Virus record (IMG/VR): IMGVR_UViG_3300009158_000031
Coordinates: 62,001 to 126,000 of that record
DNA: 64,000 bases
Strand: one strand, 5' to 3'
Part shown: piece by piece, positions 1-64,000 of the stretch
Layout: each line of letters begins with the position of its first letter
How positions within the stretch are numbered: position 1 is the stretch's first letter
Made by a program: the position numbers and the translations under genes
Notes under the pieces: generated by a model
The model's input: the letters and a program-made list of their open reading frames with translations, nothing else
Database searches by the model: none
Told to the model about the DNA's origin: nothing

Positions 1-2
1 TA

Positions 3-317
3 TCACCAGAGATGTTAATTGATAGAAACTTCACCGTCACATTTCAGCTGTTAGACGGAAATGTTAATTATTGGATATTATTAGAAACATTCTTTCATTA
101 TTATAGCTTTGATAATCGTAATCCATATACATTTGATGTTCCTATTGGTATATTTGATGCTGAAGGAAATAAGATGTACTCATCAATATTCAAAGATTGT
201 TTGTTTACCGGAATGAATCAATTCACACTTTCTTATTCAGAATTAACTCCTGAATTTAGAACCTTCGAAGCTACATTTGCATTTAATGAGATAAAATTAG
301 AATTTGAAACTCAATAA
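3..317 (+). CDS. 5'-truncated virion protein, probably tail tube/baseplate (gp19-like fold)
   Basis: Frame is open to the window edge. C-terminal IFKDCLFTGMNQFTLSYSE..FEATFAFN resembles T4-like tail-tube family endings. Confidence 0.4.
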   Translation, partial: SPEMLIDRNFTVTFQLLDGNVNYWILLETFFHYYSFDNRNPYTFDVPIGIFDAEGNKMYSSIFKDCLFTGMNQFTLSYSELTPEFRTFEATFAFNEIKLEFETQ

Positions 318-318
318 A

Positions 319-957
319 ATGAAATTTTACAAATATCATGAATTTCTAAATGAGGCATCTATTGCATCGGTGATTGATAGAATAGGAAATGAAGAGAATA
401 TTCAAATTGAAAATATGGATGATTATGTTAATCATTTCATAAATATAGGCGCAAAAAGGATTGCCGGCGGTTCATCTGCTGAAATACTCGAATACCAAGG
501 TGGAGTTATCAAGATATATGCTCCTATCAATGATCCAGGAATGACTAGATATTTAGCATTTTGTTTATCTAATAAAACGAATTCATATACTCCTAAAATA
601 GAAAAAATTCTAAAGGTTTGGGCCAATGAAGAAAGATGGATATTTGCAGTATTCATGGAAAATCTAGAAAAACCAAGTGGAGATTTTACCAATGAATTAA
701 ACATGTATTTAGAAACTCAATTAAAGGGATATCGTTTCGGTAATAATAAAGAGGATACCAACTTTTTTGAAGGTTTAAAATCTATTATAATTAAATATTC
801 AAAAGATTCAGATAAAAAATCTTTAAACGATATAATTGCATTCCTTAATGGATCAATTGACAAATATCGATATCAGGTAGATTTTGGTCCTCAGAATTGG
901 ATGATGCGAAGAGGTCAATTAGTTTTAATTGATCCATTTTGGCCAAGTATGGAATAG
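319..957 (+). CDS. T7 gp0.7-like Ser/Thr protein kinase with capsid-targeting-like N-terminus
   Basis: Gly loop IAGGSSA, VIK lysine, DPGMTRYLAFC (cf. T7 DSGAAYTAFC), catalytic loop DFGPQN, LIDPF. Likely start MKFYKYHEFLNE at 319. Confidence 0.65.
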   Translation: MKFYKYHEFLNEASIASVIDRIGNEENIQIENMDDYVNHFINIGAKRIAGGSSAEILEYQGGVIKIYAPINDPGMTRYLAFCLSNKTNSYTPKIEKILKVWANEERWIFAVFMENLEKPSGDFTNELNMYLETQLKGYRFGNNKEDTNFFEGLKSIIIKYSKDSDKKSLNDIIAFLNGSIDKYRYQVDFGPQNWMMRRGQLVLIDPFWPSME

Positions 958-994
958 GATTGAATATATAAATTAATATAAAAACAACAAACTA

Positions 995-1300
995 ATGAAT
1001 ATCATTCCAACATTTGATGGATTTATTAACGAAGGAAAGATTTCCATCGGAAAAATGAATTTTTTTGTACGAGTTTTTAACGATGCAAAAGGACTATACG
1101 TACAATTTATACCGGATGGCAAGACTTTAGATAAATTTTCTAAGAATGACATGGTAGAAAATATAAAAGATAAACTAGATTCAGCAATGCCTCAATTTGC
1201 AAGTGCTCTTTGGTTCGCAATTGACAATCAAGCCACAGGAGTAATTTTCAGATTAGACCCATATAAATTAGAAGAAATAATTACAAAAGCTATTAAATAA
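995..1300 (+). CDS. hypothetical protein, putative internal head protein
   Basis: N-terminus MNIIPTFDGFINE; AATATATA motif upstream. Confidence 0.6.
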   Translation: MNIIPTFDGFINEGKISIGKMNFFVRVFNDAKGLYVQFIPDGKTLDKFSKNDMVENIKDKLDSAMPQFASALWFAIDNQATGVIFRLDPYKLEEIITKAIK

Positions 1301-1665
1301 TGAAAACATTCAAAGAATATCTTATTGAAAGTAATACTTTCTCTGAAGAAGAAATCAAAGCACTTAATGAAAATCTTAAGTCTGAATTAACTGAAGCTGA
1401 AGAAGCTAAAATCGATAAAGCTATCAAAGAATTTTGTAGTCAATATCTTGATAAAAACAAGAATATAAAAGAATTTAATGAAGAGCTTACAAATGAAGGT
1501 TTTCTAGGATCTATCCTAGGAGGTCTTACCGGTTTTGCTCTAGGATCTTCGATCGGTAAAATTATTGCAAATGTACTAGGTATTGAGAGAGGCGTAATTT
1601 ACGATTTACTAACAAGTAGACTTGTTGGAGCTGCATTAGGTGCTGCATTAGGAAAACGTGTATGA
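1300..1665 (+). CDS. hypothetical protein with C-terminal glycine-zipper hydrophobic helices
   Basis: MKTFKEYLIE start; GFLGSILGGLTGFALG and GAALGAALG repeats; coupled to neighbours. Confidence 0.65.
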   Translation: MKTFKEYLIESNTFSEEEIKALNENLKSELTEAEEAKIDKAIKEFCSQYLDKNKNIKEFNEELTNEGFLGSILGGLTGFALGSSIGKIIANVLGIERGVIYDLLTSRLVGAALGAALGKRV

Positions 1666-2279
1666 TAATAGGAATTGATTTCTCAATTAACAGTACAGCC
1701 GTATCTATAAACGAAGGAGGTAACCTCACTCTATTTTCATTCGTTCCAAATTTTCAATCAGGTAAAGCCGCATTCAGAACACATGATGCAATACGAGAAA
1801 TTGTCACGGTTGTTAGCTATAATAAAGAACCTAATACTAAAGATAGTTTAGAAGATCAAAGAATTAAGATTCGTAATGCTAACGAATTATCCGATCAAAT
1901 AATATCTCACATTAGACCTTATTTAGAAGAAGCAGAATTTATCAATATAGAAGGTTTCTCATTTGGATCTAAAGGAAATTCTTTCATCGATCTAATATCA
2001 TACAATACATTTTTAAAAGTAAAACTGCTACAAATTGTAGGAGAGAAGATTTGGGTTATCCCTCCAAAATCTATTAAGAAGCTATATACAGGAAATGGCA
2101 ATGCTTCAAAATGTATGATGGTTAATCGTTTCATGATGGATTCTTCTCCTCTTCGAGATAAAATCACCGAACTTGAATTTATTCAAGAAGGAGAATACGC
2201 TATCCCTAAACCGATTGACGATATTGTTGATGCCGTAGCTCTTTCTCGATTAAACCCGAGTACACAATCCATCATATAA
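1662..2279 (+). CDS. ruvC: RuvC-like Holliday junction resolvase
   Basis: MIIGIDFSINSTA, IEGFSFG, KSIKKLYTGNGNASK, DDIVDAVAL. Confidence 0.8.
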   Translation: MIIGIDFSINSTAVSINEGGNLTLFSFVPNFQSGKAAFRTHDAIREIVTVVSYNKEPNTKDSLEDQRIKIRNANELSDQIISHIRPYLEEAEFINIEGFSFGSKGNSFIDLISYNTFLKVKLLQIVGEKIWVIPPKSIKKLYTGNGNASKCMMVNRFMMDSSPLRDKITELEFIQEGEYAIPKPIDDIVDAVALSRLNPSTQSII

Positions 2280-2300
2280 GTAGTTAAAGACTGTAATTTC

Positions 2301-4130
2301 ATGAAAGTTAATATTATAACTAGGCTCACTCGACCTGAATACCTTAAAGAGGTTTGGAAATCTATAGAAGATTCTCGAGTAGATAACATCCAGATAAATT
2401 GGCATGTTATCATTGACATATTAGGTAATTTCTCAATATCCTCAGAACTTCTTAGGTTTATTGAGAGTAAAACTACCTCGATCATTATGGAAAAAGGTGA
2501 ACCAAACACTTTTGGATATAGCCTAATCAATAATCTAATTGATACTTTACCCGATGATGAATGGATATACATTCTTGACGATGATAATGCAATACATCCT
2601 GAATTTTTCAAAATCGTACAAGAAAGAGTTAACCTTCCCGGAATCTGGGCATTCAATCAATTAGTCGAAGGAAAAGACTTTACGAAATTACATATCAGAG
2701 AAGCCACTCTCGATAATATGAGATGGCAAGGAGTAGATGTTGGCCAACTACTTATTCATAAAGGAACAATGAATCCACATCGTTTTCATGCTCATTATAG
2801 TGGAGATGGATATTTCATCAATGCCATCAAGGCAGAAAAACCCGAGATATTTCATTTCATTAATGAAACCCTTACTAATTACAATTATTTTCAGAAGAAG
2901 AAGCTCAATAGAAAACTTCCAAGAATTCTATTAATACACGATAAAGATGTTGAGTTAATATCCAACAATCCACCTTATTTTGAATGTGAAGAACTTACAG
3001 TTAAAAGAATAGAGAAATATGATGAATCGGTCGTTTCTGAATTTAATCCAGATTGTATTTTATCGATTGGCGGTGAATGGAAAGATTATCCTGAGCTAGC
3101 TAATTCATCATTTGACTTTAAACAAAGGTGGTTGCATTTCGAAGAGTACTCACCAGAAATAGGAGAAGATGCCTATCAATGTGCAACTGCCTATATTCTA
3201 AATAGACAAACCACTCAACCGCTTTTAAGTATTATTACTCCAATATACAATACTGGAGATAAGCTAAGAAGAACTTATAAATCAATCAAAGAACAAACTT
3301 ACACGAATTGGGAATGGGTTATTGTTGACGATTCGACAGATGAATATACCTCTAATCTTGCAAAAGAAATCGAGAAAGATGATTCGAGAGTAACTGTCTA
3401 TCGAATACTTCCAATTAGTGGTGGAATTATTGGTGAAGCCAAATATCGTGCATTCATGCTTTCTCGAGGAGAAATTCTTATGGAAATGGATCATGATGAT
3501 GAGCTACATCCAGAAGCAAATGAATATATTATTAAGGCTTATAATCGATATCCAGATGCCGGTTTCTATTATTCAGATTGTATAGAGATTAACGAAAAAC
3601 ACGAATCTTTAACTTATGGACCTGATGGAACATGGGCTTTAGGTTATGGTAAATATTATGATTATCATCATAATGGAAGAGATTACAAATCCGTAGATCA
3701 ACCTAATATTAATCCTCTTACTATTCGCCACATTGTGGCTGTTCCAAATCACTTTCGTGCTTGGCGAAGAGATGTTTATCTTTCAGTTGGATCTCATAAT
3801 AGAAGATTATCCATAGCTGATGATTATGAGTTAATCGTTAGAACATTCCTACAAACTCGAATGGTTCACATTCCAAAACCTCTCTACTTCCAATATTATC
3901 ATGGAGGAAATTCTCAAGATGATGGTAATGCAAGAGCCGATATTCAAAGAAGAGTAAGATCTATTTCAGTTTTCTATAACTGGGATATCAGAAACAGATT
4001 CCGTCAATTAGGCGTAGAAGATTGGGCATTCGTTGATTCTAATTGGCCTTGGTACGAATCACCAAAATTCGGTGAGGAAGAGAAGTATGTTAATTATCTT
4101 TTAGATATTAATGAGAATGAAGGAGAATGA
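2301..4130 (+). CDS. two-domain family 2 glycosyltransferase
   Basis: N-terminal GT-A (WIYILDDDN). C-terminal GT2 (SIITPIYN, EWVIVDDST, MEMDHDD, ADDYEL). Confidence 0.85.
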   Translation: MKVNIITRLTRPEYLKEVWKSIEDSRVDNIQINWHVIIDILGNFSISSELLRFIESKTTSIIMEKGEPNTFGYSLINNLIDTLPDDEWIYILDDDNAIHPEFFKIVQERVNLPGIWAFNQLVEGKDFTKLHIREATLDNMRWQGVDVGQLLIHKGTMNPHRFHAHYSGDGYFINAIKAEKPEIFHFINETLTNYNYFQKKKLNRKLPRILLIHDKDVELISNNPPYFECEELTVKRIEKYDESVVSEFNPDCILSIGGEWKDYPELANSSFDFKQRWLHFEEYSPEIGEDAYQCATAYILNRQTTQPLLSIITPIYNTGDKLRRTYKSIKEQTYTNWEWVIVDDSTDEYTSNLAKEIEKDDSRVTVYRILPISGGIIGEAKYRAFMLSRGEILMEMDHDDELHPEANEYIIKAYNRYPDAGFYYSDCIEINEKHESLTYGPDGTWALGYGKYYDYHHNGRDYKSVDQPNINPLTIRHIVAVPNHFRAWRRDVYLSVGSHNRRLSIADDYELIVRTFLQTRMVHIPKPLYFQYYHGGNSQDDGNARADIQRRVRSISVFYNWDIRNRFRQLGVEDWAFVDSNWPWYESPKFGEEEKYVNYLLDINENEGE

Positions 4131-4239
4131 AGGAGATTAACCTAACTAGTAAATACTAGTACTGCCTGAAGAACTATATTATTTCCTCGATCACCTTAGA
4201 TAAAGGTTATATGACAATTAGATAGGGGCAGATTCAGTA
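4122..4239. repeat. copy 1 of dispersed 92-bp element, plus 15-nt variable spacer and CAGATTCAGTA
   Basis: 4122-4213 matches 63553-63644 at 91/92 nt; CAGATTCAGTA follows after 15 nt in both copies. Confidence 0.95.
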
Positions 4240-4277
4240 TTGATATATAAACTGAATAAAATTAAATTTAGCTTCTA

Positions 4278-5144
4278 ATGGCAAATAGTAGAGCATTCGC
4301 ATATAACCCGACTCTCGTGAGTGTAGCCGGAGCAACCAATTATGGATATCTATGTGTTGGATATCCGTCAGTTTCCTATGAATCTACTGGATTAACTTGG
4401 TGGGGTGGACCTAGTGAAGGTAAAGGTTATGTGATTGCTGCTGCTCTTCCAGGTGCTACTCAACCAACATCAGATCCAAATCGCCCTTTTGCCTCCGTGC
4501 AATTTTGGGGTACTGAAGTTCTTGTTGGTCCAACTAGTAATAATGCATTTCTTACATTAGCAAATTCTATAGGATCCACCACATTCACAACGGTCACTAA
4601 TGCAACGAATTGGTTAACTGCTAATGGATACTGGACTTCATATTTACCTTATGTTGCTGGATTATATAAGACAACATATAGTGGATATTTTGCTGACAAT
4701 GTTAGTTTCTTTGCAACGGCAACTCCTGCTTCAGTAGGAAATAATCCGGCAACATCTGTACAAACAACCTCTATATTTGAACCGGCTACTGATGATGGAA
4801 CTAATTTCAGTTGTCAATGGTTGGGATATTTCAAACCAACAACCACCGAAACCTACACATTTTTCACGTCATCCGATGATGCATCGTATGTTTGGGTTGG
4901 AAGTAATGCACAAACCGGATTTACTACCGGAAATGCAACGGTTAATAATGGAGGTGCTCATGGACCCACTGAAAGATCTGGTTCTATAGCTTTAACCGCT
5001 GGAGTTTATTATCCAATCCGAATACAATTTGGCGAACAAGGTGGAGGAGATGTAATGACATTTAATTACTCAACTCCAACTATTACTAAAACAACAAACG
5101 TAACCGGATTAGTTTTCTATAATTCAACAACTAACAATTTCTAA
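4278..5144 (+). CDS. virion decoration/adhesin with C-terminal PA14 domain
   Basis: FSCQWLGYFKP..TYTFFTSSDDASYVWV..LTAGVYYPIRIQFGEQGGG is typical PA14. N-terminal domain is shared with the next gene. Confidence 0.75.
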   Translation: MANSRAFAYNPTLVSVAGATNYGYLCVGYPSVSYESTGLTWWGGPSEGKGYVIAAALPGATQPTSDPNRPFASVQFWGTEVLVGPTSNNAFLTLANSIGSTTFTTVTNATNWLTANGYWTSYLPYVAGLYKTTYSGYFADNVSFFATATPASVGNNPATSVQTTSIFEPATDDGTNFSCQWLGYFKPTTTETYTFFTSSDDASYVWVGSNAQTGFTTGNATVNNGGAHGPTERSGSIALTAGVYYPIRIQFGEQGGGDVMTFNYSTPTITKTTNVTGLVFYNSTTNNF

Positions 5145-5148
5145 TTAA

Positions 5149-6426
5149 ATGGCAACCACTAGAACTTTCGCATATAATGTTGGTGCTACCGTTTCCGGTA
5201 CTCAAAAGATGGGATCTATTGCAATAGGAAGACCTACTTCAGGATTCTTTGCAACCGGATTAACCTGGAGAGGTGGTCCTGATGAAGATCTTGGATATAT
5301 TATTGCATATACTGCAACTCCTCCGAGAACTGCCGGAGGCAATACTATATCTATTTCGGTAAATGACATTGGATATAAAAGATCGATTGCTAAGACTGAT
5401 CAATCATTTATAAATTTGGCTAATCAAATTGGTGCTACATCTTTTGCATCCGCAATTGCTGCAAAAACCTGGTTAAATACAAACGGATACTGGACAAATT
5501 GGATACCAATAATTGATTCAGGATTAGTTCTGTATTTAGATGCAGGCTTAACTGCAAGTTATCCTCGTACTGGAACTACTTGGATTGATTTATCTGCATC
5601 TGGTAATATTGCAACTTTAGTTAACGGACCAACATTTAGTAGTACGAATGAGGGAAATTTTATATTTGATGGAGTAAATGATTATTGTTCAACCTCTCTA
5701 GTAAAAACTTTTACATCCATGACAATACAGGTTTGGTTTCGTGGAGATGGTGCTAATCAAAATGGAACATATGGTTTTGCAGGAGTAGTAGCAAATAGAA
5801 CTTCTCCGGCAGATGCAACTGGATTACTATTAAATAACAATAATAATAAATCATTAGGGTATAGTTGGAATGGTGTAACAAATACATGGAGTTGGAATTC
5901 TGGATTAGTATTAGATTATTATGGATGGCATTTTTTATCATTAACCGTAACACCAACATTAGCAACCGCATTTTTGAATGGAGCTACTGCTACTAACGTG
6001 GTTAATCACGCATCAACATCAATAACAAGTTTAGCAATAGGTAAAGATTATGTTACTGAACGATATGTTACTGGAGGCATAGCCTCCGTATCCGTTTATG
6101 ATAGAGCTCTATCTAACGCAGAAGTTCTCCAAAATTACAATGCAACTAAGGATAGGTTTGCCAATGCAACTATCGGTTATACCGTGTATAACGGTTGTAA
6201 TGCTGCTTCTGCGGTAATTTGGGTTGCATCTGCTGGACTTACTGTTGGTAAAACTGTTTATGCGGATTCTAATTTAACTACACTATATGCTAGCCAAACA
6301 TTTTCTCAAAATGTCTGGCCAGATGATCCTGACTATTCCGCTGACGGAATAGTAACTAATAGTTCTGGAATAATTACTTCAATTACGCAAACAATAGGCG
6401 GCTGTAATGTACAAACCTATTGTTAA
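5149..6426 (+). CDS. virion decoration/adhesin with LamG/ConA-like lectin domain
   Basis: GLVLYLDAG..SYPRTGTTWIDLS..FDGVNDY..VYDRALSNAEVLQNYNA. N-terminal domain is paralogous to 4278..5144. Confidence 0.75.
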   Translation: MATTRTFAYNVGATVSGTQKMGSIAIGRPTSGFFATGLTWRGGPDEDLGYIIAYTATPPRTAGGNTISISVNDIGYKRSIAKTDQSFINLANQIGATSFASAIAAKTWLNTNGYWTNWIPIIDSGLVLYLDAGLTASYPRTGTTWIDLSASGNIATLVNGPTFSSTNEGNFIFDGVNDYCSTSLVKTFTSMTIQVWFRGDGANQNGTYGFAGVVANRTSPADATGLLLNNNNNKSLGYSWNGVTNTWSWNSGLVLDYYGWHFLSLTVTPTLATAFLNGATATNVVNHASTSITSLAIGKDYVTERYVTGGIASVSVYDRALSNAEVLQNYNATKDRFANATIGYTVYNGCNAASAVIWVASAGLTVGKTVYADSNLTTLYASQTFSQNVWPDDPDYSADGIVTNSSGIITSITQTIGGCNVQTYC

Positions 6427-6450
6427 ACGATTAAATATAAAATAAAACTT

Positions 6451-6717
6451 ATGCAAGAGTATAAAAACCGAAAATTTATGATTTTTAATGTATCGGAATT
6501 ATCCCAAATCAATTTTGAAGAAGTGTTAGAATCTTCAATTGATACTTCAAGAAAAAGCATAGATGGAACAAAAACTTTTGTGAAGTGGGAAGGTGAAATC
6601 CCAGAATGTGTTAATAATTTAACAACTAAACATGGTCCATATACATACGAAGAAATAATTCCAATTTTATCCGCTTCCGAATGGACATCAAATGAACAAA
6701 CCGAGGTTACTATATAA
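6451..6717 (+). CDS. conserved phage hypothetical protein
   Basis: Clean ORF between coupled genes (RKSIDGTKTFVKWEG). Confidence 0.6.
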   Translation: MQEYKNRKFMIFNVSELSQINFEEVLESSIDTSRKSIDGTKTFVKWEGEIPECVNNLTTKHGPYTYEEIIPILSASEWTSNEQTEVTI

Positions 6718-6720
6718 TTT

Positions 6721-7392
6721 ATGATAATACATAGACCATATACCACTAGAGGAAACGTAAAAGCTGATTGGATTAATTCATATAGAACATTTAGTTTTCC
6801 AAATTATTATGATCCTAATTATATGAATTTTAGTGATCTCCAAACTATCAATGATGATAGAGTTCAGCCAGGTGGTCATGTTCCTTTACATGAACATAAG
6901 AATATGGAAATATTTGGTTATGTTGTTGAAGGTACTTGTAGACACACCGATAGTCACGGTAAATCTTTAGATATACCATCAGGTTCCGTTCAAAGAATGA
7001 GTACCGGTTTAGGTATAAAACATACTGAAGGGAATGCTTCAGATAAACCAAATAGATATTTACAACTTTGGATAAGACCAAACGAACTTAATACGGAATC
7101 TTATCACGAATGGCATCAATTCACTAGAGAAGATAAATTAAATAAATTTTGTGATATAACAGAAAAATTGCCAATCAAACAAGATGCTAAATTATTAGCA
7201 GGTATATTTACTGAAGATTTTAAATTTGAAATTAAAAGCAACCGAAAATATTATTTATATGTGGTAAATGGTTCAATTAACGTAAATGGTTTAGATATTA
7301 TTGAAGGAGATGGTTTAAGTTATATTGAAGAAGAATCAATAAATATCTCTCCAAAAGAAGAATCTGAAATTATAGTATTTGATTTAAGATAA
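6721..7392 (+). CDS. pirin-family cupin (YhhW/quercetinase-like)
   Basis: RTFSF..YYDPNYMNFSDLQTINDD, H.H.NMEI..YV.EG..H.DS.G, VQRMSTG.GI.H.E.N, LQLWI.P. Confidence 0.9.
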   Translation: MIIHRPYTTRGNVKADWINSYRTFSFPNYYDPNYMNFSDLQTINDDRVQPGGHVPLHEHKNMEIFGYVVEGTCRHTDSHGKSLDIPSGSVQRMSTGLGIKHTEGNASDKPNRYLQLWIRPNELNTESYHEWHQFTREDKLNKFCDITEKLPIKQDAKLLAGIFTEDFKFEIKSNRKYYLYVVNGSINVNGLDIIEGDGLSYIEEESINISPKEESEIIVFDLR

Positions 7393-7415
7393 AAAACATA
7401 TAAGATAAATATATT

Positions 7416-8024
7416 ATGAAACATATACAAAGCTTCGACGATTTCTTAAATGAAGAAGAGAAGAAACCTAGAGTAGGTCATACTGTAAAAAGAGGACATT
7501 ACAAATCAGATCCACCCGATATTGGTCTTTATTCTAAAGGAGGAAGAGACGCAATTAAAGGAACTGGATATGCCAACAAAGAAAAGGCAGAATTTACGGT
7601 AAAAGAGTTAGATAAACTTATGGACAAAGGTGAAAACGTTTGGGCTATGTCAATTGCAACTACTATGGAATCTCGAGCTAAAAAACATCCTCATCAATCA
7701 GATGGAATGCGAGATGCCATGAAGATATTTCGTGAATGGATTGATAAAAATAAGAAAAGTGAAGGTGTTGAAGAAGCTGAAAGTAAAACTCTATTTTCTC
7801 CGGGTAAAGATGATGCAGTAAAAGGAACCGGTTATAAAGATGCAGAAGCGGCAAACAAAACAATCACCATCATTAATAAATTAAATAAAACCGATCATAG
7901 TCACGCAATGGCAATTGCTACGACTATGGAGAATCGAGCTAAAACCCATAAATTTAGCACACCTGATATGAAAGCTGCTGCCAAGATATTTAGAGAATGG
8001 ATTGATAAAAATAGAACTACATAA
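7416..8024 (+). CDS. hypothetical protein with two tandem ~70-aa domains
   Basis: DA.KGTGY...A..IATTME.RAK.H....M..A.KIFREWIDKN occurs twice; N-terminus MKHIQSFDDFLNE. Confidence 0.7.
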   Translation: MKHIQSFDDFLNEEEKKPRVGHTVKRGHYKSDPPDIGLYSKGGRDAIKGTGYANKEKAEFTVKELDKLMDKGENVWAMSIATTMESRAKKHPHQSDGMRDAMKIFREWIDKNKKSEGVEEAESKTLFSPGKDDAVKGTGYKDAEAANKTITIINKLNKTDHSHAMAIATTMENRAKTHKFSTPDMKAAAKIFREWIDKNRTT

Positions 8025-8209
8025 TGAATAATGCCTGGCTATATAACAGAAACCGAATAATGCGTCAACGATCAGATGAGCAATTACTTCAACAAATGAC
8101 AAATGCTCAACCAATTGATTTGCCTTTAGAGCAAACGATGTTACTTTTGTTAAATGACGATATCACAACCGTTACATCAATAGGAACCGGTTTAACTGGT
8201 CCTGCATAA
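8024..8209 (+). CDS. small hypothetical protein
   Basis: TAATG coupling to the previous gene. Confidence 0.45.
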   Translation: MNNAWLYNRNRIMRQRSDEQLLQQMTNAQPIDLPLEQTMLLLLNDDITTVTSIGTGLTGPA

Positions 8210-8224
8210 TTTTTTGAAACCGAA

Positions 8225-8399
8225 ATCTCATTTGAAGTGAGATACATATAATAATTATAACATCTAAAAAATGTTATAACCAAGTAAGTAGAACAAGCTT
8301 AGATTAGGTGAAACTAATTTAATCCGGAGTAAGTAAGTGAATCTAAGATTTAAGTAAGTTCATATTAAATAAACAACGTAAATAAAAAAGTAAGTAAAC
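8225..8399 (+). promoter_or_regulatory. gp32 leader: CATATAA motif, hairpins and 4x AAGTAAGT (putative translational operator)
   Basis: Stems 8225-8230/8238-8243, 8255-8263/8271-8279 and 8298-8305/8340-8347. AAGTAAGT at 8282, 8331, 8352, 8388. Confidence 0.55.
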
Positions 8400-9323
8400 A
8401 TGGAAAACAAATTCGACATCTTTAATCTGTCTTTGGAAGATTTCAAAACAGAAGAAAAACCAAAATCTGGTCAGGATCTTTACAAAACAGATCCTAAATT
8501 ATCTAAGGACTCTATCTACAGAGCAATCGTTCGTTTCATACCGAACGTTAAAAACCCAAAGAAATCTTTCGTTAAAAAATTCTCATACTGGTTGGAAGAC
8601 GCAGGTGGAAATGGATTTTACGTAGATTGTCCTTCATCAATTGGTGACAAATCAATTATTCAAGACACTTTCTGGAAGCTATACAAATCGGAATCCGCTT
8701 TCGATAAAAAACAAGCTGAAAAGATTAAACGTAAAGAGTACTACTACTCTCTTGTTTATATCATGAAAGATCCACAACGTCCTGAATACGAAAACACCGT
8801 ACAAATCCTTCGTTACCCTCGTGCCGTTAAGAAATTAATCGATTCGCAAATTCAACCAGATGTTACTGATTTGGAAATGGGAACCGAACCAACTAACGTT
8901 TTCGACTTCTTCGAAGGAAAAGACTTCTCATTAAAAGTTACAATGAAAGGTGGTTATTGGAATTATGACGAATGTAAATTCGCTCAAGCTAAAACTCCTA
9001 TCACGGTAAATGCAGTTAAAATGGATAACAATTCAGAATCACGTAAAATGATTATGGACCTTTACGAAGGTGCTGCTGATATTGAAATCTATGACTTCAA
9101 ACAATGGGATGAAGAATTAAGAAATAAGGTTAACAACGTATTGAGTGAAATTACAGGAAATCCCGGTGCTGCTTATAATGCAGTCACTTCTCCTGCTAAA
9201 ACTGCTTCAGCTCCTCAACGAACTGAATCTGCTCCTAAAAAAGAAGAATCAATTCCTACTCCATCTAATCCAGGTACCGATGAAAACATCGAGGATTGGT
9301 TGAAAGAATTTGATATCAAGTAA
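8400..9323 (+). CDS. 32: single-stranded DNA binding protein (T4 gp32-like)
   Basis: AIVRFIP, FFEGKDFSLKV, WNYDECKF, acidic/aromatic C-terminal tail (IEDWLKEFDIK). Confidence 0.8.
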   Translation: MENKFDIFNLSLEDFKTEEKPKSGQDLYKTDPKLSKDSIYRAIVRFIPNVKNPKKSFVKKFSYWLEDAGGNGFYVDCPSSIGDKSIIQDTFWKLYKSESAFDKKQAEKIKRKEYYYSLVYIMKDPQRPEYENTVQILRYPRAVKKLIDSQIQPDVTDLEMGTEPTNVFDFFEGKDFSLKVTMKGGYWNYDECKFAQAKTPITVNAVKMDNNSESRKMIMDLYEGAADIEIYDFKQWDEELRNKVNNVLSEITGNPGAAYNAVTSPAKTASAPQRTESAPKKEESIPTPSNPGTDENIEDWLKEFDIK

Positions 9324-9348
9324 TCAAATCTTATTAACACAAATTCAT

Positions 9349-9376
9349 AAAGGGGTTCTATATGGACCCCTTTTTT
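9349..9376 (+). terminator. intrinsic terminator after gp32
   Basis: AAAGGGGTTC-TATAT-GGACCCC-TTTTTT. Confidence 0.85.
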
Positions 9377-9388
9377 CTTATAATAAAT

Positions 9389-10459
9389 ATGGAATTAAAA
9401 GAATCTTCGAGGAATCATATTACATCGTTGATAGATTCAATTCTCCATGAACAATTTTCAGGAGAAAAGGCACAACCAAAAATATATCGAGATCGTATAA
9501 ATTTTGCATGCCCTTATTGTGGCGATTCACATGGTGCTCACAAGAAACGTGGAAATATTTATTGGAAAAATTTAAAATTTCATTGCTACAATGGTGGATG
9601 TCCTAAACCACATACTACGGTAGTTGATTTTTTAAAAGATCATGGAAAATCTTTCAATAAGAAAGATGAACTTATTTATGTACTAGATTTTATTCAAGCA
9701 AATACGATTGTAGTACCAACTAAAGATTATCTTCAAGTAGGTATATTTGGCGAACTTCGAAAAGGTGCAATACCTTTAATTGAAGTAAAAACCAAGCTAA
9801 ATCTAATTGATCCAAATAAGAATTTAAGAATTGAAGCATATTTAAAAGCTCGATTCATGCATTACAAAATGGAATTCTTTGCATACGATCCTAAACGAGA
9901 TCAACTCTACATATTCAATCTAACACCAGATAAACAAAGTGTATTAGGTTGGCAAATTCGTAATTTCGGTAAAAGAACCGATGAAGCAAAATATGTAAGT
10001 TATAATATGGAAAAAATGCATCTCATCGTTCGAGAAAAACTTCTAGAAGGAAGTGGTGAAACGGTAATGCGTTTAAATACTTTATCACTTTTCTTCAATA
10101 TAATGTTAACCGACTTTACTCAAATGGTAACTGTATTTGAAGGTCCAATGGATGCATTTCTTTGTAAAAATGCAATAGCACTTTCAGGAATCGATAAACC
10201 ATTTGATATGTTTAATGAAATGCCTAATATGCGTTATCTATTTGATAATGATTATATTGGCAGAAAGAAAATGGAAGATATCTTAAAGAAAAAACGATCA
10301 GTATTTATGTGGAATAAAATCATAAGAGATTATAAGATACGTGAAAAGGTGAAAGATCTACAAGATCTATTCGCTTATTGTTGGAAAACTAAGAATGAAG
10401 CAATTAAAAATTATGGTGAATACTTTACATCAAATCCCCTCGATATCAGATCTGTATAG
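9389..10459 (+). CDS. 61: DNA primase (T4 gp61-like)
   Basis: Zn finger CPYCGDS..HCYNGGC; TOPRIM motifs VFEGPMDA and FDND. Confidence 0.85.
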   Translation: MELKESSRNHITSLIDSILHEQFSGEKAQPKIYRDRINFACPYCGDSHGAHKKRGNIYWKNLKFHCYNGGCPKPHTTVVDFLKDHGKSFNKKDELIYVLDFIQANTIVVPTKDYLQVGIFGELRKGAIPLIEVKTKLNLIDPNKNLRIEAYLKARFMHYKMEFFAYDPKRDQLYIFNLTPDKQSVLGWQIRNFGKRTDEAKYVSYNMEKMHLIVREKLLEGSGETVMRLNTLSLFFNIMLTDFTQMVTVFEGPMDAFLCKNAIALSGIDKPFDMFNEMPNMRYLFDNDYIGRKKMEDILKKKRSVFMWNKIIRDYKIREKVKDLQDLFAYCWKTKNEAIKNYGEYFTSNPLDIRSV

Positions 10460-10460
10460 A

Positions 10461-10673
10461 ATGGAAAACGAAGCTAAAAAACTCGAAGAATTTGAGGAAC
10501 AAAATCTCAAAGCGCCAATAGATTTTATCGCATCCGAGAAATTAGTAGCCGAAGATCTACATAAACAATTTGAGATTCCCAGCATAAAATATAAAGAAAG
10601 ACCCAAAAATAAGGGTAAGGCCATTGTGGTAAAACCTAATCGAAAACAAAAGGCTACTAATAATTTATTTTAA
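10461..10673 (+). CDS. hypothetical protein
   Basis: ATG at 10461 right after the primase stop; coupled to uvsY. Confidence 0.55.
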   Translation: MENEAKKLEEFEEQNLKAPIDFIASEKLVAEDLHKQFEIPSIKYKERPKNKGKAIVVKPNRKQKATNNLF

Positions 10674-11119
10674 TGACACCAGAAGAACAAAAAGTCGAAA
10701 CCTTAGATACCGCATTAACATCTGAAAGAGATGATTTTTCAGTAAAGATTCTTGAGCTAATCAAGAGTATTAACGATGTATCTAAAATTGCAGAGGCTCA
10801 AGTTCTTATGTTATCTTATCGTCACATGATGGTTGATAAGATAACTAAATATCGAGTAGCACTTTACAAAAAGAAAACATCGGATTCAAATTATCGAAAA
10901 CTTCGATATGAATATTATAAAACTCAACATGATGTTAGATTAGATCATCGAGAAATTAACCAATACATTGATTCGGATATGGCACTTAGAATCCGTCAAA
11001 CTGAATTACTAGAATCTCAAGTAAACTTCTTTCAACAATGTGTTGAAACTCTCGATAAAATGGGATTCTCAATAAAGAATCGAATACAAATCGAGGAAAT
11101 TAATCAACGAGCATACTAA
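10673..11119 (+). CDS. uvsY: recombination mediator UvsY-like
   Basis: Helical protein (YEYYK..INQYIDSD..GFSIKNRIQ) directly upstream of uvsW. Confidence 0.6.
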   Translation: MTPEEQKVETLDTALTSERDDFSVKILELIKSINDVSKIAEAQVLMLSYRHMMVDKITKYRVALYKKKTSDSNYRKLRYEYYKTQHDVRLDHREINQYIDSDMALRIRQTELLESQVNFFQQCVETLDKMGFSIKNRIQIEEINQRAY

Positions 11120-12642
11120 TGGAATGGAACTTAACACATAACGATAAAATACTTACTTTAGTTTCTGCAACGGAAATGGAGATAGAACAACTCAATTTGA
11201 CATTTGAACGTGAAGTAGCAAATGCCAAATGGGATCCAAGAGTAAAGAAAGGTTGGTGGAATGGGAAAATTTCTTATTTCAAATCAAACCGATATCTTCC
11301 TGCTGGATTATGGGATGAACTAGTAGGATTAGGAAGACAATATAATTTTGAACTTAAAATCAATGGTATTGAACGTAAATTCGATCGAGATATTACGATG
11401 GAAGATTTACAAGCTTGGGTTGATGATCGTTGGAAAGATGCTAAGATGAAACCTCGAGATTATCAAGTTGAAGCCGTATTCAATATTGTTAAATATCAAA
11501 ATTGTTTAGCTGAACTTGCTACATCTGCTGGTAAGACCTTAATTACTTACATGGCAATCGCCTATTTGCTAGAAACTCAAAGATCTCACAAGATTTTAAT
11601 GATCGTTCCTACCGTTGACCTTGTTGTACAAGGAACAGAAGATTTTTATGAATATAACGAAGAGTCTTGTAGATTAAAGCTAGACATTCAACAAATATTT
11701 GCTGGATCTATTATTCGAGAAAAATCTAACGTAGTTATCGGTACATATCAATCTCTGGTTAAAAAAGAAAAATCATATTTCGACGAATTCGATGCTGTTA
11801 TTGTAGATGAAACTCATAAAGCTAAATCTGCATCAATTAAAACTATTCTTGAAAAATGTGAAAACGCAACAAGGAAATTTGGTTTATCTGGAACTATTCC
11901 AAAACCAGGAACTCTTGATAGATTAACTCTTATGGCATATACCGGACCGGTTATATCTAATGTTCGTGCTGATTTTTTAATTGAACAAGGACATATCACT
12001 CCATGTGAAGTATATGTAGTTGAAATGGATTATGCCACTAAAGAAGTTAAAGAAGGATTCAAAACTTTATTTCAAAGATCAGAAGATGATCGTAAGAAGC
12101 TACTTCATATGGAACAAAATTATGCAATCCAATCCGAAGAACGATTAGATTTTATTACCGATCTAATTCTAAAGAACAAGAAAAATGCATTAGTTCTTTT
12201 TTATCGAATCGAATATGGCCAAAAAATATTCAATAAGCTAAGAGATAAAACCGATCGAAGAGTACTTTACATAGATGGTGGAATTGACAAAGATGTCAGA
12301 GAAACTCATCGTGAAGCCCTCGAAGAAGGTGAAGAGAAAATAATGATTGCATCATATGGAACTTTCTCAACCGGTATCAACGTAAAGAATATTCATACGG
12401 TATATCTAACTGAATCATTCAAATCAGAAGTAATTATTCGTCAATCTATTGGTAGAGGATTAAGATTACATGAAGATAAGAAAAAACTTCTCATAGTTGA
12501 CTTCGTGGATGATTTTAGATCAGGAAAATTTCAAAACTACTTATATAAGCACTCTATAGCTCGTCAAGCTATCTACGACGATCAAAACTTTCCATACACC
12601 ATAAAAACCGTAGATCTTCAGAGAATATATAATAAAAAATAG
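11119..12642 (+). CDS. uvsW: SF2 helicase UvsW
   Basis: PRDYQ, LATSAGKT, DETH, GLSGT, YGTFSTGIN, RQSIGRGLR. Confidence 0.95.
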   Translation: MEWNLTHNDKILTLVSATEMEIEQLNLTFEREVANAKWDPRVKKGWWNGKISYFKSNRYLPAGLWDELVGLGRQYNFELKINGIERKFDRDITMEDLQAWVDDRWKDAKMKPRDYQVEAVFNIVKYQNCLAELATSAGKTLITYMAIAYLLETQRSHKILMIVPTVDLVVQGTEDFYEYNEESCRLKLDIQQIFAGSIIREKSNVVIGTYQSLVKKEKSYFDEFDAVIVDETHKAKSASIKTILEKCENATRKFGLSGTIPKPGTLDRLTLMAYTGPVISNVRADFLIEQGHITPCEVYVVEMDYATKEVKEGFKTLFQRSEDDRKKLLHMEQNYAIQSEERLDFITDLILKNKKNALVLFYRIEYGQKIFNKLRDKTDRRVLYIDGGIDKDVRETHREALEEGEEKIMIASYGTFSTGINVKNIHTVYLTESFKSEVIIRQSIGRGLRLHEDKKKLLIVDFVDDFRSGKFQNYLYKHSIARQAIYDDQNFPYTIKTVDLQRIYNKK

Positions 12643-12652
12643 TAGACTCAGA

Positions 12653-12859
12653 ATGGCGATACTAAAGTTCAAACAATTTCGTAATGTACGAAATGAGACT
12701 AAAGCGACTAAATTAAAAGAGAAAGCCTCAACTGCTTTCAAAGAAGCATATTATTCTAAATTAGAAGCTTTAGGTGCTAAAGATGCATCTGAATTAAATG
12801 ATGCTCAGCTTACTCAATTCTTAGATGAATTAAAAACCTACCGAAACCAACAATCATAA
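12653..12859 (+). CDS. small hypothetical protein (UvsW.1 position)
   Basis: ORF follows uvsW; MAILKFKQF start. Confidence 0.55.
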   Translation: MAILKFKQFRNVRNETKATKLKEKASTAFKEAYYSKLEALGAKDASELNDAQLTQFLDELKTYRNQQS

Positions 12860-14085
12860 TGGCAGAACTACAATCATTAAAGTCGATATTTCAAAGAGAA
12901 GGCTTGGAATTCATCCAAAAACTTTTCAACAATTTTGTGGTTGTTTCTGAGAAAGTTGGTGGGACTAGATTTGCATTTGAAAAAACCGAAAATGGTTTAT
13001 CTTTCTTTAAGAAGGAAGGTAAAATCACTAAGGTCGATAGATCTTTATCTAAATTATACGAACAACCTATTAGGTATATTGAAACTTTATCCAAAGATAT
13101 TATAAAAGAACTTCCTGAAGGTTATCGTTATGGATTCCGATACTTCTTAAATACCAAACCGGAAGCTATTCAATATGATAATATGCCTCTCAATGGTTTA
13201 ATTCTAACCGATCTTCAAAGAACATCTGATGGAAAAATGATTGAAGATCCTAAAATTCTTCAAAAAATATCAGATCTTTTAACCGTTCAATCACCTCCAA
13301 TTATTTGGTATGGTAAATTAGACGACGCTCAAAAAGAAGACCTTTTGACATTTATAAAGACGGCAGAATCCGAGCTAACTTTACTTTATAAAACCTCTTC
13401 ATTTACAAAATATGTGGTTTCTATACTGAATCCAAAGTTAAAGAAAACTGCACTTAATAATGATTTGAACAAACCGATTGATTCAATCATATTCAAATTC
13501 ATATCTGATGAAAATCAAGAAACCGTCTCTGCTAAAGTAGTAGATCCCATTATTGCAAATGTAAACCGCGATAAAAAAGTTGATAGAGAACCAACGGATA
13601 TGTATGGAATTATCCTATCTGATATCGTTGAATTTCTTAAAATTACCGGTCTTGGCCAATATAGTTTAAAAGAAACTGAAGAAGAGGAAAGATTCCTTGA
13701 GTTAATGTGCTTGGTATATAATAAATATATTAAGAAAAATGAATACAAATATGAAGGCGTAGAAATGGATCCTCTTTCATTTAATTCGGTTCCTCAATTT
13801 GATCTTAATATCGGATTCATTACTAACGAAGAAACTCGCGAATTCCTAGAGAAATCTAAAATGAATAAAATCATATTCCGAATTCTTGTATCTTCTATAA
13901 TTAAACCCAAGAAGAAACCTACCGGAACTCTTACCGATCTTCTCTTAAAAGAACTTAAATTGATTGCCGATAAGATTTCCATCAAAGTTCAAGGCAAATC
14001 AGACACAAACAAAAATGAAGGTCTTGCAACATTTGAAGACTTCCTAAAAAGAAAACAGGAAGGTAAATATATAATAAAAGACTAA
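12859..14085 (+). CDS. hypothetical protein, possible degenerate ligase/nucleotidyltransferase fold
   Basis: N-terminal VSEKVGGTRF resembles motif I (EKxDG) without the Asp. Confidence 0.35.
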   Translation: MAELQSLKSIFQREGLEFIQKLFNNFVVVSEKVGGTRFAFEKTENGLSFFKKEGKITKVDRSLSKLYEQPIRYIETLSKDIIKELPEGYRYGFRYFLNTKPEAIQYDNMPLNGLILTDLQRTSDGKMIEDPKILQKISDLLTVQSPPIIWYGKLDDAQKEDLLTFIKTAESELTLLYKTSSFTKYVVSILNPKLKKTALNNDLNKPIDSIIFKFISDENQETVSAKVVDPIIANVNRDKKVDREPTDMYGIILSDIVEFLKITGLGQYSLKETEEEERFLELMCLVYNKYIKKNEYKYEGVEMDPLSFNSVPQFDLNIGFITNEETREFLEKSKMNKIIFRILVSSIIKPKKKPTGTLTDLLLKELKLIADKISIKVQGKSDTNKNEGLATFEDFLKRKQEGKYIIKD

Positions 14086-14093
14086 AACACCAA

Positions 14094-14354
14094 ATGAAAG
14101 CTATTCCAAAATTTAATGAGTTTAAAACTGTAGGTATGAATGAAGCCCATGATAATGTTGAGCATTACATGTTCTTTAAGAATATCGAAACTATTAAAAT
14201 GATGATCGATGATCTTATGCAAATGAATCCTACTGAAGTAGATATGCTTTTGAATAATGGACACGATTGGGCAGCTGATCATATTGCATCTTCAAAAGAT
14301 GATATTCAAGAAGTTACTGACTTCCTTAAAGGAGAAATAAAACAACAATCATAA
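14094..14354 (+). CDS. hypothetical protein, putative internal head protein
   Basis: MKAIPKFNEF start; HDWAADHI motif. Confidence 0.6.
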   Translation: MKAIPKFNEFKTVGMNEAHDNVEHYMFFKNIETIKMMIDDLMQMNPTEVDMLLNNGHDWAADHIASSKDDIQEVTDFLKGEIKQQS

Positions 14355-14369
14355 AAAAAACATCTAAGT

Positions 14370-14726
14370 ATGTCACAAGATCTAAACGAAGGAACTCATC
14401 AAATTAAACGCAAATATGCGGAACATGGAGCAATCAATGTATATGAAAGAGGTCCAATCAGAAACAAAATTATTGAATTCGTAAAAAACAAACATGTTAC
14501 GGAATCTGAACTTAAAGATTATGTTAAGAAATTAGCAGAAGATCGTGGAGCTGATTTTGACTCTAACAAATGGTTCAAAAGAAATGAAAGATATTTTGAA
14601 TCATATCAAAACCGAGGTCAACAAGTTTATACTCTTTCTAAATTTGGTCAACGAGTTTATGAGTATATTGTTAAAGCTCAAGCACAAAAACAAATCAACG
14701 AATCTGTTGGTTTATTCAAATTCTAA
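14370..14726 (+). CDS. hypothetical protein (possible winged helix)
   Basis: YTLSKFGQRVYEYI wing-like ending; LNEG and INES sites. Confidence 0.5.
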   Translation: MSQDLNEGTHQIKRKYAEHGAINVYERGPIRNKIIEFVKNKHVTESELKDYVKKLAEDRGADFDSNKWFKRNERYFESYQNRGQQVYTLSKFGQRVYEYIVKAQAQKQINESVGLFKF

Positions 14727-14744
14727 ATAAAAATTAACATAAAT

Positions 14745-15770
14745 ATGAAATTACTTAACTTTAATGAGTTCATTACTCATCTAAATGAATCACAAGAACT
14801 TCTATTAGAAGCTTTCAATTCGAGCATTCTACAAAGCATCGTGACTAAACAACGTCAAGGAGGAATTGATAAGAAATTCTTTGATATGCTTTCTAAAAAC
14901 TATGGTATTGCTCCTTCTGAAGTAACTAACCTAGATATTAATATCGTTCAACCTGCAGATGCTGCTAAATATGCGGCTGCAAATCCAAATCAAATCTTAA
15001 TTTATTATTCAACAACTGAAAAGGAAAATCCTTATGTTTCCAAAGATGGTAAATATTACTACGGAACAATTAAAGCAGATGTTCCTTTAGCTATCGTTAA
15101 AGGTAAATTATTCATGGGGTTATCTTATGATCGTTGGGCTTCCAAAGGTGGAAAAGCCGTATATAAATTAGTTCCTGGAACCGATGCTGGTTCTTCATTA
15201 GGACTTGATAACAAACAAGGTAGTGGATATGGTTCTAGTGGAATCAATACCCTTAAGAAAATGGCAGATATTTCTGATATCGTTTATGCCATCAATCCGG
15301 ATACAGTTCCTTCATCTAAACAAACTAGAGATGATCGAAAAGAATCTAAATCTGGTGCTGCTGCTTTTATCGATGATAAACAATTTAAAGCGGACAATCA
15401 AGCTAGATATGAAGCTATTTTAAAAGATCGTGCTTCTAATGAAGATATTGATGCAATAGTTTCTGCCGCAATCGAAGAGCTTACTGCACAAATTAAAGCG
15501 GCCGTAGCTAAAAAGACCATGACCAAATATGGAGATATTCTTGTTGGAACTTCACCTAAAGGAAGAGAAGTTAAAATGAGTGATGCTGGTAATCATATGA
15601 GTAACATTCTTAGAGATTATGGTTATTATGCTCAAGGTAAAAATGATCAAGCTAAATCTGAAGAACGTTGGGGTGAAATGGACAAATACCAACGTGATAG
15701 ATCTGCTCAATATGCTAAATCTATTAAAGACGCTTATAACAAGATTAGTACTTTTAATTACGCTTGGTAA
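14745..15770 (+). CDS. hypothetical protein, putative internal head protein
   Basis: MKLLNFNEFITHLNE start; 341 aa ORF. Confidence 0.65.
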   Translation: MKLLNFNEFITHLNESQELLLEAFNSSILQSIVTKQRQGGIDKKFFDMLSKNYGIAPSEVTNLDINIVQPADAAKYAAANPNQILIYYSTTEKENPYVSKDGKYYYGTIKADVPLAIVKGKLFMGLSYDRWASKGGKAVYKLVPGTDAGSSLGLDNKQGSGYGSSGINTLKKMADISDIVYAINPDTVPSSKQTRDDRKESKSGAAAFIDDKQFKADNQARYEAILKDRASNEDIDAIVSAAIEELTAQIKAAVAKKTMTKYGDILVGTSPKGREVKMSDAGNHMSNILRDYGYYAQGKNDQAKSEERWGEMDKYQRDRSAQYAKSIKDAYNKISTFNYAW

Positions 15771-15771
15771 T

Positions 15772-16278
15772 ATGCCATCAACTTCAATTGCACAACAAAG
15801 ACTTATGGGTCAGGCTTACGCTCTCAAAACTGGAGAGCTTAAGTCTTCTGACTTAGATCCTAAATATCGAAAACAAATAGAAGATCTAGCCGCATCAATG
15901 ACAGAAAAAGACCTAAAAGACTTTGCTGAAACATCACATAAAGGCCTACCACAAAAAATAAAAGAAAACTATAAAATGAATAAACACATACCTACGTTCG
16001 AATCTTTCATTAATGAAAACATTGATGTTAAATATTGGGCAGGATATAATGATGATGCTGGAGTTCAAGGACAAAGCAAACATTATTCAGATAAATCAAC
16101 AGATTTTGAGGATACCTTTGAAGATGCTGTTACTGAATGGAACCAAGAAGCTGATGGTGAAAATATGATAAAAGGTGCTCAAATTCAAAAGATCAAGAAA
16201 TTAGCACAAGAATTCTTCAAGAAAGCCGGTTGGATATCTGTTAATGTTGTCCAAGCAATGATTACTCAAGAATCTTAA
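15772..16278 (+). CDS. DUF3008-like domain fused to a second small domain
   Basis: MPSTSIAQQRLMG..SMTEKDLKDFAETSHKGLP; internal MNKHIPTFESFINE. Confidence 0.6.
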   Translation: MPSTSIAQQRLMGQAYALKTGELKSSDLDPKYRKQIEDLAASMTEKDLKDFAETSHKGLPQKIKENYKMNKHIPTFESFINENIDVKYWAGYNDDAGVQGQSKHYSDKSTDFEDTFEDAVTEWNQEADGENMIKGAQIQKIKKLAQEFFKKAGWISVNVVQAMITQES

Positions 16279-16280
16279 TA

Positions 16281-16517
16281 ATGAAACCTATAAAAGAAAA
16301 TACTTCTGCTGCAACACCTGCTTCTGTAAATGGAATGGGTGCTCCGGCATTGCCAGGTAATCCTGGAACTCAAGCTGGATTCGTCTCACAAAAGACAGGA
16401 TCCGGTGATATACCTTATTCGTTGGTTAAAGGCCAACCGAAGAAAAAGAAGAAATCCTCCTTCAAGAAATTTAAAGACTTCATTAAAGGAAGCGAGGAAG
16501 TTAGAACTGCCTTTTAA
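16281..16517 (+). CDS. small hypothetical protein
   Basis: TPASVNGMGAPALPG..GSGD motif and basic tail. Confidence 0.55.
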   Translation: MKPIKENTSAATPASVNGMGAPALPGNPGTQAGFVSQKTGSGDIPYSLVKGQPKKKKKSSFKKFKDFIKGSEEVRTAF

Positions 16518-16552
16518 GTTAGCGGTCCTTAATAAAACAGAGAAAATGGACA

Positions 16553-16774
16553 GTGATAATTGTAAAACGAACATTCAACAAATTGTCTTGGAGGACGATT
16601 TGCCTGATCCTAGCAACATTCTTCAACCCTCTTGGATTCGACGCCTTATTCGCTTTGGTGACGAAACTGACTGGATCTTATCTAATAACCGATATTATCT
16701 TCTATTCCATTTCGGCATTCTTTTTTGGTTTATATTTTTTAACCGATCCAAATAAAAAGTTTTCTACAAAGTAA
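16553..16774 (+). CDS. small two-helix membrane protein
   Basis: Two hydrophobic segments; GTG start. Confidence 0.5.
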   Translation: MIIVKRTFNKLSWRTICLILATFFNPLGFDALFALVTKLTGSYLITDIIFYSISAFFFGLYFLTDPNKKFSTK

Positions 16775-16811
16775 AATCCCAACATATAATTTCATATAAT
16801 TATAAAATCAT

Positions 16812-17303
16812 ATGAAATTTCTAAAAGTACGTAATGTGAAGTCACCTATCCGAGGAACTTCAAGATCTGCCGGTATCGATTTTTTTGTTCCTGATGAATG
16901 GAATGAAGGTCAACCATACTCAATACCTCCAGGAGGCAGAGTTCTAATTCCCAGTGGAATCAAAGTAAATGTAATTGATGGTCATGCTCTTATTGCTTTT
17001 AATAAGAGTGGAATTGCCACGAAGAAAGGTATTGTCGTAGGTGCTGAAGTAGTTGATGAAGATTACCAAGGAGAAATTCATTTACATATTATAAACACAA
17101 ATCAACTAACCGAAACTTTCGGTGATAGTGCTTATGCAATAGATACTGGTTATGTAGACATTATTCCAGGTGAAAAATTAATGCAATTTATTTTGCTACC
17201 TATTAATTATTCAATGCCAGAAGAAGTCGAAACCATCGATGATCTATATGATGGTGTTACTGAAAGAGGTGAAGGTGGATTTGGATCAACTGGATTAAAA
17301 TAA
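16812..17303 (+). CDS. dut: trimeric dUTPase
   Basis: SAGIDF, NKSG, VVDEDYQGEI, RGEGGFGSTG. Confidence 0.95.
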   Translation: MKFLKVRNVKSPIRGTSRSAGIDFFVPDEWNEGQPYSIPPGGRVLIPSGIKVNVIDGHALIAFNKSGIATKKGIVVGAEVVDEDYQGEIHLHIINTNQLTETFGDSAYAIDTGYVDIIPGEKLMQFILLPINYSMPEEVETIDDLYDGVTERGEGGFGSTGLK

Positions 17304-17316
17304 AAAAAAACAAATT

Positions 17317-17544
17317 ATGCAAAATCAAAATTTAAAAGGACCGAGTGTCGATTTATCGATGACAACCGCTGTAAAATGTGAAGCTGAAGATTGTGAGAAT
17401 GAACGTTTCCGAGAAGTATATTTGATTCGTAAAATATCATCTATAATTACCGGAAGTGCTAAAGATTCTTACATGCCAATACCAACTTTCGAGTGCACTA
17501 AATGCGGTCATATAAATAAAGAATTCACCGTAAAAACAACGTAA
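17317..17544 (+). CDS. small Zn-binding hypothetical protein
   Basis: CEAEDC and CTKCGH. Confidence 0.6.
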   Translation: MQNQNLKGPSVDLSMTTAVKCEAEDCENERFREVYLIRKISSIITGSAKDSYMPIPTFECTKCGHINKEFTVKTT

Positions 17545-18945
17545 ATGATATTAGATATTGAAAACAATTTCAATGAATTAACCATTTCTTATTTCAATAA
17601 GGAAGGAAATATTCGTTTAAAGAAATATAAACTAACTGAAGAACAATGTTCCAATTGGCGATTATGTTCTGAATCCGATACCAAGAAATCTACACAATTC
17701 AGGAATTGGGATGGAAAACCAGTAAAGAAAGTTAAAGATAAAAAACTTCAAAAATTCTCCATCTATGAATTTATCAACAATTTAGAAGATGAAGATAAAG
17801 ATGAAATTATCGGCTTCCATCTTCCTAAAATACAATCCGTCGATATTGAAACTGAAGTAATTGATTCTTTTCCAGATCCAAATATTGCTCGAGAAAGAAT
17901 CACCACAATTGCAATTTCAACAGAAACTAATAAAACTATTGTTCTTGGTTGGAAAAAGATCACAAAAGAACAAGAGAAAGAAATATTCGATAAACATCGA
18001 GAATATCTGAAAAACTTCGGTGATTGGGATTTCAAATATATTTGTTTCGAGGATGAATTCAATATGATGTATACTTTTGTTAATCAATTTATTCCAAATT
18101 TCTCCGTAATGATTGGATGGAATTTTATGAACTTTGACTGGAAATACATCTATAATCGTTGTAAAAAGCTCGGGATAGATATTACCTCGGCTTCTCCTAG
18201 TAAGAAAGTACAAGGTAATGACAATATCTTAATGCACGTTGGTATTATCGATTATCTTGATATTTATAGAAGATGGGATAGAACAGTAGCTATCAAAGAA
18301 AGCAATTCATTAGATTTTGTTGCTAGTGCTGTTTTAGGAACAACCAAATTAAAGTACAATGGAACTCTACAAGAGTTATACGAAAATGATTATGACAAAT
18401 ACATTTTATATAATGCCGTCGATGCTGCATTGGTGTCTTTAATACATCGTAAATTAAAAACTCTTAATATGGTATTCTCTATCGGATGTATTTGTCGCGT
18501 TCCCATCTATCGAGCTTCCTCGGCTGTGAATGTTACTGAAGCTCTTCTTTGGAAAGGATTCTATAATCGAAATCAAGTAATTGCCGATGATAGAACCGAA
18601 AAAATCAAAGGATCTTATGAAGGTGCTTATGTTAAAGAACCTGAACCAGGAATGTTCAGAGCGGCAACATGTTTTGATTATGCATCTCTATATCCATCAA
18701 TTATGCGTCAATACAATGTGTCACCTGAATCATTCTTACGAAAAGAATTAAACCAAGAAAATCTAGAAAAATATCGTCAAGATCCCAATTTCGTTGTATC
18801 GGTTACCGGTGCAATATATGATAACTCTAAGGTTTCTGTGTTAAAAGAAATTCTAACCGACCTTTATACTGAACGTAAAACGAATAAAAATCGTGGACTC
18901 GATATCGAAAGATCTCTAATTAAAATAAAAAAGAAAAATGCCTAA
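17545..18945 (+). CDS. 43A: family B DNA polymerase, N-terminal subunit (3'-5' exonuclease and motif A), gp43A-like
   Basis: VDIET, GWNFMNFD, YNAVDA, FDYASLYPS; ends in the first fingers helix. Confidence 0.9.
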   Translation: MILDIENNFNELTISYFNKEGNIRLKKYKLTEEQCSNWRLCSESDTKKSTQFRNWDGKPVKKVKDKKLQKFSIYEFINNLEDEDKDEIIGFHLPKIQSVDIETEVIDSFPDPNIARERITTIAISTETNKTIVLGWKKITKEQEKEIFDKHREYLKNFGDWDFKYICFEDEFNMMYTFVNQFIPNFSVMIGWNFMNFDWKYIYNRCKKLGIDITSASPSKKVQGNDNILMHVGIIDYLDIYRRWDRTVAIKESNSLDFVASAVLGTTKLKYNGTLQELYENDYDKYILYNAVDAALVSLIHRKLKTLNMVFSIGCICRVPIYRASSAVNVTEALLWKGFYNRNQVIADDRTEKIKGSYEGAYVKEPEPGMFRAATCFDYASLYPSIMRQYNVSPESFLRKELNQENLEKYRQDPNFVVSVTGAIYDNSKVSVLKEILTDLYTERKTNKNRGLDIERSLIKIKKKNA

Positions 18946-19942
18946 ACTATTCGAAGAACGATTGGAGTACAAGCCCTTTGAGTACCCTGTGTACTATAAT
19001 GAAGGATGGTTAAAACAAATGCAAGCATTTTGGCTGCATACAGAAATACAAATGCAAGGTGATGTAAAAGATTGGAAAGAACACCTTCTTCCTCATGAAA
19101 AAAATCTAGTTGGAAATATTCTTCTTGGTTTCGCACAAACTGAATGTGCTGTTTCTGATTATTGGACTGGAATGGTTACTAAATGGTTTCCTAAACATGA
19201 AATCAAACAAATGGCAATAGCCTTTGGTTCTCAAGAAACAATACATGCAACTGCATATTCTTATCTGAATGAAACTTTAGGTCTTGAAGATTTTGCTGCT
19301 TTTATGCATGAACCTACTATTGCTGCTAAATTCGAATATCTACTTTCAACGGAATCTGATTATACTCATGAAGATCTAATAAAATCTCCTAAGGCTAGAA
19401 AAGATGCTGCTAAATCGCTTGCTATCTTTTCTGCATTTGCTGAAGGTGTTTCTTTATATTCATCGTTTGCCGTTTTATATTCTTTTCAAATGCGAAACAT
19501 GCTTAAAGGAATTGGTCAACAAATGAAATGGTCAGTAAGAGATGAATCACTACATTCTAAAATGGGTTGCCAACTATTCCGTCATATGTGTGAAGAGTAT
19601 CCTGAATTAAAGGAAGATGTTCGTTATGAAGTTGAATATGCTGCGAAACTTATGGTAGATATGGAACATAAATTTATTAATAAAATATTCGAAGAAGGAG
19701 ATTTACTAAATCTCAAAGCTGAAGATGTTAAAAACTTTATTTCTCGTAGAGCAAATGAAAAGCTAATGGAATTAGGTTACGATCCTATTTTAGAATATGA
19801 TATTGAATCAGCTAATCAATTAGAATGGTTCGATCACTTAACTGGTGGAACTACACATACCGACTTTTTTGCTATTCGTTCAACTGATTATGCAAAAGCC
19901 GGTGAAGGTGAAGATTGGTCCGATGATGAACTATGGAATTAA
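18938..19942 (+). CDS. nrdB: class I ribonucleotide reductase beta subunit
   Basis: ETIHATAY, FAEGVSLYSSF, RDESLH, DFFA. Confidence 0.95.
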   Translation: MPKLFEERLEYKPFEYPVYYNEGWLKQMQAFWLHTEIQMQGDVKDWKEHLLPHEKNLVGNILLGFAQTECAVSDYWTGMVTKWFPKHEIKQMAIAFGSQETIHATAYSYLNETLGLEDFAAFMHEPTIAAKFEYLLSTESDYTHEDLIKSPKARKDAAKSLAIFSAFAEGVSLYSSFAVLYSFQMRNMLKGIGQQMKWSVRDESLHSKMGCQLFRHMCEEYPELKEDVRYEVEYAAKLMVDMEHKFINKIFEEGDLLNLKAEDVKNFISRRANEKLMELGYDPILEYDIESANQLEWFDHLTGGTTHTDFFAIRSTDYAKAGEGEDWSDDELWN

Positions 19943-19956
19943 AAATTAAGTAATAT

Positions 19957-21765
19957 ATGGAAGAAAGAAAAGATAATATAAATCATCATGGAACCGAATT
20001 AGGTTGGGAACTCGGTGTAGATTTTCCTATGTGGGGAAATACCGAGATTTACGTAAAGACAATATCTAAAGGATATTTGTTAAAAGGAGAGACTCCTAAA
20101 GATGCCTATTGGCGAGTATGTACAACCGTAGCAAAACGTTTAGGCAAACCAGAAATGGCTTCTAAATTCTTTGATTATATTTGGAAAGGTTGGTTAAATC
20201 TAGCTACTCCAGTTCTTTCAAATACCGGAACTGAACGAGGTCTTCCAATATCATGTTTTGGTATTGATGTTGCCGATTCAATTTTTGATATTGGTACCAA
20301 GAATCTGGAACTTATGTTGCTTGCTAAACATGGTGGTGGTGTTGGAGTTGGTATTAATCAAATCCGACCTGCCGGAACAATAATCAAGAATAATGGAACA
20401 TCTGATGGTGTCGTTCCTTTTTGTAAAATTTATGATTCAACTATTTTAGCAACTTCACAAGGAAGTGTTAGACGAGGCGCTGCTTCTGTTAATATTGATA
20501 TTGAACACAATGATTTTTGGGAATGGTTAGAAATTCGAGAACCAAAAGGTGATGTTAATCGACAATCTCTTAATCTGCATCAATGCGTTATTATCTCTGA
20601 TGCATTTATGAATAAAGTTGAACAAGGAGATAAAGAAGCAAGATCAAGATGGACTGCAGTACTTCGTAAACGACGTACAACCGGTGAACCATATATCATG
20701 TACAAAGGAAATGTTAATCGCAACAATCCTGAAGCCTATAAACAAAATGGTCTTAAAGTTTACATGACTAATATTTGTTCAGAAATTACTTTACATACCG
20801 ACGAATCTCATTCATTTGTATGTTGTTTATCTTCTATTAATCTTGCTAAATATGATGAATGGAAAGATACTGATCTTATTTACACATCAACTTGGTTTTT
20901 AGATGGTGTACTTGAAGAATTTATACAGAAAGCAAAATACATGAGCGGATTTACCAATTCTGTTAGATCTGCCGAAAAAGGAAGAGCATTAGGTCTTGGA
21001 GTTTTAGGATGGCATACTTATTTACAAGATAAAGGGCTTCCTTTCGAAGGTCTTCTTGCAAGATTCGAAACTCGCAAGATATTCTCTCAAATTAAGCTAG
21101 AATCTGATCAAGCTTCTAGAGATATGGCTAGAGAATATGGAGAACCACTTTGGTGTATTGGAACTGGAATGCGTAATACTCATTTACGAGCAATTGCACC
21201 AACCGTATCCAATTCTAAATTAAGTGGAAATGTATCTGCTGGTATTGAACCATGGGCAGCAAACGTATTTACCGAACAAACTGCTAAAGGAACTTTCATT
21301 CGTAAAAATCCTACATTGGAGAAATATCTTAAACGTATGAAACGTAATCAAAAAGAAGTATGGGATCAAATACTTATTGATGGTGGATCGATTCAAGGTT
21401 TACAATTTCTAGATGATTGGTTCTTTCACCGAGATTCTTTGGTAAATAAAGAAAAGATCGAAACTTTATCTGATATTGAAAAAACCGAATTGATTCCATT
21501 CAAAGATGTATTTAAGACATTCAAAGAAATTAATCAATTGGAATTAGTAAAACAAGCCGGATTACGTCAACAATACATTGACCAATCAGTTTCTCTTAAT
21601 CTTGCATTTCCTACTGAAGCTACTCCTAAATTTATCAATCAAGTTCATATGGAAGCTTACAAACAAGGAATTAAAACACTCTATTACATGAGAACCGAAT
21701 CTGTTCTTCGAGGTGATATTGCCGCTAAAGCACTCGATGAAAATTGTGCATCTTGCGACGGATAG
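19957..21765 (+). CDS. nrdA: class I ribonucleotide reductase alpha subunit, no evident ATP cone
   Basis: PISCF, TNICSEI, GLGVLG, AIAPT, KTLYY, C-terminal CASC. Confidence 0.95.
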   Translation: MEERKDNINHHGTELGWELGVDFPMWGNTEIYVKTISKGYLLKGETPKDAYWRVCTTVAKRLGKPEMASKFFDYIWKGWLNLATPVLSNTGTERGLPISCFGIDVADSIFDIGTKNLELMLLAKHGGGVGVGINQIRPAGTIIKNNGTSDGVVPFCKIYDSTILATSQGSVRRGAASVNIDIEHNDFWEWLEIREPKGDVNRQSLNLHQCVIISDAFMNKVEQGDKEARSRWTAVLRKRRTTGEPYIMYKGNVNRNNPEAYKQNGLKVYMTNICSEITLHTDESHSFVCCLSSINLAKYDEWKDTDLIYTSTWFLDGVLEEFIQKAKYMSGFTNSVRSAEKGRALGLGVLGWHTYLQDKGLPFEGLLARFETRKIFSQIKLESDQASRDMAREYGEPLWCIGTGMRNTHLRAIAPTVSNSKLSGNVSAGIEPWAANVFTEQTAKGTFIRKNPTLEKYLKRMKRNQKEVWDQILIDGGSIQGLQFLDDWFFHRDSLVNKEKIETLSDIEKTELIPFKDVFKTFKEINQLELVKQAGLRQQYIDQSVSLNLAFPTEATPKFINQVHMEAYKQGIKTLYYMRTESVLRGDIAAKALDENCASCDG

Positions 21766-21786
21766 TAAAAACTAATTAACATATTT

Positions 21787-21815
21787 AAGGGATTCATTTT
21801 TATGGATCCCTTTTT
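21787..21815 (+). terminator. intrinsic terminator after nrdA
   Basis: AAGGGATTCA..TGGATCCC-TTTTT. Confidence 0.8.
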
Positions 21816-21828
21816 CATATAATTAAAT

Positions 21829-22041
21829 ATGGCGATATTACATCATTTAAGTAAACCTAAATCTAGACAAGATATTGTCTTTGAAGAAGATCTAGCAATG
21901 GATTCAGATGGATGGTTCATTCGAGTAAAACACATAAACAAAAAAGACGGATCTACCGCTAGTTCATCGTGTATTATACTCAAAGATATGGAACAATGGC
22001 TAAATACTTATATCCGAGATGGATATGCAGAGCTTACTTAA
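21829..22041 (+). CDS. small hypothetical protein
   Basis: ORF after a CATATAA motif. Confidence 0.5.
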   Translation: MAILHHLSKPKSRQDIVFEEDLAMDSDGWFIRVKHINKKDGSTASSSCIILKDMEQWLNTYIRDGYAELT

Positions 22042-22081
22042 TAATCAAATCAATCATAAAATAATAAACAAATCAATAAAA

Positions 22082-22828
22082 ATGAAAATTAAAATCACGA
22101 AAATTTCCGTTGCAAATTTATCTATGTTAGTAAGGAAAATGTTGCTAATGGACAATTCAATCTATTTGAATTTTGATAGTGAAAGAATTTGGTCAGATGT
22201 TTATACTCCAACAAAGGATGTTGTAAAATCTAATTACCTTCCAATCGCCAGCGTATTTGAATTTGAATCACCAATAACACAACCAATTAAGTTATCGTTC
22301 TATTCAGGATCTAAGCTACTCGAATGTTTAAAATATTTTGATGCACATCATCTTTCTGCCGAAGTATCTTGCTTCGAAGATATGGAAGATAAACTAATCT
22401 ATGCAGATAAAATCATTCTACAAGATCAAAAACTAAAAATTGAAATTGCCTGTCAAGATATTTCTTTAGGATTCACTTCAATGACTCCAGATCAAACCAT
22501 TCGAGCATTTGATCTTGGTAGTGAAGAATTCCAATTTATCTTAGCCGCTGAAGACTTCAATAAAATTGTATCTTTACAAACAATGGATAAGGGTGAATTA
22601 CTATCAATTTATTCCGACGAACAAGGTGTACATATCAAAAATGAAGGATTTGATATTATCGTAGATGATCGAGTAAAAATCAAATCTACTCCAAAAAATA
22701 TCTTCAAATCTTTTCTATCTAGAATTGATAAAGAAACTTATCGCATCCATGTTTGTTCTAATAAATTAATTCTTGATTCAACTGAAACAAACACAAAATT
22801 AGCTCTAAACCTAGCAATAACAGAATAA
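22082..22828 (+). CDS. 45: sliding clamp (gp45/PCNA-like)
   Basis: About 250 aa with two repeated beta-alpha-alpha-beta units, in replication context between polymerase halves. Confidence 0.6.
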   Translation: MKIKITKISVANLSMLVRKMLLMDNSIYLNFDSERIWSDVYTPTKDVVKSNYLPIASVFEFESPITQPIKLSFYSGSKLLECLKYFDAHHLSAEVSCFEDMEDKLIYADKIILQDQKLKIEIACQDISLGFTSMTPDQTIRAFDLGSEEFQFILAAEDFNKIVSLQTMDKGELLSIYSDEQGVHIKNEGFDIIVDDRVKIKSTPKNIFKSFLSRIDKETYRIHVCSNKLILDSTETNTKLALNLAITE

Positions 22829-22833
22829 AAATT

Positions 22834-23010
22834 ATGTACAACCTATACCCAAAATTTATTCATTACAATGAATATACGAAAAAATGGTTCGCTTTCGATA
22901 GAGAAGAAGCCGTTTTATATCTTAACGATAATACACAAATGGAATCTCTTAAAGAATACAATTCAATTGAAGATTTATTAAAGGACCATAAACAAAAAAC
23001 AAATGATTAA
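22834..23010 (+). CDS. 58-aa hypothetical protein (not in the ORF track)
   Basis: MYNLYPKFIHYNEYTKKWFAFDREEA...KTND; fills the gap and overlaps the polymerase C-subunit start. Confidence 0.5.
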   Translation: MYNLYPKFIHYNEYTKKWFAFDREEAVLYLNDNTQMESLKEYNSIEDLLKDHKQKTND

Positions 23011-24211
23011 TTTCAATCCAGAAAAAATTGCAATAGAAGATATTCCAGCACTTCTCGAATCCCTATCAGGTAAAGATCGAGAAGATGCTATAACCGCTCT
23101 TAAAGCCGAACAACTTCGATGCAGTACTCAGGAACAGGGAATTAAACTAATTATTAACTCAATTTATGGAGCCTTCGCGAATGAGTATTTTCACTTCTAT
23201 AATATTTCAGTTGCAGAAACAGTAACTCTTCAAGGACAAGATGCTATCAAATTTACTGAACGTATGGTTGATAAGTATTTCAAAGAATTCTTTCATCGAG
23301 ACAAACCTTTACTAACTGAATTAGGTGTTATCGAAAACCAAGTAGTTCCTAGAATCAAAGGTAATGTTTGGAAATATACCGATACGGATTCAGGTTATTT
23401 AATCTTCGAAGAATGTATGGAAGCGGTTCAATGGAAAGGTACCGTAAAAGAATTTGTTCTAACTCTTAATTCCTTTAGATTATCTGATTATATTAAGAAA
23501 GTTCTTAATGATTATGCCAAAACATTTCAAACCGAAAATTATCTAGATTTCGAATTAGAAACTATTGCAGAAAATGCAATTTGGGTAGCTAAGAAAAAAT
23601 ACATCCAAAATATCATTTGGAAAGATGGTAAAGATTACGATAATCTTTCATATATCAAAACAACTGGTCTAGAAATTATTCAATCATCAACTCCTGTATT
23701 TTGCAGAGGTAAACTTATCGATGCTGTAAAGTATATGTTCTCAAAAGGTAAGATTACCGAAAAAGACGTAAGTGATTTAGTTAAGCTAATCAAAGAAATC
23801 AAACGAGAATTTAAGCTATCTAATATTGAAAAAATTTCAATGGGTCGTTCGGTTTCCGATTATCAAAAATTTGTAATCAACGATAACGATAAGCTAGAAC
23901 TTCAAAAAGGTTGTCCTATTCATGTTCGAGCAGCAGCACATTACAATTATTTACTTAATCAAAATCCCAAACTTAAAGGTAAATACGAAATGATTCGATC
24001 AGGTGATAAGCTAAAATGGTATCATGCAAACGATTCATTTTGTGATGTATTCGCCTATAAAGCAGGAATGCATCCCATGGAAATTGCTCCTAAAATGAAT
24101 ATTGAAAGACAATTTCAAGGATCAATTCTAGATCCACTTAATCGAATCATAACGCCAACAGGTATTCCGGCTTTGAATCCTTCATTGGCATATACAGTAA
24201 GCCTTTTCTAA
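23003..24211 (+). CDS. 43B: family B DNA polymerase, C-terminal subunit (motifs B and C), gp43B-like
   Basis: KLIINSIYG, YTDTDS, AKKKYI, GLEIIQSSTP. Confidence 0.9.
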   Translation: MINFNPEKIAIEDIPALLESLSGKDREDAITALKAEQLRCSTQEQGIKLIINSIYGAFANEYFHFYNISVAETVTLQGQDAIKFTERMVDKYFKEFFHRDKPLLTELGVIENQVVPRIKGNVWKYTDTDSGYLIFEECMEAVQWKGTVKEFVLTLNSFRLSDYIKKVLNDYAKTFQTENYLDFELETIAENAIWVAKKKYIQNIIWKDGKDYDNLSYIKTTGLEIIQSSTPVFCRGKLIDAVKYMFSKGKITEKDVSDLVKLIKEIKREFKLSNIEKISMGRSVSDYQKFVINDNDKLELQKGCPIHVRAAAHYNYLLNQNPKLKGKYEMIRSGDKLKWYHANDSFCDVFAYKAGMHPMEIAPKMNIERQFQGSILDPLNRIITPTGIPALNPSLAYTVSLF

Positions 24212-24239
24212 CATATAAAAATTAAATTAAATAAACAAC

Positions 24240-25433
24240 ATGAGCAAAGAATTTACAATTGGTGAGCTTCAGAAAGAGCTTAGAAAAATCAATCCATTTG
24301 GTGACGTTATCAGCAAATCGGAATTTTCAAAAATAACAGAATGGATCGATACTGGAAATTATCATCTAAACGCAGTTTTTAGTGGTGATCTTTTCGGTGG
24401 TATTCCTAACAATCGAACAATATGTTTAGCTGGTGATTCAGGTACTGGTAAAACATTCTTACTTCTTAATATGGTCGCAAAAGCTCAGGAAATGGGTTAT
24501 TATGTGGTTTATTATGATACTGAAGGTGCAGTCGATGTAGATAACATTCAATCATTTGGAGTTAATCCTGAAAGATTCGATCATCAACCGGTTTCAGATA
24601 TTGCAAAATTCAGAACTTCTATTACCACATTAGTGAAAAAAATGATGGAAGCTAAACAAGCTAAAATGACTCTACCTAAAATCATGATTTGTCTCGATTC
24701 GTTAGGGATGCTTGCAACTACAAAAGAAATTGATGATGCAATCAGTGGAAATACTGCCGCTGATATGACTCGTGCAAAATCGATTCGCTCTTTATTCCGT
24801 ATTATTACTTCTGATCTAACTGGTCTTGGAATTCCATTCGTATTTACAAATCACACATACGCTTCTACTGGAATGTTCCCTACAGTGAACCTATCCGGTG
24901 GTGGAGGTTTAATCTATTCGGCTTCTGTTATCTTGGCTTTATCTAAAGCTCAAATTAAAGAAGGAACCGTACAAACTGGAATTATTGTTACCGTTAAAAC
25001 TCTTAAAAATCGTTTTGGTAAACCAATTCCTATTAAGTTTCATATCCGTTGGGATAAAGGAATGAACCCTTATATTGGAATGGAAGAATATATGAATTGG
25101 GAAACTTGTGGTATTCAAAAAGGAAATTTAATTACCGATAAAGAATACGAGAAAATGAGCGATAAAGATAAAGCAACCGCTCATTCTTTTGATTATCAAG
25201 GTGAAACCAAATACTTCATTCCTCGCGAAACTGCTCGTAATTATATAGTTAAACATTTAGGAAAGGGTATTCCAGCTAATGAATTATTTACTCCGGAAGT
25301 TTGGACTAACGAAATACTACAGATGATTAATGAAAAATGTATTAAACCTAAATTCAGCTATGGAATTAATTCTGCTGAAGATGAAGTTGAATCAATTTTC
25401 TTAAACTCTGATGATATTAGCGATGCTGAATAA
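24240..25433 (+). CDS. uvsX: RecA-like recombinase UvsX
   Basis: LAGDSGTGKT, YDTEGA, LDSLGML, NHTY, LSGGGG, YSAS. Confidence 0.95.
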   Translation: MSKEFTIGELQKELRKINPFGDVISKSEFSKITEWIDTGNYHLNAVFSGDLFGGIPNNRTICLAGDSGTGKTFLLLNMVAKAQEMGYYVVYYDTEGAVDVDNIQSFGVNPERFDHQPVSDIAKFRTSITTLVKKMMEAKQAKMTLPKIMICLDSLGMLATTKEIDDAISGNTAADMTRAKSIRSLFRIITSDLTGLGIPFVFTNHTYASTGMFPTVNLSGGGGLIYSASVILALSKAQIKEGTVQTGIIVTVKTLKNRFGKPIPIKFHIRWDKGMNPYIGMEEYMNWETCGIQKGNLITDKEYEKMSDKDKATAHSFDYQGETKYFIPRETARNYIVKHLGKGIPANELFTPEVWTNEILQMINEKCIKPKFSYGINSAEDEVESIFLNSDDISDAE

Positions 25434-25734
25434 AGAACAAATAAAAATCAAATACATGCTCGGATCTTTTCGAGATGAACTAGATTTTCCTACATATGAG
25501 GACTTCCTCTACCTAGTACATAATTGGTACTGGGTAGAAGGTGGTCATAATTTTATACATACATATCGTGGTTTAGAAGAAACCGGTAATGTGATTTTTC
25601 CAGATTCAACCTTGAAAGAAAAACTAAACGGAAACATTGAACAATATAACGACCTTATTAGCAATTTGCTAAAGGACAACAAAATAAAAGTAAATAAAGA
25701 TACTAAATTCACAATATACTATGAAGTTCTATAA
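25411..25734 (+). CDS. hypothetical protein
   Basis: ORF between uvsX and the helicase. Confidence 0.5.
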   Translation: MILAMLNKEQIKIKYMLGSFRDELDFPTYEDFLYLVHNWYWVEGGHNFIHTYRGLEETGNVIFPDSTLKEKLNGNIEQYNDLISNLLKDNKIKVNKDTKFTIYYEVL

Positions 25735-25766
25735 CAACATATAATTAACATATAATTATAAAATCT

Positions 25767-27065
25767 ATGATTGGATCATCCGAATTTGAAAAGGCGTTTT
25801 ACTTATATACCTGTAAAAACCCAGAATACTTATCAAGTATTGACGAAGGATTTTACGATAACGACGAAATCTCGACTTTACACAAAATCACAAAAGGCTT
25901 TCACAGTAGATTTTCACAAATTCCTACCCGAGACCAAGTTAAATTAATTGCTAGACAAGATCAATTTAAAGATCGAATCACGGAATCTATTATAGATCTT
26001 GTATTCGACGAACCTCTTGATTCATACGATCCTGATTGGATTCGAGAAACTAGTGAAGCTTGGATTCTTTGGAAATCTCTAGATAAATCTTTGATTGATA
26101 CAATCGAATATGTTAAAACTGTAAAGGTTAATCCTGATAATGTTAAAGACGTAATTCAAAAAGTAAAATCTCTTATTAATGAAAGAAACTCTATTACTTT
26201 TGATAAGGACTTAGGTAAAGACTTCTTCTCTGCTGAAAATCACATACCTACAGCAAATTCTAAAATCACCACATGTCATAATTTCGTTGATAATTTCAGT
26301 GGTGGTTATCGAACAAAATCTTTAATTGTATATGCCGGTGAACAAAATGTCGGTAAATCAATTTGGTTAGCTAATGATGCTGTAAATTATGTTCGTGCAG
26401 GTTTCGATGTTGCAGTAATAACTGCTGAAATGGCAGATATTGATTTCATTCATCGTATCGGTGCAAACCTATTAAATGTTAAAGTAAGTGAATACGAAAG
26501 AAAATCTAAAGAATCAGGATTTATACAAACTCGTTTAGCTTCTTTAGCAAATGGAGTAATCCCTACTGGAAATCTATTCGTTAAAGAATATCCAACTTCT
26601 CAAGTAACTGTTCCTGAAATTGAAATGTATTTAAGAGAATTAGAATTAACTAAAGGAATTAAACTTAAAGTAATTATAATTGACTATATTAATATTCTAG
26701 CAAATTATCGAAATCCCAATACAGAAAATACTTACATGAAGATTAAACAAATCGCCGAAGATCTTCGTGCTATGGCAGTTCGAAACGATTGGGTTGTAAT
26801 AACTGCTACTCAAATTAATCGAAGTGGTTATGATTCAACTGAATTAAACCTAGGAAATATCGCTGAATCTGCCGGATTATCACATACTGCCGATATGATT
26901 TATGGTATTATACAAGATACCTCAATGCATATGAATAATGAATATTGGTTGAAACTATTAAAAATAAGAAACGGTTCTGGTAAAAACAGCCGAACCATGT
27001 ATCGAATAAATTATGAATATATGAGATTAACTGAAAGCGATACAACAATAACAGCAAGTATATAA
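25767..27065 (+). CDS. 41: replicative DnaB-like helicase (gp41)
   Basis: AGEQNVGKS, ITAEM, IIDYIN, TATQINRSG, AESAGL, KIRNG. Confidence 0.95.
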   Translation: MIGSSEFEKAFYLYTCKNPEYLSSIDEGFYDNDEISTLHKITKGFHSRFSQIPTRDQVKLIARQDQFKDRITESIIDLVFDEPLDSYDPDWIRETSEAWILWKSLDKSLIDTIEYVKTVKVNPDNVKDVIQKVKSLINERNSITFDKDLGKDFFSAENHIPTANSKITTCHNFVDNFSGGYRTKSLIVYAGEQNVGKSIWLANDAVNYVRAGFDVAVITAEMADIDFIHRIGANLLNVKVSEYERKSKESGFIQTRLASLANGVIPTGNLFVKEYPTSQVTVPEIEMYLRELELTKGIKLKVIIIDYINILANYRNPNTENTYMKIKQIAEDLRAMAVRNDWVVITATQINRSGYDSTELNLGNIAESAGLSHTADMIYGIIQDTSMHMNNEYWLKLLKIRNGSGKNSRTMYRINYEYMRLTESDTTITASI

Positions 27066-27066
27066 A

Positions 27067-27564
27067 ATGAATACTCCAGAAAATAACATACCAGAAAATG
27101 AATTATCGGAAGATGGTCTACCATTAGTTCCTGAAGAAAATGCAGTAAAACGAGATAAAATATTCGATAACGATTACGATCAAATCGAATTAGAAAGTTC
27201 CAATCAAACGTTTTCTATTGATGATTCTTATAAAGCTCATTCCATCGAAGATTCAATCGATGTTGATCTAGTGAAAGAAAGACTATATGAAGAAATTGCT
27301 AAAGTCGAGAAATATCAAGCATACCTAGAACCCATCAATGGTGAATTTAAGAAAATTGGAAAATCTGAAATTAATGAAATATACAGTCATTTAATTAAAG
27401 CAATTGGTCCAGGAACTCGAATTGAAATTTACTCTTGTATGTGTGAAATATATGAAATATCACCTGACAAATTCTACGAATCTTTATCTAATAAGTTCAA
27501 AACCGAACTTATTCAAGATCTCAAGTCCCGAGGATATTTACAAAACATAAAAGCACTTTTTTAA
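27067..27564 (+). CDS. hypothetical protein
   Basis: Acidic ORF coupled to both neighbours. Confidence 0.6.
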   Translation: MNTPENNIPENELSEDGLPLVPEENAVKRDKIFDNDYDQIELESSNQTFSIDDSYKAHSIEDSIDVDLVKERLYEEIAKVEKYQAYLEPINGEFKKIGKSEINEIYSHLIKAIGPGTRIEIYSCMCEIYEISPDKFYESLSNKFKTELIQDLKSRGYLQNIKALF

Positions 27565-28640
27565 TGAAGATAAACGCAAACAAAGCAATCATTGTATCCG
27601 ATACACACTTAGGAGCAAGGTCAAATTCTGCTGAATGGTTAACCACAATGATGGATTGGTTTCGCGAAGATTTTATACCTAAAGCAAAAGAGCTTTACGA
27701 ACCAGGAACAATTCTAATACATACTGGTGATGTATTTGATAATCGTCAATCTATTAATCTAATGGTTCTTCATGAAGGAATGGCAATATTCGAAGAACTT
27801 GGTCATATTTTTGATGCTATATACATTATAGCCGGAAATCATGATGTTATGAAAAAAACATCAAACGACATATCATCTTTAGATTGCTTAAAATACATTC
27901 CTAAAGTACATATCATCAAAGAACCTACTTTAGCAGATATCAATGGAACCAAAGCTCTATTTATGCCTTGGAGAACCGATGTTAATGAAGAAAAAACTTG
28001 TATTGCCGAATTTGGTAAAGAAGATCCTAAACTTCTATTCTGTCATACTAACATCTACTCGCTTAAATTTGATAATTCAAGAGATGTAGAAGAAGGTCTT
28101 CATGCCGATGATCTAAAAACCTACGAACGAGTTTATTCTGGTCATATACATTGGGGACAGAAACGAGGAAATGTAACAATGGTTGGCAATCCATATCAAA
28201 TGACTCGTTCCGATGCTGGAAATCCAAAAGGATTCTATGAATTTAACTTCAATACCTTTGAAGAAACTTTTCATGAGAATACTTATTCACCTAAGTTTGT
28301 TAGAGTTCATCTAAATCGTTATTTAGAGAATACTTTAGGAGAGATATTAGATGAATGTAGGAATAACAGAGTTGATCTGTATATACCTTCGCACTATATA
28401 CTTAAATACCAAGTTAATCCAATCATAGACGCCATCTCAGAAGTGGCTAGGAAGCTAGAGGTATTCCCATTTGAAGAAGATCAAAATATTGATATCAATG
28501 GAGAAGATCTAGAAACACTTTCAATATTTGAAATGTGCCAAAAATACATCACTCAAATGCGTAGTGTAGATGATTCCGTAAAGAAAAGAATCGAGGTTAA
28601 AATCTCTAATTTATACAATCAAACCATCAAAGAAATTTAA
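27564..28640 (+). CDS. 47: Mre11/SbcD-like nuclease (gp47)
   Basis: SDTHLG, GDVFD, GNHD, CH, SGHIH. Confidence 0.95.
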   Translation: MKINANKAIIVSDTHLGARSNSAEWLTTMMDWFREDFIPKAKELYEPGTILIHTGDVFDNRQSINLMVLHEGMAIFEELGHIFDAIYIIAGNHDVMKKTSNDISSLDCLKYIPKVHIIKEPTLADINGTKALFMPWRTDVNEEKTCIAEFGKEDPKLLFCHTNIYSLKFDNSRDVEEGLHADDLKTYERVYSGHIHWGQKRGNVTMVGNPYQMTRSDAGNPKGFYEFNFNTFEETFHENTYSPKFVRVHLNRYLENTLGEILDECRNNRVDLYIPSHYILKYQVNPIIDAISEVARKLEVFPFEEDQNIDINGEDLETLSIFEMCQKYITQMRSVDDSVKKRIEVKISNLYNQTIKEI

Positions 28641-28641
28641 T

Positions 28642-30312
28642 ATGCGAATTCAAACAGTAGAATGGAAAAATTTCAATAGTTATGGAAATCAAATTCAGAA
28701 GATTGAATTTGAAAAAGATGCAGGAGATTTATACCTGCTTCTAGGATCTAATGGTCATGGAAAATCTACAATATCAGAAGTAATTACATTTGCTCTTTAC
28801 GGTAGAATTGAAAGAAAAAACAAATCAGATCTTCCTAATAGAATTAATAAAAACCTTTGGTGTCGAATCGTTATTCGATCGAAAAATAAATTAGTCGAAA
28901 TTACTCGTGGAGTATCTCCTAATCTATTTGAAGTTAAAATAGATACGGTTACTTATGATACTGCTGGTAATGCAAATGTCCAAGATTATCTAGAAACCGA
29001 AATATTCGATATTCCATATCAAGTATTTAAGAATATCATTGTACTTTCAATTAATGATTTTAGATCATTCTTAACAATGTCTACTGGTGATAAACGAAAC
29101 ATCGTAGATAGGCTATTTGGATTCACTATAATTAATCAAATGCGTGACCAAATTAGATCAGAAAGAAAAGATCTTCGCGAAAGAATTAAAACGCTTAGTG
29201 ATGAGCTAAATATTATTCAAGAATCCATTGAATCTGTCAATACTAAAATTTCTACATTAGAATCTTCTAAAAAAGTAGATCGAATTAGATTAATAGAAGA
29301 ATACAAAGGGAAAATTAAAGATATGATTGAACAAAAACGTAAGATCAATGATGCTTTAGCCTTAGTTAAAACCAAAGAAACCGACTTTAATGATGCAATC
29401 AAATCAAAAGGGAATGAAAAAGAACAATTATCTTTTGAGCTAAGAAATGCAGTAAATTCATTAAAGCTATACAACAATGCAAAATGTCCTACATGTAATG
29501 CAGATCTAAATACAGAAAATCATCAACATCTTAAATCTGAATTAGAAGAGAAAGTAAGAACCAAACAGGAAGAATATAACGATATCCAAGAAGAATATCT
29601 AGACCTTTCCGGCAAAATGAATTCTCTTTCTTCTAAAATAAAAGAAATGGATTCATCTTGTATTAAGATCAATCTTCTTATCGGACAATACAAAAATGAA
29701 GCTGAAAGAATTGCTAAAGAGACTCGAGAAGAAGATATGGATTATCTTAATGAAATCTTATCCGAGAATGAAACTAAACTTCTTGAAAGAAAATCTAGCG
29801 TCTCTAATAACTCAACCGAAGATACCTTCTTAGATATTGTTGAAAGTGTACTTGGCGATGATGGTGTTAAGAATTTAGCTATGAAAACTATCATTCCAAC
29901 CATCAATCAATCTATTCAAAATATGTCTAAACAAATGCACTTACCTTATTTGATTAGATTCGATGAAAAATTCGATTGTTCGATACACTCTTTAGGTGAA
30001 GAAATTAATGCTCGAAGCATGTCAACTGGTGAACGTAAAAAAGCAGATTTTGTTATTATTATCTCTCTTTTAAGATTGCTTAAAATTAGATATCCTTCAT
30101 TAAACCTTCTTTTCTTAGATGAAATATTCTCATCAGTAGATTCTGGAGGTATTTATGAAATTTTAAAAATTCTAAAAGATGTATCGGTTGAAAATTCATT
30201 AAACACATGGGTAGTTAACCATACAGAACTTCCAATAGAACTTTTCGATAAAAGAGTTGAAGCTATAAAAGAATCTGGGTTCTCTAAATTGCATATAGAA
30301 AATATCTCGTAA
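28642..30312 (+). CDS. 46: Rad50/SbcC-like ATPase (gp46)
   Basis: GSNGHGKST, Zn hook CPTC, MSTGE, LFLDEIFS. Confidence 0.95.
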   Translation: MRIQTVEWKNFNSYGNQIQKIEFEKDAGDLYLLLGSNGHGKSTISEVITFALYGRIERKNKSDLPNRINKNLWCRIVIRSKNKLVEITRGVSPNLFEVKIDTVTYDTAGNANVQDYLETEIFDIPYQVFKNIIVLSINDFRSFLTMSTGDKRNIVDRLFGFTIINQMRDQIRSERKDLRERIKTLSDELNIIQESIESVNTKISTLESSKKVDRIRLIEEYKGKIKDMIEQKRKINDALALVKTKETDFNDAIKSKGNEKEQLSFELRNAVNSLKLYNNAKCPTCNADLNTENHQHLKSELEEKVRTKQEEYNDIQEEYLDLSGKMNSLSSKIKEMDSSCIKINLLIGQYKNEAERIAKETREEDMDYLNEILSENETKLLERKSSVSNNSTEDTFLDIVESVLGDDGVKNLAMKTIIPTINQSIQNMSKQMHLPYLIRFDEKFDCSIHSLGEEINARSMSTGERKKADFVIIISLLRLLKIRYPSLNLLFLDEIFSSVDSGGIYEILKILKDVSVENSLNTWVVNHTELPIELFDKRVEAIKESGFSKLHIENIS

Positions 30313-30345
30313 TTACACGAGAATATATAAAATAAAAGATACTAA

Positions 30346-31230
30346 TTGTCTCAATACGATCTTCATTTTAATAAAGATGACGTTTATTTTAGAAACGTCA
30401 TGGTTGGGTTGCTAGCGACTCTTTATGATTCCATCAAATGGTATAATCAGACCGGAAGGGGTGTTAGCGATAAAAGAGAAATTAAAGTTCCTTTTTATTT
30501 TAGTACAACCGGTACTGAACGTTACTTACAAGATAACTTCCTAAATAATATAGATTTTGATCCTCAATTATTAGAGGCAGAATCATTCTATAACAAGATT
30601 CCTAGAGGAATATGTGACTTTTCTGGAATTTCTATTGAAACTTCGGCTATCGTTAATAAGTTTGTTCGTATGAATAGACTTAAACAAGAAGAGGATGGTA
30701 CTCTTAATACCTATAATTACGAAACCTATATGGTTCCCATGATTATGAATGTAGATTGCACAATCTATTTGGATTCTATTTTAGATCAATTGAAATGTTC
30801 AGAGGCTATTATCAAAACTTTCTATAAGAATAAAGTTTATCAAGTGGATATTGGTTATACTAGAATACCATGTCTAATTATGTTCCCAGATGATCTTGCC
30901 AATGAAAGAACCGTAGAATTCACATTCAATGATAAGAAAGAATTCAAGGTAACTTTTTCTCTTCAAATTAAGAGTCATTTACCGATATTTAGACCAGAAA
31001 CCGAGATTTTTGCTGGAAATACTATGCAAGGATTCATTTCATCTACAGTAGCTCCTCCTTTTACTTTAGGACCTACCGGAATAATTGGAAATACTGGAGC
31101 TAGTGGATCGTCAACAACCGATCCAAATTACAACGCAACCACTGTTACGCAAATAAATAGTGCAATCCCATCAGCGGATCCTGTGCCTTGGCCAAAATCA
31201 ACTGATCCCCAAGGACCTATTAATGCATAA
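30346..31230 (+). CDS. 15: tail terminator/sheath stabilizer (gp15-like)
   Basis: YFRNVMVGLL..IKVPFYF..IPRG..VPMIMNV..QLKCSEAIIKTF; TTG start after AATATATA. Confidence 0.65.
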   Translation: MSQYDLHFNKDDVYFRNVMVGLLATLYDSIKWYNQTGRGVSDKREIKVPFYFSTTGTERYLQDNFLNNIDFDPQLLEAESFYNKIPRGICDFSGISIETSAIVNKFVRMNRLKQEEDGTLNTYNYETYMVPMIMNVDCTIYLDSILDQLKCSEAIIKTFYKNKVYQVDIGYTRIPCLIMFPDDLANERTVEFTFNDKKEFKVTFSLQIKSHLPIFRPETEIFAGNTMQGFISSTVAPPFTLGPTGIIGNTGASGSSTTDPNYNATTVTQINSAIPSADPVPWPKSTDPQGPINA

Positions 31231-31263
31231 AAACAAAGATATATAATAAAATCAAGAAGTGAC

Positions 31264-32016
31264 ATGAGTATCAAATCTTACGACGAATTTGTAAACGAAC
31301 ATTTAATAGGAGCTTACTCTTATTACGGACAAGGGTCATTATACCCTATTGTAAAAAAATTAGCTGAAGAAGGAAAAACCCCTCAACAAGTTTATACCTA
31401 CCTTACAACTTTAGGAATTGACGAAGAACGCAAACAACGTGTTCTTGGTCAAGTATTTGAAAGAGTGAATGAAGGTTTATTTGAAGATGATGACATCCTT
31501 AAGGCTGATACATCTGACCTTACTAAAGGAATTCCACCATCAAAAGCTAAACCCGATGAAGATGTTAAAGATGCCTTAGATAAATTGAAAAAGGGAGATA
31601 GTGACGATATGGAAGATAAAGCAGAAGATGGTGAAACTAAAACTGACGATGATGATGCTTCCGCTAAAGTTGCTGCATTACAATCTGCTCTTAAAGATGC
31701 AGAAAAGCTAGAAAAAATCAAGAAAATCCTTGGAGAATCTATGGAAATGGAAATTGAAGGAATCGAAGATGAAGTATTAGTTGACGTTTTAGATTATCAT
31801 TTAGATGAAAAACTCGATCCTAAAGTTAGAGCTAAATTGAAAGACGACGATTTCGTATTTCCAGTTAAAAGATCATGGCCTATACATGACGAAAAACATG
31901 GTAAAACTGCATTAGTTTGGGCAACTTGGCCACAATATAAAGATCTTAAAAATGATATCGTTAAAGCCGTTATCAAAAAATATCCTAACCTTAAAGGTGT
32001 AGGTGCTGCAAAGTAA
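31264..32016 (+). CDS. putative internal head protein with C-terminal DUF6582-like domain
   Basis: MSIKSYDEFVNE; RAKLKDDDFVFP..RSWPIHDEKH. Confidence 0.6.
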   Translation: MSIKSYDEFVNEHLIGAYSYYGQGSLYPIVKKLAEEGKTPQQVYTYLTTLGIDEERKQRVLGQVFERVNEGLFEDDDILKADTSDLTKGIPPSKAKPDEDVKDALDKLKKGDSDDMEDKAEDGETKTDDDDASAKVAALQSALKDAEKLEKIKKILGESMEMEIEGIEDEVLVDVLDYHLDEKLDPKVRAKLKDDDFVFPVKRSWPIHDEKHGKTALVWATWPQYKDLKNDIVKAVIKKYPNLKGVGAAK

Positions 32017-32044
32017 AATCATTAAAACAAAAAAACATATAAAC

Positions 32045-33451
32045 ATGTCAAAATTAAAAACCGCTTTCGAATCTGCTTCTTTGAAAGATAGAGTTTCAAC
32101 TCTACTTGAGAGTATTGATAGAAACAACACATCTAAATTTATTGCTGAACGTATTCTTTCTAGATTCGCTACAGTAGAAGTTTCTGAAGGAACTACAACT
32201 GCAACTGATGCATACACATACCTAATGGGTAAAGGTGTTGAACAAGCAAAAGCAAAAAGTGTTGCTAATGCTGCTATCAACGAATCAACTTCACGGGTTG
32301 CTAATCCTTACTTAATTGAAAAGGTAAATATCATGAGAACCGCAGTTAAAGAATTATCTGCTTATTCTTGGATGCCAGTTATTAACGATTACATCAAAGA
32401 ATGTAATAACATCCTTGCTGAAAATGAATTTGCTATCTTAGTTGAATCTGTTATTTTTGATCTTGAAAATCACAGAGAATCTAAATTCTATATGAATGCA
32501 ATTAATAAACTTCGTGAATGTTCAAATGCAGAAAATCCAGTATTTGCCATATCTGAAGATCTTACATCAGAAAAATGGATTCCTCTAGTTAAACAATTAG
32601 TTGAATTTGCTGAAAAATCTAAAGGATCTCTTTCAGAAAGCGATAGTAACTACAAAGTTTCTAAAGTTTATTCTCCAGTTATCATTAACGAAGAAGAAAA
32701 ATCTTATACATTCTATTCTAACGGAAAAATGTTAACGATTAAAGGTGAAGAAATCACTGAATCTACAATTACTCCTGATGAAAAATTTAAAGGATTACTT
32801 AACTTAATGGAATCATCTACTATCGTTAAAAACGGTATGAGATTCTATCCTAAGGCTGGATCTATTTTAGATGTTACCTTCGAAGCAGATGGTACTAAAA
32901 TTACAGTTGATGGTAAATTGGTTGAAGCTGCTAATCTAGAAACACATTTACTTAAAACTGGTCTTTTCAAATTCAACGAAATCAATAAAGTTAATGTTAT
33001 CAATCGTGCAATTGCCGAAGGTGCAGAAATTAAAGATATGGATTTCGCTTACCGAGTTGAATCTAAAAAATTCCGTGGAGTATCTACAACTGTATTTACT
33101 ATTGCAGAAAATATCTACATTCAAAAGGTTAATCCTGCAATGAATGTTAATGAATTTGTTAAAGCTGAAACTGCTGAAGCCGCCGTATCAATCGTTAAAG
33201 AATTTATGAATTATGATATTACTAATTCTTTGACTAAATTGATTGAAGCTGAAGAAGTTACTAAAGCTAAAATTGCTGATGAAAACTCTAAAATTGAAAG
33301 AAAAATTCAATTCTTACAAGAGAAATTAGAAGAACTTAACAGAATCGAGAAATTATCCGTTTACGATATTGAGCATATAAATAAAGCGAAAGCTATAGTA
33401 GAGAGTGAAATTAACACTCAATCCGAAGAGCTTACAAAAAAAAACTCTTAA
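32045..33451 (+). CDS. hypothetical (probably virion/prohead) protein ending in an A9 slippery run
   Basis: About 468 aa with a coiled-coil C-terminus; ends ACA AAA AAA AAC TCT TAA. Confidence 0.7.
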   Translation: MSKLKTAFESASLKDRVSTLLESIDRNNTSKFIAERILSRFATVEVSEGTTTATDAYTYLMGKGVEQAKAKSVANAAINESTSRVANPYLIEKVNIMRTAVKELSAYSWMPVINDYIKECNNILAENEFAILVESVIFDLENHRESKFYMNAINKLRECSNAENPVFAISEDLTSEKWIPLVKQLVEFAEKSKGSLSESDSNYKVSKVYSPVIINEEEKSYTFYSNGKMLTIKGEEITESTITPDEKFKGLLNLMESSTIVKNGMRFYPKAGSILDVTFEADGTKITVDGKLVEAANLETHLLKTGLFKFNEINKVNVINRAIAEGAEIKDMDFAYRVESKKFRGVSTTVFTIAENIYIQKVNPAMNVNEFVKAETAEAAVSIVKEFMNYDITNSLTKLIEAEEVTKAKIADENSKIERKIQFLQEKLEELNRIEKLSVYDIEHINKAKAIVESEINTQSEELTKKNS

Positions 33452-33639
33452 TTGAAGCAAGTGACGATTATGTCGTTGCTACTTTAGCTGAACCCTTTAA
33501 AGGTTTGGCAAAAGGTGATTCAGTAAAGATGGACGCTTTAGATTTTACCAAAAGAGGAGATGATGATATGGTTGATATTATTATGCCTGATGGAAGTAAA
33601 GCTCAAGCGAAAAAAAGAATACTTTTCGCTAAAATTTAA
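33436..33639 (+). CDS. -1 frame extension of 32045..33451 (KKKLLIEASDDYVV...LFAKI)
   Basis: A 64-codon protein-like open frame starts at the A9 run with no start codon of its own and fills the gap to 33643. Confidence 0.6.
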   Translation, partial: KKKLLIEASDDYVVATLAEPFKGLAKGDSVKMDALDFTKRGDDDMVDIIMPDGSKAQAKKRILFAKI

Positions 33640-33642
33640 AAA

Positions 33643-33999
33643 ATGGCAATATACGTAAAACCAAAAGAACTATACGAAGAAATTTGTATATCACTAGAGC
33701 AAAAGAAACTAACTCCAAAGGCGGAGAAGATGCTCATATTAATAGCTGAACGAGCTAATCAAAAGCTAAGATATGAAAATCCAATGGACCGAGAGGATTG
33801 TATCGCTTTTGCTCTTTTGGATTTGTTCAAGTACTGGGATCGATTCAAACCAGAAAAAACTAAAAACGCATTTGCATTCTATACACAAGTTGCAAAGAAT
33901 GCATATGCTAAAGGATGGAATAAACTACATCCAGGTAAATACAAAGGAACTTTATCACTTGATGGTGGTATGGATCGCGAAGGTATCTACTCAATATAA
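33643..33999 (+). CDS. 55: late-transcription sigma factor, gp55-like, very short
   Basis: YVKPKEL..REDCI..FKPEKTKNAFAFYTQ matches the gp55 region-2 pattern (F.PEKS.N.FAYFTQ). Confidence 0.75.
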   Translation: MAIYVKPKELYEEICISLEQKKLTPKAEKMLILIAERANQKLRYENPMDREDCIAFALLDLFKYWDRFKPEKTKNAFAFYTQVAKNAYAKGWNKLHPGKYKGTLSLDGGMDREGIYSI

Positions 34000-34007
34000 A
34001 ATATAAT

Positions 34008-34286
34008 ATGAGCACTATTAAAACATTTTCGGAATTCATTAATGAAGCTGCAAGAAGCAATGAAGCTCTTAAGTATGTAACTTCTAAATACAAAGATCAA
34101 CGAATTAATTCAGTTACATTTAATGAAGTTCTAGTTCCTTTAGCTAATCACCTAGATGATTATGCTGATAGAGAAATGGGTGATTTAGAGTATTCGAAGA
34201 AAACATTTGCTGCTTTTAAAGCTCTAGTAGATTTAATGGTCGTGGATCAAATCGAATCAGACAAATATCATCGAGGGGAAATATAA
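34008..34286 (+). CDS. putative internal head protein
   Basis: MSTIKTFSEFINE start. Confidence 0.6.
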   Translation: MSTIKTFSEFINEAARSNEALKYVTSKYKDQRINSVTFNEVLVPLANHLDDYADREMGDLEYSKKTFAAFKALVDLMVVDQIESDKYHRGEI

Positions 34287-34295
34287 AATAATTGA

Positions 34296-34691
34296 ATGTA
34301 CGCAATTAAAACCTTTTCAGAATTCGTTAATGAAGGTAAAACTTCAGGATTTAATAGAACTTATACTATGGGTTCTACTTGGTGGGCTTTATGGAAAATT
34401 GAAAACAAAGAAGATTATACTATAAAACAAGATTCTTTTACTAAAACTTTCGAAGTGTATACTAAAGATAAAGAACCTAAATTATCTTTCGTTTTTGATT
34501 ATGGTCGTAATGTAGTTTTCACCAATGATTCACCTAAACAATTTGAGTTAAAAAGAGTTGATCCTAAAGCAAAAGCTAAAGCCGAAGAAACCGATGCCGA
34601 AACTGGTAAAAAAGAAGTTCTTCCTGGTGGAACTCCAAAAGAGGAAGAAGCAGAAGGTGAATTAGAAACCGATAAAACAGAAGAAGAATAA
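34296..34691 (+). CDS. putative internal head protein
   Basis: MYAIKTFSEFVNE start; acidic tail. Confidence 0.6.
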   Translation: MYAIKTFSEFVNEGKTSGFNRTYTMGSTWWALWKIENKEDYTIKQDSFTKTFEVYTKDKEPKLSFVFDYGRNVVFTNDSPKQFELKRVDPKAKAKAEETDAETGKKEVLPGGTPKEEEAEGELETDKTEEE

Positions 34692-34707
34692 AAAATATAT
34701 AATAACA

Positions 34708-35574
34708 ATGAATCATTTACCAACATACTCGGATTTTATTCTAGGTCCTCCAATTGCATTTGATGGAACCAACTTAAAAGTTGGTCAAAGCATTGTAGCT
34801 GCTGATGGTTACTCGGGTATTATAATTTCAAGAGAAATGGTTAATGGACGAATAATGTTCAGGGATCATTTAGGAGTACATCATTTAGTTGAATCGCATA
34901 ATGTAGTTATCGATGAAGCCATTAATGAAGATCTTCAATGGTGGGAAGTTACCAAAGGTATACTTGCTGCTGATGCAATTAAAACAGGAATGGCTATTGC
35001 CGGTGGTGGTCTTGCTATTGCCGCAGTAATTTTCTCTCAATGGTTTGCCGGTATCTCTCAGAAAATGATTGCCGCTAGAAAAGATGCTAAATTGAAAGCT
35101 TCGGCTGGAGCAATCGCTACTAAATTTAACGATGATCCAGAATTAAATGGATTTATGACTAAACTTCAACAATTCCCTTATATGAAGCCTCTTATGGCAG
35201 GTAAAAGAGAAACTGTTAAAGTTGCTGCCAATAATAAAGAAAGATCTAAGATCTTAAGAGAAATGGCTAAATATGTAAAATCTAAGCTAACTCCAGAAGA
35301 AATGGAATTCTTTATAGAAGTTAATAAGATGCTTAAAACCAAACCATTAGAAACTAATGATGGTCAAAAAGTTGAAGAAGATTTGCAACAAATGGCCGAT
35401 GCTGTTTTAGATCCATCAAATTCTAATGCAGAATCTTCTATTAATAAAGATCCAAATAGAACTGTTGGTACAGGAACTTATACCTCTACTGCATCAGATC
35501 TAAATGTGAAAACTAAAGGTATATACAAAACTAATGATCCTGCATCTGGTGGTTGGAATCCAATTATGACTTAA
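34708..35574 (+). CDS. hypothetical protein with central hydrophobic helix
   Basis: MNHLPTYSDF start; INE site; GMAIAGGGLAIAAVIF. Confidence 0.6.
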   Translation: MNHLPTYSDFILGPPIAFDGTNLKVGQSIVAADGYSGIIISREMVNGRIMFRDHLGVHHLVESHNVVIDEAINEDLQWWEVTKGILAADAIKTGMAIAGGGLAIAAVIFSQWFAGISQKMIAARKDAKLKASAGAIATKFNDDPELNGFMTKLQQFPYMKPLMAGKRETVKVAANNKERSKILREMAKYVKSKLTPEEMEFFIEVNKMLKTKPLETNDGQKVEEDLQQMADAVLDPSNSNAESSINKDPNRTVGTGTYTSTASDLNVKTKGIYKTNDPASGGWNPIMT

Positions 35575-35628
35575 TTAGGCATATAACTATATGTCATAGA
35601 TAAATATAAAAAACAAAATAATACAAAT

Positions 35629-35931
35629 ATGAAAAATTTAATGTCTTTCGACGAATTCGTAGTTAATGAAGCTGGTAAATACGATGCTTCAGGATTTAAT
35701 CCGGCAGCAGAAGCTACTAGCGATGAATTCAATCAAGAATTAACTCCAGGAAAAAAATACAATGTTAAAAAAGGAGAAGAAACTTCTCTTTGCATTTATC
35801 AAGGTAATACTGACGGAGTTTATATCTTCAACCCAGAAGCTAAAGAAGATGGTATAACTACTTCTCCATGTGAATTTACTGAAGCTGAATATGCTGCTGC
35901 ATTTAAAGCTGGTGAAATCGTTGCTGCTTAA
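35629..35931 (+). CDS. putative internal head protein, single copy of a small beta domain
   Basis: MKNLMSFDEFVVNE; LTPGKKY..IYQG..DGVYIFN. Confidence 0.65.
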   Translation: MKNLMSFDEFVVNEAGKYDASGFNPAAEATSDEFNQELTPGKKYNVKKGEETSLCIYQGNTDGVYIFNPEAKEDGITTSPCEFTEAEYAAAFKAGEIVAA

Positions 35932-35952
35932 TTAAAAACTTAAAAATTCTAT

Positions 35953-36738
35953 ATGAAGAATCTAAAAACATTTTCTGAATTCGTATCAGAAGCCGCTGAA
36001 TTTAATCCAGCTAATACATCTGATATAGATGTTCTATTGCCTGCAATTAAATCTGCATCAGAGCTAATGCCTGGTAAAGAATACGTCATTAAATTAGATG
36101 GTAAAACTCATTCGAATATGATGTATCAAGGAGTAAGTGATGGTAGTTATATCTTCAATTCCGAAGATATGGAAACTGTGCTTAATCTTAAGGATGACCA
36201 AATTAATAGTGCTGTTTCTGATGGTGGTGTTCAACCAGTAAATGAAGCAGTTAAAAGAACTGCAGATCAAGTAAATAAAGATGCAGAAGATCGAATCAAA
36301 AATCAAATTGCTCGTTATTCAGAAATGATGAAATCTAAACCAGAAAAAGCTAATGTTTATAAAGCTCAATTGGATTTAGCTCATGCTAAAATGACGGTTG
36401 TTAATTTGAAGAAAAAGGTTGATGCTCTAAGAGAATCTACCGAATTAGATGAATCTAAACTTTATAAAGGAAAAGAAGTTTTACCTGATTATATTGATCC
36501 ACGAAGAGATTTTGGTGCTCCTGTTAAAAACAGTAAAGAGTTAAAAGTTGGTGCTGAATATGTTATATATGAGCCTGGAATGGATAACTGGCAAGCAGAA
36601 AACATTTATCAAGGTTACACTGGTGGAATTCATATATTCAATTCATCTACACAATTTGGTGAAGCGGAACCTCTAGAATTAACTGACAAAGAATTAGAAT
36701 CAGCTATTAAAGATGGCGAAATTATTAAACAAAACTAA
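35953..36738 (+). CDS. putative internal head polyprotein with two copies of the same small domain
   Basis: MKNLKTFSEFVSE; L.PG.EY..YQG...G..IFN twice, separated by VNEA and LDES sites. Confidence 0.65.
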   Translation: MKNLKTFSEFVSEAAEFNPANTSDIDVLLPAIKSASELMPGKEYVIKLDGKTHSNMMYQGVSDGSYIFNSEDMETVLNLKDDQINSAVSDGGVQPVNEAVKRTADQVNKDAEDRIKNQIARYSEMMKSKPEKANVYKAQLDLAHAKMTVVNLKKKVDALRESTELDESKLYKGKEVLPDYIDPRRDFGAPVKNSKELKVGAEYVIYEPGMDNWQAENIYQGYTGGIHIFNSSTQFGEAEPLELTDKELESAIKDGEIIKQN

Positions 36739-36752
36739 TAATTTCAACATGT

Positions 36753-37235
36753 ATGCGCTCAATAAAAGGAAACAAACCAACTAAGAAATCAGGTTTCGTT
36801 CAAGGATATTTCCCTATCCAAGAGTGCAAGAAATACTTCGGTAATGGACCAATCATTTACCGTTCATCATGGGAAAAGAAATTTTGCTTATATTGCGAAA
36901 GGAATCCGGAGATCATTCAGTGGTCTTCGGAATCGCTTTCTATTAAATACTTCAATCCTTTAGACGAGAAATATCATACATATTTCCCTGATTTTTTGGT
37001 AAAAACTTCTAATGAAAGAACCATTATAGTTGAAGTTAAACCCAAGGCTCAATTAACGAAGCCAAATCCTCCAAAACGTAAAACTCCCAAACAACTAGAA
37101 AGTTATAAATGGGCATATTCAGCTTTTGTTACTAATATGTGCAAAAAGAAATATGCCGAAGAGTATGCTAAAAATAGAGGTTGGGAATATATGTTAGTCA
37201 CTGAAGATTTTTTTACCAAAACCCTTAATTCATGA
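36753..37235 (+). CDS. 4: head completion nuclease (gp4, TnsA-like PD-(D/E)XK)
   Basis: YRSSWEKKF, WSSE, YFPDF, IVEVKPKAQ. Confidence 0.9.
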   Translation: MRSIKGNKPTKKSGFVQGYFPIQECKKYFGNGPIIYRSSWEKKFCLYCERNPEIIQWSSESLSIKYFNPLDEKYHTYFPDFLVKTSNERTIIVEVKPKAQLTKPNPPKRKTPKQLESYKWAYSAFVTNMCKKKYAEEYAKNRGWEYMLVTEDFFTKTLNS

Positions 37236-37963
37236 AAGGGCTATTAGATCTTTTTGGAATGCTTTTGGACCTTATTAAAGTCCAAGCTAATACAAATCCT
37301 GAAACTCCTCAATCTGAAGGCGTCGATGATGCGTATCAATGGTTCATTGACACACTCAAAGATACTCGAAATAAAAGAGTAGTTGAAACTGGTGATAATA
37401 AACTTAAGCCTGGTAAAATATACGTTTTTAAATACGATCCAAAATATAAGACCGTTCTAGATTATTATGATATGCATCCTATTGTTATTGCATTAGGTCA
37501 AGTTATGACAGAGAATGGAAAGTTAGAAGTTGGTATCAATATTAGTTGGTATCCTCCAAAAGCTAGAAAATATATTGTTGGTAAAATTAGAGAAATGTAT
37601 AAACCTCTATATGAAGCCGCATCAAAGAAGAATCCATTTGATGGACAAGAACAAGCATTCGTACCTATTGATTTGTATGCTCTTAAAGTTGCTCTAGATA
37701 GAGCCGGTTTATCATATGCCGTAAGAACTTATATTCCAGATAGAATAAAATCACCTAAAGCAATTGTTTGTTATGAAGATTGGGAAATTGTTTCTAGAAT
37801 GGATAAGCCTAAGATTTTTCCACAATTAGAAGGGAAAGTTTCGTTGTTCGATGTATATAAAGGATTTGAACTTTATCTTAGATCTCAAATGAGTAATGGT
37901 GCCGCAAACGCTAAGAAACGAGAGATGGCGAAAAAACTAAATAGATATAAATTCATAAAATAA
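37232..37963 (+). CDS. 2: DNA end protector (gp2-like)
   Basis: PGKIYVFKYDPK..YYDMHPIV..GINISWYPP..VRTY; adjacent to gp4. Confidence 0.75.
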   Translation: MKGLLDLFGMLLDLIKVQANTNPETPQSEGVDDAYQWFIDTLKDTRNKRVVETGDNKLKPGKIYVFKYDPKYKTVLDYYDMHPIVIALGQVMTENGKLEVGINISWYPPKARKYIVGKIREMYKPLYEAASKKNPFDGQEQAFVPIDLYALKVALDRAGLSYAVRTYIPDRIKSPKAIVCYEDWEIVSRMDKPKIFPQLEGKVSLFDVYKGFELYLRSQMSNGAANAKKREMAKKLNRYKFIK

Positions 37964-38026
37964 GTAATTGAAGTCATTATGGCTCGATCACAACGAATAA
38001 ATAATAAAATACTAAAATAAACTAAT

Positions 38027-39640
38027 ATGGCAGGCTTTGTAAATAGAGAGGAAACCTACGCTGGTAGACCATCCGCATCTTCGAGAAATGTCGTTTCTAA
38101 AGCTCTTAAGTCGTTATCATCTTTCGGGATGATATACGATGATATGGTTCTTAGAAACTCAAAAGCCATAGGTATCAATGAAGACCGTTTCGGTTGGAGA
38201 TTAGATCCAAGAAATGCAGCCGGTGGTGAATATGACGATTATGCTCTATTTGCCAACCTTTCAATGACGGATATTAATCTCCGTAAAAGTATTTCTATTT
38301 TTGACAAATCTTATATTAAAAAGAGAGAGGATCTTAGAAAATTCTCTATTCAAGATGAAATTGAAGAGATTCTCGATACCCTATGTGACGAATGTGTCGT
38401 CTATGACGAAAAAAATTACTTCTGTACACCATTAACTTTTGATGATCAGACACTTGAACCGGAAACACTAGAAGCCGTTAAGTATGCATTAGATACAAAC
38501 TTTAAAAGAGTTTATCAATACTTTGGTTTCAATAACGATATTTCTGCTTGGTCTTATTTTCGTAAATGGTTAATTGATGGATATCTCGCATTTGAGATTA
38601 TCTACAATAAAGAACAAACTAGAATTATCGGTTTCAAAGAACTTGATCCAGTATCTTTAGAACCAGGTCTTGATAAAGAGGGTAAGAAAATTTGGAAACA
38701 ATTTAAAGCTCAACCTGGTAAAGAAAGAGTTATATATGATTCTCAACTAATTTATCTTTCATATGCACATGCCAATACCGTAAGTCGTGTTTCTTACGTA
38801 GAACGTCTTATTCGTGCATTTAACTTGCTTCGTATCATGGAGCATTCAAGAGTTATTTGGGCTACGGTAAATGCCTCATTCAAAACTAAATTTGTAATTC
38901 CGGTTGGTGGTAAATCCAAAACTAGAGCTCGTCAAAGCTTAGGTGTTTTGATGCAAAATTATCGTGAGAATATTGATTTTGATACAGAATCAGGAGAACT
39001 TAAAGTTAACGGTAAACCAATGATGCCTTTCAATAAAGAGTATTGGTTACCATCCGGTGAAGCTGGAGAACCTACTATCGAGAATATTGGTAATGATGGT
39101 CCAGATTTATCAGATACAGATGCTCTTAAATATTTCCGAGAAAAACTAATTAAAGTATCTAAAATTCCTCTTTCTCGTTTTGATATGGAATCACCTCCAT
39201 CATGGGAAATGAATGCTGAAGGTATGACAAGAGATGAAATTAAATTTGGTCGTTTTGTTAATCGTATGCGTTCAGTTTATCAAGAGATTCTTGTTAAACC
39301 ATTATGGATTCAAATGTGTTTAGACTTTCCAGAACTTAAAGAAGATGATGCTTTTAAAGCTCAAATTGGAATTAAGTTTAACAAATATAACATCTTTGAA
39401 GAAATGAAAGAAATTGAAATCCTTCAAAAACGTCTAGATTTTGTTACTTCAATGAAAGATGGTCTTGTTGAACAAGATGCTAATATGAACGAAATCAAGT
39501 ATTTTGCATCAGAATTCTTAATTCAACGTTTCTTAGGTTTATCATCAGATGATATCCGAACTAATAAGAAAATGAAAGAAATTGAAGATGAAGAAAAAAT
39601 TGCTTCTGCTAAGAAAGCTGCTGAAGCAACTGGAATGTAA
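38027..39640 (+). CDS. 20: portal protein (gp20)
   Basis: FRKWLIDG, RAFNLLRIMEH, EYWLP, YFREKL..SKIPLSRF, ITRDE-like MTRDEIKF. Confidence 0.95.
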   Translation: MAGFVNREETYAGRPSASSRNVVSKALKSLSSFGMIYDDMVLRNSKAIGINEDRFGWRLDPRNAAGGEYDDYALFANLSMTDINLRKSISIFDKSYIKKREDLRKFSIQDEIEEILDTLCDECVVYDEKNYFCTPLTFDDQTLEPETLEAVKYALDTNFKRVYQYFGFNNDISAWSYFRKWLIDGYLAFEIIYNKEQTRIIGFKELDPVSLEPGLDKEGKKIWKQFKAQPGKERVIYDSQLIYLSYAHANTVSRVSYVERLIRAFNLLRIMEHSRVIWATVNASFKTKFVIPVGGKSKTRARQSLGVLMQNYRENIDFDTESGELKVNGKPMMPFNKEYWLPSGEAGEPTIENIGNDGPDLSDTDALKYFREKLIKVSKIPLSRFDMESPPSWEMNAEGMTRDEIKFGRFVNRMRSVYQEILVKPLWIQMCLDFPELKEDDAFKAQIGIKFNKYNIFEEMKEIEILQKRLDFVTSMKDGLVEQDANMNEIKYFASEFLIQRFLGLSSDDIRTNKKMKEIEDEEKIASAKKAAEATGM

Positions 39641-39681
39641 TCATAATAAACCTAGATATATAAAAAAATCAACTAAGTAAA

Positions 39682-41583
39682 ATGAGTCAAAAGTATTTGC
39701 TCGTATTGGAAAGATCTTCTTCTGAATTGGACATCAAAACAGAAGGTGACAATTACATCCTAGAAGGAATCTTTACAGAAATCGGCGTTAAAAACAAAAA
39801 CAATCGTATTTACGACGAAAAGGAAGTTCTTCCTCACATAGATGAACTTCTTCAAAAAGTAAAAGGAAGTAAACTTTTAGGTGAATTAGATCATCCTAAA
39901 TCTTTTGAAGTTTCTTTAAAAAATGCTTCTCATGTTATTGAAGCTTTAGATTACGACAAAAACACTAAGAAGGTAATGGGAAGAATCCGTTTACTTAATA
40001 CTAGTGCTGGAAAAGAAGCAAAGGCTCTGGTTGATGCTGGTATTCCTTTACACATTTCTAGTCGTGCTGCTGGAGTGGTTGAAAGTAATGGTCACGTTAA
40101 AATCAAAAAAATGTTTACTTACGATTTAGTTGCAGATCCTGGATTTGCTAATGCTGAATTATCAAGAGTAAATGAAGCATTTGGATTTGAAATGGATGAT
40201 ACATTAGGTCTTTACGAAATGCCTTATAGTGCTAAATTAGCCGAGTCTTTCGAAGATCACGAAAAAATTGATGAAAACAAACAAACTCAAAACATAAACA
40301 AATCTTCAAAAATGAATAATACAACAGAGAACATATCAGTTGAAGATTTTAACGAATATACAAAAATCGTTAAAAACGAAATTGAAAATCTTAAAAAACA
40401 AATCGCTGAAAGTAACACTGATTCTGTAACTGAAAGTACTGAATCATTAGTTAAGTACACTGAAACTATTGCCAAACGAGTAAATCAAATCCAAGAAAAT
40501 TTAGGATCTTTAAAAGAGAACTTCGATCATTTGATATCTCACAATGATTACATCGTAGAAAACCTTGAAAAGGTTAAAGATTACGCTGAAATGGTTGGCG
40601 AAAAATCAAATCAAGGAATTAACTACTCAGAAAAACTTGCTGAATCGGTTGACCACTTAATTGAATATACTAAAATGGTTGCTGAAAAAGCAGATAGTGG
40701 AATTTCTTACACTGAAAGAATTGCTGAATCTGTTGATTCTTCGATCGAATATCAAAATCATGTTGCTAAAGAAGTTAATGAGCGTTTTGCTTATCAAACT
40801 TACATCAATGAACAAGTTGACAATATCATTTCACATACCGATTATATCGTTGAAGGTTGTGATTCAATTATTAAGTACAGTGAGTACCTAAAAGAGAATC
40901 AAGCAAGCTTAACCGGTTATATGGATTATGTTGTTAAAGGTCTTAACGAAGGTACTTCTAATAACGATCCATCCGATAATAACAAATCTGAAAATGCAAA
41001 CGAAGATGATACTAAAGTAAATGAAAATGCTGAAGCTATCAATTCAACTGAAAGTGCTGATGATTTTGAAAATGAAATTAACTCTAGAGTTGATGCTATT
41101 TTAGAATCTGCTAAATCCCAAAAAGATGAAGAGAAAAAATCTAAAATGCATTTCTTTAATTTCTTAGCTGAATCTAAAAGAAACGAATTTGAATCTTTAA
41201 CTGCTGAAGTTCAAGAAAAAATTGTTGATCTTTTCGAAAATACTAAATGGTACGGATCAATTGATGCTAATAACATCTGGGAATCTGCTTTCACTAAACC
41301 AGTTGCTAAAAATGATTGGTTAGCTAATATGCCAAATCGTTATAACGAAGCTTGGAATTCTTTAAACGAATCTCAAAAGAATGCTATTAAAGCTCAAGCA
41401 TCAGTAAGAGTTCTTAGTACACAATATCAAATCGATTCATTTTGGTCTTCAAGAGATTTAAGAGTTTCTAAAGTAGAATCAACTGAACCGGTTGCTCCTA
41501 TTAACGAATCTTCTAAGTATGAAACTCCTCAAGATTATATGGATACTGTTGCTGCTGAATTAAAACGTAGATTCAAAAGATAA
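39682..41583 (+). CDS. 21: prohead protease (gp21) fused to scaffold/core region (gp22-like)
   Basis: LEGIF, NRIY, LGELDHP, ISSRAAG, YDLVADPGF, followed by ~450 aa of acidic coiled-coil with many xxE sites. Confidence 0.9.
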   Translation: MSQKYLLVLERSSSELDIKTEGDNYILEGIFTEIGVKNKNNRIYDEKEVLPHIDELLQKVKGSKLLGELDHPKSFEVSLKNASHVIEALDYDKNTKKVMGRIRLLNTSAGKEAKALVDAGIPLHISSRAAGVVESNGHVKIKKMFTYDLVADPGFANAELSRVNEAFGFEMDDTLGLYEMPYSAKLAESFEDHEKIDENKQTQNINKSSKMNNTTENISVEDFNEYTKIVKNEIENLKKQIAESNTDSVTESTESLVKYTETIAKRVNQIQENLGSLKENFDHLISHNDYIVENLEKVKDYAEMVGEKSNQGINYSEKLAESVDHLIEYTKMVAEKADSGISYTERIAESVDSSIEYQNHVAKEVNERFAYQTYINEQVDNIISHTDYIVEGCDSIIKYSEYLKENQASLTGYMDYVVKGLNEGTSNNDPSDNNKSENANEDDTKVNENAEAINSTESADDFENEINSRVDAILESAKSQKDEEKKSKMHFFNFLAESKRNEFESLTAEVQEKIVDLFENTKWYGSIDANNIWESAFTKPVAKNDWLANMPNRYNEAWNSLNESQKNAIKAQASVRVLSTQYQIDSFWSSRDLRVSKVESTEPVAPINESSKYETPQDYMDTVAAELKRRFKR

Positions 41584-41691
41584 AATATCCAAGAGATCAT
41601 AGATAAATAGATTATAATATTCCACCACACTAAGATGCAAAAAGTGTAACGGAAAACTAAACAATAAAACAACAAAATAAAACATTTAAAA

Positions 41692-43302
41692 ATGTACTTA
41701 ATTAACGAAAGTGAAATTTTTTCAAAATGGGCTCCAATTATCGAGTCTAATACTGGAATCACTGAGCGTGCTAGAGTTGAGTGGATGTCAAAATATTGCC
41801 ATAACCACGAATTATATGAGAACAACTCATATGCACAACTAGGCGCTGTGAACGGTATGGGTGCTACTCGTTTCCCTGGAAACCCTGGTACTCAAGATGC
41901 TTTTGCTACATCCACTTCTGGATCTGGTGATAAAGCTCACACATTGCTACCTCTTGCTATGCAAGTTGCAGCTCAAACAATCGGATTGGATTTAGTTCCA
42001 GTCGTGCCAATGCCTGGTCCAATGGGTGTATTAACTTACTTGGATTTCGTATATGCTGGTGGTAAAACTGCTGGTACTGGTGCTGATGTTCCTTTAATGG
42101 TTAAATTAGACTACGGTTCTAACACTATCCCTTCATTTACTGTAGGTGGTTCTGGTGCTTCTGGTGGTGCTACTTTCTACATGGTAGGATCTTCTCGTTT
42201 GGATGGTAATCCAATCTTACGTGTTGCTGGAACTTTAACTGGTTCTAACACAATCAAAGATTGTTTAACTAACATCACAATCGGTGGTGCTTCTGCTGGA
42301 ACTGTTACTAACTATTCTATCGAATTAGTTAAAGCTTTAGAAGATCACATCACTGGATTCTCTGGTAATGCTCTTGCTAACAACGATTACACTGGATTTG
42401 ATATTAACGATCCATATTCTCGTAACGACGGTGAAAGTACTACAGATAACGTAATGAACTTAAGTCTATTCAACAAATCAGTTGAAGCTAAGACTTTCCA
42501 AGTTGCTGCTGCTGTTACTCGTGAGCAAGTTCAAGACTTGAAACAATTTGGTATTGATGCAGTTTCTCAAGTAGAAGCAGTTCTTATCAATGAGTTAACT
42601 CAATCAATTAACAAGAACATCCTTGGACGTATCTTCGCTTTAGGAGAAAGAAACCACGAATACGTAATCCGTACTCAAGGTCAAAACTTCTTCTTGAACT
42701 TAGGTGCTACTGCCCTTTTAGTTTCTAACTCTGCGTCAGCAACTAACTTCGGTTCATTTATCCAATCAACTACTTTACGTGGTGCTACAATGGCTGCTAC
42801 TGAAAACGTTAACTCTGCTTCAGAAAACATGCATACTCGTCAACGTAAAATTATGTCTAAAGTATTAGCTATCGCTAACTTAATCGCTATTAGAGGTCGT
42901 CGTGGACCAGCTACTTTCGTAGTTACTAACGGTCAAGTTTGTTCAGCTTTACAAGACGTTGCTGGTTTCGTACCTGCTCCAATGGCTAACACAATTAACC
43001 AAATGAGTGGTTCACTTTATCCTATCGGTACTTTAGCTGGTATGGCAGTGTACAACGATCCTAACATGAACTGGGCAGATACTCGTTTCTGCGTAGGTCG
43101 TAAAGGTGACGGTAACTCTCCAGGATTAGTATTCATGCCTTATTTAATGGCTGAAAGCGTTCAAACTATCGCTGAAGGTACTATGGCTCCTAAAGTTGCG
43201 GTTAAATCTCGTTATGCTTTAGTTGAAGCTGGTTTCCACCCAGAAACTATGTACTTAACTTCAGGTGTATCTTTAAGTGCTACATTCGGTTCTTTAGTAT
43301 AA
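41692..43302 (+). CDS. 23: major capsid protein (gp23)
   Basis: KWAPII, VPVVPMPGPMG, EQVQDLK..GIDA, INELTQSINK, PYL, KSRYAL. Confidence 0.95.
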   Translation: MYLINESEIFSKWAPIIESNTGITERARVEWMSKYCHNHELYENNSYAQLGAVNGMGATRFPGNPGTQDAFATSTSGSGDKAHTLLPLAMQVAAQTIGLDLVPVVPMPGPMGVLTYLDFVYAGGKTAGTGADVPLMVKLDYGSNTIPSFTVGGSGASGGATFYMVGSSRLDGNPILRVAGTLTGSNTIKDCLTNITIGGASAGTVTNYSIELVKALEDHITGFSGNALANNDYTGFDINDPYSRNDGESTTDNVMNLSLFNKSVEAKTFQVAAAVTREQVQDLKQFGIDAVSQVEAVLINELTQSINKNILGRIFALGERNHEYVIRTQGQNFFLNLGATALLVSNSASATNFGSFIQSTTLRGATMAATENVNSASENMHTRQRKIMSKVLAIANLIAIRGRRGPATFVVTNGQVCSALQDVAGFVPAPMANTINQMSGSLYPIGTLAGMAVYNDPNMNWADTRFCVGRKGDGNSPGLVFMPYLMAESVQTIAEGTMAPKVAVKSRYALVEAGFHPETMYLTSGVSLSATFGSLV

Positions 43303-43336
43303 TCCTAAAAAGATTAACTAATCTAACTATAAAATT

Positions 43337-43366
43337 AAAGAGCTTCCTTCGGGAAGCTCTTTTTTT
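43337..43366 (+). terminator. strong intrinsic terminator with C(UUCG)G loop after the capsid gene
   Basis: AAAGAGCTTCC-TTCG-GGAAGCTC-TTTTTTT. Confidence 0.95.
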
Positions 43367-43417
43367 GTTTGTAGCTTTTGCATGAATATATAAATAAAAT
43401 ACGATCATATAATTGAA

Positions 43418-44041
43418 ATGATATATCCCAGTCAAGCCATTCAAATTAGACCAGATCTAATAGAATACCGAGAACTTTGTTCAAAATTTGGTTATCAACC
43501 AAGCAAAGAAGAATATGAGGAGACTCTTAAATTTCTTTTATTATTTCATACTGGAATAGGCCATACATGTGAATCTAGTGAAGTAGATTTTTTCTATGAA
43601 AATATGGATATGCATCTTCTAGAAAATAATGTTAATGAATCTCTTTTTGAATCCGCTTTAATAGCAGAAGATTCAAACACCGTTGCCGATGTCGCAAAAG
43701 AGAAAGATGCGGCATTAGGACTTGTAGCTGCTGCCGGTGTTGGTGCTGCTGGTGCAGTGGCTGGTGCTGGAGCATTAGCAGTAGTTGGAGTAGTGAAAGT
43801 TGGAGGACTTATTCAATATCTATTTAAAAAAGGTAAAGTAAAAAGTGCTGCAAAAGCAGAACTTGGAGTTGCTATGAAAAAATTAGAACCTTATCAAGAG
43901 ATATACAAGATAAAAAAGGAATTGGCTACTCTTAAAGGAGAAGAATTCACTGGATTATCTTCGTTACCTGGAATGCCATCTGCTCCAGGATCACCTGCCG
44001 AGAAAAAATCTGCTCCTGCTCCTGCCTCTAAAAAGAAATAA
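43418..44041 (+). CDS. hypothetical protein with Ala/Gly/Val-rich hydrophobic stretch
   Basis: LGLVAAAGVGAAGAVAGAGALAVVGVV; VNES and IAE sites. Confidence 0.6.
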   Translation: MIYPSQAIQIRPDLIEYRELCSKFGYQPSKEEYEETLKFLLLFHTGIGHTCESSEVDFFYENMDMHLLENNVNESLFESALIAEDSNTVADVAKEKDAALGLVAAAGVGAAGAVAGAGALAVVGVVKVGGLIQYLFKKGKVKSAAKAELGVAMKKLEPYQEIYKIKKELATLKGEEFTGLSSLPGMPSAPGSPAEKKSAPAPASKKK

Positions 44042-44060
44042 TACCAAAAAGATAATATAC

Positions 44061-46646
44061 ATGATGACTAAAAATCTAGAAAATCTTATAAGAGACGAGT
44101 ATTTAATTGCTCTATATGAAAAACAAATATTAGAAAATTTTGATAGTGCTGAGGTAGAAACCTTATTTTCTGAATTTGTTTTAAATATATCAGAACATTT
44201 TAACTTATCTATAGATGAAGATGCAACAATAGAAGATGTTATGGAAGCATTTTCAGATTGGGATCTTTCTGATAACGAAACGTATCAAGAGCTTATTGAG
44301 GCAGTTAAAAGAAAACCTCGAGCTAAAAGAAAACCTGCTAGGCCGGCTGCCAAGAAACCTGCTGCTAAGAAACCGGCACCTAAACCTAAGGCAAAATCGG
44401 ATGCCAAACCAAAACCGGATGCTAAACCAAAAGCCGAGGCAAAGCCAAAAGCGGAAGAGAAACCTAAAGGAGAAGAAAAACCTAAAGGTGAAGAAAAACC
44501 TAAATCTAATCCAGAAGCAGATGCTAAAAAGATAGAAAAGATTAATGCAGAAAAGAAGAAGATTGACGATGAGTCTAAATCGATATCTCAACAATTAGAA
44601 ACCGAGAAAGATACAGATAAAAAAGGTGAATTAGAAGCAAAGAAAAAAGGTCTTAGAGCTGATTCCGCTATGTTATTAGCAAGTAAAAAGAAACTTGAAG
44701 GTGCTGATGATGCAAAAGAGGCATCTCAAATAGCTAAGGCTAAATCTGATGCTGCTAAAAATTACGATGAGTATATAAAGATCAAACAGCAAATATCTAA
44801 ATTAGGTGAATCTGCTAATGAAGCAGAAGAATTAACTCCGGCTACTCCTGCTACTCCAGCTGCTCCTATTGCTGCTGATCCCAAGATTAAAGAAGAAAAA
44901 GAAAAACTTGAAGCTGCTGCGAAAGTTGCACTTATTGCTTCATTAGAAGGAGATTTAGCTGCCGCTAAAATCGGAATAACCACTGCTACACCTGAAAGTA
45001 AAGCAGCTGCCCAATTAACTCATGATAATCTTGTAAAGAAAATAGAAGATTTAAAAAAGGATTCTGGTGGAACTCCAGCAACCGAAGAAAAACCTAAAGT
45101 AGATCCTGAAGCAGTCAAAGCTGCAGAAGCTAAAGTAAAAACTGCAACCGAAGCTAAAACCAATGCTGAAAAAGCATTAGCCGATAATAAGGATGAAACT
45201 AAAACCGAAGAATTAAAGAAAGCAGTTGCAGATGAAGATATTAAAGTTAAGGCTGCTGAAGGAGAATTAACTAAAGCTAAAGGTGAAGATGTAAAAACTC
45301 CTGGAACTGAAGAAAAACCTAAAGTAGATCCTGAAGCAGTCAAAGCTGCAGAAGCTGAAGTTGAAAAGGCTAAAACCGCACTTAAAACAGCAACTGAAGC
45401 TAAGGCTGCTCTAAAATCAGATGCAACTCCTGAAGAGAAGACTAAGGCAGAAACCGAAGTCACTAATGCTCAAACGGCTTTAGATACTGCAAATACGAAC
45501 TTAACTAAAGCTAAAGGTGAAGATGTAAAAACCCCTAAAAAAGGAGAAACTGAAGTTGATCAGGCTGCTATTGATTCCGCAAAGAAGAAAGTTGAAGAAG
45601 CTACAAAGGCACTTGAAACCGCAAAAGCGGCTAAGGCTGCTTTAAAATCAGACGCAACCGAAGAAGAAAAAGCTGCTGCCGAAACTGCCATTACTAATGC
45701 TCAAACGGCTTTAGAAACGGCAAACGGTGAATTGACTAAAGCTGAAGGTGCTGGAAAATCCGTAAAAAAAGAAGATCCAGCAAAACCTGCTAAAAATGTT
45801 TCACCTGAAGATAAAGCCAAAATAGAAAAATTAGAAGCTAGAGCAAAAGCTTTAGAAGAAGATATTGATCAGAAATCAGATATTAATGATGAGCAATTCG
45901 ATGCATTAGGGCAGAAAAGTAATGAAATTGCTGGAGATAATGGTATGCTTAAAAATCTCTTAACTAAAATCAGATTAGAAAACACTATAGAATATAATAA
46001 CATGAGACTTAAATTGTCTAGTGATAAAGATTCCGAAAAAATTGAGGATCAAAACAAAACAGCAGAAAAAACAATCGCTAAAGCAGACGCTAATCTTACG
46101 GATGCCGAATCTCAATCTTCTGAGGATGCAGAAAAAAATGCAACTCCAGAACAAAAGGCGGAATTAAAGAAAGCCCAAGAAGCAGCGGCTAAAGAGGCTG
46201 CTAAAGGTGGTGAAGGTGGAGAAGAAGATACCGAAGCTAAATTTGCTGCTCAAAAGAAAGAAAGAGAAGCAGCCGAAAAAGCCTCTCAAGGAAAAGGTAG
46301 AGATGCTGATATAGAAGCAGTTGGTGATACTCAAGCAGCAAAAGAGAAAGATTTTAAAATAAAATCATTAGATAAGAAAGTTAGTGCTATATCTGTTGCT
46401 TGGCAAAAAATGCAAGATGAAGCTAGTAAAGCAGAAGGTGACGATAAACCTAAAAAAGAAAAAGCCGCTGCTGCAATTGAAGCCAATCTTAATAAAGCAA
46501 AAGAAGAATTAACCGCATTAAAAGGAGGAACTCCTAAGCCTAATGAATCTCTTAATGATTTTGACTCACAAATCTGGGCAATCGAATTTATTCTAGAGAG
46601 AATCAATCAACAAATGGAAGAATATCAATTCTTAATTAATGAATAA
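44061..46646 (+). CDS. 861-aa Lys/Ala/Glu-rich repetitive protein
   Basis: KP-rich linker, repeated EEKPKVDPEAVKAAEA and TNAQTAL.TAN..LTKA.G units. Confidence 0.8.
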   Translation: MMTKNLENLIRDEYLIALYEKQILENFDSAEVETLFSEFVLNISEHFNLSIDEDATIEDVMEAFSDWDLSDNETYQELIEAVKRKPRAKRKPARPAAKKPAAKKPAPKPKAKSDAKPKPDAKPKAEAKPKAEEKPKGEEKPKGEEKPKSNPEADAKKIEKINAEKKKIDDESKSISQQLETEKDTDKKGELEAKKKGLRADSAMLLASKKKLEGADDAKEASQIAKAKSDAAKNYDEYIKIKQQISKLGESANEAEELTPATPATPAAPIAADPKIKEEKEKLEAAAKVALIASLEGDLAAAKIGITTATPESKAAAQLTHDNLVKKIEDLKKDSGGTPATEEKPKVDPEAVKAAEAKVKTATEAKTNAEKALADNKDETKTEELKKAVADEDIKVKAAEGELTKAKGEDVKTPGTEEKPKVDPEAVKAAEAEVEKAKTALKTATEAKAALKSDATPEEKTKAETEVTNAQTALDTANTNLTKAKGEDVKTPKKGETEVDQAAIDSAKKKVEEATKALETAKAAKAALKSDATEEEKAAAETAITNAQTALETANGELTKAEGAGKSVKKEDPAKPAKNVSPEDKAKIEKLEARAKALEEDIDQKSDINDEQFDALGQKSNEIAGDNGMLKNLLTKIRLENTIEYNNMRLKLSSDKDSEKIEDQNKTAEKTIAKADANLTDAESQSSEDAEKNATPEQKAELKKAQEAAAKEAAKGGEGGEEDTEAKFAAQKKEREAAEKASQGKGRDADIEAVGDTQAAKEKDFKIKSLDKKVSAISVAWQKMQDEASKAEGDDKPKKEKAAAAIEANLNKAKEELTALKGGTPKPNESLNDFDSQIWAIEFILERINQQMEEYQFLINE
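45084..45356 (+). repeat. exact 48-nt intragenic direct repeat (45084-45131 and 45309-45356)
   Basis: GAAGAAAAACCTAAAGTAGATCCTGAAGCAGTCAAAGCTGCAGAAGCT occurs twice. Confidence 0.9.
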
Positions 46647-47134
46647 TGGAAATATTTAGACAAAATCTAGGTAAACGTCCAACGAAGTTCGGTATCGTTC
46701 TCGATCGATTAAAACCTAGATATCAAAAAATATTGAAGAAGAATCCCATCATTCGTAATTATTCTACGGATGATAGGCTTCTTAAATGTATCTTCAAAAT
46801 AGAAGATCGATTAATACAAGTATCACATCTAAAAAGAGTTTTTATCGAACCTAAAAGTGGAGAAATATCTTCATTTAAAATCATCAGGGAATCATATCAT
46901 CAATTTGATTGGAATTGTACTTTTTGCAATAAACCTATCAAATCTCGTATAGATAATTATGAACCAGGAAACTTTACTTGCATGAAATGCGAGAATACAT
47001 ATATTAAAGGAACTCGAAAAATTCCAAGAAGAATTATCGAGGAATCTTTGAGATTCACAGAACATGTGAAAACCTTAATGAAAGAAGATCAAAAGAAAAT
47101 TATAAAATATATCAAGAAAAATGATGAATCTTAA
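46646..47134 (+). CDS. basic Zn-ribbon hypothetical protein
   Basis: CTFC..CMKC. Confidence 0.6.
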   Translation: MEIFRQNLGKRPTKFGIVLDRLKPRYQKILKKNPIIRNYSTDDRLLKCIFKIEDRLIQVSHLKRVFIEPKSGEISSFKIIRESYHQFDWNCTFCNKPIKSRIDNYEPGNFTCMKCENTYIKGTRKIPRRIIEESLRFTEHVKTLMKEDQKKIIKYIKKNDES

Positions 47135-48626
47135 ATACTTCAGTGATTTTGTTAACGAAGCAAAAACCACTGACGCAAAAACTGTTAAAAATCCGAGAGT
47201 TAAATTAGTACTTCTAACAAATGCTAGTAAAGAATCTCATACAGTTCCTACCTTTGCAGCCGAATGTAAAAAAATGGGTGCTGAATTTATCGTTATTGAT
47301 ATTAGTACAGCAATGATTGCCGAAACCAAAGATGGTAATTTTCTAATCAGTGATAAAGAAAATCCCAAAGGTCTTAAAATCAATGCTGATAATACCGCAA
47401 TTCTTACTCGTCGTGGAGTTGTTAGAAATACTTATACAAAATCTCTAGTTGAAAAACTTCAAGATAATAACTTCTTTGTGGTTAATACTCTTGAAGCTAT
47501 TATGGCTTGCGAAAACAAATATGTTACTACTAAAATCCTTAAAGAAGCTGGAATTCCAGTTCCTAAAACTGCAATCGTTGATGGAGAAGATTCTATTGAT
47601 AGAGCGGTTAAAGATATTGGTGGTAAATTTCCAGTAGTATGTAAGATACTTTCCGGATCTCAAGGAATTGGAGTTTCTATCGTTGATTCTCTTGCTTCTC
47701 TTAAATCAGTTCTACAAACCATTTGGAAAGTGGATCCTTCAGTTGAAATCTTGATTCAAGAGAAAATTGAATCTGAATATGATTTAAGAATACACGTTTT
47801 GACGAGAAAATTCAACTCGCCAACACCAGAAGATACAGATTCAGTACTTCTTGGTTATATGAGAAGAAATCGTGTTAAAAAAGACTTCCGTACCAATTAC
47901 TCATTAGGAGGAACTGTTGAAAAAACTAAAGTAACTCCAGAACAAGAAAAAATTGCTATCGAATCAGCTAAGGCGGTTGGTTGCAATTGGTGTGGTGTGG
48001 ATATTATTGTAGATAAGAAAACTGGAAAAAATTACGTACTTGAAGTTAATGCTTCTCCCGGAACTACCGGATTAAAGAAAGCAACTGGAGTTAACGTGGT
48101 TAAAGATATCGTTCAATTCTTAATGGATAAAACCAATTGGATTCGTTCTAGAAAACGTGTTGGATTCCGTGAAGTTATTACAATTCCTAATATTGGAGAT
48201 ATGGTTGCTAAATTTGATACCGGTAATGGATCTCTTTCATGCACAATCACTTATGATAAATTAGATGTAAATGAGAAAGAGAAGATTGTTAAATGGACAC
48301 TTGGTGGAAGAGATTTTGAATCTAAATTTGTAGGATTCACTGAAACTGAAGTAGGTGATACTATCGAGAAACGTCCTGTTATCGAAATGGATATTCAATT
48401 TGCTGGTAAAGTTTATAAGAAAGTTCAAGTTGCATTAGATGATCGCTCAACCAAGAGTACTAAATTCCTTGTGAATCGTAAATTCATGGAGAGAATTGGT
48501 TGTTCCGTTGATCCAATGAGAACCTTCATCGTATCCTCATTCCCAGTAGCTTATCATGGTGGAGAAGCGAAGAAAGAGCCACATGCCGGAATTATTTTCG
48601 AATGGGATAAAAAGAAAACTAAATAA
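47121..48626 (+). CDS. RimK-family ATP-grasp ligase fused to a retropepsin-like protease domain
   Basis: NKYVTTKIL..GIPVPKT, GSQGIGV, QEKI..DLR, FRTNYSLGG, GVDII..LEVNASPG; then AKFDTGNG and LVNRKFM. Confidence 0.85.
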   Translation: MMNLKYFSDFVNEAKTTDAKTVKNPRVKLVLLTNASKESHTVPTFAAECKKMGAEFIVIDISTAMIAETKDGNFLISDKENPKGLKINADNTAILTRRGVVRNTYTKSLVEKLQDNNFFVVNTLEAIMACENKYVTTKILKEAGIPVPKTAIVDGEDSIDRAVKDIGGKFPVVCKILSGSQGIGVSIVDSLASLKSVLQTIWKVDPSVEILIQEKIESEYDLRIHVLTRKFNSPTPEDTDSVLLGYMRRNRVKKDFRTNYSLGGTVEKTKVTPEQEKIAIESAKAVGCNWCGVDIIVDKKTGKNYVLEVNASPGTTGLKKATGVNVVKDIVQFLMDKTNWIRSRKRVGFREVITIPNIGDMVAKFDTGNGSLSCTITYDKLDVNEKEKIVKWTLGGRDFESKFVGFTETEVGDTIEKRPVIEMDIQFAGKVYKKVQVALDDRSTKSTKFLVNRKFMERIGCSVDPMRTFIVSSFPVAYHGGEAKKEPHAGIIFEWDKKKTK

Positions 48627-49084
48627 TGGCACTTCCTAGTAGCGGTGCAATTGGATTAGATGCCATATATACAGAATTAAGTGGAGGTAATCAACGTCCA
48701 CGTACAGGAATAAGTCTTAAATTTGCATCTATTGGAACTTATGTCGCAATTAATCCAAATAGTGGACATAAACCAAATGAAGTTGCTCCTTTTAGTATTA
48801 GCTCTTGGTATTCATACGATCAAACGGCTTCTGCCGCATATAGTTATACTTTTGGTGATGGACCATTTCCATTTCCTGGTAGAGCTTGTGCATTTGGTCC
48901 AGGTATTGGAACTCAAACGCTTTTCTCAGCAGATTCAGAAATAACTTTTGGAACCATCCTATATACGGATCAAGAATTAACCTCTGCTTTTGCTGGAATG
49001 AGCCAATGGTGGTACCGTACCAATTATTCAGTTTATCAAATTGATAATGGAGGATCCGTCCAAGATATTTCAACCTGTGATTAA
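48626..49084 (+). CDS. putative virion fibre/decoration protein
   Basis: MALPSSGAIGL start typical of phage fibre-type proteins; C-terminal GTILYTDQELT resembles the end of 5149..6426. Confidence 0.5.
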   Translation: MALPSSGAIGLDAIYTELSGGNQRPRTGISLKFASIGTYVAINPNSGHKPNEVAPFSISSWYSYDQTASAAYSYTFGDGPFPFPGRACAFGPGIGTQTLFSADSEITFGTILYTDQELTSAFAGMSQWWYRTNYSVYQIDNGGSVQDISTCD

Positions 49085-49108
49085 TTCAATAAACTTAATT
49101 TTTTGTTT

Positions 49109-49134
49109 AAAAGAGATCATCAGGTGATCTCTTT
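49109..49134 (+). terminator. hairpin/probable terminator at the end of the late block
   Basis: AAAGAGATCA-TCAGG-TGATCTCTTT. Confidence 0.6.
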
Positions 49135-49237
49135 ATTCCCATGTGGTATTATATAAAAGAGATCTTAAAGTATCTTAGATGATCTCTCGGATACTCCTCT
49201 ATACAATAGAGAATCCTCTAGTTAATTAACACCAAAA

Positions 49238-49303
49238 TGTTAATAAGTTTTGAAAAATAATTGACTAAAAATTTTTTTATTCCACTTATTTGTATTATAT
49301 TTG
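49238..49303 (+). promoter_or_regulatory. early promoter cassette copy 1
   Basis: TGTTAATAA...TTTTTTTATTCC...TATTATATTTG (Bacteroidota TAnnTTTG box). Confidence 0.8.
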
Positions 49304-49326
49304 TTATAACCAATTAATATAAACAT

Positions 49327-49521
49327 ATGAAATTAACTATCGATCTTAAATTCTTCGCTTACTTCGTAATTGCATTTCTCGTTTCCTTTTCAATCGTCTC
49401 AGGATTTGCACAAAGGTACATTCATTTTGCTGCCGTGGAAAACGAAATGGCTTGCTTCACACTTTCTTCTACTATGGCCGTAATTTGTTTATTTGCCTCT
49501 TTCGAACGAGTAAAAAAGTAA
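49327..49521 (+). CDS. small two-helix membrane protein
   Basis: Hydrophobic ORF directly after the early promoter. Confidence 0.55.
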   Translation: MKLTIDLKFFAYFVIAFLVSFSIVSGFAQRYIHFAAVENEMACFTLSSTMAVICLFASFERVKK

Positions 49522-49559
49522 TTTGTCAATCATATAATTAAAACAATTCAAATCTTAAT

Positions 49560-57431: not shown

Positions 57432-57623
57432 ATGCAAAAACAAGTAATATACCTGCAAATAAGCAAATATCGTCGTTTGTATAACGATAATGTTCGAAAA
57501 TCTCTAGAAAGAATTGGAATCAAATATTCAGAAGTATCTACAAAATTCGGTTATCGATTAATGGTCAACGAATCAGATTTTTCGGCTGCATCTAGAGCAA
57601 TATTAAGCATTCCACTTAGATAA
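57432..57623 (+). CDS. small hypothetical protein
   Basis: Short basic ORF. Confidence 0.5.
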   Translation: MQKQVIYLQISKYRRLYNDNVRKSLERIGIKYSEVSTKFGYRLMVNESDFSAASRAILSIPLR

Positions 57624-57657
57624 AAACATCATATAAAAATAATAAAACATTTATAAA

Positions 57658-58929
57658 ATGGTTGGTAAATACACTCTTATATTCGATGCAAATTTCTGGT
57701 TACACAAAACCTATTTCATCGGTCAAAAAATTAAACAAGGAAAACCTTTTAATTTCTTTGACGAACCCGAAGCCGATAAGAATTTGCTTCTTTGGAAACT
57801 TTCAGTAGACTTCGCTGCCGAAGTAAAACGTTTCGACGGAATCGTTAATCGTGTGGTTTACTGCATCGATTCATCTTCATGGCGTAAGGAATTCTTTCCA
57901 CAAGCCGAATACAAAGGAACTCGTAAAAAATCTAGCGAAATCAATTGGAATGCAATCTATCAAGTACATGATGAATTTGCTAAAGCTCTTGAATCTCTTG
58001 GTGTTACAATTTCTCGAGTACCTGGTGCTGAAGCCGACGATTTAATTTTCGCATGGTCAGCATTCCTTAATCAAAATGGTCAAAATGCCCTTATTATCTC
58101 TGGTGATAATGATTTACTTCAATTAACTAATCATGATACATCTGCTGGTACAAACACTATTTACTACAACAAATTCGATAAAGATATTCACGTCTTCCGA
58201 GGATTCGAAAAATGGTTAAATGAAGATGCTACTCAATCTGCACCAACGGATATTTTCAATCTTCCAGTAGATCTAATGTCTAATGTAAAACTGAATCTTC
58301 GAGATATCGTTCGTACTAATAAAATGAAAATCGATGAAGTAAATACTCTTGAATTCGTTTTCAAAAAAGTACTTATTGGTGATGCCGGCGATAATGTTTC
58401 GCCATTAGATACCAAGATTAAAGAAACTAAAAAAGGACCTATTACTTATCGAGTTACCGATAATCATGCTCGTCAAGTTCTAGATGAATTCAAAAGCGAT
58501 AAAGTATTTGTTAATCAATCTCACTTTTTTCAAGATGAATTCATCGAGGAAATCTGTACAATTGCTAAAAGAATAATCAAAATCGATAAACCTATCGAAG
58601 ATATTATTACCAAATGGAAACAAAACCGAGATCTAGTATTCTTACATAAGCGTTGTATCCCGGAAAGAGTAAACGGTCTTATGTTCGAAAATATCGAAAC
58701 TAAATGGAACAAATCACTTTCAGGTGCTTCAGTTCATGGTATTCAAGATAAAGATGCTATTCTTCGAGGAACTACATATTCAAAAGAAAAAACAGATTCA
58801 TTTAACGAATCAGGAGTTTTCAAAGCAATGAAAATTGAAGATATTATAAAAGGAAATCATGAAGTAACGGTAACTAAAACTCCGGCTGAAGGATTCAATG
58901 ATGATTTTTGGTCAAATCTAACTAAATAA
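57658..58929 (+). CDS. rnh: 5'-3' exonuclease/flap nuclease (T4 RNase H-like)
   Basis: IFDAN, DSSSWRKEFF..YKGTRKK, EADD, SGDNDLLQL, GDAGDNV. Confidence 0.9.
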   Translation: MVGKYTLIFDANFWLHKTYFIGQKIKQGKPFNFFDEPEADKNLLLWKLSVDFAAEVKRFDGIVNRVVYCIDSSSWRKEFFPQAEYKGTRKKSSEINWNAIYQVHDEFAKALESLGVTISRVPGAEADDLIFAWSAFLNQNGQNALIISGDNDLLQLTNHDTSAGTNTIYYNKFDKDIHVFRGFEKWLNEDATQSAPTDIFNLPVDLMSNVKLNLRDIVRTNKMKIDEVNTLEFVFKKVLIGDAGDNVSPLDTKIKETKKGPITYRVTDNHARQVLDEFKSDKVFVNQSHFFQDEFIEEICTIAKRIIKIDKPIEDIITKWKQNRDLVFLHKRCIPERVNGLMFENIETKWNKSLSGASVHGIQDKDAILRGTTYSKEKTDSFNESGVFKAMKIEDIIKGNHEVTVTKTPAEGFNDDFWSNLTK

Positions 58930-58930
58930 T

Positions 58931-59200
58931 ATGAAACCTAAATTAAAAGAATTTACTACATTATTCGTAATACAAGTTATCTCATATTCTCTATTATGTA
59001 TAAACTTTAGAGCCGTTGCTCAAGCGCATTACATGCAATCAGCAATTACTGACTTTGTAATTGCGACTCTTTCGTTTTTTGTAATTCGTAAAATTGCTAA
59101 AAGTGAAGATACCTTTCATGGATGGGCAGGTTATGCTTTTGGAGGAGTAGTCGGTTCTTTCCTAGGAATATGGCTTTCTAAAATACTATTAGGATCATAA
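58931..59200 (+). CDS. small multi-pass membrane protein
   Basis: Three hydrophobic helices; YAFGGVVGSFLGI. Confidence 0.65.
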   Translation: MKPKLKEFTTLFVIQVISYSLLCINFRAVAQAHYMQSAITDFVIATLSFFVIRKIAKSEDTFHGWAGYAFGGVVGSFLGIWLSKILLGS

Positions 59201-59214
59201 AATAAAAAAAATAT

Positions 59215-59445
59215 ATGGCAGAAACAAATTTTCATTCAACTCGTAGAGGATCTAAATTCTACGATTTCGATATTCCTAAATTAACTGAGCAATTAGAAAG
59301 AATTGCAAATGCATTAGAAGGAAAAAATAAAATCGAAGAAAAACGATTAATTCTAGAACAGAAAAAATTACTTAAAGAAACCAAAGATGCCAGAGTTACC
59401 GGAAGTAGCGAGGACAGCAACGAGTCTACACCAGAGAATGTATAA
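59215..59445 (+). CDS. small coiled-coil hypothetical protein
   Basis: RRGSKFYDFDIPKLTEQLERIANALE. Confidence 0.55.
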   Translation: MAETNFHSTRRGSKFYDFDIPKLTEQLERIANALEGKNKIEEKRLILEQKKLLKETKDARVTGSSEDSNESTPENV

Positions 59446-60205
59446 TTCGGAAATTTCCGAAATTAACATTTTATCAGGTCGATATTCTCGACACGGAAAA
59501 CCTCCAGGTTTCGATGAATTTACCAATAACCTTCCTATGAAGGTAGACAAAGTTTCCTTTTCCGGGAAACTTTTGATTTTTTATTTAAAAGATAAAAATG
59601 ACAAACCTTGGTTTATTTGGAATACATTAGGAATGTCTGGTGGATGGCGATTAGAACCATCTAAACATGGTCATGTTGAAGTAGTAACTGAAGATGGTAG
59701 ATTTTATTTCACGGATCCTCGAAACTTTGGAACTATGCGTTTCACTGATTCTGAAGAACTTACTCGAAGAAAATCAAATGGAATTGGACCAAATCATCTT
59801 CAACATGAAATTACCGACGAATTATTTAAGACTCGTTTGATGAAATTTCCACATTTGACACTCCCGGCAGTTATGATGAATCAAAGTCTAATTGGTGGTA
59901 TTGGAAATTATATTAAAGCAGAAGCTCTTTATCGAGCTCAACTTTCTCCTCATCGAATTGTTGAATCTTTAAATGACCGAGATTTTTCTCGTCTTAATGC
60001 TGCAGTTAAAGAAGTTATTGTTGGATCATATGAAAATCGAGGTGCAACAATAAGAACATATGCTAATCTAGACGGAGAATCAGGAGATTTTCCATTCTTC
60101 TTTAAAGTCTATGGAAGAAACATTTGCGAAGCCGGCTATGAGGTAATTACCGAAGGAACTCAAGATGGTAGAACAACACATTGGGTACCACAAATACAAA
60201 TCTAA
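59387..60205 (+). CDS. fpg: Fpg/Nei DNA glycosylase with zincless finger
   Basis: MPELPEV, GKL, LGMSG, DPRNFG, H2TH GIGNYIKAEALY, GRTTHWVP with no Cys4 finger. Confidence 0.92.
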   Translation: MPELPEVARTATSLHQRMYNSEISEINILSGRYSRHGKPPGFDEFTNNLPMKVDKVSFSGKLLIFYLKDKNDKPWFIWNTLGMSGGWRLEPSKHGHVEVVTEDGRFYFTDPRNFGTMRFTDSEELTRRKSNGIGPNHLQHEITDELFKTRLMKFPHLTLPAVMMNQSLIGGIGNYIKAEALYRAQLSPHRIVESLNDRDFSRLNAAVKEVIVGSYENRGATIRTYANLDGESGDFPFFFKVYGRNICEAGYEVITEGTQDGRTTHWVPQIQI

Positions 60206-60218
60206 TCATATAATTATT

Positions 60219-60632
60219 ATGGAACTATTCGATCTTGTCAGAATTATGTTTTCTGATCAAAAGAAATATGCAAAGCTATCTTATCATGAAAAGTCTAAAA
60301 ACTTCTTTATGATTCAAAGATTCATGTCTATTAAATACCCAACAACTGCTCAATCACTTAATCGTGTAGGTGCTAATCCCGGTGCCATCATTGATCTATG
60401 GCAATTAGTTGCTTCTCGTTTTAGTAAAGTTCCAGGATGGATATATACTAAGACGAAAAAAGTATCTACTACAACAGAAAAACGTTGGAAACCTGATCCA
60501 GAAATTGCAACTATTTGGATGCAAAGAAATTCAGTAGGTCCAAGAGAACTAGATGAATGTATCAAATACCGTCCAGAGGAAATGAAAAAACTTTTCAAAT
60601 CCCTAGAAAAACAGATTGGAATGTATGAATGA
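60219..60632 (+). CDS. possible clamp loader small subunit (gp62-like)
   Basis: FFMIQRFMS..LNR..WIYTKTKK pattern; size fits gp62. Confidence 0.45.
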   Translation: MELFDLVRIMFSDQKKYAKLSYHEKSKNFFMIQRFMSIKYPTTAQSLNRVGANPGAIIDLWQLVASRFSKVPGWIYTKTKKVSTTTEKRWKPDPEIATIWMQRNSVGPRELDECIKYRPEEMKKLFKSLEKQIGMYE

Positions 60633-61278
60633 TTACATATCACCATTAGTACAACCTTTAATTCTCGAAGTATTTCTCTATCAAAACAATTATAAAGATC
60701 GTTTATTGGTATCTGAGTTACGAAAGAAGACTAATATTATTCAAAATGGCGAAGATGAGAATTCTTTCTTTGTTAAAGCAGATGATGTTTTTTTCGTGAT
60801 TAGCTCAAAATTTGCCAAAGATCTAGATACATTCAGAAATTCATCGGATAAAACTATTTTTAAAAATGCCACTTCGATTTACTTTCTAGATACAATTCTA
60901 GAAAGGTTTCAATCTATAAAGTACTTCAAAATTAATGTATCTCAATCTACCAATTTTACTAGAGAGAAAGAAAACGTCATTAATTTTGATTATCGAATAG
61001 CTCATTCTCGAGTAGATCTTACTTCTGAATTTGATGGCGTAGATCTATTTCTATTGGAGTGTATTTTGCGAGATATTAAAATTTTCGAATATGATATTCT
61101 TCAACCGAAGGCTTATACCGAGATAAATGCACACGATCTAATTGATAAACTATCCATCTATCTTACCGGCATAGAAGAGAGTAGCGAAGAATTCGAAATT
61201 ATCCAAAGAATTCTTATGATTATTGGTCCAAAACTCGAACAGGACAATTCAATTATACTTCTAATTATTAAGAAGTAG
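60625..61278 (+). CDS. hypothetical protein
   Basis: ORF coupled to the previous gene. Confidence 0.55.
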   Translation: MNDYISPLVQPLILEVFLYQNNYKDRLLVSELRKKTNIIQNGEDENSFFVKADDVFFVISSKFAKDLDTFRNSSDKTIFKNATSIYFLDTILERFQSIKYFKINVSQSTNFTREKENVINFDYRIAHSRVDLTSEFDGVDLFLLECILRDIKIFEYDILQPKAYTEINAHDLIDKLSIYLTGIEESSEEFEIIQRILMIIGPKLEQDNSIILLIIKK

Positions 61279-61309
61279 TTTGAATATATAAAAAAAACAT
61301 TCCGAAATA

Positions 61310-61711
61310 ATGTCAGGAACTGGTCCAACTATAGATAAACGATTCGAAGAAATCTTACTAGCAATACAAACCATTCAAGCTAAATTACCAAATGGCGAGC
61401 TTGAGAGTATGAAATCGATGATTGCATCTATGCAGAACGATCAAAAAGTAATTAAAGAAGACTTAGAATATTTCAAAAAACGTCTGTTTAATCCAGATGA
61501 TGGAGTTATTGTAAGAATCAACAAAAATACCGACTCTATTGAAAGATTCGGAAAGGAAATTGAGGACATCGTTGATGATTATCCTAGAGTACTTTCTAGA
61601 TTAGAATCTCTTGAATCTTGGAGAGATGGAGTAAATAAAGCACTTTGGATAATATACACATCTATTATAGGTTTAATTCTTACTGCAGTTTTCGGCATTA
61701 TTTTAAAATAA
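61310..61711 (+). CDS. coiled-coil protein with C-terminal TM anchor (holin/XhlA-like?)
   Basis: RLESLESWR..ALWIIYTSIIGLILTAVFGII. Confidence 0.5.
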   Translation: MSGTGPTIDKRFEEILLAIQTIQAKLPNGELESMKSMIASMQNDQKVIKEDLEYFKKRLFNPDDGVIVRINKNTDSIERFGKEIEDIVDDYPRVLSRLESLESWRDGVNKALWIIYTSIIGLILTAVFGIILK

Positions 61712-61720
61712 CCAAACTTA

Positions 61721-63550
61721 ATGAGATTTGTACTTGATATATCTGCAAACAATAACACTTACAAGGCTAATGATTCTTTGGTTGTTAAATTTTCAGATTC
61801 TTTTAAATTAATTGGATCTATACAATCAATTAACTTTGATTTTGCTCCACTAGATACTGCATCAAATGGACACGATATTTCTATTCGTTGGTCGTATGAC
61901 GGTATGGTATGGTCAGCATGGGAAGATTGGATAATCAAAACAGCAGCTGTTGCAAATCAACAAGATCTAATTAGTAAAATTATCACCAATCACGATTCAT
62001 TCTTTTTAGAATTTCGTTTAGTTAGATATGGTACAGATGTAGGAACTAGAACTCTTACATTAGCGGCAATGGAATTCGAGAGCAAATCTGCTCCTGAACA
62101 AATGGTTGAATCGCCATTTGGAAATACATCATGTTATGCACAATGTTCTCCATCACAAAACTTCTATACCGGAGTAAGAATTGATTGTGATCCAAGACTT
62201 CTATTTCAACCTTACAATTTAATGAATCCGGCAATAAACTTCTATCGAGAAGCTTCGAATGCCGTATCTGAAATGTTTGGTCATTGTGTTCGTTATTTCA
62301 AAACTCAAGCAGATGTTGCTTCAGCTGATGCGGTACTTAAAGAATATTCATTATTCAATGTGACTGATGTTAAAGACATCAAAATCATGGTTCCGGATAA
62401 TACATTCCCAGATAATGCTATTGCATTCTTTCCTTATGATATGGATTTTGGAGAAGGTCTAGAGATACACATAGTAAGAGATCATTTCGAAAGAGCATTC
62501 GGTGTAGATGATTTACCTGAACAAAAAGATTATTTATACTTTCCTCTCATAGATCGTATGTTCGAAGTTCATTCAGCATATCTTTATAGAGATTTTATGA
62601 TGTCTCAAGTTTATTACAAAGTGATGCTATACAAATGGCAAGATAAGCTAAATGTAATGAGAGATATCAAAGAAATCAATGATTATGTAGATAATTTAAC
62701 TGAGAATTTTGATGAAGTTCTACAACCAGAGGTGGATAAAGAATTTTTACAAATAACGAAACCAGATCAATATGTAACTTCATCCATGAATAATATCGGT
62801 GGATATGATAATGTTAGATCTCTTATTAATACAGATATTCAAATAAAGACTTATGATCTAAACAATTACTTTACAATAGTAGGTAAGTATTTTTACGAAT
62901 TGAATACCGGAATAAAACAAAATGATTTAGCGGTGAAATATAAATTGTTAGTAAATAGATCACAAAGTGAACATACTGCATTTTCTGCATGGTTCAAACC
63001 TTTAAAGTCTAATTGGACAACGCAAACAAATACATACGATACAATAATCAATGGATATAATACTGCAGAATCCAAAGGTTATCGAATCAATCTTCTTTAT
63101 AGTAATGTAAATAATACAGTTGTTACTAGTGGAATAGAAGTTAAAATAAATGGACAAACTTTACAATTCAATCAAGATTTTCCTCAATTAAATAGAGACG
63201 AATGGTATGCAATCGTATTTAATCAGCTAAACGATTTTTCACAGGCATCAATTCATATTTGGAAAATGAAATGGACAGGGGCACCAAACACACAAAAGAC
63301 AACCGATCTTCAATTAGTATACACTCAAAACGTTTCAATTATTGCAGAAGAAGTCAAACCAACTGCAACTAATTTTACTTTAGTCGGTGGAACTTTAGGA
63401 ATAACAAATGTAAGAATTTGGAAAGAATCTATTGAAGAAGAAAAACAACCATTGGTTCTTAATCAATATGTAGTAAGAGATTCTCATTTATCTTTAGCTA
63501 CAGACAATGCTATACCACCTTTACGATTAGTTAAAGAATATGTTAGATAA
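61721..63550 (+). CDS. neck protein gp14-like domain with C-terminal LamG-like domain
   Basis: MFGHCVRYF..DYLYFPLIDRMFEV (gp14-like); SAWFKP..WYAIVF..ITNVRIW (LamG-like). Confidence 0.55.
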   Translation: MRFVLDISANNNTYKANDSLVVKFSDSFKLIGSIQSINFDFAPLDTASNGHDISIRWSYDGMVWSAWEDWIIKTAAVANQQDLISKIITNHDSFFLEFRLVRYGTDVGTRTLTLAAMEFESKSAPEQMVESPFGNTSCYAQCSPSQNFYTGVRIDCDPRLLFQPYNLMNPAINFYREASNAVSEMFGHCVRYFKTQADVASADAVLKEYSLFNVTDVKDIKIMVPDNTFPDNAIAFFPYDMDFGEGLEIHIVRDHFERAFGVDDLPEQKDYLYFPLIDRMFEVHSAYLYRDFMMSQVYYKVMLYKWQDKLNVMRDIKEINDYVDNLTENFDEVLQPEVDKEFLQITKPDQYVTSSMNNIGGYDNVRSLINTDIQIKTYDLNNYFTIVGKYFYELNTGIKQNDLAVKYKLLVNRSQSEHTAFSAWFKPLKSNWTTQTNTYDTIINGYNTAESKGYRINLLYSNVNNTVVTSGIEVKINGQTLQFNQDFPQLNRDEWYAIVFNQLNDFSQASIHIWKMKWTGAPNTQKTTDLQLVYTQNVSIIAEEVKPTATNFTLVGGTLGITNVRIWKESIEEEKQPLVLNQYVVRDSHLSLATDNAIPPLRLVKEYVR

Positions 63551-63552
63551 TG

Positions 63553-63670
63553 GGAGAATGAAGGAGATTAACCTAACTAGTAACTACTAGTACTGCCTGA
63601 AGAACTATATTATTTCCTCGATCACCTTAGATAAAGGTTATATGTTATTTTGAAGTAGTCAGATTCAGTA
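63553..63670. repeat. copy 2 of dispersed 92-bp element, plus 15-nt spacer and CAGATTCAGTA
   Basis: See copy 1 at 4122-4239. Confidence 0.95.
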
Positions 63671-63752
63671 CCATCGTTGATTCATTTACACATTTCCTGC
63701 AAATAATAATAAAACCTAAGAGATGCTAATTTATGCATCCAATAAATAAATT

Positions 63753-64000
63753 ATGGAAGATAAAAACGATTCAGTAAGAAAATCTATAGATGATTTATTA
63801 GCAGAAGATCAACAATCAAATTCTTTGTCTACTACATCAGGTGGAGGTTTACCTGCATTTCAAGTAACAGATCCTTTAGATTATGATGGAGAAAAAGATA
63901 TAGCACAGAATAAGGCCAAGAAATTAATGAATTCTCTTTTGAAATTCTACCTATCACAGGAGATAATTCAAAAGAATGAATATATTACTCTCAAAGCTAA
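63753..64000 (+). CDS. 3'-truncated hypothetical protein
   Basis: MEDKNDSVRKSIDDLL... runs off the window. Confidence 0.6.
   Translation, partial: MEDKNDSVRKSIDDLLAEDQQSNSLSTTSGGGLPAFQVTDPLDYDGEKDIAQNKAKKLMNSLLKFYLSQEIIQKNEYITLKA

What the first reader, a model, noticed from the sequence alone, without database searches (positions are those of the whole stretch)
4122..4239. 92-bp element duplicated 59.4 kb away, with a fixed-length 15-nt variable spacer and a conserved 11-mer
Seen: 4122-4213 and 63553-63644 match at 91/92 nt, and the one difference is in the loop of ACTAGT-NNNT-ACTAGT. Each copy continues with 15 unrelated nt (ACAATTAGATAGGGG vs TTATTTTGAAGTAGT) and then CAGATTCAGTA. Both start at the stop codon of an upstream gene, and copy 1 has a GAGAATGAAG duplication that forms that gene's last codons. 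Further pairings are ACCTT/AAGGT and TAACCT/AGGTTA. On the minus strand it reads TACTGAATCTG-N15-CATATAA, i.e. two-box promoter geometry driving a ~80-nt antisense RNA ending in CTCCTTCATTCTCC. Inference: candidates are a T4-style promoter-driven R-loop origin, a duplicated sRNA gene, a non-autonomous mobile element, or a scaffold with a variable guide.
Basis: partly seen in the sequence, partly recalled or inferred. Interest (0 to 1): 0.75.

Follow-up and report, generated by a model that had tools for sequence, protein, structure and literature searches.

The report
Repeated phage promoter-plus-leader cassette
The duplicated 118-bp element is one of three copies of a non-coding cassette in a 254-kb jumbo phage: read on the opposite strand it is a two-box promoter (its "variable 15-mer" is simply the promoter spacer) followed by a strongly conserved, untranslated leader, and it belongs to a promoter class that also drives the phage's DNA-replication genes.

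Summary
Window 4122-4239 and 63553-63670 match as described, and a third, inverted copy lies elsewhere in the same 254-kb phage genome. Independent assemblies carry the same copies.

Read on the minus strand, the element is TGAATC-N17-CATATAAC followed by a 44-nt invariant stretch. About 30 distinct relatives in PAU/PTm1-like jumbo phages share TGAA[A/T]C, exactly 17 nt, then CATATAAC and a related downstream sequence. They occur about three times per genome, in either orientation.

The −35 box and spacing are ECF-sigma-like, and the phage encodes an ECF sigma. The genome has only five TGAATC-N17-CATA sites, all intergenic. The other two sit before SSB/primase genes and nucleotide-metabolism genes.

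No frame is consistently open, no Rfam family matches, there is no terminator, and RNA structure is not significant.

Best reading: a non-coding "middle-class" transcription unit. Whether its product primes replication (a T4 oriF/oriG-like R-loop), acts as a small RNA, or only marks recombination-prone junctions is unresolved. The guide-scaffold and MITE readings are rejected.

The parts
4229..4239 (-). Copy 1: upstream (-35-like) box TACTGAATCTG, with core TGAATC at 4231-4236.
   Evidence: Identical in all window-clade copies. It is TGAAAC in distant relatives, always 17 nt from CATATAAC.
4214..4228 (-). Copy 1: the 15 variable nt, which are the central part of the 17-nt promoter spacer.
   Evidence: Fixed length and variable, AT-rich sequence in all family members.
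4206..4213 (-). Copy 1: downstream (-10-like) box CATATAAC.
   Evidence: Invariant in the family. CATATAA is the phage's strand-biased gene-start motif.
4162..4205 (-). Copy 1: 44-nt invariant, untranslated, initially transcribed region (the leader). The start site is predicted at about 4200-4205.
   Evidence: 100% identical in every window-clade copy (in L008 one G-to-A change, at the position of window 4164) despite 80-90% flank identity. About 60-70% conserved in distant relatives. No frame is consistently open.
4113..4161 (-). Copy 1: variable 3' module. It holds the ACTAGT-AAAT-ACTAGT hairpin (4145-4160) and two TCCTTCATTC units (minus strand), which overlap the last codons of the GT2 gene.
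   Evidence: The hairpin is present or absent and the unit copy number varies among relatives. The module is not conserved in L029.
63660..63670 (-). Copy 2: upstream box TACTGAATCTG, with TGAATC at 63662-63667.
63645..63659 (-). Copy 2: the 15 variable nt of the promoter spacer.
63637..63644 (-). Copy 2: CATATAAC box.
63593..63636 (-). Copy 2: 44-nt invariant leader.
63553..63592 (-). Copy 2: variable 3' module (hairpin at 63576-63591 and one TCCTTCATTC unit). It ends 3 nt from the neck-protein stop codon.
8338..8364 (+). Another promoter of the same class (TGAATC-N17-CATATTAA), in the sense direction, 36 nt before the SSB gene (8400-9323), which is followed by a primase gene (9362-10456). 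It lacks the conserved leader.
1662..2279 (+). RuvC-like resolvase gene. In distant relatives the antisense cassette sits directly after this gene. Here the GT2 gene (2301-4130) lies between the two.
33643..33999 (+). gp55-like late sigma gene, given as context for the CATATAA motif. The ECF sigma gene lies outside the window at G000 157936-158535.

Best explanation
It is a non-coding transcription cassette with three parts:
1. An A/T-rich upstream region, then a two-box promoter: TGAATC, 17 nt, CATATAAC.
2. A 44-nt leader whose sequence is held invariant.
3. A plastic tail of short repeats or a small hairpin.

The fixed-length variable 15-mer is the promoter spacer. Its length is fixed because a sigma factor must touch both boxes. 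Its sequence is free because the spacer is not read base by base.

By box sequence and spacing the promoter is of the ECF-sigma type, and the phage encodes such a sigma behind a host-type early promoter. The same promoter class precedes the SSB/primase genes and the nucleotide-metabolism genes. The cassette is therefore most likely fired in the pre-replicative or middle phase.

The genome carries three cassettes, two antisense to the uniformly plus-strand genes and one sense. Relatives carry about three each.

Shown by sequence and comparison: the anatomy, the conservation pattern, the copy number, the absence of coding capacity and the presence of the sigma gene.

Inferred: My committed guess for the product is a short untranslated RNA whose conserved first ~44 nt are the active part. 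Origin-type priming is the leading sub-hypothesis (see rivals).
For: - Three copies and no more in the genome.
- When the gap was allowed to range from 8 to 28 nt, all true family members had N17. The four other matches were chance hits in coding sequence.
- The boxes are invariant and the spacer varies in about 30 distinct sequences.
- The T/A-rich stretch upstream of the first box resembles an UP element.
- CATATAA occurs 76 times on the plus strand and 35 on the minus strand. 48 of the 76 lie within 60 nt upstream of a start codon, with no -35 conservation.
- The phage has an ECF sigma with Sigma70_r2 and r4_2 domains, above the TIGR02937 cutoff. Homologs are present in relatives that carry the cassette.
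- Published ECF promoters read tgaAAC, then 14-17 bp, then CGTA or CGTC (PMC5758882).
- All five TGAATC-N17-CATA sites of the 254-kb genome are intergenic, although only 8.4% of the genome is intergenic. Two of them precede SSB/primase and PNK-like/dCMP-deaminase genes.
- G001 and G002 have 7 and 6 such sites, against 0 and 2 for the reversed-pattern control.
- No reading frame is open across the variants.
- The antisense position directly after the RuvC-like gene is conserved across distant relatives. This shows that the orientation is not an accident.
Against: - No transcription start has been mapped. The metatranscriptome contigs that cover the element are shallow (depth 4-7), carry no strand information, and break at the repeat boundaries.
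- In the window clade the -35 box is TGAATC, which lacks the canonical AAC. The -10 is CATA rather than the CGT typical of ECF promoters.
- CATATAA could instead be read by the gp55-like late sigma.
- No terminator follows the cassette.
- RNA structure is not significant.
- In the 64-kb window alone, 3 TGAATC-N17-CATA sites against 0.43 expected is reached by 3 of 100 shuffles. The statistical weight therefore rests on the longer conserved pattern and on the comparative data.
Confidence: 0.7

Rival explanations
1. Role of the transcript, version A: replication origin of the T4 oriF/oriG type. [quoted passage not shown] On this view the three cassettes are the phage's origins.
For: - The promoter class is shared with the SSB/primase and nucleotide-metabolism genes. 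In T4, likewise, origin promoters are MotA-dependent middle promoters (PMC3016281).
- The cassette is non-coding, has no terminator, occurs about three times per genome at widely spaced sites, and is found in both orientations in genomes whose genes all run one way.
- Copy 1 lies 4 kb from the replication gene cluster.
Against: - T4 R-loop formation needs an A+T-rich unwinding element but no specific sequence. Here the downstream 44 nt are sequence-invariant and are not more A+T-rich than the genome (62% against 67%).
- There is no GC-skew inflection at the sites.
- No gp59-type loader was detected, although that search was uninformative.
- Two of the three copies would fire head-on against transcription.
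Confidence: 0.3
2. Role of the transcript, version B: a multi-copy trans-acting small RNA (a regulator, or a decoy for a protein). Its conserved 5' ~44 nt would be the functional part, and its 3' end would be made by Rho or by processing.
For: - The transcribed part is invariant within the clade and is kept identical among the three copies, while the promoter spacer and the tail drift.
- Position and orientation are free, as expected for an independent gene.
- The hairpin GAGGAA/UUCUUC contains a G.U pair that would be a C.A mismatch on the other strand. The RNA strand folds lower than its complement in 17 of 24 members.
Against: - No intrinsic terminator and no Rfam hit.
- Structure z-scores average about -0.25, and covariation is not above shuffles.
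- A scan of all phage translation-initiation regions gave no target better than shuffled RNAs did.
- The RNA libraries show no pile-up of a short abundant species.
- No match in 185,579 species genomes to a 20-mer of the core.
Confidence: 0.25
3. A DNA-level or evolutionary role only: a PeSL-like regulatory cassette. Its repeats act as recombination points that shuffle accessory genes, or as a convergent-promoter insulator at module borders. The transcript itself would have no function.
For: - The cassettes sit at junctions where gene content varies between relatives. A GT2 gene lies between the RuvC-like gene and the cassette here. At site B, relatives carry an IscA-like gene, GIY-YIG endonuclease genes or nothing. 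At site C, relatives carry an extra cupin-like gene.
- Copies A and B within one genome share tail variants that differ between genomes. This shows gene conversion.
- PeSLs are described as promoter-terminator repeats that mediate such shuffling (PMC4122927).
Against: - Recombination alone does not explain the invariant 44-nt leader or the exact 17-nt spacing.
- There are only three copies, not dozens.
- The antisense orientation after the RuvC-like gene is conserved over a long evolutionary distance.
Confidence: 0.12
4. A coding remnant or micro-ORF on the plus strand, for example a C-terminal tail reading ...LPEELYYFLDHLR* or a short leader peptide starting at the ATG that ends the core.
For: In some relatives the frame ending LPEELYYFLDHLR* is open for 23-27 codons. 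In copy 3 another frame gives a 41-aa ORF that ends exactly in CAG ATT CAG TAA, and 15 nt equals 5 codons.
Against: - In the window's copies 1 and 2 every frame is interrupted by stops.
- The frame that is open, and its start codon, differ between variants.
- The core is invariant at synonymous positions too, while frame-breaking indels accumulate just upstream.
- Distant family members share no ORF.
Confidence: 0.03
5. A mobile element (MITE) or a scaffold RNA with a variable 15-nt guide.
For: - Presence/absence at site B among relatives.
- Copies in both orientations.
- A variable segment of fixed length.
Against: - No terminal inverted repeats and no flanking target duplication. The GAGAATGAAG repeat is internal, lies on one side only, and varies in copy number.
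- The variable segment is conserved between orthologous sites of different phages and lies between the promoter boxes, that is, upstream of the RNA.
- No transposase, Cas-like or IS-type gene is linked to it.
Confidence: 0.03

Closest known systems
ECF-sigma promoters (for example B. subtilis sigma-W: TGAAAC, about 16 nt, CGTA)
   Same: A two-box architecture with a -35 box of the tgaAAC type, a rigid spacer of 16-17 nt and a short -10 core. An ECF sigma gene is present in the same genome. The regulon is small, with promoters close to consensus.
   Different: The window clade has TGAATC. The -10 is CATA(T/A)AA, not CGT-type, and coincides with the phage's general gene-start motif. The sigma-promoter link is untested. 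There is no anti-sigma or autoregulatory arrangement in this genome.
Phage T4 origins oriF (uvsY) and oriG (34): a middle-mode promoter plus a downstream unwinding element that forms an R-loop primer
   Same: A few dispersed, roughly 100-bp non-coding units headed by a promoter of the class that also serves replication genes. They are independent of the orientation of neighbouring genes. The phage has a gp55-like late sigma and a T4-late-like -10-only motif (PMC3016281).
   Different: T4 origins share little sequence with each other and need only an A+T-rich DUE. Here the three units are near-identical and the downstream part is sequence-conserved, not A+T-enriched. The activator is a sigma rather than MotA/AsiA. 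No replication data exist.
PeSL (promoter-early stem-loop) cassettes of T4-type phages
   Same: Short, conserved, repeated intergenic promoter cassettes at the borders of variable genes. They are homogenised by recombination and associated with gene gain and loss (PMC4122927).
   Different: PeSLs are host sigma-70 early promoters with a terminator stem-loop. They are numerous, clustered in hyperplastic regions and co-oriented with the genes. This cassette has three copies, a different promoter type, a conserved leader, and is often antisense.
T4 late promoter TATAAATA (gp55)
   Same: CATATAA[T/A] is a -10-only, strand-biased motif 9-30 nt before many genes, and a gp55-like protein is encoded.
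   Different: The cassette adds a conserved upstream box at fixed distance. Ordinary CATATAA sites lack this box.

Membership tests
ECF-sigma-dependent promoter | A -35 element containing the AAC motif (tgaAAC). | tested here: inconclusive
   Distant family members have TGAAAC. The window clade has TGAATC, and L029 has TGAATC followed by AG (consensus from PMC5758882).
ECF-sigma-dependent promoter | A rigid spacer of about 14-17 bp between the boxes. | tested here: met
ECF-sigma-dependent promoter | A CGT-type -10 core. | tested here: not met
   The -10 is CATA(T/A)AA. It resembles CGTA at 3 of 4 positions only.
ECF-sigma-dependent promoter | A cognate ECF sigma is available, and transcription depends on it. 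| not testable with these tools
   The sigma gene is present and is conserved in relatives. Dependence needs in vitro transcription or genetics. Complex prediction did not fold the protein-DNA pair.
T4-type R-loop origin (oriF/oriG) | Headed by a middle-class promoter (the class that serves replication genes). | tested here: met
   The same TGAATC-N17-CATA class precedes the SSB/primase and dCMP-deaminase clusters. Timing is inferred, not measured.
T4-type R-loop origin (oriF/oriG) | [quoted passage not shown] | tested here: not met
   The 44-nt leader is 62% A+T against 67% for the genome (sequence, composition).
T4-type R-loop origin (oriF/oriG) | A persistent RNA-DNA hybrid, and initiation of DNA synthesis at the site. 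| not testable with these tools
   Needs DRIP, 2D gels or early-infection coverage. GC skew is uninformative.
Small RNA gene | Its own promoter. | tested here: met
   Two-box promoter conserved.
Small RNA gene | A defined 3' end or terminator. | tested here: not met
   No terminator-like site in 3900-4500. The small ACTAGT hairpin is absent in many variants.
Small RNA gene | A conserved secondary structure with covariation. | tested here: inconclusive
   65% of cells paired against 62.7% in shuffles; 100 of 500 shuffles did as well. Mean z is -0.25. Arm sequences vary in a complementary way, but the register shifts.
Small RNA gene | Detected as a discrete transcript. | tested here: inconclusive
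   The element is present in four metatranscriptome assemblies, but at low depth, unstranded, and with contig ends at the repeat borders.
PeSL cassette | A host-type early promoter plus a terminator stem-loop, in many co-oriented copies in hyperplastic regions. | tested here: not met
   The promoter type differs. The host-type early promoters of this phage are the TTTTTTTATTCC...TAnnTTTG family. There are three copies, two of them antisense.
PeSL cassette | Marks the borders of indels and gene replacements between close relatives. | tested here: met
MITE / non-autonomous transposon | Terminal inverted repeats and a target-site duplication. | tested here: not met
   The ends (GAGAATGAAGGAG... 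and ...CAGATTCAGTA) are not inverted repeats, and no flanking duplication is present at any of the three sites.
Guide-RNA scaffold (CRISPR-like, omega-RNA-like, bridge-RNA-like) | The variable segment is part of the RNA and matches targets, and an effector gene is linked. | tested here: not met
   The variable 15 nt lie upstream of the predicted start, between the boxes. They are conserved between orthologous sites. No linked effector gene.
Any Rfam family | A covariance-model match. | tested here: not met
   No match over the element even at E up to 10.

The most novel reading that the evidence does not exclude
The three cassettes are sigma-gated replication origins or primer-RNA genes. On this reading a phage-encoded ECF sigma switches on the replication genes and, at the same time, fires three conserved non-coding transcripts that prime or license DNA synthesis. 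This would be a MotA-independent analogue of T4 oriF/oriG in jumbo phages of Bacteroidota, with a sequence-specific rather than merely A+T-rich downstream element.
Probability: 0.25. Interest if true: 0.7.

Novelty: new variant of a known kind. Interest (0 to 1): 0.5.

Why it matters
Nothing is known about the transcription programme or the origins of the uncultured PAU/PTm1-like jumbo phages of freshwater Bacteroidota. This analysis gives a testable three-tier scheme:
- host-type TAnnTTTG early promoters;
- a small ECF-type class, TGAA[A/T]C-N17-CATA;
- a gp55-like class with only a -10 box, CATATAA.

It also singles out three conserved non-coding units per genome as the obvious places to look for origins or a phage small RNA.

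It further shows how a "variable spacer of fixed length" between conserved blocks can be promoter geometry rather than a guide. That is a useful caution for scans of this kind.

Tried and rejected
- Phage-database nucleotide search of the region: no match.
- Rfam at a permissive threshold: nothing on the element.
- Folding of both strands of all three copies: not better than shuffles.
- Coding hypothesis: six-frame comparison across variants shows no consistently open frame.
- Profile search (nhmmer) for weaker copies in the genome: only three.
- Two pattern scans returned only chance hits beyond the known clade.
- Metatranscriptome contigs laid on 3300-5300: present, but unstranded, shallow, and broken at repeat borders.
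- GC and AT skew: no inflection at the sites.
- Purine richness and AGG-motif counts of the leader: unremarkable.
- RNAalifold on the family: no consensus structure.
- Pair counting for two candidate hairpins: not above shuffles.
- Per-sequence z-scores: mean -0.25.
- Search for phage mRNA targets of the leader: not above shuffled RNAs. The 14-mer matches at G000 6640 and 118086 lie inside coding regions and look like chance.
- Host-mimic idea (CRISPR repeat, rRNA or tRNA fragment): a 20-mer of the core has no match in 185,579 species genomes.
- A wide-family pattern found one true member in a 3.9-kb scaffold binned with a Chitinophagales MAG, plus one chance hit.
- Sigma-DNA complex prediction was not folded by the tool and is not evidence either way.
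- T4 gp59 family search: uninformative.
- A possible fourth copy at G000 137605: similarity too weak.
Full report
**1. Observation.**
The two stretches are as described.
- Window 4122-4213 and 63553-63644 are identical at 91 of 92 positions. The one difference is in the loop of the ACTAGT hairpin (4153, A versus C).
- Each copy is followed by 15 dissimilar nt and then by CAGATTCAGTA.
- The GAGAATGAAG tandem duplication (4113-4132) provides the last codons and the stop of ORF 2301-4130. Copy 2 begins 3 nt after the stop of the upstream ORF (63548-63550).

The window is positions 62001-126000 of a 254,393-bp IMG/VR virus record. That genome contains a third copy at 232210-232287 on the other strand. 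The third copy keeps the 52-nt core, a 15-nt segment and the 11-mer, but has a different 5' part without the hairpin. A profile search finds no further copies. The same copies with their own flanks occur in several independent assemblies, so this is not an assembly artefact.

**2. Genome context.**
- 302 of the 304 ORFs of at least 70 aa kept by my own simple greedy caller are on the plus strand.
- Copy 1 lies between a family-2 glycosyltransferase gene and a PA14/GLEYA-domain gene.
- Copy 2 lies between a neck-protein gene and a 209-aa gene.
- Copy 3 lies between a 400-aa gene and a 154-aa gene.
- The nearest cultured relatives by neck protein are Tenacibaculum phages PTm1 and PTm5, Sphingomonas phage PAU and Chryseobacterium phages.
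- Host-type promoters of the Bacteroidota kind (TAnnTTTG) are present.
- One family member sits on a scaffold binned with a Chitinophagales MAG.

**3. Which strand matters.**
CATATAA[T/A] is a strongly strand-biased motif in this genome. It occurs 76 times on the plus strand and 35 on the minus strand. 48 of the 76 lie within 60 nt upstream of a start codon, and nothing is conserved upstream of it. This resembles the T4 late promoter, and a gp55-like late sigma is encoded at window 33643-33999.

The reverse complement of the element reads TACTGAATCTG, then 15 nt, then CATATAACC. In copy 3 this orientation runs with the genes.

Relatives whose neck protein is only 55-60% identical carry TGAAAC-N17-CATATAAC[C/G]ATTAC... 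The downstream sequence aligns with the reverse complement of the window's core: for example ATTCGAGGAAAATGATATA against GATCGAGGAAATAATATA.

**4. The variable 15-mer is a promoter spacer.**
- Among about 30 distinct sequences, the two boxes are invariant or nearly so, the sequence between them varies, and the distance is always 17 nt.
- Some of my searches had fixed that distance, so I repeated the scan allowing 8-28 nt. All 15 true members had 17 nt. The four matches with 20, 21, 24 and 24 nt had no downstream similarity and lay in coding sequence.
- A T/A-rich stretch precedes the first box.
- Fixed length with free sequence between two conserved boxes is what recognition by a sigma factor predicts. 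It is not what a guide segment predicts.
- The 15-mers are also conserved between orthologous sites of different phages.

**5. Promoter class.**
TGAAAC followed by a rigid 16-17-nt spacer is the ECF-sigma -35 pattern. Published examples read tgaAAC, with CGTA for sigma-W and spacers of 14-17 bp (PMC5758882).

The phage encodes a 199-aa ECF sigma with Sigma70_r2 and r4_2 domains. It scores above the TIGR02937 cutoff, and its best subfamily hits are Bacteroidetes ECF and SigW models. The gene sits behind a host-type early promoter. Homologs at 55-96% identity occur in four of five related records that carry the cassette; the fifth is a 19% fragment.

With the -10 relaxed to CATA, the genome has five TGAATC-N17-CATA sites, all intergenic although only 8.4% of the genome is intergenic. 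Three are the cassette. The other two lie 34-36 nt before genes:
- window 8338-8364 precedes an SSB gene followed by a primase gene;
- G000 14217 precedes PNK-like and dCMP-deaminase genes, followed by an ORF that looked NDK-like to me by eye but had no PHROG hit.

Related genomes show 6-7 such sites against 0-2 in a reversed-pattern control. Again about three of them carry the conserved leader.

So this is a small promoter class tied to replication and nucleotide metabolism, analogous to the T4 middle mode. The link to the ECF sigma is an inference. The window clade's -35 box lacks the AAC, and the -10 is not CGT-type.

**6. What follows the promoter.**
- The first 44 nt downstream (window 4162-4205 and 63593-63636, minus strand) are identical in all window-clade copies at all three sites, apart from one G-to-A change in L008. 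Flanking genes are only about 80-90% identical.
- In the more distant L029, conservation stops after about 40 nt.
- Beyond the leader comes a plastic tail. It contains an optional small hairpin and 1-2 copies each of GTAATTCAAG and TCCTTCATTC units. Other clades have other short tandem units there.
- No frame is open across the variants.
- Rfam finds nothing, and there is no terminator.
- Candidate hairpins exist. One has a G.U pair that only works on the minus-strand RNA, and its arm sequences differ between clades in a complementary way. But the register shifts, formal pair counts do not exceed shuffles, and folding z-scores average -0.25.

The leader is thus conserved mainly as primary sequence.

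**7. Distribution and evolution.**
- Each sufficiently complete genome has about three cassettes, in both orientations. The window's genome has them at 66.2 kb (antisense), 125.7 kb (antisense) and 232.2 kb (sense). G001 (246 kb) has them at 47.9 kb (antisense), 101.8 kb (sense) and 191.1 kb (sense).
- In distant relatives one cassette sits directly after a RuvC-like resolvase gene and points back into it.
- The window's RuvC-like gene is at 1662-2279. The GT2 gene lies between it and copy 1. Copy 1 is therefore the orthologue of that antisense site, and its orientation is ancient.
- The site after the neck gene is sense in distant relatives and antisense in the window clade. It is empty in many relatives, and in others it is occupied by GIY-YIG endonuclease genes or an IscA-like gene.
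- Copies A and B within one genome share tail variants that differ between genomes. This indicates gene conversion.

**8. Function.**
What is shown: a conserved two-box promoter geometry; a sequence-invariant, untranslated downstream segment; three dispersed copies; independence from gene orientation; and membership of a promoter class that serves replication genes.

What is inferred: that transcription starts near 4200-4205 and 63631-63636 on the minus strand, in the middle phase, and under the phage sigma.

For the role of the product I weigh three readings.
- An R-loop origin like T4 oriF/oriG fits the promoter class, copy number, orientation freedom and lack of a terminator. But T4 origins need only an A+T-rich unwinding element, not a specific sequence (PMC3016281), and the leader is not A+T-enriched.
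- A trans-acting small RNA fits the invariance of the transcribed part. But it lacks a terminator, significant structure, detectable phage targets and any visible pile-up in RNA libraries.
- A PeSL-like recombination or insulator cassette (PMC4122927) fits the junction positions and the gene conversion. It does not explain the invariant leader.

The available RNA data cannot decide. The contigs are unstranded, shallow, and break at the repeat borders.

**9. Verdict.**
- Its minus-strand promoter reading is supported.
- Its guide-scaffold and transposon readings are rejected.
- Its origin and sRNA readings remain the two live hypotheses for the transcript.

The element is best filed as a new variant of the known kind "repeated phage promoter cassette". 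Its unusual features are an ECF-type promoter, an invariant leader and a conserved antisense placement.

Noticed in passing
whole genome G000; e.g. window 2273, 7397, 16783, 21816: CATATAA[T/A] lies 9-30 nt upstream of many start codons. It occurs 76 times on the plus strand and 35 on the minus strand. 48 of the 76 lie within 60 nt upstream of an ATG, and there is no -35 conservation. This is a T4-late-like promoter or gene-start motif with very short leaders.
   Followed up: partly
window 33643-33999; G000 157936-158535: Two phage sigma genes. One is a 118-aa gp55-like late sigma (PHROG 234, E 7.6e-12). The other is a 199-aa ECF sigma (r2 + r4_2) that sits behind a host-type early promoter.
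   Followed up: partly
window 49243-49305, 51048-51110, 54668-54730, 56992-57054; also G000 156230, 157520: A repeat family, TTTTTTTATTCC...TATTATATTTGTA, that contains the Bacteroidota -7 motif TAnnTTTG. These are probably host-sigma early promoters and point to a Bacteroidota host.
   Followed up: partly
window 18538-18891 and 23114-23614: The family-B DNA polymerase domain is split between two open frames (466 and 409 aa) about 4 kb apart. This suggests a split polymerase gene with intervening genes.
   Followed up: no
window 7406, 33998, 34286, 35943, 50536: Many small ORFs begin with a shared N-terminus (M-K-x-F-x-E-F-[IV]-N-E). This is a paralogous family typical of hypervariable regions, and it is also seen next to the cassette in relatives.
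   Followed up: no
L032 and L038 (site after the neck gene); L025 2701-3030: Relatives carry GIY-YIG homing-endonuclease-like genes, or an IscA/HesB-like gene, exactly where the window has copy 2. The junction is an insertion hot spot.
   Followed up: partly
window 44480-45750: Several families of 225-234-nt tandem repeats within a coding region rich in K/E/A/P. This is a repetitive structural or fibre-like protein.
   Followed up: no
window 4240-4268 and 63680-63720: Directly behind the cassette's upstream box, on the plus strand, lie the promoter-like sequences of the downstream genes (TATATAA at 4245-4251; TTGATT...AAATAAT in copy 2). At copies 1 and 2 the cassette and the next gene therefore form back-to-back divergent promoters.
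   Followed up: partly
G000 114196 and 137605: Two further near-matches to the two-box pattern, with 15- and 16-nt spacers, at the start of unusually long stretches without a called ORF (353 and 624 nt).
   Followed up: partly

What the first reader, a model, noticed from the sequence alone, without database searches (positions are those of the whole stretch)
17545..24211. Family-B DNA polymerase split into two genes separated by nrdB, nrdA and the clamp
Seen: exonuclease motifs and motif A end at 18945 (..ERKTNKNRGLDIERSLIKIKKKNA). Motifs B and C start in a separate gene at 23003, about 4 kb and five genes later, across a terminator. The break lies at the tip of the fingers helices, and there are no intein or intron signatures. 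Known: adjacent gp43A/43B splits at this site occur in some Aeromonas T4-like phages, and distant split PolB genes occur in Methanothermobacter. Inference: a two-subunit enzyme held together by a coiled coil, whose halves can be regulated separately.
Basis: partly seen in the sequence, partly recalled or inferred. Interest (0 to 1): 0.62.

Follow-up and report, generated by a model that had tools for sequence, protein, structure and literature searches.

The report
Two-gene phage DNA polymerase, split at fingertip
A large freshwater phage encodes its only recognisable DNA polymerase as two separate genes about 4 kb apart, cut at the tip of the "fingers"; this kind of split is already known from T4-like phages, but here it turns out to be the usual state in a very large group of uncultured phages.

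Summary
ORF 17545-18945 carries the N-terminal, exonuclease and motif A parts of a T4/RB69-type family-B polymerase. ORF 23003-24211 carries motifs B, C, KKKY, the thumb and a C-terminal LF tail. Five ORFs lie between them: nrdB, nrdA, a 70-aa ORF, a PCNA-fold clamp and a 58-aa ORF. A terminator-like hairpin follows nrdA. I found no intein, no intron and no flanking repeats. The 254-kb record holds no other polymerase. The break maps to T4 gp43 residues about 505-513, the same fingertip loop that is split in Aeromonas 44RR gp43A/B and in Acinetobacter T4-like phages, whose halves lie up to 3 kb apart. Seventeen related contigs keep the split. Both halves are under strong purifying selection (dN/dS 0.04 and 0.07). 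A complex prediction passes its controls (0.83 against 0.00). The most likely reading is a heterodimeric polymerase, joined mainly through a shared palm sheet as well as the paired fingers helices. This is a new member of a known kind. What I add: the split dominates a large metagenomic clade (118 of the best 150 protein clusters), often in the order polN...clamp-polC-uvsX. The halves lie more than 100 kb apart in megaphages, and full-length forms are scattered across the tree.

The parts
16812..17303 (+). dUTPase, the conserved upstream neighbour of the module
   Evidence: Pfam dUTPase E 2e-15. It is syntenic in all 17 related loci.
17317..17544 (+). Conserved 75-aa ORF of unknown function that abuts the start of the N-half
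   Evidence: No Pfam or PHROG match. tblastn finds it at 44-100% identity directly upstream of polN in all 17 loci.
17545..18945 (+). PolB N-half (polN, equivalent to gp43A): N-terminal domain, 3'-5' exonuclease (Exo I D100/E102, Exo II N193/D198, Exo III Y289/D293), first part of the palm with motif A (D378..Y383 P384 S385), and the first fingers helix (R444 K445 K448)
   Evidence: Pfam. phrog_2062 E 2e-87. Aligns to RB69 gp43 72-495. Invariant columns in A2. dN/dS 0.037.
18938..19942 (+). nrdB (class I RNR small subunit). Its ATG overlaps the polN stop (ATGCCTAA).
   Evidence: Pfam E 6e-58. Sequence.
19957..21765 (+). nrdA (class I RNR large subunit)
   Evidence: Pfam E 4e-89.
21787..21812 (+). 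Terminator-like hairpin (11-pair stem followed by a T run) between the polN-nrdB-nrdA block and the clamp-polC block
   Evidence: Hairpins at the same position with different stems occur in L007 and L013.
21829..22041 (+). 70-aa ORF of unknown function
   Evidence: No family match. Homologues in several relatives.
22019..22828 (+). PCNA-fold sliding clamp. The likely true start is 22082 (248 aa).
   Evidence: Model pLDDT 83.4. Foldseek top hits are PCNA and sliding clamps, E 6e-10. Relatives start at M22. dN/dS 0.057.
22834..23010 (+). 58-aa ORF. Its stop overlaps the polC ATG (ATGATTAA). It is found only in the closest relatives.
23003..24211 (+). PolB C-half (polC, equivalent to gp43B): second fingers helix with motif B (K48, N52, S53, Y55, G56), second part of the palm with motif C (Y125 T D127 T D129 S130) and KKKY (197-200), thumb, and a C-terminal ..SLF tail
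   Evidence: Pfam. phrog_1918 E 2.5e-68. Aligns to RB69 525-818. Invariant columns in A3. dN/dS 0.072.
24240..25433 (+). UvsX/RecA-like recombinase, the conserved downstream neighbour
   Evidence: Pfam RecA and phrog_97. Syntenic in the relatives.

Best explanation
The phage makes its replicative family-B DNA polymerase from two separately translated polypeptides that assemble without covalent joining. The N-half supplies the N-terminal domain, the proofreading exonuclease, the palm strand with motif A and the first fingers helix. The C-half supplies the second fingers helix (motif B), the rest of the palm (motif C, KKKY), the thumb and the C-terminal tail that, by analogy with T4/RB69 gp43, binds the sliding clamp. 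The chain is cut in the loop at the fingertip, a variable surface loop where T4-like phages and an engineered Pfu enzyme tolerate a break. The two chains are held mainly by completing one palm beta-sheet between them, and also by the antiparallel pairing of the two fingers helices. The N-half is translated in a run with nrdB and nrdA. The C-half is translated after the clamp gene, behind a likely terminator, so the two may be made in different amounts or at different times. Shown here: gene structure, motif content, conservation, purifying selection, and absence of intein and intron. Inferred: assembly (prediction plus biochemical precedent), activity, and separate regulation.
For: Domain content and break point. 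All catalytic motifs are invariant across relatives of 57-100% identity. dN/dS is 0.037 for polN and 0.072 for polC against L004. The same split is present in 17 IMG/VR contigs. It is also present in PAU, MA9V-2, LR756500/02/04 and Lak-A2. No other PolB, PolA or Pol III alpha is found in the 254-kb record. The predicted complex scores ipSAE 0.83 against a best control of 0.00; that mark was reached by 58 of 80 solved complexes and 2 of 110 mismatched pairs. The runs agree in at least 96% of contacts and the partner pLDDT is at least 86. The pass largely reflects the known intact PolB fold. Precedent: the split 43A and 43B products of the Aeromonas phages co-purify and have polymerase activity (PMC2988022). 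Pfu split at the fingertip keeps wild-type kinetics (PMC3061061). Stop and start codons overlap at both junctions.
Against: There is no biochemical or protein-level evidence for this phage. The complex prediction can pass from memory of intact PolB structures. The genome record is only about 83% complete, so a further polymerase cannot be excluded. The read evidence consists of contigs at low depth, which cannot exclude a rare joined form.
Confidence: 0.85

Rival explanations
1. The halves are joined after translation by a split intein (protein trans-splicing), as in Nanoarchaeum equitans PolB or the motif C split inteins of jumbo phages.
For: Relatives of this polymerase do carry inteins and split-intein-like pieces, but at motif C and not at the fingertip (MIJ3 in PMC6892783).
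Against: The N-half ends 9-17 residues after its last residue aligned to RB69 or the Pfam profile, which leaves no room for an N-intein of about 100 aa. The C-half head has no HN|S/C/T block and aligns to RB69 from residue 13. Neither half has a Pfam intein hit at E<=0.01, whereas the same scan finds inteins readily in relatives.
Confidence: 0.02
2. One continuous polymerase gene or mRNA is restored by RNA splicing or by DNA excision of the 4-kb insert during infection.
For: None found.
Against: No Rfam intron family matches. No direct repeats flank the insert. The insert holds conserved, selected genes (RNR, clamp). No contig in DNA or RNA libraries joins about 18945 to about 23003, although this test has low power. 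In megaphages the halves lie more than 100 kb apart and, in three of them, on opposite strands.
Confidence: 0.02
3. The two genes are relics and replication depends on another polymerase, encoded either by the host or in the unsampled part of the genome.
For: The record is about 83% complete.
Against: dN/dS is 0.04-0.07 and every catalytic residue is invariant. The genes sit in a full T4-type replication module with UvsW, clamp, UvsX, DnaB, gp46 and gp47. No other polymerase family is found.
Confidence: 0.03
4. Besides forming the holoenzyme, the halves also act on their own, for example the N-half as a free 3'-5' exonuclease. Unequal dosage of the two would then be the selective point of the split.
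For: The N-half holds a complete exonuclease domain. A positionally conserved terminator-like hairpin separates the two transcription blocks. In megaphages the halves are in unrelated genome regions.
Against: No expression data exist. The palm is shared between the chains, so the polymerase function needs both. This reading adds to the best explanation and does not exclude it.
Confidence: 0.1
5. Assembly artefact or chimera.
For: None.
Against: An identical layout appears in IMG/VR contigs from different samples, at 100% identity (L003, L005), 95% (L004) and 57-72% in 14 others. Contigs from another run bridge the o58/polC junction and the nrdA/clamp interval without differences.
Confidence: 0.01

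Closest known systems
Fingertip-split gp43A/gp43B of T4-related phages (Aeromonas 44RR, 25, 31, 65; Acinetobacter 133 and Hadassahvirus PhT2). Source: Petrov et al. 2006 and 2010, as cited in PMC3061061 and PMC2988022.
   Same: The break falls in the same loop (T4 gp43 about 505-513). There are two ORFs, no intein at the break, and the N-half and C-half have the same domain content. Non-adjacent arrangements exist there too: PhT2 has six small ORFs (2.1 kb) between the halves, and up to 3 kb is reported (PMC3061061).
   Different: The lineage is different: the Straboviridae rows form their own clade (100*) in the C-domain tree. Here the cargo between the halves consists of replication genes with known roles (RNR, sliding clamp) and not small ORFs, a homing endonuclease or an untranslated spacer. 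In this lineage the split is the common state, whereas to my knowledge most T4-like phages, like T4 itself, have an intact gene 43.
Jumbo and mega phages associated with Bacteroidota hosts: Sphingomonas phage PAU, Chryseobacterium phages MA9V-1/2, Prevotella Lak megaphages, huge-phage assemblies LR756500-04
   Same: These are the closest database relatives (32-46% identity) and are split at the same site. PAU, MA9V-2 and LR756500 also have a homologue of the clamp gene between the halves, next to polC.
   Different: Cargo and spacing differ. PAU has 2.4 kb with dUTPase. MA9V-2 has 3.5 kb with TnpB. LR756500 has about 10 kb. LR756502, LR756504 and Lak-A2 have 130-280 kb, with the halves on opposite strands. 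In the library I searched I found no paper that comments on the split in these phages. GenBank simply lists two 'DNA polymerase' genes.
Engineered Pfu polymerase split near the fingertip (PMC3061061)
   Same: A PolB cut at the fingertip into two chains, translated from overlapping stop and start codons, keeps wild-type behaviour. This is the best functional analogue of the ATGxxTAA junctions seen here.
   Different: It is an archaeal enzyme with a laboratory-made, adjacent split.
PhiKZ DNAP-N/DNAP-C (PMC13648687) and Methanothermobacter PolB1/PolB2
   Same: Family-B polymerases made of two separately encoded subunits at distant loci. For PhiKZ a stable 1:1 complex has been shown.
   Different: The break points differ: a palm insertion upstream of the fingers in PhiKZ, and the palm about 83 residues C-terminal to the Pfu fingertip split in Methanothermobacter (PMC3061061).

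Membership tests
Family-B replicative DNA polymerase (T4/RB69 gp43 type) | Exo I, II and III motifs with their acidic residues | tested here: met
   D100/E102, N193/D198 and Y289/D293 are invariant in A2. Pfam DNA_pol_B_exo1.
Family-B replicative DNA polymerase (T4/RB69 gp43 type) | Polymerase motifs A (DxxSLYPS), B (KxxxNSxYG), C (YxDTDS) and KKRY | tested here: met
   Motif A D378..S385 lies in the N-half. K48..G56, Y125-S130 and K197-Y200 lie in the C-half. Alignments to RB69.
Family-B replicative DNA polymerase (T4/RB69 gp43 type) | C-terminal clamp-binding tail and a cognate sliding clamp | tested here: inconclusive
   L401 and F402 at the C-terminus are invariant, and a PCNA-fold protein is encoded next door. 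Binding was not tested.
Fingertip-split gp43A/gp43B type | Break between the two fingers helices (T4 gp43 about 505-513) | tested here: met
   In a concatenated alignment with T4, the window's N-half ends at T4 506, 44RR at 510 and PhT2 at 510.
Fingertip-split gp43A/gp43B type | Two independent cistrons with no intein or intron at the break | tested here: met
Fingertip-split gp43A/gp43B type | The subunits form an active complex | not testable with these tools
   Prediction only: ipSAE 0.83 against a best control of 0.00. Biochemistry exists for the Aeromonas-phage split enzyme and for split Pfu (PMC2988022, PMC3061061).
Intein-split (trans-spliced) PolB | An N-intein at the end of the first piece and a C-intein (..HN) followed by a Ser/Cys/Thr nucleophile at the start of the second | tested here: not met
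   No intein domain and no room for one. Such blocks are seen at motif C in relatives, which serves as a positive control.
PhiKZ-type or Methanothermobacter-type split PolB | Break inside the palm domain | tested here: not met
   The break lies in the fingers. Motif A and fingers helix 1 are in the N-half, and motif B is in the C-half.
PCNA-like sliding clamp (the 269/248-aa ORF) | Two-domain clamp fold | tested here: met
   Model pLDDT 83.4 and pTM 0.77. Foldseek top hits are PCNA, 9-1-1 and beta clamps, probability 1.00. No sequence-family match.
PCNA-like sliding clamp (the 269/248-aa ORF) | Ring-forming trimer loaded by a clamp loader | not tested
   I did not examine oligomer state or look for a clamp loader.

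The most novel reading that the evidence does not exclude
The fingertip split, often with the sliding-clamp gene lying just upstream of the C-half, may be the ancestral and dominant state of a very large, mostly uncultured clade of jumbo and mega phages whose cultured members infect Bacteroidota. On this reading the few full-length genes in the clade are secondary re-fusions or replacements. The split would be kept because it is useful: for example, it could allow separate dosage of the exonuclease and polymerase modules, or an open fingertip could tolerate modified nucleotides. Split Pfu accepts gamma-phosphate-modified dNTPs, and PAU DNA is heavily modified.
Probability: 0.15. Interest if true: 0.6.

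Novelty: new member of a known kind. Interest (0 to 1): 0.35.

Why it matters
A fingertip-split PolB is an established curiosity of a few T4-like phages. This window shows the same solution in a distant lineage of freshwater jumbo phages. The follow-up indicates that it is the rule there: most of the nearest 150 protein clusters are stand-alone C-halves. The halves can drift from 2 kb to about 280 kb apart, and the fused state is scattered over the tree. There are practical consequences. Annotation pipelines and marker-gene surveys that use PolB will see half-length genes as fragments. Completeness or "polymerase present" calls on short contigs can be wrong. The lineage also offers natural two-chain PolB enzymes for structural work and enzyme engineering. 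It does not open a new mechanistic question unless the split is shown to be adaptive.

Tried and rejected
- Rfam scan of 16000-26000 at E<=1 found nothing, so there is no intron lead.
- The repeat search found no att-like direct repeats around the insert, only short chance matches.
- Pfam and PHROGs gave nothing for the 75-, 70-, 269- and 58-aa ORFs. Only the 269-aa ORF was resolved, by folding.
- Laying reads returned short, low-depth contigs only. They give useful bridging pieces but have no power to exclude rare joined forms or to show transcript ends. The listed joints are short-sided and look unrelated.
- A first joint MAFFT alignment of free halves with full-length proteins misplaced the ends. 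I replaced it with a concatenated alignment.
- The hhalign test of the 257-aa ORF upstream of polC in LR756502 showed it is not a clamp homologue. Clamp-polC adjacency is therefore frequent but not universal.
- Sigma-70-type promoter matches were fewer than in shuffled sequence, so I make no promoter claim.
- Literature searches for a description of the split in PAU, Lak, MA9V or jumbo phages in general found none. The library lacks the original Petrov papers, which I cite second-hand.
- For Lak-A2 alone, I also listed ORFs in a script with TAG not counted as a stop, because the published genome uses code 15 (PMC7824862). The polymerase pieces hold no in-frame TAG, so nothing depends on this.
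Full report
**What is in the window**

The window is bases 62001-126000 of a 254,393-base IMG/VR virus record. The record is linear and about 83% complete by CheckV. G+C is about 32%. The nearest sequencing runs are freshwater and lake metagenomes.

On the + strand the ORFs run as follows:

| Coordinates | Gene |
|---|---|
| 11119-12642 | UvsW-like helicase |
| 16812-17303 | dUTPase |
| 17317-17544 | 75-aa ORF |
| 17545-18945 | PolB N-half (466 aa) |
| 18938-19942 | nrdB |
| 19957-21765 | nrdA |
| 21829-22041 | 70-aa ORF |
| 22019-22828 | 269-aa ORF |
| 22834-23010 | 58-aa ORF |
| 23003-24211 | PolB C-half (402 aa) |
| 24240-25433 | UvsX/RecA |
| 25767-27065 | DnaB-type helicase |
| 27564-30312 | gp47-like and gp46-like nuclease subunits |

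This is a T4-type replication and recombination module.

**Checking the observation**

- The N-half matches Pfam DNA_pol_B_exo1 and positions 16-136 of the 453-position DNA_pol_B profile. The C-half matches positions 148-367.
- Against solved structures, the N-half aligns to RB69 gp43 residues 72-495 and the C-half to 525-818.
- In alignments with nine relatives, the Exo I, II and III residues and motif A are invariant in the N-half. Motif B, motif C (YTDTDS), KKKY and a C-terminal LF are invariant in the C-half.
- The 269-aa ORF has no sequence-family match. Its model folds with pLDDT 83, and Foldseek places it with PCNA, 9-1-1 and beta clamps (E 6e-10). Relatives start at its M22, so the gene is probably 22082-22828.
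- A strong terminator-like hairpin lies at 21787-21812, after nrdA.
- The polN stop overlaps the nrdB start (ATGCCTAA). The stop of the 58-aa ORF overlaps the polC start (ATGATTAA).

**Is the gene really in two pieces?**

- No Rfam family, and so no group I or II intron, matches at E<=1.
- Neither half has an intein domain. The N-half ends only 9-17 residues after the last position aligned to RB69 or the Pfam profile, and the C-half aligns from residue 13. There is no room for a split intein.
- Inteins are easy to see in this lineage where they exist, which gives a positive control. In LR756500 and Lak-A2 the C-half is interrupted exactly at motif C by pieces with blocks B, F and G (..GDHS....VYDIEV..ILVHN|S). 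Many metagenomic relatives carry a Pfam Intein_splicing domain there.
- No direct repeats flank the 4-kb insert.
- The own record holds only these two PF00136 matches, one exonuclease domain, and no PolA or Pol III alpha.
- Contigs from another DNA run bridge the o58/polC start and the nrdA/clamp interval without a difference. An RNA-library contig of a close variant spans the clamp end, o58 and the polC start. No joint links 18945 to 23003. These are low-depth contigs, so the test is weak.

**Conservation**

- Seventeen IMG/VR contigs (57-100% identity) keep the order dut, 75-aa ORF, polN, [cargo], clamp, polC, uvsX wherever they extend that far.
- Between the window and L004, dN/dS is 0.037 for polN, 0.072 for polC and 0.057 for the clamp.
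- The cargo always includes a ribonucleotide reductase, but not the same one. Contigs L006-L009, L013 and L014 carry a class I nrdBA close to the window's. L010-L012 carry an unrelated class I pair (31-39% identity). L015-L019 carry a class II-like protein of about 620 aa.

**Where the break lies, and what is known**

I aligned concatenated halves with T4 gp43 and the intact Flavobacterium phage MaF61 polymerase. Every split maps within T4 residues 505-513:

- the window clade at 505-506;
- PAU, MA9V-2, LR756502 and LR756504 at 512-513;
- Aeromonas 44RR gp43A/B at 510;
- Acinetobacter PhT2 at 510.

This is the loop between the two fingers helices. The literature already describes this:

- Splits in the fingertip of gp43 occur in phages 133, 44RR, 31, 25 and 65, with the ORFs 2 bp to 3 kb apart (Petrov 2006 and 2010, as summarised in PMC3061061).
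- The split 43A and 43B products of the Aeromonas phages co-purify and are active (PMC2988022).
- Pfu polymerase split near the fingertip behaves like the wild type (PMC3061061).
- GenBank annotates PhT2 with 'gp43A split DNA polymerase', six small ORFs, then 'split DNA polymerase'.
- PHROGs has separate families for the two halves, phrog_2062 and phrog_1918.

Other split family-B enzymes break elsewhere: PhiKZ in a palm insertion (PMC13648687) and Methanothermobacter in the palm (PMC3061061).

**How it most likely works**

The complex prediction for the two halves scored 0.83 (ipSAE, median of three runs) against 0.00 for the best of three controls. That mark was reached by 58 of 80 solved complexes and 2 of 110 mismatched pairs. 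The runs agreed in at least 96% of contacts, and the partner's pLDDT was at least 86. Because intact PolB structures are known, this pass shows that the two chains can rebuild the canonical fold. It does not show that they bind.

The lowest-error contacts join the motif A strand (N 370-392) to the motif C hairpin and adjacent strands (C 121-136, 175-198). The palm is therefore built from both chains. N 437-461 runs antiparallel to C 11-58 with a 3-4 residue periodicity, which corresponds to the two fingers helices. So 'coiled coil' describes one part of the interface and not the main part.

The N-half is in a translational run with nrdB. The C-half follows the clamp, behind a hairpin that is also present after nrdA in L007 and L013, with different stem sequences. 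This fits two transcription blocks, but no expression data were available.

**Wider distribution (beyond the finding)**

The nearest database phages are the huge-phage assemblies LR756500-04, the Lak megaphages, PAU and MA9V-1/2. All are split:

| Phage | Arrangement of the two halves |
|---|---|
| LR756500 | About 10 kb apart, with the same dut-polN...clamp-polC-uvsX order |
| PAU | polN, dUTPase, two ORFs, clamp homologue (hhalign 94.7%), polC |
| MA9V-2 | polN, ORF, clamp homologue (85%), TnpB, polC |
| LR756502, LR756504, Lak-A2 | 130-280 kb apart, on opposite strands |

An exhaustive phmmer search with the C-half found 2,900 representatives at E<=1e-3. The best 150 break down as follows:

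- 92 stand-alone C-halves, plus one truncated;
- 25 C-halves with an insert of at least 80 aa, mostly an intein at motif C;
- 16 fragments that begin after motif C, at least ten of them with an IntC-like leader;
- 9 full-length proteins;
- 7 others.

In six contexts fetched for representatives, the N-half is never directly upstream of polC. A clamp homologue sits there in three, including one next to a full-length gene (L034, in the order RNR, clamp, intact PolB, UvsX).

I built a quick IQ-TREE (LG+G4) of the C domain with 112 rows. I left out rows with inserts, fragments and 'other'. The tree needs 10 changes of state for the 11 full-length rows, and well-supported branches force all 10. One of these changes is the T4/44RR/PhT2 clade, where I deliberately sampled split genes. 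Parsimony on this sample favours split as the background state with scattered full-length forms. The tree is unrooted and quick, and the direction of change is not established.

**Verdict**

It is incomplete on the interface, untested on regulation, and it understates prior knowledge.

This is a new member of a known kind. The added interest lies in how common and how widely spaced the split is in this uncultured lineage, and in the recurrent placement of the clamp gene next to the C-half.

Noticed in passing
window 18938-21765; L010-L012, L015-L019, L033, L034: The slot between polN and the clamp gene always holds a ribonucleotide reductase, but the RNRs are not orthologous: a class I nrdBA like the window's, an unrelated class I pair (31-39% identity), or a class II-like protein of about 620 aa. 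L034, which has an intact PolB, carries an ATP-cone class I type upstream of its clamp gene. In L033, nrdA is 80% identical to the window's although polC is only 42% and uvsX 47% identical. This points to lateral exchange of the RNR cassette.
   Followed up: partly
L022 (LR756500) 29805-33118; L030 (Lak-A2) 5884-8035; proteins P0002, P0008, P0092 and others: In relatives the C-half is interrupted at motif C (DTD|S) by a mini-intein, or by what looks like a split intein or fractured gene. The upstream piece ends in intein N blocks. The downstream piece starts with M plus about 40-55 aa ending ..ILVHN|S. P0002 is 67% identical to the window's C-half. Those phages would need three genes for one polymerase. 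A similar case is published for Pseudomonas jumbo phage MIJ3 (PMC6892783).
   Followed up: partly
tree of the C domain; L034 10001-12610: Full-length PolB genes are scattered singly among split ones: 10 changes for 11 rows. For example, P0005 (869 aa, a table-11 ORF) is sister to the split P0003 with 99% support. In L034 the intact gene sits at the polC position, after the clamp gene. Whether these are re-fusions, replacements or repeated splits is open.
   Followed up: partly
window 22019-22828: The 269-aa ORF probably starts at the ATG at 22082 (248 aa), as in most relatives. The first 21 residues are unconserved and have low pLDDT. With that start it no longer overlaps the 70-aa ORF.
   Followed up: yes
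window 17317-17544: A 75-aa ORF of unknown function abuts the polN start. It is conserved at that position in all 17 related loci (44-100% identity) and has no family match.
   Followed up: no
L020 (MA9V-2) 11693-12859; L011/L013 about 15518-16216; L018 10323-12403: Other cargo found between the halves in relatives: a TnpB-family gene (MA9V-2), an FkbM-type methyltransferase between the clamp and polC (L011, L013), and a U32 peptidase plus a DAHP synthase/chorismate mutase fusion (L018). The interval behaves as a hot spot for gene insertion.
   Followed up: no
window 21787-21812; L007 14226-14249; L013 14241-14272: The terminator-like hairpin after nrdA is conserved in position but not in stem sequence across relatives of about 70% identity. 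This is the pattern expected of a working terminator.
   Followed up: partly
whole record G000: The split minimal Pol III alpha that Iyer et al. 2021 report in group 2.2 jumbo phages (PMC7824862) was not detected with PF07733 in this record. It may be too divergent for the Pfam model, or it may lie in the missing part.
   Followed up: no

What the first reader, a model, noticed from the sequence alone, without database searches (positions are those of the whole stretch)
33431..33639. Probable programmed -1 frameshift or slippage at an A9 run
Seen: ORF 32045 ends ACA AAA AAA AAC TCT TAA, with the heptamer A AAA AAC in canonical X XXY YYZ phase. The -1 frame stays open for 64 codons (LLIEASDDYVVATLAEPFKGLAKGDSVKMD...), has no good start of its own, begins with a gp21-type LIE site and fills the gap to the gp55 gene. 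A hairpin AGCAA-G-TGAC/GTCG-TTGCT lies 10 nt downstream. Inference: short and long isoforms of a prohead protein are made at a fixed ratio.
Basis: partly seen in the sequence, partly recalled or inferred. Interest (0 to 1): 0.6.

Follow-up and report, generated by a model that had tools for sequence, protein, structure and literature searches.

The report
Conserved A9 recoding site in phage gene
In a large T4-like freshwater phage, a run of nine A's at the end of a 468-codon gene is a conserved frame-switching site: a share of the product most likely continues in the -1 frame and gains a 64-residue SH3-like end domain, which distant relatives encode in frame in the same gene.

Summary

- **The site.** ORF 32045..33451 ends ACA AAA AAA AAC TCT TAA. 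The -1 frame is open to 33639, 4 nt before the gp55-like gene.
- **Conservation.** A9+CTCTTAA is identical in 21 distinct public contigs from 7 lineages, down to 65% protein identity.
- **Coding signal.** Codon periodicity switches from frame 0 to frame -1 at the run. pN/pS is 0.29 between the stop and the first conserved ATG, with no stops. No start codon is conserved there.
- **Relatives.** A profile of the -1 product finds a family of C-terminal domains. Two distant homologues of the same core protein carry the domain in frame, one at the same genome position. About 40 other homologues carry a different small domain there, also in frame.
- **Not an error or pseudogene.** This is the only A9-or-longer run inside coding sequence in the 254 kb genome.
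- **Mechanism: open.** I favour RNA polymerase slippage at A9 (about 0.5) over ribosomal -1 shifting (about 0.33). One contig has A10 and a single fused ORF; its library type is unknown.
- **Not shown.** The isoform ratio, a prohead location and cleavage at the conserved L-x-E remain inferences.

The parts
32045..33451 (+). Frame-0 ORF of the core protein (468 aa, P0001). The model has an N-terminal helical region, a central beta-rich region and a C-terminal antiparallel coiled-coil hairpin. Function unknown.
   Evidence: 48 homologues found. No Pfam or PHROG hit. AlphaFold model of homologue P0017 has pLDDT 77. Fold matches are only uncharacterised phage proteins and generic coiled coils.
33436..33444 (+). 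A9 run: the shift site. It holds the in-phase heptamers A_AAA_AAA (33436-33442) and, with C 33445, A_AAA_AAC.
   Evidence: Exactly A9 in 21 distinct contigs of 7 lineages, while the preceding codon varies (ACA, TCA, GCA). Only A9-or-longer run in coding sequence in the genome. 12-fold depletion of such runs in the window.
33445..33451 (+). Invariant CTCTTAA. It reads (AA)C TCT TAA in frame 0 (Asn-Ser-stop) and CTC TTA A.. in frame -1 (Leu-Leu).
   Evidence: No change in 7 lineages. This holds even at 33448, where T>C would be synonymous in both frames.
33445..33639 (+). -1 frame extension: 64 codons plus stop, encoding an SH3-like C-terminal domain. The predicted long product is 531 aa.
   Evidence: pN/pS 0.29 (stop to ATG) and 0.20 (ATG to end), with no stops in the -1 frame. 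Profile search gives 33 hits, always C-terminal and full length. Model pLDDT 85, but in only 1 of 5 models. SH3 matches at Z 6.6, rmsd about 2 A over 50-55 residues.
33448..33456 (+). L-I-E in the -1 frame: a putative prohead-protease (gp21-type) cleavage motif directly before the domain.
   Evidence: Aligns with [V/I/L]-x-E before the same domain in 15 of the 17 aligned sequences. The Glu column is 90% or more conserved. gp21 cleaves after Glu with an L/I-x-E logo (PMC9026906). Cleavage itself is inferred.
33456..33480 (+). Modest hairpin 10 nt downstream of the heptamer.
   Evidence: -7.8 to -11.9 kcal/mol in 6 of 7 lineages, z from -1.3 to -4.2; absent or shifted in L037. Consensus of 7 pairs at -3.35 kcal/mol, with one compensatory pair.
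33643..33999 (+). gp55-like late sigma factor gene (context). It starts 4 nt after the end of the -1 ORF.
   Evidence: PHROG 234, E = 7.6e-12.
39682..41583 (+). gp21-like prohead maturation protease gene (context for the proposed L-x-E cleavage).
   Evidence: PHROG 207, E = 5.6e-42.

Best explanation
This is a conserved programmed recoding site.

Shown by comparison:
- The gene has two parts. A 468-codon core lies in frame 0, and a 64-codon SH3-like domain lies in frame -1.
- The two parts are joined only through the A9 run.

Inferred mechanism:
- While the host RNA polymerase transcribes the A9 template, a share of the transcripts gain one extra A (A10).
- Ordinary translation of those transcripts gives a 531-aa protein reading ...E L T K K K L L I E A S D D Y V V ... 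A K I.
- Unslipped transcripts give the 468-aa protein ending K K N S.
- Ribosomal -1 slippage on the same run may add to the long form.

Inferred fate of the long form:
- The domain is preceded by a conserved L-x-E motif.
- The long form is therefore probably a head-associated protein whose terminal domain the gp21-like prohead protease can release.
For: 1. A9+CTCTTAA is invariant in 21 distinct public contigs and 7 lineages, down to 65% core identity. The codon before it varies (ACA, TCA, GCA) and the flanks vary.
2. Substitutions peak at frame-0 third positions upstream of the run: 33 changes, against 22 and 14 at the other two positions. They peak at frame -1 third positions downstream: 26 against 13 and 11. 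In the 77 nt between the stop and the first conserved ATG, pN/pS is 0.29 with no stops in the -1 frame; the other two frames give 0.85 and 1.17 with 13 and 27 stops. An indel of 3 nt keeps the frame.
3. No start codon is conserved: TTG 33505 is TTA in L038 and L039, and ATT 33451 is ACT, ACC or ACA elsewhere.
4. The domain profile matches over positions 2-64, which includes the part upstream of the ATG. It matches C-terminal domains of 33 proteins. P0079 combines the core (E = 5e-20) and the domain (E = 8e-11) in one ORF, in the same gp15-...-gp55-...-portal neighbourhood. P0083 does the same.
5. All of the roughly 40 homologues at 50% identity or less carry a C-terminal small domain in frame, and total 526-777 aa against the predicted 531.
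6. In favour of RNA polymerase slippage: nine A's or T's is the length at which bacterial RNA polymerase slips efficiently, mostly adding bases. A_AAA_AAC and A_AAA_AAA are poor ribosomal shift sites in E. coli (PMC5009743). Runs of A9 or longer are purged from this genome. The downstream hairpin is weak and missing in one lineage. One contig, 99.4% identical to L008, carries A10 and a single 509-aa ORF.
Against: - No read-level data could be had. Only Logan contigs were available, and contigs drop minor variants.
- One RNA-library contig (run X4) spans the site with plain A9. In runs X6 and X7 the contigs break near the site, which proves nothing.
- The library type of the A10 contig (JGI 3300024556) is unknown. 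It could be a DNA variant or an assembly error.
- The in-phase heptamers, the frame-0 stop two codons downstream and a hairpin at the same place in 6 of 7 lineages are equally what a ribosomal -1 site would look like.
- The host, and hence its tRNA-Lys set and polymerase behaviour, is unknown.
- No protein evidence exists for either isoform.
- The SH3-like model is confident in only 1 of 5 AlphaFold models.
Confidence: 0.5

Rival explanations
1. Programmed -1 ribosomal frameshifting. Ribosomes slip back one base on A_AAA_AAA or A_AAA_AAC, helped by the downstream hairpin and the nearby frame-0 stop. The same 531-aa product results, with junction TKKN-LLIE if the A-site tRNA is Asn.
For: - The heptamers are in phase.
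- A hairpin lies 10-11 nt downstream in 6 of 7 lineages, with z reaching -4.2 in L051.
- CTCTTAA is invariant, including a site that is synonymous in both frames.
- A_AAA_AAC is a used shift site in IS1 (from my own knowledge) and in archaeal virus tail genes (PMC5009743).
- All the comparative evidence for recoding applies equally here.
Against: - An A9 run always contains an in-phase heptamer, so the phase carries no information.
- In E. coli these heptamers shift far less than A_AAA_AAG, and no lineage has moved to AAG.
- The hairpin is weak (consensus -3.35 kcal/mol, mostly G-U pairs, one compensatory change) and lies in conserved coding sequence. It is lost in L037.
- A 10-nt spacer is longer than usual.
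Confidence: 0.33
2. DNA-level length variation of the tract, working as a contingency locus. Phage populations hold A9 and A10 genomes, and the long protein is made only from the A10 genomes.
For: One public contig has A10 and a single fused ORF, and is otherwise 99.4% identical to an A9 contig.
Against: - A9 stands in 21 contigs against A10 in 1.
- About 20 of the 25 listed cluster members are 468 aa and none has the fused length.
- If the fused form alone were needed, an A10 interrupted by AAG would be stable and should have taken over in at least one of the 7 lineages.
Confidence: 0.08
3. Two separate genes. The -1 ORF is a small independent gene started at ATG 33529 or TTG 33505, or by re-initiation after the stop.
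For: Gene callers annotate 36- and 44-aa proteins here. AAAGGTGAT lies 9 nt before ATG 33529.
Against: - Coding constraint in the -1 frame starts right after the run, upstream of both candidate starts.
- The TTG is not conserved.
- The homologous domain always includes the upstream part (profile positions 2-64), and the model's first two strands lie there.
- No free-standing protein of this family lacks that part, except the truncated gene calls at this very locus.
Confidence: 0.04
4. Artefact or decay. Either this is a homopolymer sequencing error in a single ORF, or a recent frameshift mutation has left a dying 3' end.
For: Homopolymers are error-prone, and one contig shows A10.
Against: - The same A9 appears in independent JGI, ENA and Logan assemblies from many samples and 7 lineages.
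- The -1 ORF is under purifying selection and has no stops.
Confidence: 0.02

Closest known systems
Thermus thermophilus dnaX, and bacterial IS elements that use transcriptional slippage at a run of nine A/T
   Same: There is a run of exactly nine A's in the coding strand. A stop lies close by in the template frame. Two products with a common N-terminal part would arise from mRNAs with and without an extra base (PMC5009743).
   Different: In dnaX the full-length product is in the template frame and slippage makes the short one; here slippage would make the long one. Slippage is not shown here. The gene is a phage gene of unknown function, and the polymerase is that of an unknown host.
Phage T7/T3 capsid protein 10A/10B, and the class of phage structural proteins that gain a C-terminal (often Ig-like) domain by -1 or +1 frameshifting
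   Same: A minor long isoform shares the whole short protein and adds one small folded C-terminal domain. Relatives carry such domains in frame or out of frame, as if mobile domains landed by non-homologous recombination (PMC5009743). Here relatives carry either the same domain in frame or a different one in frame.
   Different: The domain is SH3-like, not Ig-like. The carrier is not the major capsid protein, and its place in the virion is unknown. The shift site is a 9-base homopolymer rather than a minimal heptamer with a strong stimulator.
Lambda gpG/gpGT tail assembly chaperone frameshift
   Same: It is a conserved -1 event near the end of a phage morphogenesis-region gene that sets a ratio of short to long product.
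   Different: The gene family, slippery sequence (G_GGA_AAG in lambda, from my own knowledge) and genome position all differ. Here the extension is a domain family shared with capsid-targeted proteins.
T4 internal proteins and Alt: head-packaged proteins processed by gp21 after L/I-x-E
   Same: The -1 domain family sits on proteins whose N-termini look like the T4 capsid targeting sequence. It is preceded by [L/I/V]-x-E. The genome has a gp21-like protease. In T4, Alt is also processed C-terminally (PMC9026906).
   Different: The core protein itself has no CTS-like N-terminus. No cleavage or packaging has been shown. T4 is not known to make such proteins by recoding.

Membership tests
Programmed -1 ribosomal frameshift site | Slippery heptamer X_XXY_YYZ in the frame-0 phase | tested here: met
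   A_AAA_AAA at 33436-33442 and A_AAA_AAC at 33439-33445. Any A9 run meets this.
Programmed -1 ribosomal frameshift site | Stimulatory RNA structure about 5-9 nt downstream, supported by covariation | tested here: inconclusive
   The hairpin lies 10 nt downstream, at -7.8 to -11.9 kcal/mol in 6 of 7 lineages. The consensus has 7 pairs at -3.35 kcal/mol with one compensatory pair. It is lost in L037. No Rfam frameshift element was found.
Programmed -1 ribosomal frameshift site | Shift site and overlapping ORF conserved in relatives, with coding constraint in the new frame | tested here: met
   7 lineages and 21 contigs. pN/pS is 0.29 and 0.20 in the -1 frame, and no start codon is conserved.
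Programmed -1 ribosomal frameshift site | Trans-frame protein made from unaltered mRNA | not testable with these tools
   This needs proteomics together with RNA sequencing.
Programmed transcriptional slippage site (bacterial RNA polymerase) | Homopolymeric A or T run of about 9 or more in the transcribed region | tested here: met
   A9 at 33436-33444. The length threshold is from PMC5009743.
Programmed transcriptional slippage site (bacterial RNA polymerase) | Run length conserved among relatives, while such runs are otherwise avoided | tested here: met
   Exactly A9 in 21 contigs. There are three runs of A9 or longer in 254 kb and only this one is in an ORF. The window has 2 against 24.5 expected.
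Programmed transcriptional slippage site (bacterial RNA polymerase) | RNA heterogeneous in run length while DNA is homogeneous | tested here: inconclusive
   Only contigs could be laid. An RNA-library contig shows A9, and two other RNA runs break near the site. One A10 contig comes from a library of unknown type.
Phage proteins with a C-terminal domain added by frameshift (T7 10B / Ig-like class) | The extension is an independently folding domain also found in frame on other phage proteins | tested here: met
   33 profile hits, always C-terminal and in frame, including on two core homologues. SH3-like model.
Phage proteins with a C-terminal domain added by frameshift (T7 10B / Ig-like class) | The carrier is a virion structural protein | not testable with these tools
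   Only the neighbourhood is known: gp15-like gene, CTS-like ORFs, gp55, gp4, gp2, portal, protease and major capsid protein.
Phage proteins with a C-terminal domain added by frameshift (T7 10B / Ig-like class) | The domain is Ig-like | tested here: not met
   The best structural matches are all SH3 domains.
T4-type gp21-processed head proteins | L/I-x-E motif at the processing point, and a gp21-like protease in the genome | tested here: met
   L-I-E or L-T-E directly after the shift. The motif is conserved before the domain across the family. The protease gene is at 39682..41583.
T4-type gp21-processed head proteins | N-terminal capsid targeting sequence | tested here: not met
   P0001 starts MSKLKTAFESASLKD and does not fit the motif that 12 other ORFs of the genome fit.

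The most novel reading that the evidence does not exclude
A T4-like phage uses programmed transcriptional slippage at an A9 tract to give a fraction of a head-associated protein an SH3-like cargo domain, which the prohead protease then releases at a conserved L-x-E site. The same protein family would show three evolutionary solutions side by side: a different domain in frame, the same domain in frame, and the same domain in the -1 frame. That would make it a natural test bed for why recoding is kept instead of a simple fusion.
Probability: 0.35. Interest if true: 0.7.

Novelty: new member of a known kind. Interest (0 to 1): 0.6.

Why it matters
- **Annotation.** Gene callers split this locus into a 468-aa protein and a meaningless 36- or 44-aa stub. 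The real unit is one gene with two products.
- **Recoding in T4-like phages.** As far as I know, and as far as the 2016 recoding review that I searched by term shows, the recoding event described for the T4 group is the gene 60 bypass. I know of no shift-site extension of a morphogenesis-region protein there.
- **A ready-made comparison.** The family offers relatives with the same domain in frame, relatives with another domain in frame, and one natural A10 variant. These can be used to ask what the short:long ratio is for.
- **Mechanism.** The site could help settle how often long A runs in phage genes act through the polymerase rather than the ribosome.
- **Limits.** The organism is uncultured, the function of the core protein is unknown and no expression data exist. 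The finding is solid as comparative genomics but modest in reach.

Tried and rejected
- **Family scans.** Pfam and PHROGs found nothing for the core or the -1 product.
- **Phage collection.** blastn found no match. tblastn found one unannotated 462 kb uncultured phage at 26-30% identity.
- **Domain comparison.** hhalign of the -1 domain against the 'PGKEY' domain of the in-frame homologues found no similarity (probability 0.1%). I therefore dropped the idea that the -1 domain is a diverged copy of it.
- **Fold of the core.** Foldseek against the PDB found nothing at E <= 0.001. VIA-align matched only the coiled-coil hairpin. BFVD returned only uncharacterised proteins and one hit named 'DNA ligase 1' that I do not trust. 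The ESM Atlas gave no usable hit.
- **Rfam.** No frameshift element was found.
- **Reads.** All four runs were served as Logan contigs only, so minor run-length variants could not be seen. 951 letters were laid, within the operators' limit.
- **The A10 sample.** Two paper searches for the sample identifiers found nothing, so its library type stays unknown.
- **Own genome.** It has no second copy of the -1 domain.
- **Shine-Dalgarno sequence before ATG 33529.** I considered it, but genes here generally lack such sequences, and constraint starts upstream of the ATG.
- **The fused protein.** I did not type or join the two frames into one protein. The natural in-frame variant P0087 (from L047) served as its stand-in.
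- **Operators' restrictions.** No alternative genetic code was used.
Full report
**Setting**

The window is bases 62001-126000 of a 254,393-base IMG/VR virus record with about 32% G+C. It is a T4-like phage. Around the finding lie these genes:
- upstream: nrdA, a DNA polymerase part, uvsX, a gp41-type helicase, gp47 and gp46, then a gp15-like gene;
- at the finding: the gene in question, followed by a gp55-like late sigma factor;
- downstream: gp4 (head closure), gp2, the gp20 portal, a gp21-like prohead protease and the major head protein.

**The observation**

- ORF 32045..33451 (468 aa, P0001) ends ACA AAA AAA AAC TCT TAA.
- The run is exactly A9 (33436-33444).
- The -1 frame reads KKK LLIEASDDYVVATLAEPFKGLAKGDSVKMD...AKI. 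It stays open for 64 codons from 33445 to a stop at 33637-33639, 4 nt before the gp55-like ATG.
- The hairpin at 33456-33480 exists but is modest (-11.9 kcal/mol, z = -2.3).

Such runs are rare here. The window has 2 A9 runs against 24.5 +/- 7.6 expected. The whole genome has three runs of A9 or longer and none of T9 or longer. The other two are intergenic.

**Not an error and not decay**

Related DNA came from IMG/VR, JGI metagenomes, ENA and Logan assemblies.
- The string A9+CTCTTAA is identical in 21 distinct contigs, which fall into 7 sequence lineages with core identity from 100% down to 65%.
- The codon just before the run varies (ACA, TCA, GCA) and both flanks vary.
- Of the 25 members listed from the protein clusters of these lineages, about 20 are 468 aa. 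The rest are fragments or an alternative start call, and none has the fused length.

**The -1 frame is translated from the run onward**

- Counted over the 7 lineages, minimal substitutions upstream of the run peak at the frame-0 third position: 33, against 22 and 14 at the other two positions.
- Between the frame-0 stop and ATG 33529 they peak at the frame -1 third position: 26, against 13 and 11. The same holds beyond the ATG: 33, against 16 and 10.
- Among six lineages, pairwise pN/pS in the -1 frame is 0.29 for stop to ATG and 0.20 for ATG to end, with no stops. That matches 0.30 for the core ORF. The other two frames give 0.85-2.4 with many stops.
- One lineage has a 3-nt insertion, which keeps the frame.
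- No start codon is conserved. TTG 33505 is TTA in two lineages, and ATT 33451 is ACT, ACC or ACA elsewhere.
- Ribosomes can therefore reach this frame only from the upstream ORF.

**Relatives encode the join in one frame**

The word search with P0001 gave 48 homologues.
- Those at 65% identity or more are 468 aa (one is 445 aa) and end in KKNS.
- All of the roughly 40 at 50% identity or less are single ORFs of 526-777 aa.
- These continue after the same coiled coil into a linker and a small 'PGKEY...YQGxTDGxHIFN' domain, with no homopolymer at the junction.
- That domain is not detectably related to the -1 product.

A profile of the -1 product (alignment A7) was then scored against 1.84 billion proteins and found 33 proteins.
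- In almost all of them the match covers profile positions 2-64 and ends at the C-terminus.
- Most carriers begin with an N-terminus like the T4 capsid targeting sequence.
- Two carriers are distant homologues of the core itself.
  - P0079 (487 aa) matches the core at E = 5e-20 and the domain at E = 8e-11, with 41% identity over 58 residues starting at DDYVVATL.
  - P0083 (752 aa) matches the core at E = 6e-16.
- P0079 lies in the same neighbourhood: a gp15-like gene, a small ORF, P0079, a 121-aa ORF, and then the portal.

The predicted long product of 531 aa thus has the architecture of the whole family.

**The domain**

- The AlphaFold model of the 64 residues has mean pLDDT 85, but in only one of five models.
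- It is a small beta barrel. Its best solved matches are all SH3 domains: Foldseek probability 0.96-1.0 with TM 0.55-0.71, and VIA-align Z 6.6 with rmsd about 2 A over 50-55 residues.
- Its first two strands are encoded upstream of ATG 33529.
- I take 'SH3-like' as a fold label only.

**The junction motif**

- In the alignment of the domain family, the window's L-L-I-E|A-S-D-D-Y-V-V-A-T-L lines up with (V/I/L)-x-E|(A/S/G)-x-D-E-F-V-x-A-T-L in the carriers. The Glu is conserved in 90% or more of them.
- T4 gp21 cleaves after Glu with an L/I-x-E logo. It removes the 10-residue targeting peptide of the internal proteins and also trims Alt at its C-terminus (PMC9026906).
- With a gp21-like protease in the genome, release of the domain inside the head is a reasonable inference, and nothing more.
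- The two Leu codons are also fixed by the overlap with TCT TAA.

**Mechanism**

Both routes give a 531-aa product.

In favour of RNA polymerase slippage:
- Nine A's or T's is where bacterial polymerase slips efficiently, mostly adding bases (PMC5009743).
- In E. coli, A_AAA_AAC and A_AAA_AAA shift much less than A_AAA_AAG (PMC5009743).
- Such runs are purged from this genome.
- The hairpin is weak. Its consensus energy is -3.35 kcal/mol, it has one compensatory pair, it lies in conserved coding sequence, and it is lost in L037.

In favour of a ribosomal shift:
- The hairpin is present at the same place in 6 of 7 lineages, with z = -4.2 in L051.
- The frame-0 stop is close by.
- CTCTTAA is invariant.
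- The in-phase heptamer is not evidence either way, because any A9 run holds one.

The reads could not decide. All four runs were served as contigs. One RNA-library contig spans the site with A9. Two other RNA runs break near it.

**The A10 contig**

- One JGI contig (sample 3300024556, L047 = L050) is 99.4% identical to the A9 contig L008 over 2,387 bases. It has A10 and hence a single 509-aa ORF, P0087.
- It may be a slipped transcript captured in an RNA assembly, a DNA variant, or an error. I could not find the sample's library type.
- It shows that the fused form is one base away. Yet it has not replaced A9 in any of the 7 lineages, which argues that A9, and hence a mixture of products, is selected.

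**What the protein does**

- This is unknown. There are no family hits.
- The model of homologue P0017 (pLDDT 77) shows a helical N-terminal part, a beta-rich middle and a long helical hairpin. Structural neighbours exist only among uncharacterised proteins of Tenacibaculum phages and uncultured myoviruses.
- 'Prohead protein' rests on gene neighbourhood and on the company the domain keeps.

**Verdict**

- This is a real, conserved recoding site, and a new member of the known class in which a phage protein gains a C-terminal domain by a frame change.
- My confidence that the two ORFs are one gene joined at the run is about 0.85-0.9.
- As the main route I put transcriptional slippage at about 0.5 and a ribosomal -1 shift at about 0.33.

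Noticed in passing
window 7416..8024, 31264..32016, 34008..34286, 34296..34691, 35629..35931, 35953..36738; genome 5084, 133186, 135418, 135671, 217410, 218420: Twelve ORFs of the genome begin with M..(T/S)(F/Y)x(E/D)F(L/V/I)x(x)E, for example MSTIKTFSEFINE|A. This closely resembles the T4 internal-protein capsid targeting sequence with its gp21 cleavage site, and points to a large set of head-packaged proteins.
   Followed up: partly
window 35629..35931 and 35953..36738 (two copies); C-termini of loci L017-L036: A small 'PGKEY...YQGxTDGxHIFN...P...GEI' domain with no Pfam match recurs. It occurs on CTS-like ORFs of this genome and as the in-frame C-terminal domain of all distant homologues of the core protein.
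   Followed up: partly
proteins P0055-P0074: Carriers of the SH3-like domain look like polyproteins. They have a CTS-like N-terminus and then modules separated by repeated (S)VNE|(A/G/S) motifs, as if the prohead protease cuts them into several small proteins.
   Followed up: no
window 17302..17310; genome 217303..217312: These are the only other runs of A9 or longer in the 254 kb genome (an A9 and an A10). Both lie just after stop codons, in intergenic DNA.
   Followed up: partly
L047 / L050 1938..1947 (JGI 3300024556, Ga0256341_1006331): A near-identical relative of L008 carries A10 instead of A9, giving one 509-aa ORF. The library type is unknown.
   Followed up: partly
window 33505..33639 and equivalents in L037, L039-L046, L052: Public gene calls annotate 44-aa or 36-aa 'hypothetical proteins' here (TTG or ATG start). 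These are truncated pieces of the -1 domain.
   Followed up: yes
window 32020..32045, 33625..33645 and other gene starts: Genes are preceded by A-rich leaders without Shine-Dalgarno sequences. The nearest structural relatives of the core are in Tenacibaculum phages. Both hint at a Bacteroidota host.
   Followed up: no
window 39682..41583: The gp21-like prohead protease ORF is 633 aa, but only residues 15-379 match the protease family. The long C-terminal part may be a fused scaffold-like region.
   Followed up: no
window 23003..24211: A 402-aa ORF matches only the C-terminal part of the T4-type DNA polymerase profile (positions 498-839 of 856). The polymerase may be split into two genes.
   Followed up: no

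What the first reader, a model, noticed from the sequence alone, without database searches (positions are those of the whole stretch)
47121..48626. Packaging-tagged RimK ligase fused to a retropepsin-like protease
Seen: a complete RimK-type ATP-grasp domain followed by an AKFDTG protease-like domain, with an MNLKYFSDFVNE N-terminus, among late virion genes. Known: RimK polyglutamylates ribosomal protein bS6 and is often encoded next to such proteases. In Flavobacterium ribosomes, bS6, bS18 and bS21 sequester the anti-SD. Inference: this is an injected writer/eraser pair that may remodel host ribosomes, though other substrates are possible.
Basis: partly seen in the sequence, partly recalled or inferred. 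Interest (0 to 1): 0.6.

Follow-up and report, generated by a model that had tools for sequence, protein, structure and literature searches.

The report
Capsid-tagged phage RimK–RimB glutamate ligase/protease

Summary
The ORF at 47121..48626 (+, 501 aa) is real. It has four parts: a 13-residue leader, a RimK-family alpha-L-glutamate ligase (residues ~25-340), a RimB/PF05618 retropepsin-like domain with an invariant DTG (~344-470), and a short conserved tail. It belongs to a large, well-conserved phage family. In the two relatives examined it keeps the same position, last in a T4-type head module.

The leader is a portable tag on 22-25 otherwise unrelated proteins of this 254 kb genome. It matches the experimentally defined T4 capsid targeting sequence position for position, and an S77 prohead protease lies 5.5 kb upstream. 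The "packaging tag" reading is therefore well supported, though only indirectly. A distant homolog in Yersinia phage YerA41 was detected in purified particles.

The "writer/eraser" reading rests on homology and intact catalytic motifs. The bS6/anti-SD target is not supported. Flavobacterium-type bS6 ends in Lys-Ala rather than Glu, phage genes lack SD sequences, and the ligase fails the S6-ligase equivalog model. A co-tagged small phage protein ending in ...TEEE is a local candidate acceptor, but Mosig and YerA41 have nothing equivalent.

Verdict: a new variant of known kinds, with the domain order reversed relative to bacterial RimBK. Interest is moderate to high.

The parts
47121..48626 (+). 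Whole gene: leader + RimK-family ligase + RimB-like retropepsin + C-terminal tail (501 aa, P0001)
47121..47159 (+). 13-residue leader MMNLKYFSDFVNE, a T4-CTS-like capsid targeting/propeptide tag. Predicted S77 cleavage lies after Glu13, between 47159 and 47160, before Ala14.
   Evidence: 22-25 tagged ORFs; conservation collapses after the Glu; T4 IPIII/IPII MKTYQEFIAE|A; residues 1-24 have pLDDT under 50; conserved across the family
47193..48140 (+). RimK-family alpha-L-glutamate ligase: pre-ATP-grasp plus ATP-grasp, residues ~25-340
   Evidence: Pfam PF08443 E 2e-34; TIGR00768 153 bits over cut-off; PDB profile match to RimK 7qyr E 2e-32; Foldseek match to RimK 7qys, TM 0.87-0.88; E(V/I)N(A/S)SPG motif in 121/121 members
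48150..48530 (+). RimB/PF05618-type retropepsin-like aspartic peptidase domain, residues ~344-470
   Evidence: 18/25 members match PF05618; 9g59 E 1.9e-11; fold: 9g59/2pma/9g58 TM 0.70-0.77, then HIV-1 protease
48216..48224 (+). Codons for Asp366-Thr367-Gly368, the predicted catalytic DTG
   Evidence: Invariant in A1; K[FL]DTGN in 119/121 members; aligned to the DTG of 9g59; RimB D31 in DTG is essential (PMC11957791)
48531..48623 (+). Conserved C-terminal tail, residues 471-501, with Y478, G490, I491, F493; role unknown
39682..41583 (+). T4 gp21-type S77 prohead protease (633 aa), the enzyme expected to remove the leader
   Evidence: PF03420 E 6e-13; PHROG 207
38027..39640 (+). T4 gp20-type portal
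41692..43302 (+). T4 gp23-type major capsid protein
43337..43362 (+). Strong hairpin terminator after the capsid gene. No further + strand terminator was predicted up to 50000, so X1-X2-X3-RimKB-ORF48626 look like one unit.
43418..44041 (+). X1, 207 aa, unknown function; conserved position after the capsid gene
44061..46646 (+). X2, 861 aa, Lys/Ala/Glu-rich. It has an internal CTS-like ETYQELIEA|VKRK at residues 74-82 and ends ...YQFLINE. Probable internal head/core protein.
   Evidence: counterparts of 466-997 aa in relatives
46646..47134 (+). X3, 162 aa zinc-ribbon protein. It overlaps the RimKB start by 14 nt and is conserved at 48% identity in the same position in relatives. Function unknown.
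34296..34691 (+). Leader-tagged 131 aa protein ending ...DKTEEE. The terminal Glu run is conserved in all 7 aligned members. Candidate phage-encoded acceptor (speculative).
34008..36738 (+). Array of ORFs just upstream of the head module; four carry a strict leader (34008, 34296, 35629, 35953) and 34708 a degenerate one. Comparable to the leader-tagged internal protein genes of T4.
50546..50944 (+). Another leader-tagged ORF (MKHIQNFEEFVNE|S), 132 aa

Best explanation
The gene encodes a capsid-loaded bifunctional poly-alpha-glutamate enzyme. It lies at the end of the head-gene block, apparently in one unit with X1, X2 and X3, just downstream of the capsid-gene terminator. Its 13-residue leader works like the T4 capsid targeting sequence: it docks the protein in the scaffolding core of the prohead, and the S77 prohead protease cuts it off after Glu13 (V-N-E|A). 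The mature ~488-residue enzyme stays in the head and enters the host with the DNA. There, using ATP and L-glutamate, the RimK domain adds alpha-linked glutamates to a Glu-terminated acceptor or makes free poly-alpha-glutamate. The RimB-type retropepsin domain, probably acting as a dimer, cuts runs of about five or more glutamates and may stimulate the ligase, as RimB does for RimK. Shown here: the architecture, intact catalytic motifs, both folds, family-wide conservation of leader plus both active sites, the tag's recurrence and its match to T4, the presence of the protease, and conserved synteny in two relatives. Inferred: packaging, cleavage, injection, both enzyme activities and late expression. 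Unknown: the acceptor.
For: Architecture and folds. Catalytic motifs are invariant, with the ATP-grasp motif in 121/121 and K[FL]DTGN in 119/121 members. Leader: 22-25 tagged ORFs at a fixed N-terminal position against 7 internal matches in 71,382 residues. The tagged proteins' bodies are unrelated except one pair. Codon third positions are poorly conserved, which points to selection on the protein. Conservation stops at the Glu, and the next residue is mostly Ser or Ala. T4 IPIII/IPII start MKTYQEFIAE|A. T4's targeting residues 4 and 7 and processing residues 8 and 10 (PMC9026906) correspond to the conserved F/Y, F, [LVI] and E here. An S77 protease is present. Members with a tandem leader-module-leader arrangement fit a cleavable tag. 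The order portal-protease-MCP-X1-X2-X3-RimKB is conserved in two relatives examined, and a relative uses the same leader on other proteins. Leader-like N-termini also occur on Mosig RimK-RimB and on the Melnitz RimK-only protein. The YerA41 homolog was found by LC-MS/MS in purified particles (PMC7354516). T4 precedent: CTS fusions, including enzymes, are packaged and delivered (PMC9026906; PMC3012670). RimB biology: PMC11957791. Lake metatranscriptome contigs tile the gene.
Against: There are no virion proteomics for this phage or a close relative. The YerA41 particle list also contains DNA polymerases, a DNA ligase, the terminase and the endolysin, so it may include contaminants, and YerA41 shows no such leader. 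No acceptor was identified. Mosig has no Glu-Glu-terminated ORF. No late-promoter motif could be assigned. In Mosig the gene sits in the replication module rather than the head module, and in YerA41 it is a middle-class gene. Homodimerisation of the protease domain and tetramerisation of the ligase were not tested.
Confidence: 0.55

Rival explanations
1. One reading: the injected enzyme polyglutamylates and trims host ribosomal protein bS6, disturbing the bS6/bS18/bS21 pocket that hides the anti-SD, and so remodels host translation.
For: bS6 is the only established protein substrate of RimK, and RimB trims it (PMC11957791). The bS6 C-terminal helix directly contacts the 16S 3' end in F. johnsoniae (PMC7797042). 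The phage looks Bacteroidota-associated: its genes lack SD motifs and have A-rich leaders, and its capsid protein is nearest to those of Lak and Tenacibaculum phages. Some Bacteroidota bS6 proteins have acidic or poly-Glu tails.
Against: F. johnsoniae-type bS6 ends ...AKLKSTKA with no terminal Glu. The four sampled genomes with that tail are the ones encoding RimB-RimK hybrids, and the tested D. psychrophila hybrid did not glutamylate P. fluorescens RpsF. Phage genes are depleted in SD motifs, 18 against 36.5 expected, so liberating the anti-SD brings no evident benefit. The ligase fails the S6-ligase equivalog, 94.7 against 331 bits, and scores higher on MptN. The phage encodes no bS21 or bS6 of its own.
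Confidence: 0.15
2. The protein is not packaged. It is an ordinary cytoplasmic phage enzyme, like the untagged cyanophage RimK genes, that acts during infection. On this view the N-terminal motif is a family-wide feature with another role, or is inherited and no longer functional.
For: The cyanophage S-RIM8 RimK has no leader. In Mosig the gene lies next to regA, the clamp loader and the DNA polymerase. The YerA41 homolog is middle-class, and its particle association could be contamination. No direct packaging data exist.
Against: The leader is kept together with both active sites in nearly every one of the 121 family members. It matches the T4 CTS at the functionally mapped positions. It sits on 22-25 unrelated proteins clustered beside head genes. 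The gene is syntenic with the head module in two relatives examined.
Confidence: 0.25
3. The acceptor is a co-packaged phage protein. The leader-tagged 131 aa product of 34296..34691, whose C-terminus ...DKTEEE(E) is conserved, is polyglutamylated by the RimK domain and kept at a set length by the RimB domain. This would give a strongly anionic internal or ejected protein.
For: It is the only ORF in the genome ending in three or more Glu. The leader and the terminal Glu run are conserved in all 7 aligned members at 64-92% identity to the window copy. The tail resembles the Glu-terminated RpsF tails that RimK extends (PMC11957791, Table 1). It has the same tag and lies beside the head module.
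Against: Only 8 clusters of this protein were found, against more than 1,300 matches for the enzyme. Mosig has no EE-terminated ORF, and YerA41 has only four ending in EE. There is no evidence of interaction.
Confidence: 0.15
4. The main product is free poly-alpha-L-glutamate rather than a modified protein. The fused RimB domain drives RimK towards polymer synthesis, draining host glutamate or ATP or supplying a polyanion.
For: [quoted passage not shown] Permanent fusion would maximise that stimulation. No universal acceptor was found across the lineages that carry the fusion.
Against: This rests purely on analogy, and the benefit to the phage is unclear. It is compatible with the best explanation, not exclusive of it.
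Confidence: 0.2

Closest known systems
RimK/RimB of the Pseudomonas RimABK module (PMC11957791; PMC7343187)
   Same: It has a RimK-family alpha-L-glutamate ligase paired with a PF05618 retropepsin-like peptidase carrying a catalytic DTG, which is writer/eraser logic. Both folds and both motif sets are present.
   Different: Here the two are fused in one chain, encoded by a phage and preceded by a capsid-targeting leader. There is no RimA. Identity to cellular RimK is only 24-31%, and to stand-alone RimB 27-29%. The substrate is unknown, and the S6-ligase equivalog is not met.
Bacterial RimBK hybrid (Desulfotalea psychrophila DP2392; mostly Flavobacteriales and Rhodobacterales; PMC11957791)
   Same: It is a single polypeptide carrying both domains. 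The bacterial hybrid has proven protease activity, and its ligase substrate is likewise unresolved.
   Different: The domain order is reversed: bacterial is RimB then RimK, phage is RimK then RimB. The sampled Flavobacterium-type hybrids use D-S-G, and their RimK part is no closer to the phage protein than stand-alone RimKs are. This indicates an independent fusion. No K-then-B fusion turned up in the pattern-seeded scan of 185,579 species genomes.
T4 internal proteins IPI/IPII/IPIII with their capsid targeting sequence, and the packaged enzyme Alt (PMC9026906; PMC3012670)
   Same: It has an N-terminal ~10-13 residue tag, K-T-[FY]-x-E-F-[LVI]-x-E|[A/S], on unrelated cargo proteins. A gp21/S77 protease cuts after Glu. 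The tagged genes cluster. Alt is the precedent for an injected modifying enzyme.
   Different: The cargo here is a 55 kDa two-enzyme fusion. The host is probably Bacteroidota and the phage a 254 kb relative of the Lak/PAU/Tenacibaculum group. Far more genes are tagged, 22-25. Packaging has not been shown experimentally.
Yersinia phage YerA41 gp066 (g112, 'ribosomal protein modification protein') and GN1; Pelagibacter phage Mosig_00005
   Same: They have the same RimK-then-RimB architecture at 33-34% identity (tblastn) with FDTGN conserved. The YerA41 protein is particle-associated by LC-MS/MS. Mosig has a leader-like N-terminus.
   Different: They are distant and sit in different genome neighbourhoods (next to the ribonucleotide reductase genes in YerA41; regA and DNA polymerase in Mosig). 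YerA41 has no recognisable leader. They are annotated only as 'structural protein' or 'glutathione synthetase', and the fusion and tag were not described.
Cyanophage and Melnitz RimK-like genes (PHROG 2599, 'ribosomal protein S6 glutaminyl transferase')
   Same: These are RimK-family ligases carried by T4-like phages. The Melnitz protein has a leader-like N-terminus.
   Different: They have no RimB domain, and the S-RIM8 version has no leader.

Membership tests
RimK family alpha-L-glutamate ligases (PF08443 / TIGR00768) | Score above the curated family cut-offs | tested here: met
   PF08443 119.2 bits against 21; TIGR00768 153 against 143.4
RimK family alpha-L-glutamate ligases (PF08443 / TIGR00768) | ATP-grasp fold with pre-ATP-grasp domain | tested here: met
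   AF2 model pLDDT 81. Foldseek top hits are RimK 7qys/5zct/4iwx at TM 0.84-0.88, followed by ArgX/LysX.
RimK family alpha-L-glutamate ligases (PF08443 / TIGR00768) | Conserved nucleotide/Mg-binding motifs | tested here: met
   K133, K175, D294, E308 and N310 are invariant. E(V/I)N(A/S)SPG is present in 121/121 members. These align to the RimK motifs in 7qyr and 4iwx.
30S ribosomal protein S6--L-glutamate ligase (equivalog NF007764) | Score above the equivalog cut-off, as a proxy for substrate specificity for bS6 | tested here: not met
   94.7 bits against 331. MptN 131.5/350, LysX 110.8/275.6 and CofF 97.5/300 also fail.
30S ribosomal protein S6--L-glutamate ligase (equivalog NF007764) | A Glu-terminated bS6 is available in the host | tested here: inconclusive
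   The host is unknown. In the Bacteroidota sample the F. johnsoniae-type tail is ...KLKSTKA, while others have acidic tails.
RimB / PF05618 retropepsin-like aspartic peptidases | Pfam gathering score | tested here: inconclusive
   P0001 scores 26.5 against 27 bits and matches only the C-terminal half of the model. 18 of 25 family members match at E <= 0.01, best 1e-7.
RimB / PF05618 retropepsin-like aspartic peptidases | Full-domain homology to solved PF05618 proteins, with the catalytic D-T/S-G aligned | tested here: met
   Profile A3 against 9g59 E 1.9e-11, 9g58 3.7e-10, 2pma 2.6e-6. 'akfDtGn' aligns to 'AKMDTGA'.
RimB / PF05618 retropepsin-like aspartic peptidases | Retropepsin fold | tested here: met
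   Domain model pLDDT 84.6, pTM 0.82. Foldseek hits are 9g59/2pma/9g58 at TM 0.70-0.77, then HIV-1 protease at TM 0.6-0.7.
RimB / PF05618 retropepsin-like aspartic peptidases | Homodimer forming an Asp dyad; cleavage specific for runs of five or more Glu | not testable with these tools
The activity needs biochemistry.
Bacterial RimBK hybrid (Little et al. 2025) | RimB domain N-terminal to RimK | tested here: not met
   The phage order is RimK (25-340) then RimB (344-470). Bacterial hybrids have RimB first and RimK at ~213-447 (PMC11957791).
T4-type capsid-targeted internal proteins (CTS cargo) | N-terminal ~10-residue tag with aromatic targeting positions and [LIV]-x-E processing site | tested here: met
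   The consensus (I)KT[FY]xEF[LVI]NE|[SA] compares with T4 MKTYQEFIAE|A. Position roles are from PMC9026906.
T4-type capsid-targeted internal proteins (CTS cargo) | gp21/S77 prohead protease, gp20 portal and gp23 capsid protein in the same genome | tested here: met
   PF03420, PF07230 and PF07068 all score over their cut-offs.
T4-type capsid-targeted internal proteins (CTS cargo) | Tag shared by otherwise unrelated proteins | tested here: met
   22 tagged ORFs, with only one paralogous pair among their bodies.
T4-type capsid-targeted internal proteins (CTS cargo) | Physical presence in the virion with the tag removed | not testable with these tools
   Only indirect evidence exists: the YerA41 homolog is particle-associated (PMC7354516).

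The most novel reading that the evidence does not exclude
This would be a virion-delivered protein-polyglutamylation module: a phage loads a ligase/protease pair into its capsid and injects it, so that glutamate chains are written and edited on host or co-injected targets within seconds of infection. It would be a polyglutamylation counterpart of T4 Alt ADP-ribosylation, and a widespread, previously unrecognised class of ejected enzyme in aquatic jumbo phages. In a host whose bS6 ends in Glu it could reprogramme the ribosome.
Probability: 0.35. Interest if true: 0.8.

Novelty: new variant of a known kind. Interest (0 to 1): 0.62.

Why it matters
RimK/RimB is so far a bacterial system for tuning ribosomes and making poly-alpha-glutamate. 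Finding it fused in reverse order, strongly conserved across at least 120 sequence clusters, and carrying a T4-type capsid-loading tag suggests that polyglutamylation is a tool phages deliver at the moment of infection. Three things become testable: what RimK-family enzymes do when bS6 is not a suitable acceptor (an open point for bacterial RimBK hybrids too); whether the T4 capsid-targeting code operates far outside the Straboviridae; and whether the 13-residue tag could serve as a cargo-loading handle in phages of Bacteroidota. The 22-25 tagged genes also give a ready list of candidate ejected proteins for this phage group.

Tried and rejected
1. Complex prediction of the RimK domain (residues 14-345) with the mature product of ORF 34296 gave 'no answer' (score 0.00). 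This is neither support nor evidence against.
2. The T4 late-promoter motif TATAAATA is not enriched in the window (8 against 12.1 expected) and is not upstream of any of the 22 leader-tagged genes. Expression timing therefore remains inferred from position only.
3. The phage encodes no bS21 or bS6 (PF01165, PF01250: no match).
4. X3, the conserved upstream zinc-ribbon partner, got no convincing family or Atlas match. It has no conserved acidic tail, so it is not a LysW-like carrier.
5. Generality of a Glu-tailed phage acceptor fails: Mosig has no ORF ending in EE, and YerA41 has four ending in EE and none in EEE.
6. Megablast against phage records found nothing.
7. The scan of cellular genomes found only RimK-domain matches at 32% identity or less, none reaching the protease domain. 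That scan is pattern-seeded, so absence is not proven.
8. The domain-only word search for stand-alone relatives of the C-terminal domain returned mostly fragments of the same fusion family.
9. Rfam and ARAGORN found no RNA genes in the window.
10. It carries no context and could not separate phage from cell.
Full report
OBSERVATION. The window is bases 62001-126000 of a single 254,393 bp IMG/VR virus contig, which CheckV rates 83% complete. GC content is about 32%, and nearly all genes are on the + strand. The ORF at 47121..48626 (+) is intact and encodes 501 aa. It begins with tandem ATGs in an A-rich context and overlaps the end of the upstream ORF by 14 nt.

ANATOMY. Residues 1-24 are predicted to be disordered (pLDDT under 50).

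Residues ~25-340 are a RimK-family alpha-L-glutamate ligase. The evidence:
- Pfam PF08443, E 2e-34.
- NCBIfam TIGR00768, 153 bits against a cut-off of 143.4.
- A family-profile match to solved RimK 7qyr, E 2e-32.
- Foldseek top hits to RimK 7qys/5zct/4iwx at TM 0.84-0.88.

No substrate-specific equivalog is reached. The S6 ligase model scores 94.7 against 331, MptN 131.5 against 350, LysX 110.8 against 275.6 and CofF 97.5 against 300.

Residues ~344-470 are a PF05618 (RimB-type) retropepsin-like peptidase:
- Alone, this sequence falls just under the Pfam cut-off (26.5 against 27 bits), but 18 of 25 family members match.
- A profile of the domain matches the solved PF05618 peptidases 9g59 (E 1.9e-11), 9g58 and 2pma over the whole domain, with 'akfDtGn' aligned to 'AKMDTGA'.
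- A domain model (pLDDT 84.6, pTM 0.82) finds 9g59, 2pma and 9g58 at TM 0.70-0.77, and then HIV-1 protease.

K364, D366, T367, G368, N369 and G370 are invariant in the 25-member alignment, as are the ATP-grasp residues K133, K175, D294, E308 and N310.

FAMILY. The word search returned more than 1,300 matches. The best 120 clusters are 52-96% identical over the full length, about 490-500 aa, and many sit on contigs of 100-261 kb. Across the 121 sequences (P0001 plus its 120 homologs), E(V/I)N(A/S)SPG is present in 121 and K[FL]DTGN in 119. A leader is recognisable in almost all of them. A few members carry an extra ~85-residue Cys-rich N-terminal module that has its own leader and is followed by the normal leader. 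That arrangement is what one would expect of a cleavable tag.

Among named phages, only three have the full architecture, at 33-34% identity: Pelagibacter phage Mosig and Yersinia phages YerA41 and GN1. Cyanophages and the Melnitz phages carry RimK alone.

A pattern-seeded scan of 185,579 species genomes found only RimK-domain matches at 32% identity or less, and none reached the protease domain.

The bacterial 'RimBK' hybrid has the opposite domain order (PMC11957791). I recovered four such hybrids from Bacteroidota genomes. They are 455-466 aa, with RimB first and a D-S-G motif. Their RimK part is about 30% identical to the phage protein, which is no closer than stand-alone RimKs. The phage fusion is therefore an independent, reversed fusion.

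CONTEXT. Upstream lie T4-type genes for head closure, DNA end protector, the gp20 portal, an S77/gp21 prohead protease (633 aa) and the gp23 capsid protein. A strong terminator follows the capsid gene (43337-43362). No + strand terminator is predicted from there to 50000. Next come X1 (207 aa), X2 (861 aa, Lys/Ala/Glu-rich), X3 (162 aa zinc ribbon), the fusion gene and a 152 aa ORF, tightly packed or overlapping. The clamp loader starts at 49560.

The order portal, protease, capsid protein, X1, X2, X3, fusion, and later clamp loader is the same in relatives on 226 kb and 261 kb contigs. X3 is 48% identical between them.

The capsid protein is nearest to an uncultured 462 kb phage (54%), the Lak phages of Prevotella (about 40%), and the Tenacibaculum and Sphingomonas PAU jumbo phages (about 33%).

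SD-like motifs are depleted upstream of genes, 18 against 36.5 expected, and upstream regions are 50-64% A. This is the Bacteroidia pattern. The DNA occurs in freshwater and lake metagenomes. Contigs from four lake metatranscriptome libraries tile the gene. That is weak evidence for expression, because DNA carry-over into RNA libraries cannot be excluded.

THE LEADER. A motif at residues ~4-13, (I)-K-T-[FY]-x-E-F-[LVI]-N-E, heads 22 ORFs by a strict pattern and 25 by a looser one. The looser pattern matches only 7 times in 71,382 internal residues, which gives about 0.9 expected at N-termini. Four further observations bear on what it is:
- The proteins that carry it are unrelated apart from one pair of paralogs.
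- Third codon positions carry far less information than first and second positions, so the constraint acts on the peptide.
- Conservation ends exactly at the Glu, and the next residue is usually Ser or Ala (7 each of 22), with Gly in 2.
- Tagged genes cluster, for example at 34008-36738 beside the head module, and in seven consecutive ORFs elsewhere in the genome.

T4 IPIII and IPII, read from the T4 record, begin MKTYQEFIAE|A. In T4 the first ten residues suffice for packaging. Residues 4 and 7 mainly drive targeting, residues 8 and 10 drive gp21 processing, and foreign proteins fused to the tag are packaged and delivered into cells (PMC9026906; PMC3012670; PMC10229621). Aligned at the Glu, those four T4 positions fall on the conserved F/Y, F, [LVI] and E of this phage's leader.

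A relative uses the same leader on other genes. X2 carries an internal ETYQELIEA|VKRK just before a very basic region. Mosig's fusion protein (MQVQPFKNYLEE|A) and the Melnitz RimK (TQKFSQFITEE) have leader-like N-termini.

I conclude that the leader is a T4-type capsid targeting/propeptide sequence and that cleavage is predicted after Glu13. This rests on homology and pattern. No proteomic data exist for this phage.

The only experimental hint comes from YerA41. Its homolog (g112, 'ribosomal protein modification protein') was identified by LC-MS/MS in purified particles and belongs to the middle expression class (PMC7354516). That list of 63 proteins also includes DNA polymerases, a DNA ligase, the terminase and the endolysin, so contamination is possible.

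WHAT IT DOES. Known biology (PMC11957791):
- RimK adds alpha-linked Glu to the Glu-terminated C-terminus of RpsF and can make free poly-alpha-Glu.
- RimB is a dimeric retropepsin-like endopeptidase whose DTG aspartate is essential.
- RimB needs about five or six contiguous Glu and nothing else for recognition.
- RimB also stimulates poly-Glu synthesis by RimK.
- The bacterial RimBK hybrid from D. psychrophila is proteolytically active but did not glutamylate P. fluorescens RpsF.

By homology, the phage protein should write and trim alpha-poly-Glu. The genome contains only one encoded run of four or more Glu. The protease's substrates must therefore be mostly chains made by the ligase.

THE TARGET. 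In F. johnsoniae the anti-SD is sequestered by bS21, bS18 and bS6, and the bS6 C-terminal helix (Trp100, Arg103, Lys107) holds the last 16S nucleotides (PMC7797042). Four findings weigh against it as the target:
- In a sample of Bacteroidota genomes, the 113 aa bS6 type that matches those residue numbers ends ...WAERRRAKLKSTKA, with no terminal Glu.
- The four genomes with that tail are exactly the four that carry RimB-RimK hybrids. In that group, therefore, the cellular enzyme has no Glu-terminated bS6 to extend.
- The phage's own genes avoid SD sequences.
- The phage encodes no bS21 or bS6 of its own.

Other Bacteroidota bS6 proteins do have acidic or poly-Glu tails, and the host is unknown. 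bS6 therefore remains possible but is not favoured.

One phage-encoded candidate acceptor exists. The leader-tagged 131 aa product of 34296..34691 ends ...DKTEEE, and both its leader and its terminal Glu run are conserved in all 7 aligned members. However, only 8 clusters of this protein were found. Mosig has no EE-terminated ORF, and YerA41 has only four ending in EE. The single complex prediction gave no answer. Free poly-Glu synthesis is an equally open possibility.

VERDICT. The feature is best filed as a new variant of known kinds. It is a phage-specific, reversed-order RimK-RimB fusion carrying a T4-type capsid-targeting leader, conserved as the last gene of the head module in a large group of freshwater jumbo phages. 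The paper library holds no description of it. Overall confidence in the packaged-and-delivered enzyme model is about 0.55. Confidence that both domains are catalytically competent is higher. Confidence in any specific acceptor is low.

Noticed in passing
window 52575..55813: An RNA repair/quality-control cluster encoded by the phage: a TROVE/Ro60-like protein (52575..54164), SmpB (54225..54656, PF01668 E 3e-47) and a CCA-adding/poly(A)-polymerase-type nucleotidyltransferase (55079..55813). ARAGORN and Rfam found no tmRNA, Y RNA or tRNA in the window.
   Followed up: partly
window 44061..46646: X2 is an 861 aa Lys/Ala/Glu-rich low-complexity protein next to the capsid gene. It has an internal T4-CTS-like ETYQELIEA|VKRKPRAKRKP at residues 74-82 and ends ...EEYQFLINE. 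Relatives have counterparts of 466-997 aa. It is possibly a processed basic internal/core protein.
   Followed up: partly
genome 133186..136501 (outside the window); window 34008..36738: Arrays of consecutive small ORFs, most carrying the same N-terminal leader. One is seven in a row, four of them starting MKN[YH]INTFE[EG]FLNE. They resemble hypervariable internal-protein loci of T-even phages, on a much larger scale.
   Followed up: partly
family members P0094, P0104, P0107, P0109 (not in the window): These 573-577 aa versions have an extra ~85-residue Cys-rich N-terminal module with its own leader, followed by the usual leader, giving two tandem cleavable units. P0008, P0012 and P0013 instead carry a C-terminal DUF5661 extension.
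   Followed up: no
loci L068, L069, L072, L074 and L076-L079 (Bacteroidota genomes G013, G023, G048, G052): The four sampled genomes with the F. johnsoniae-type bS6 tail (...KLKSTKA, no terminal Glu) are exactly the four that encode RimB-RimK hybrids. This suggests the bacterial hybrids act on something other than the bS6 C-terminus.
   Followed up: partly
window 46646..47134: X3 is a basic 162 aa zinc-ribbon protein whose stop overlaps the fusion gene's start. Its position is conserved, and it is 48% identical to the counterpart in L004. Its function is unknown.
   Followed up: partly
L001 (YerA41) record 35049..35624: YerA41_076 (194 aa as called here from an upstream ATG at 35040; the annotated CDS is 35049..35624) ends ...FDSEE, reminiscent of the E. 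coli RpsF tail GDSEE, and lies about 5 kb downstream of that phage's RimK-RimB gene. YerA41_074 nearby is annotated as LysW-like. This may be chance: 4 of 211 ORFs in that genome end in EE.
   Followed up: no
window 41692..41715 and L004 4224..: The capsid protein begins MYLINESE here and MNLINENE in the relative, so a leader-like L-I-N-E sits at its extreme N-terminus. The meaning for capsid-protein processing is unknown.
   Followed up: no
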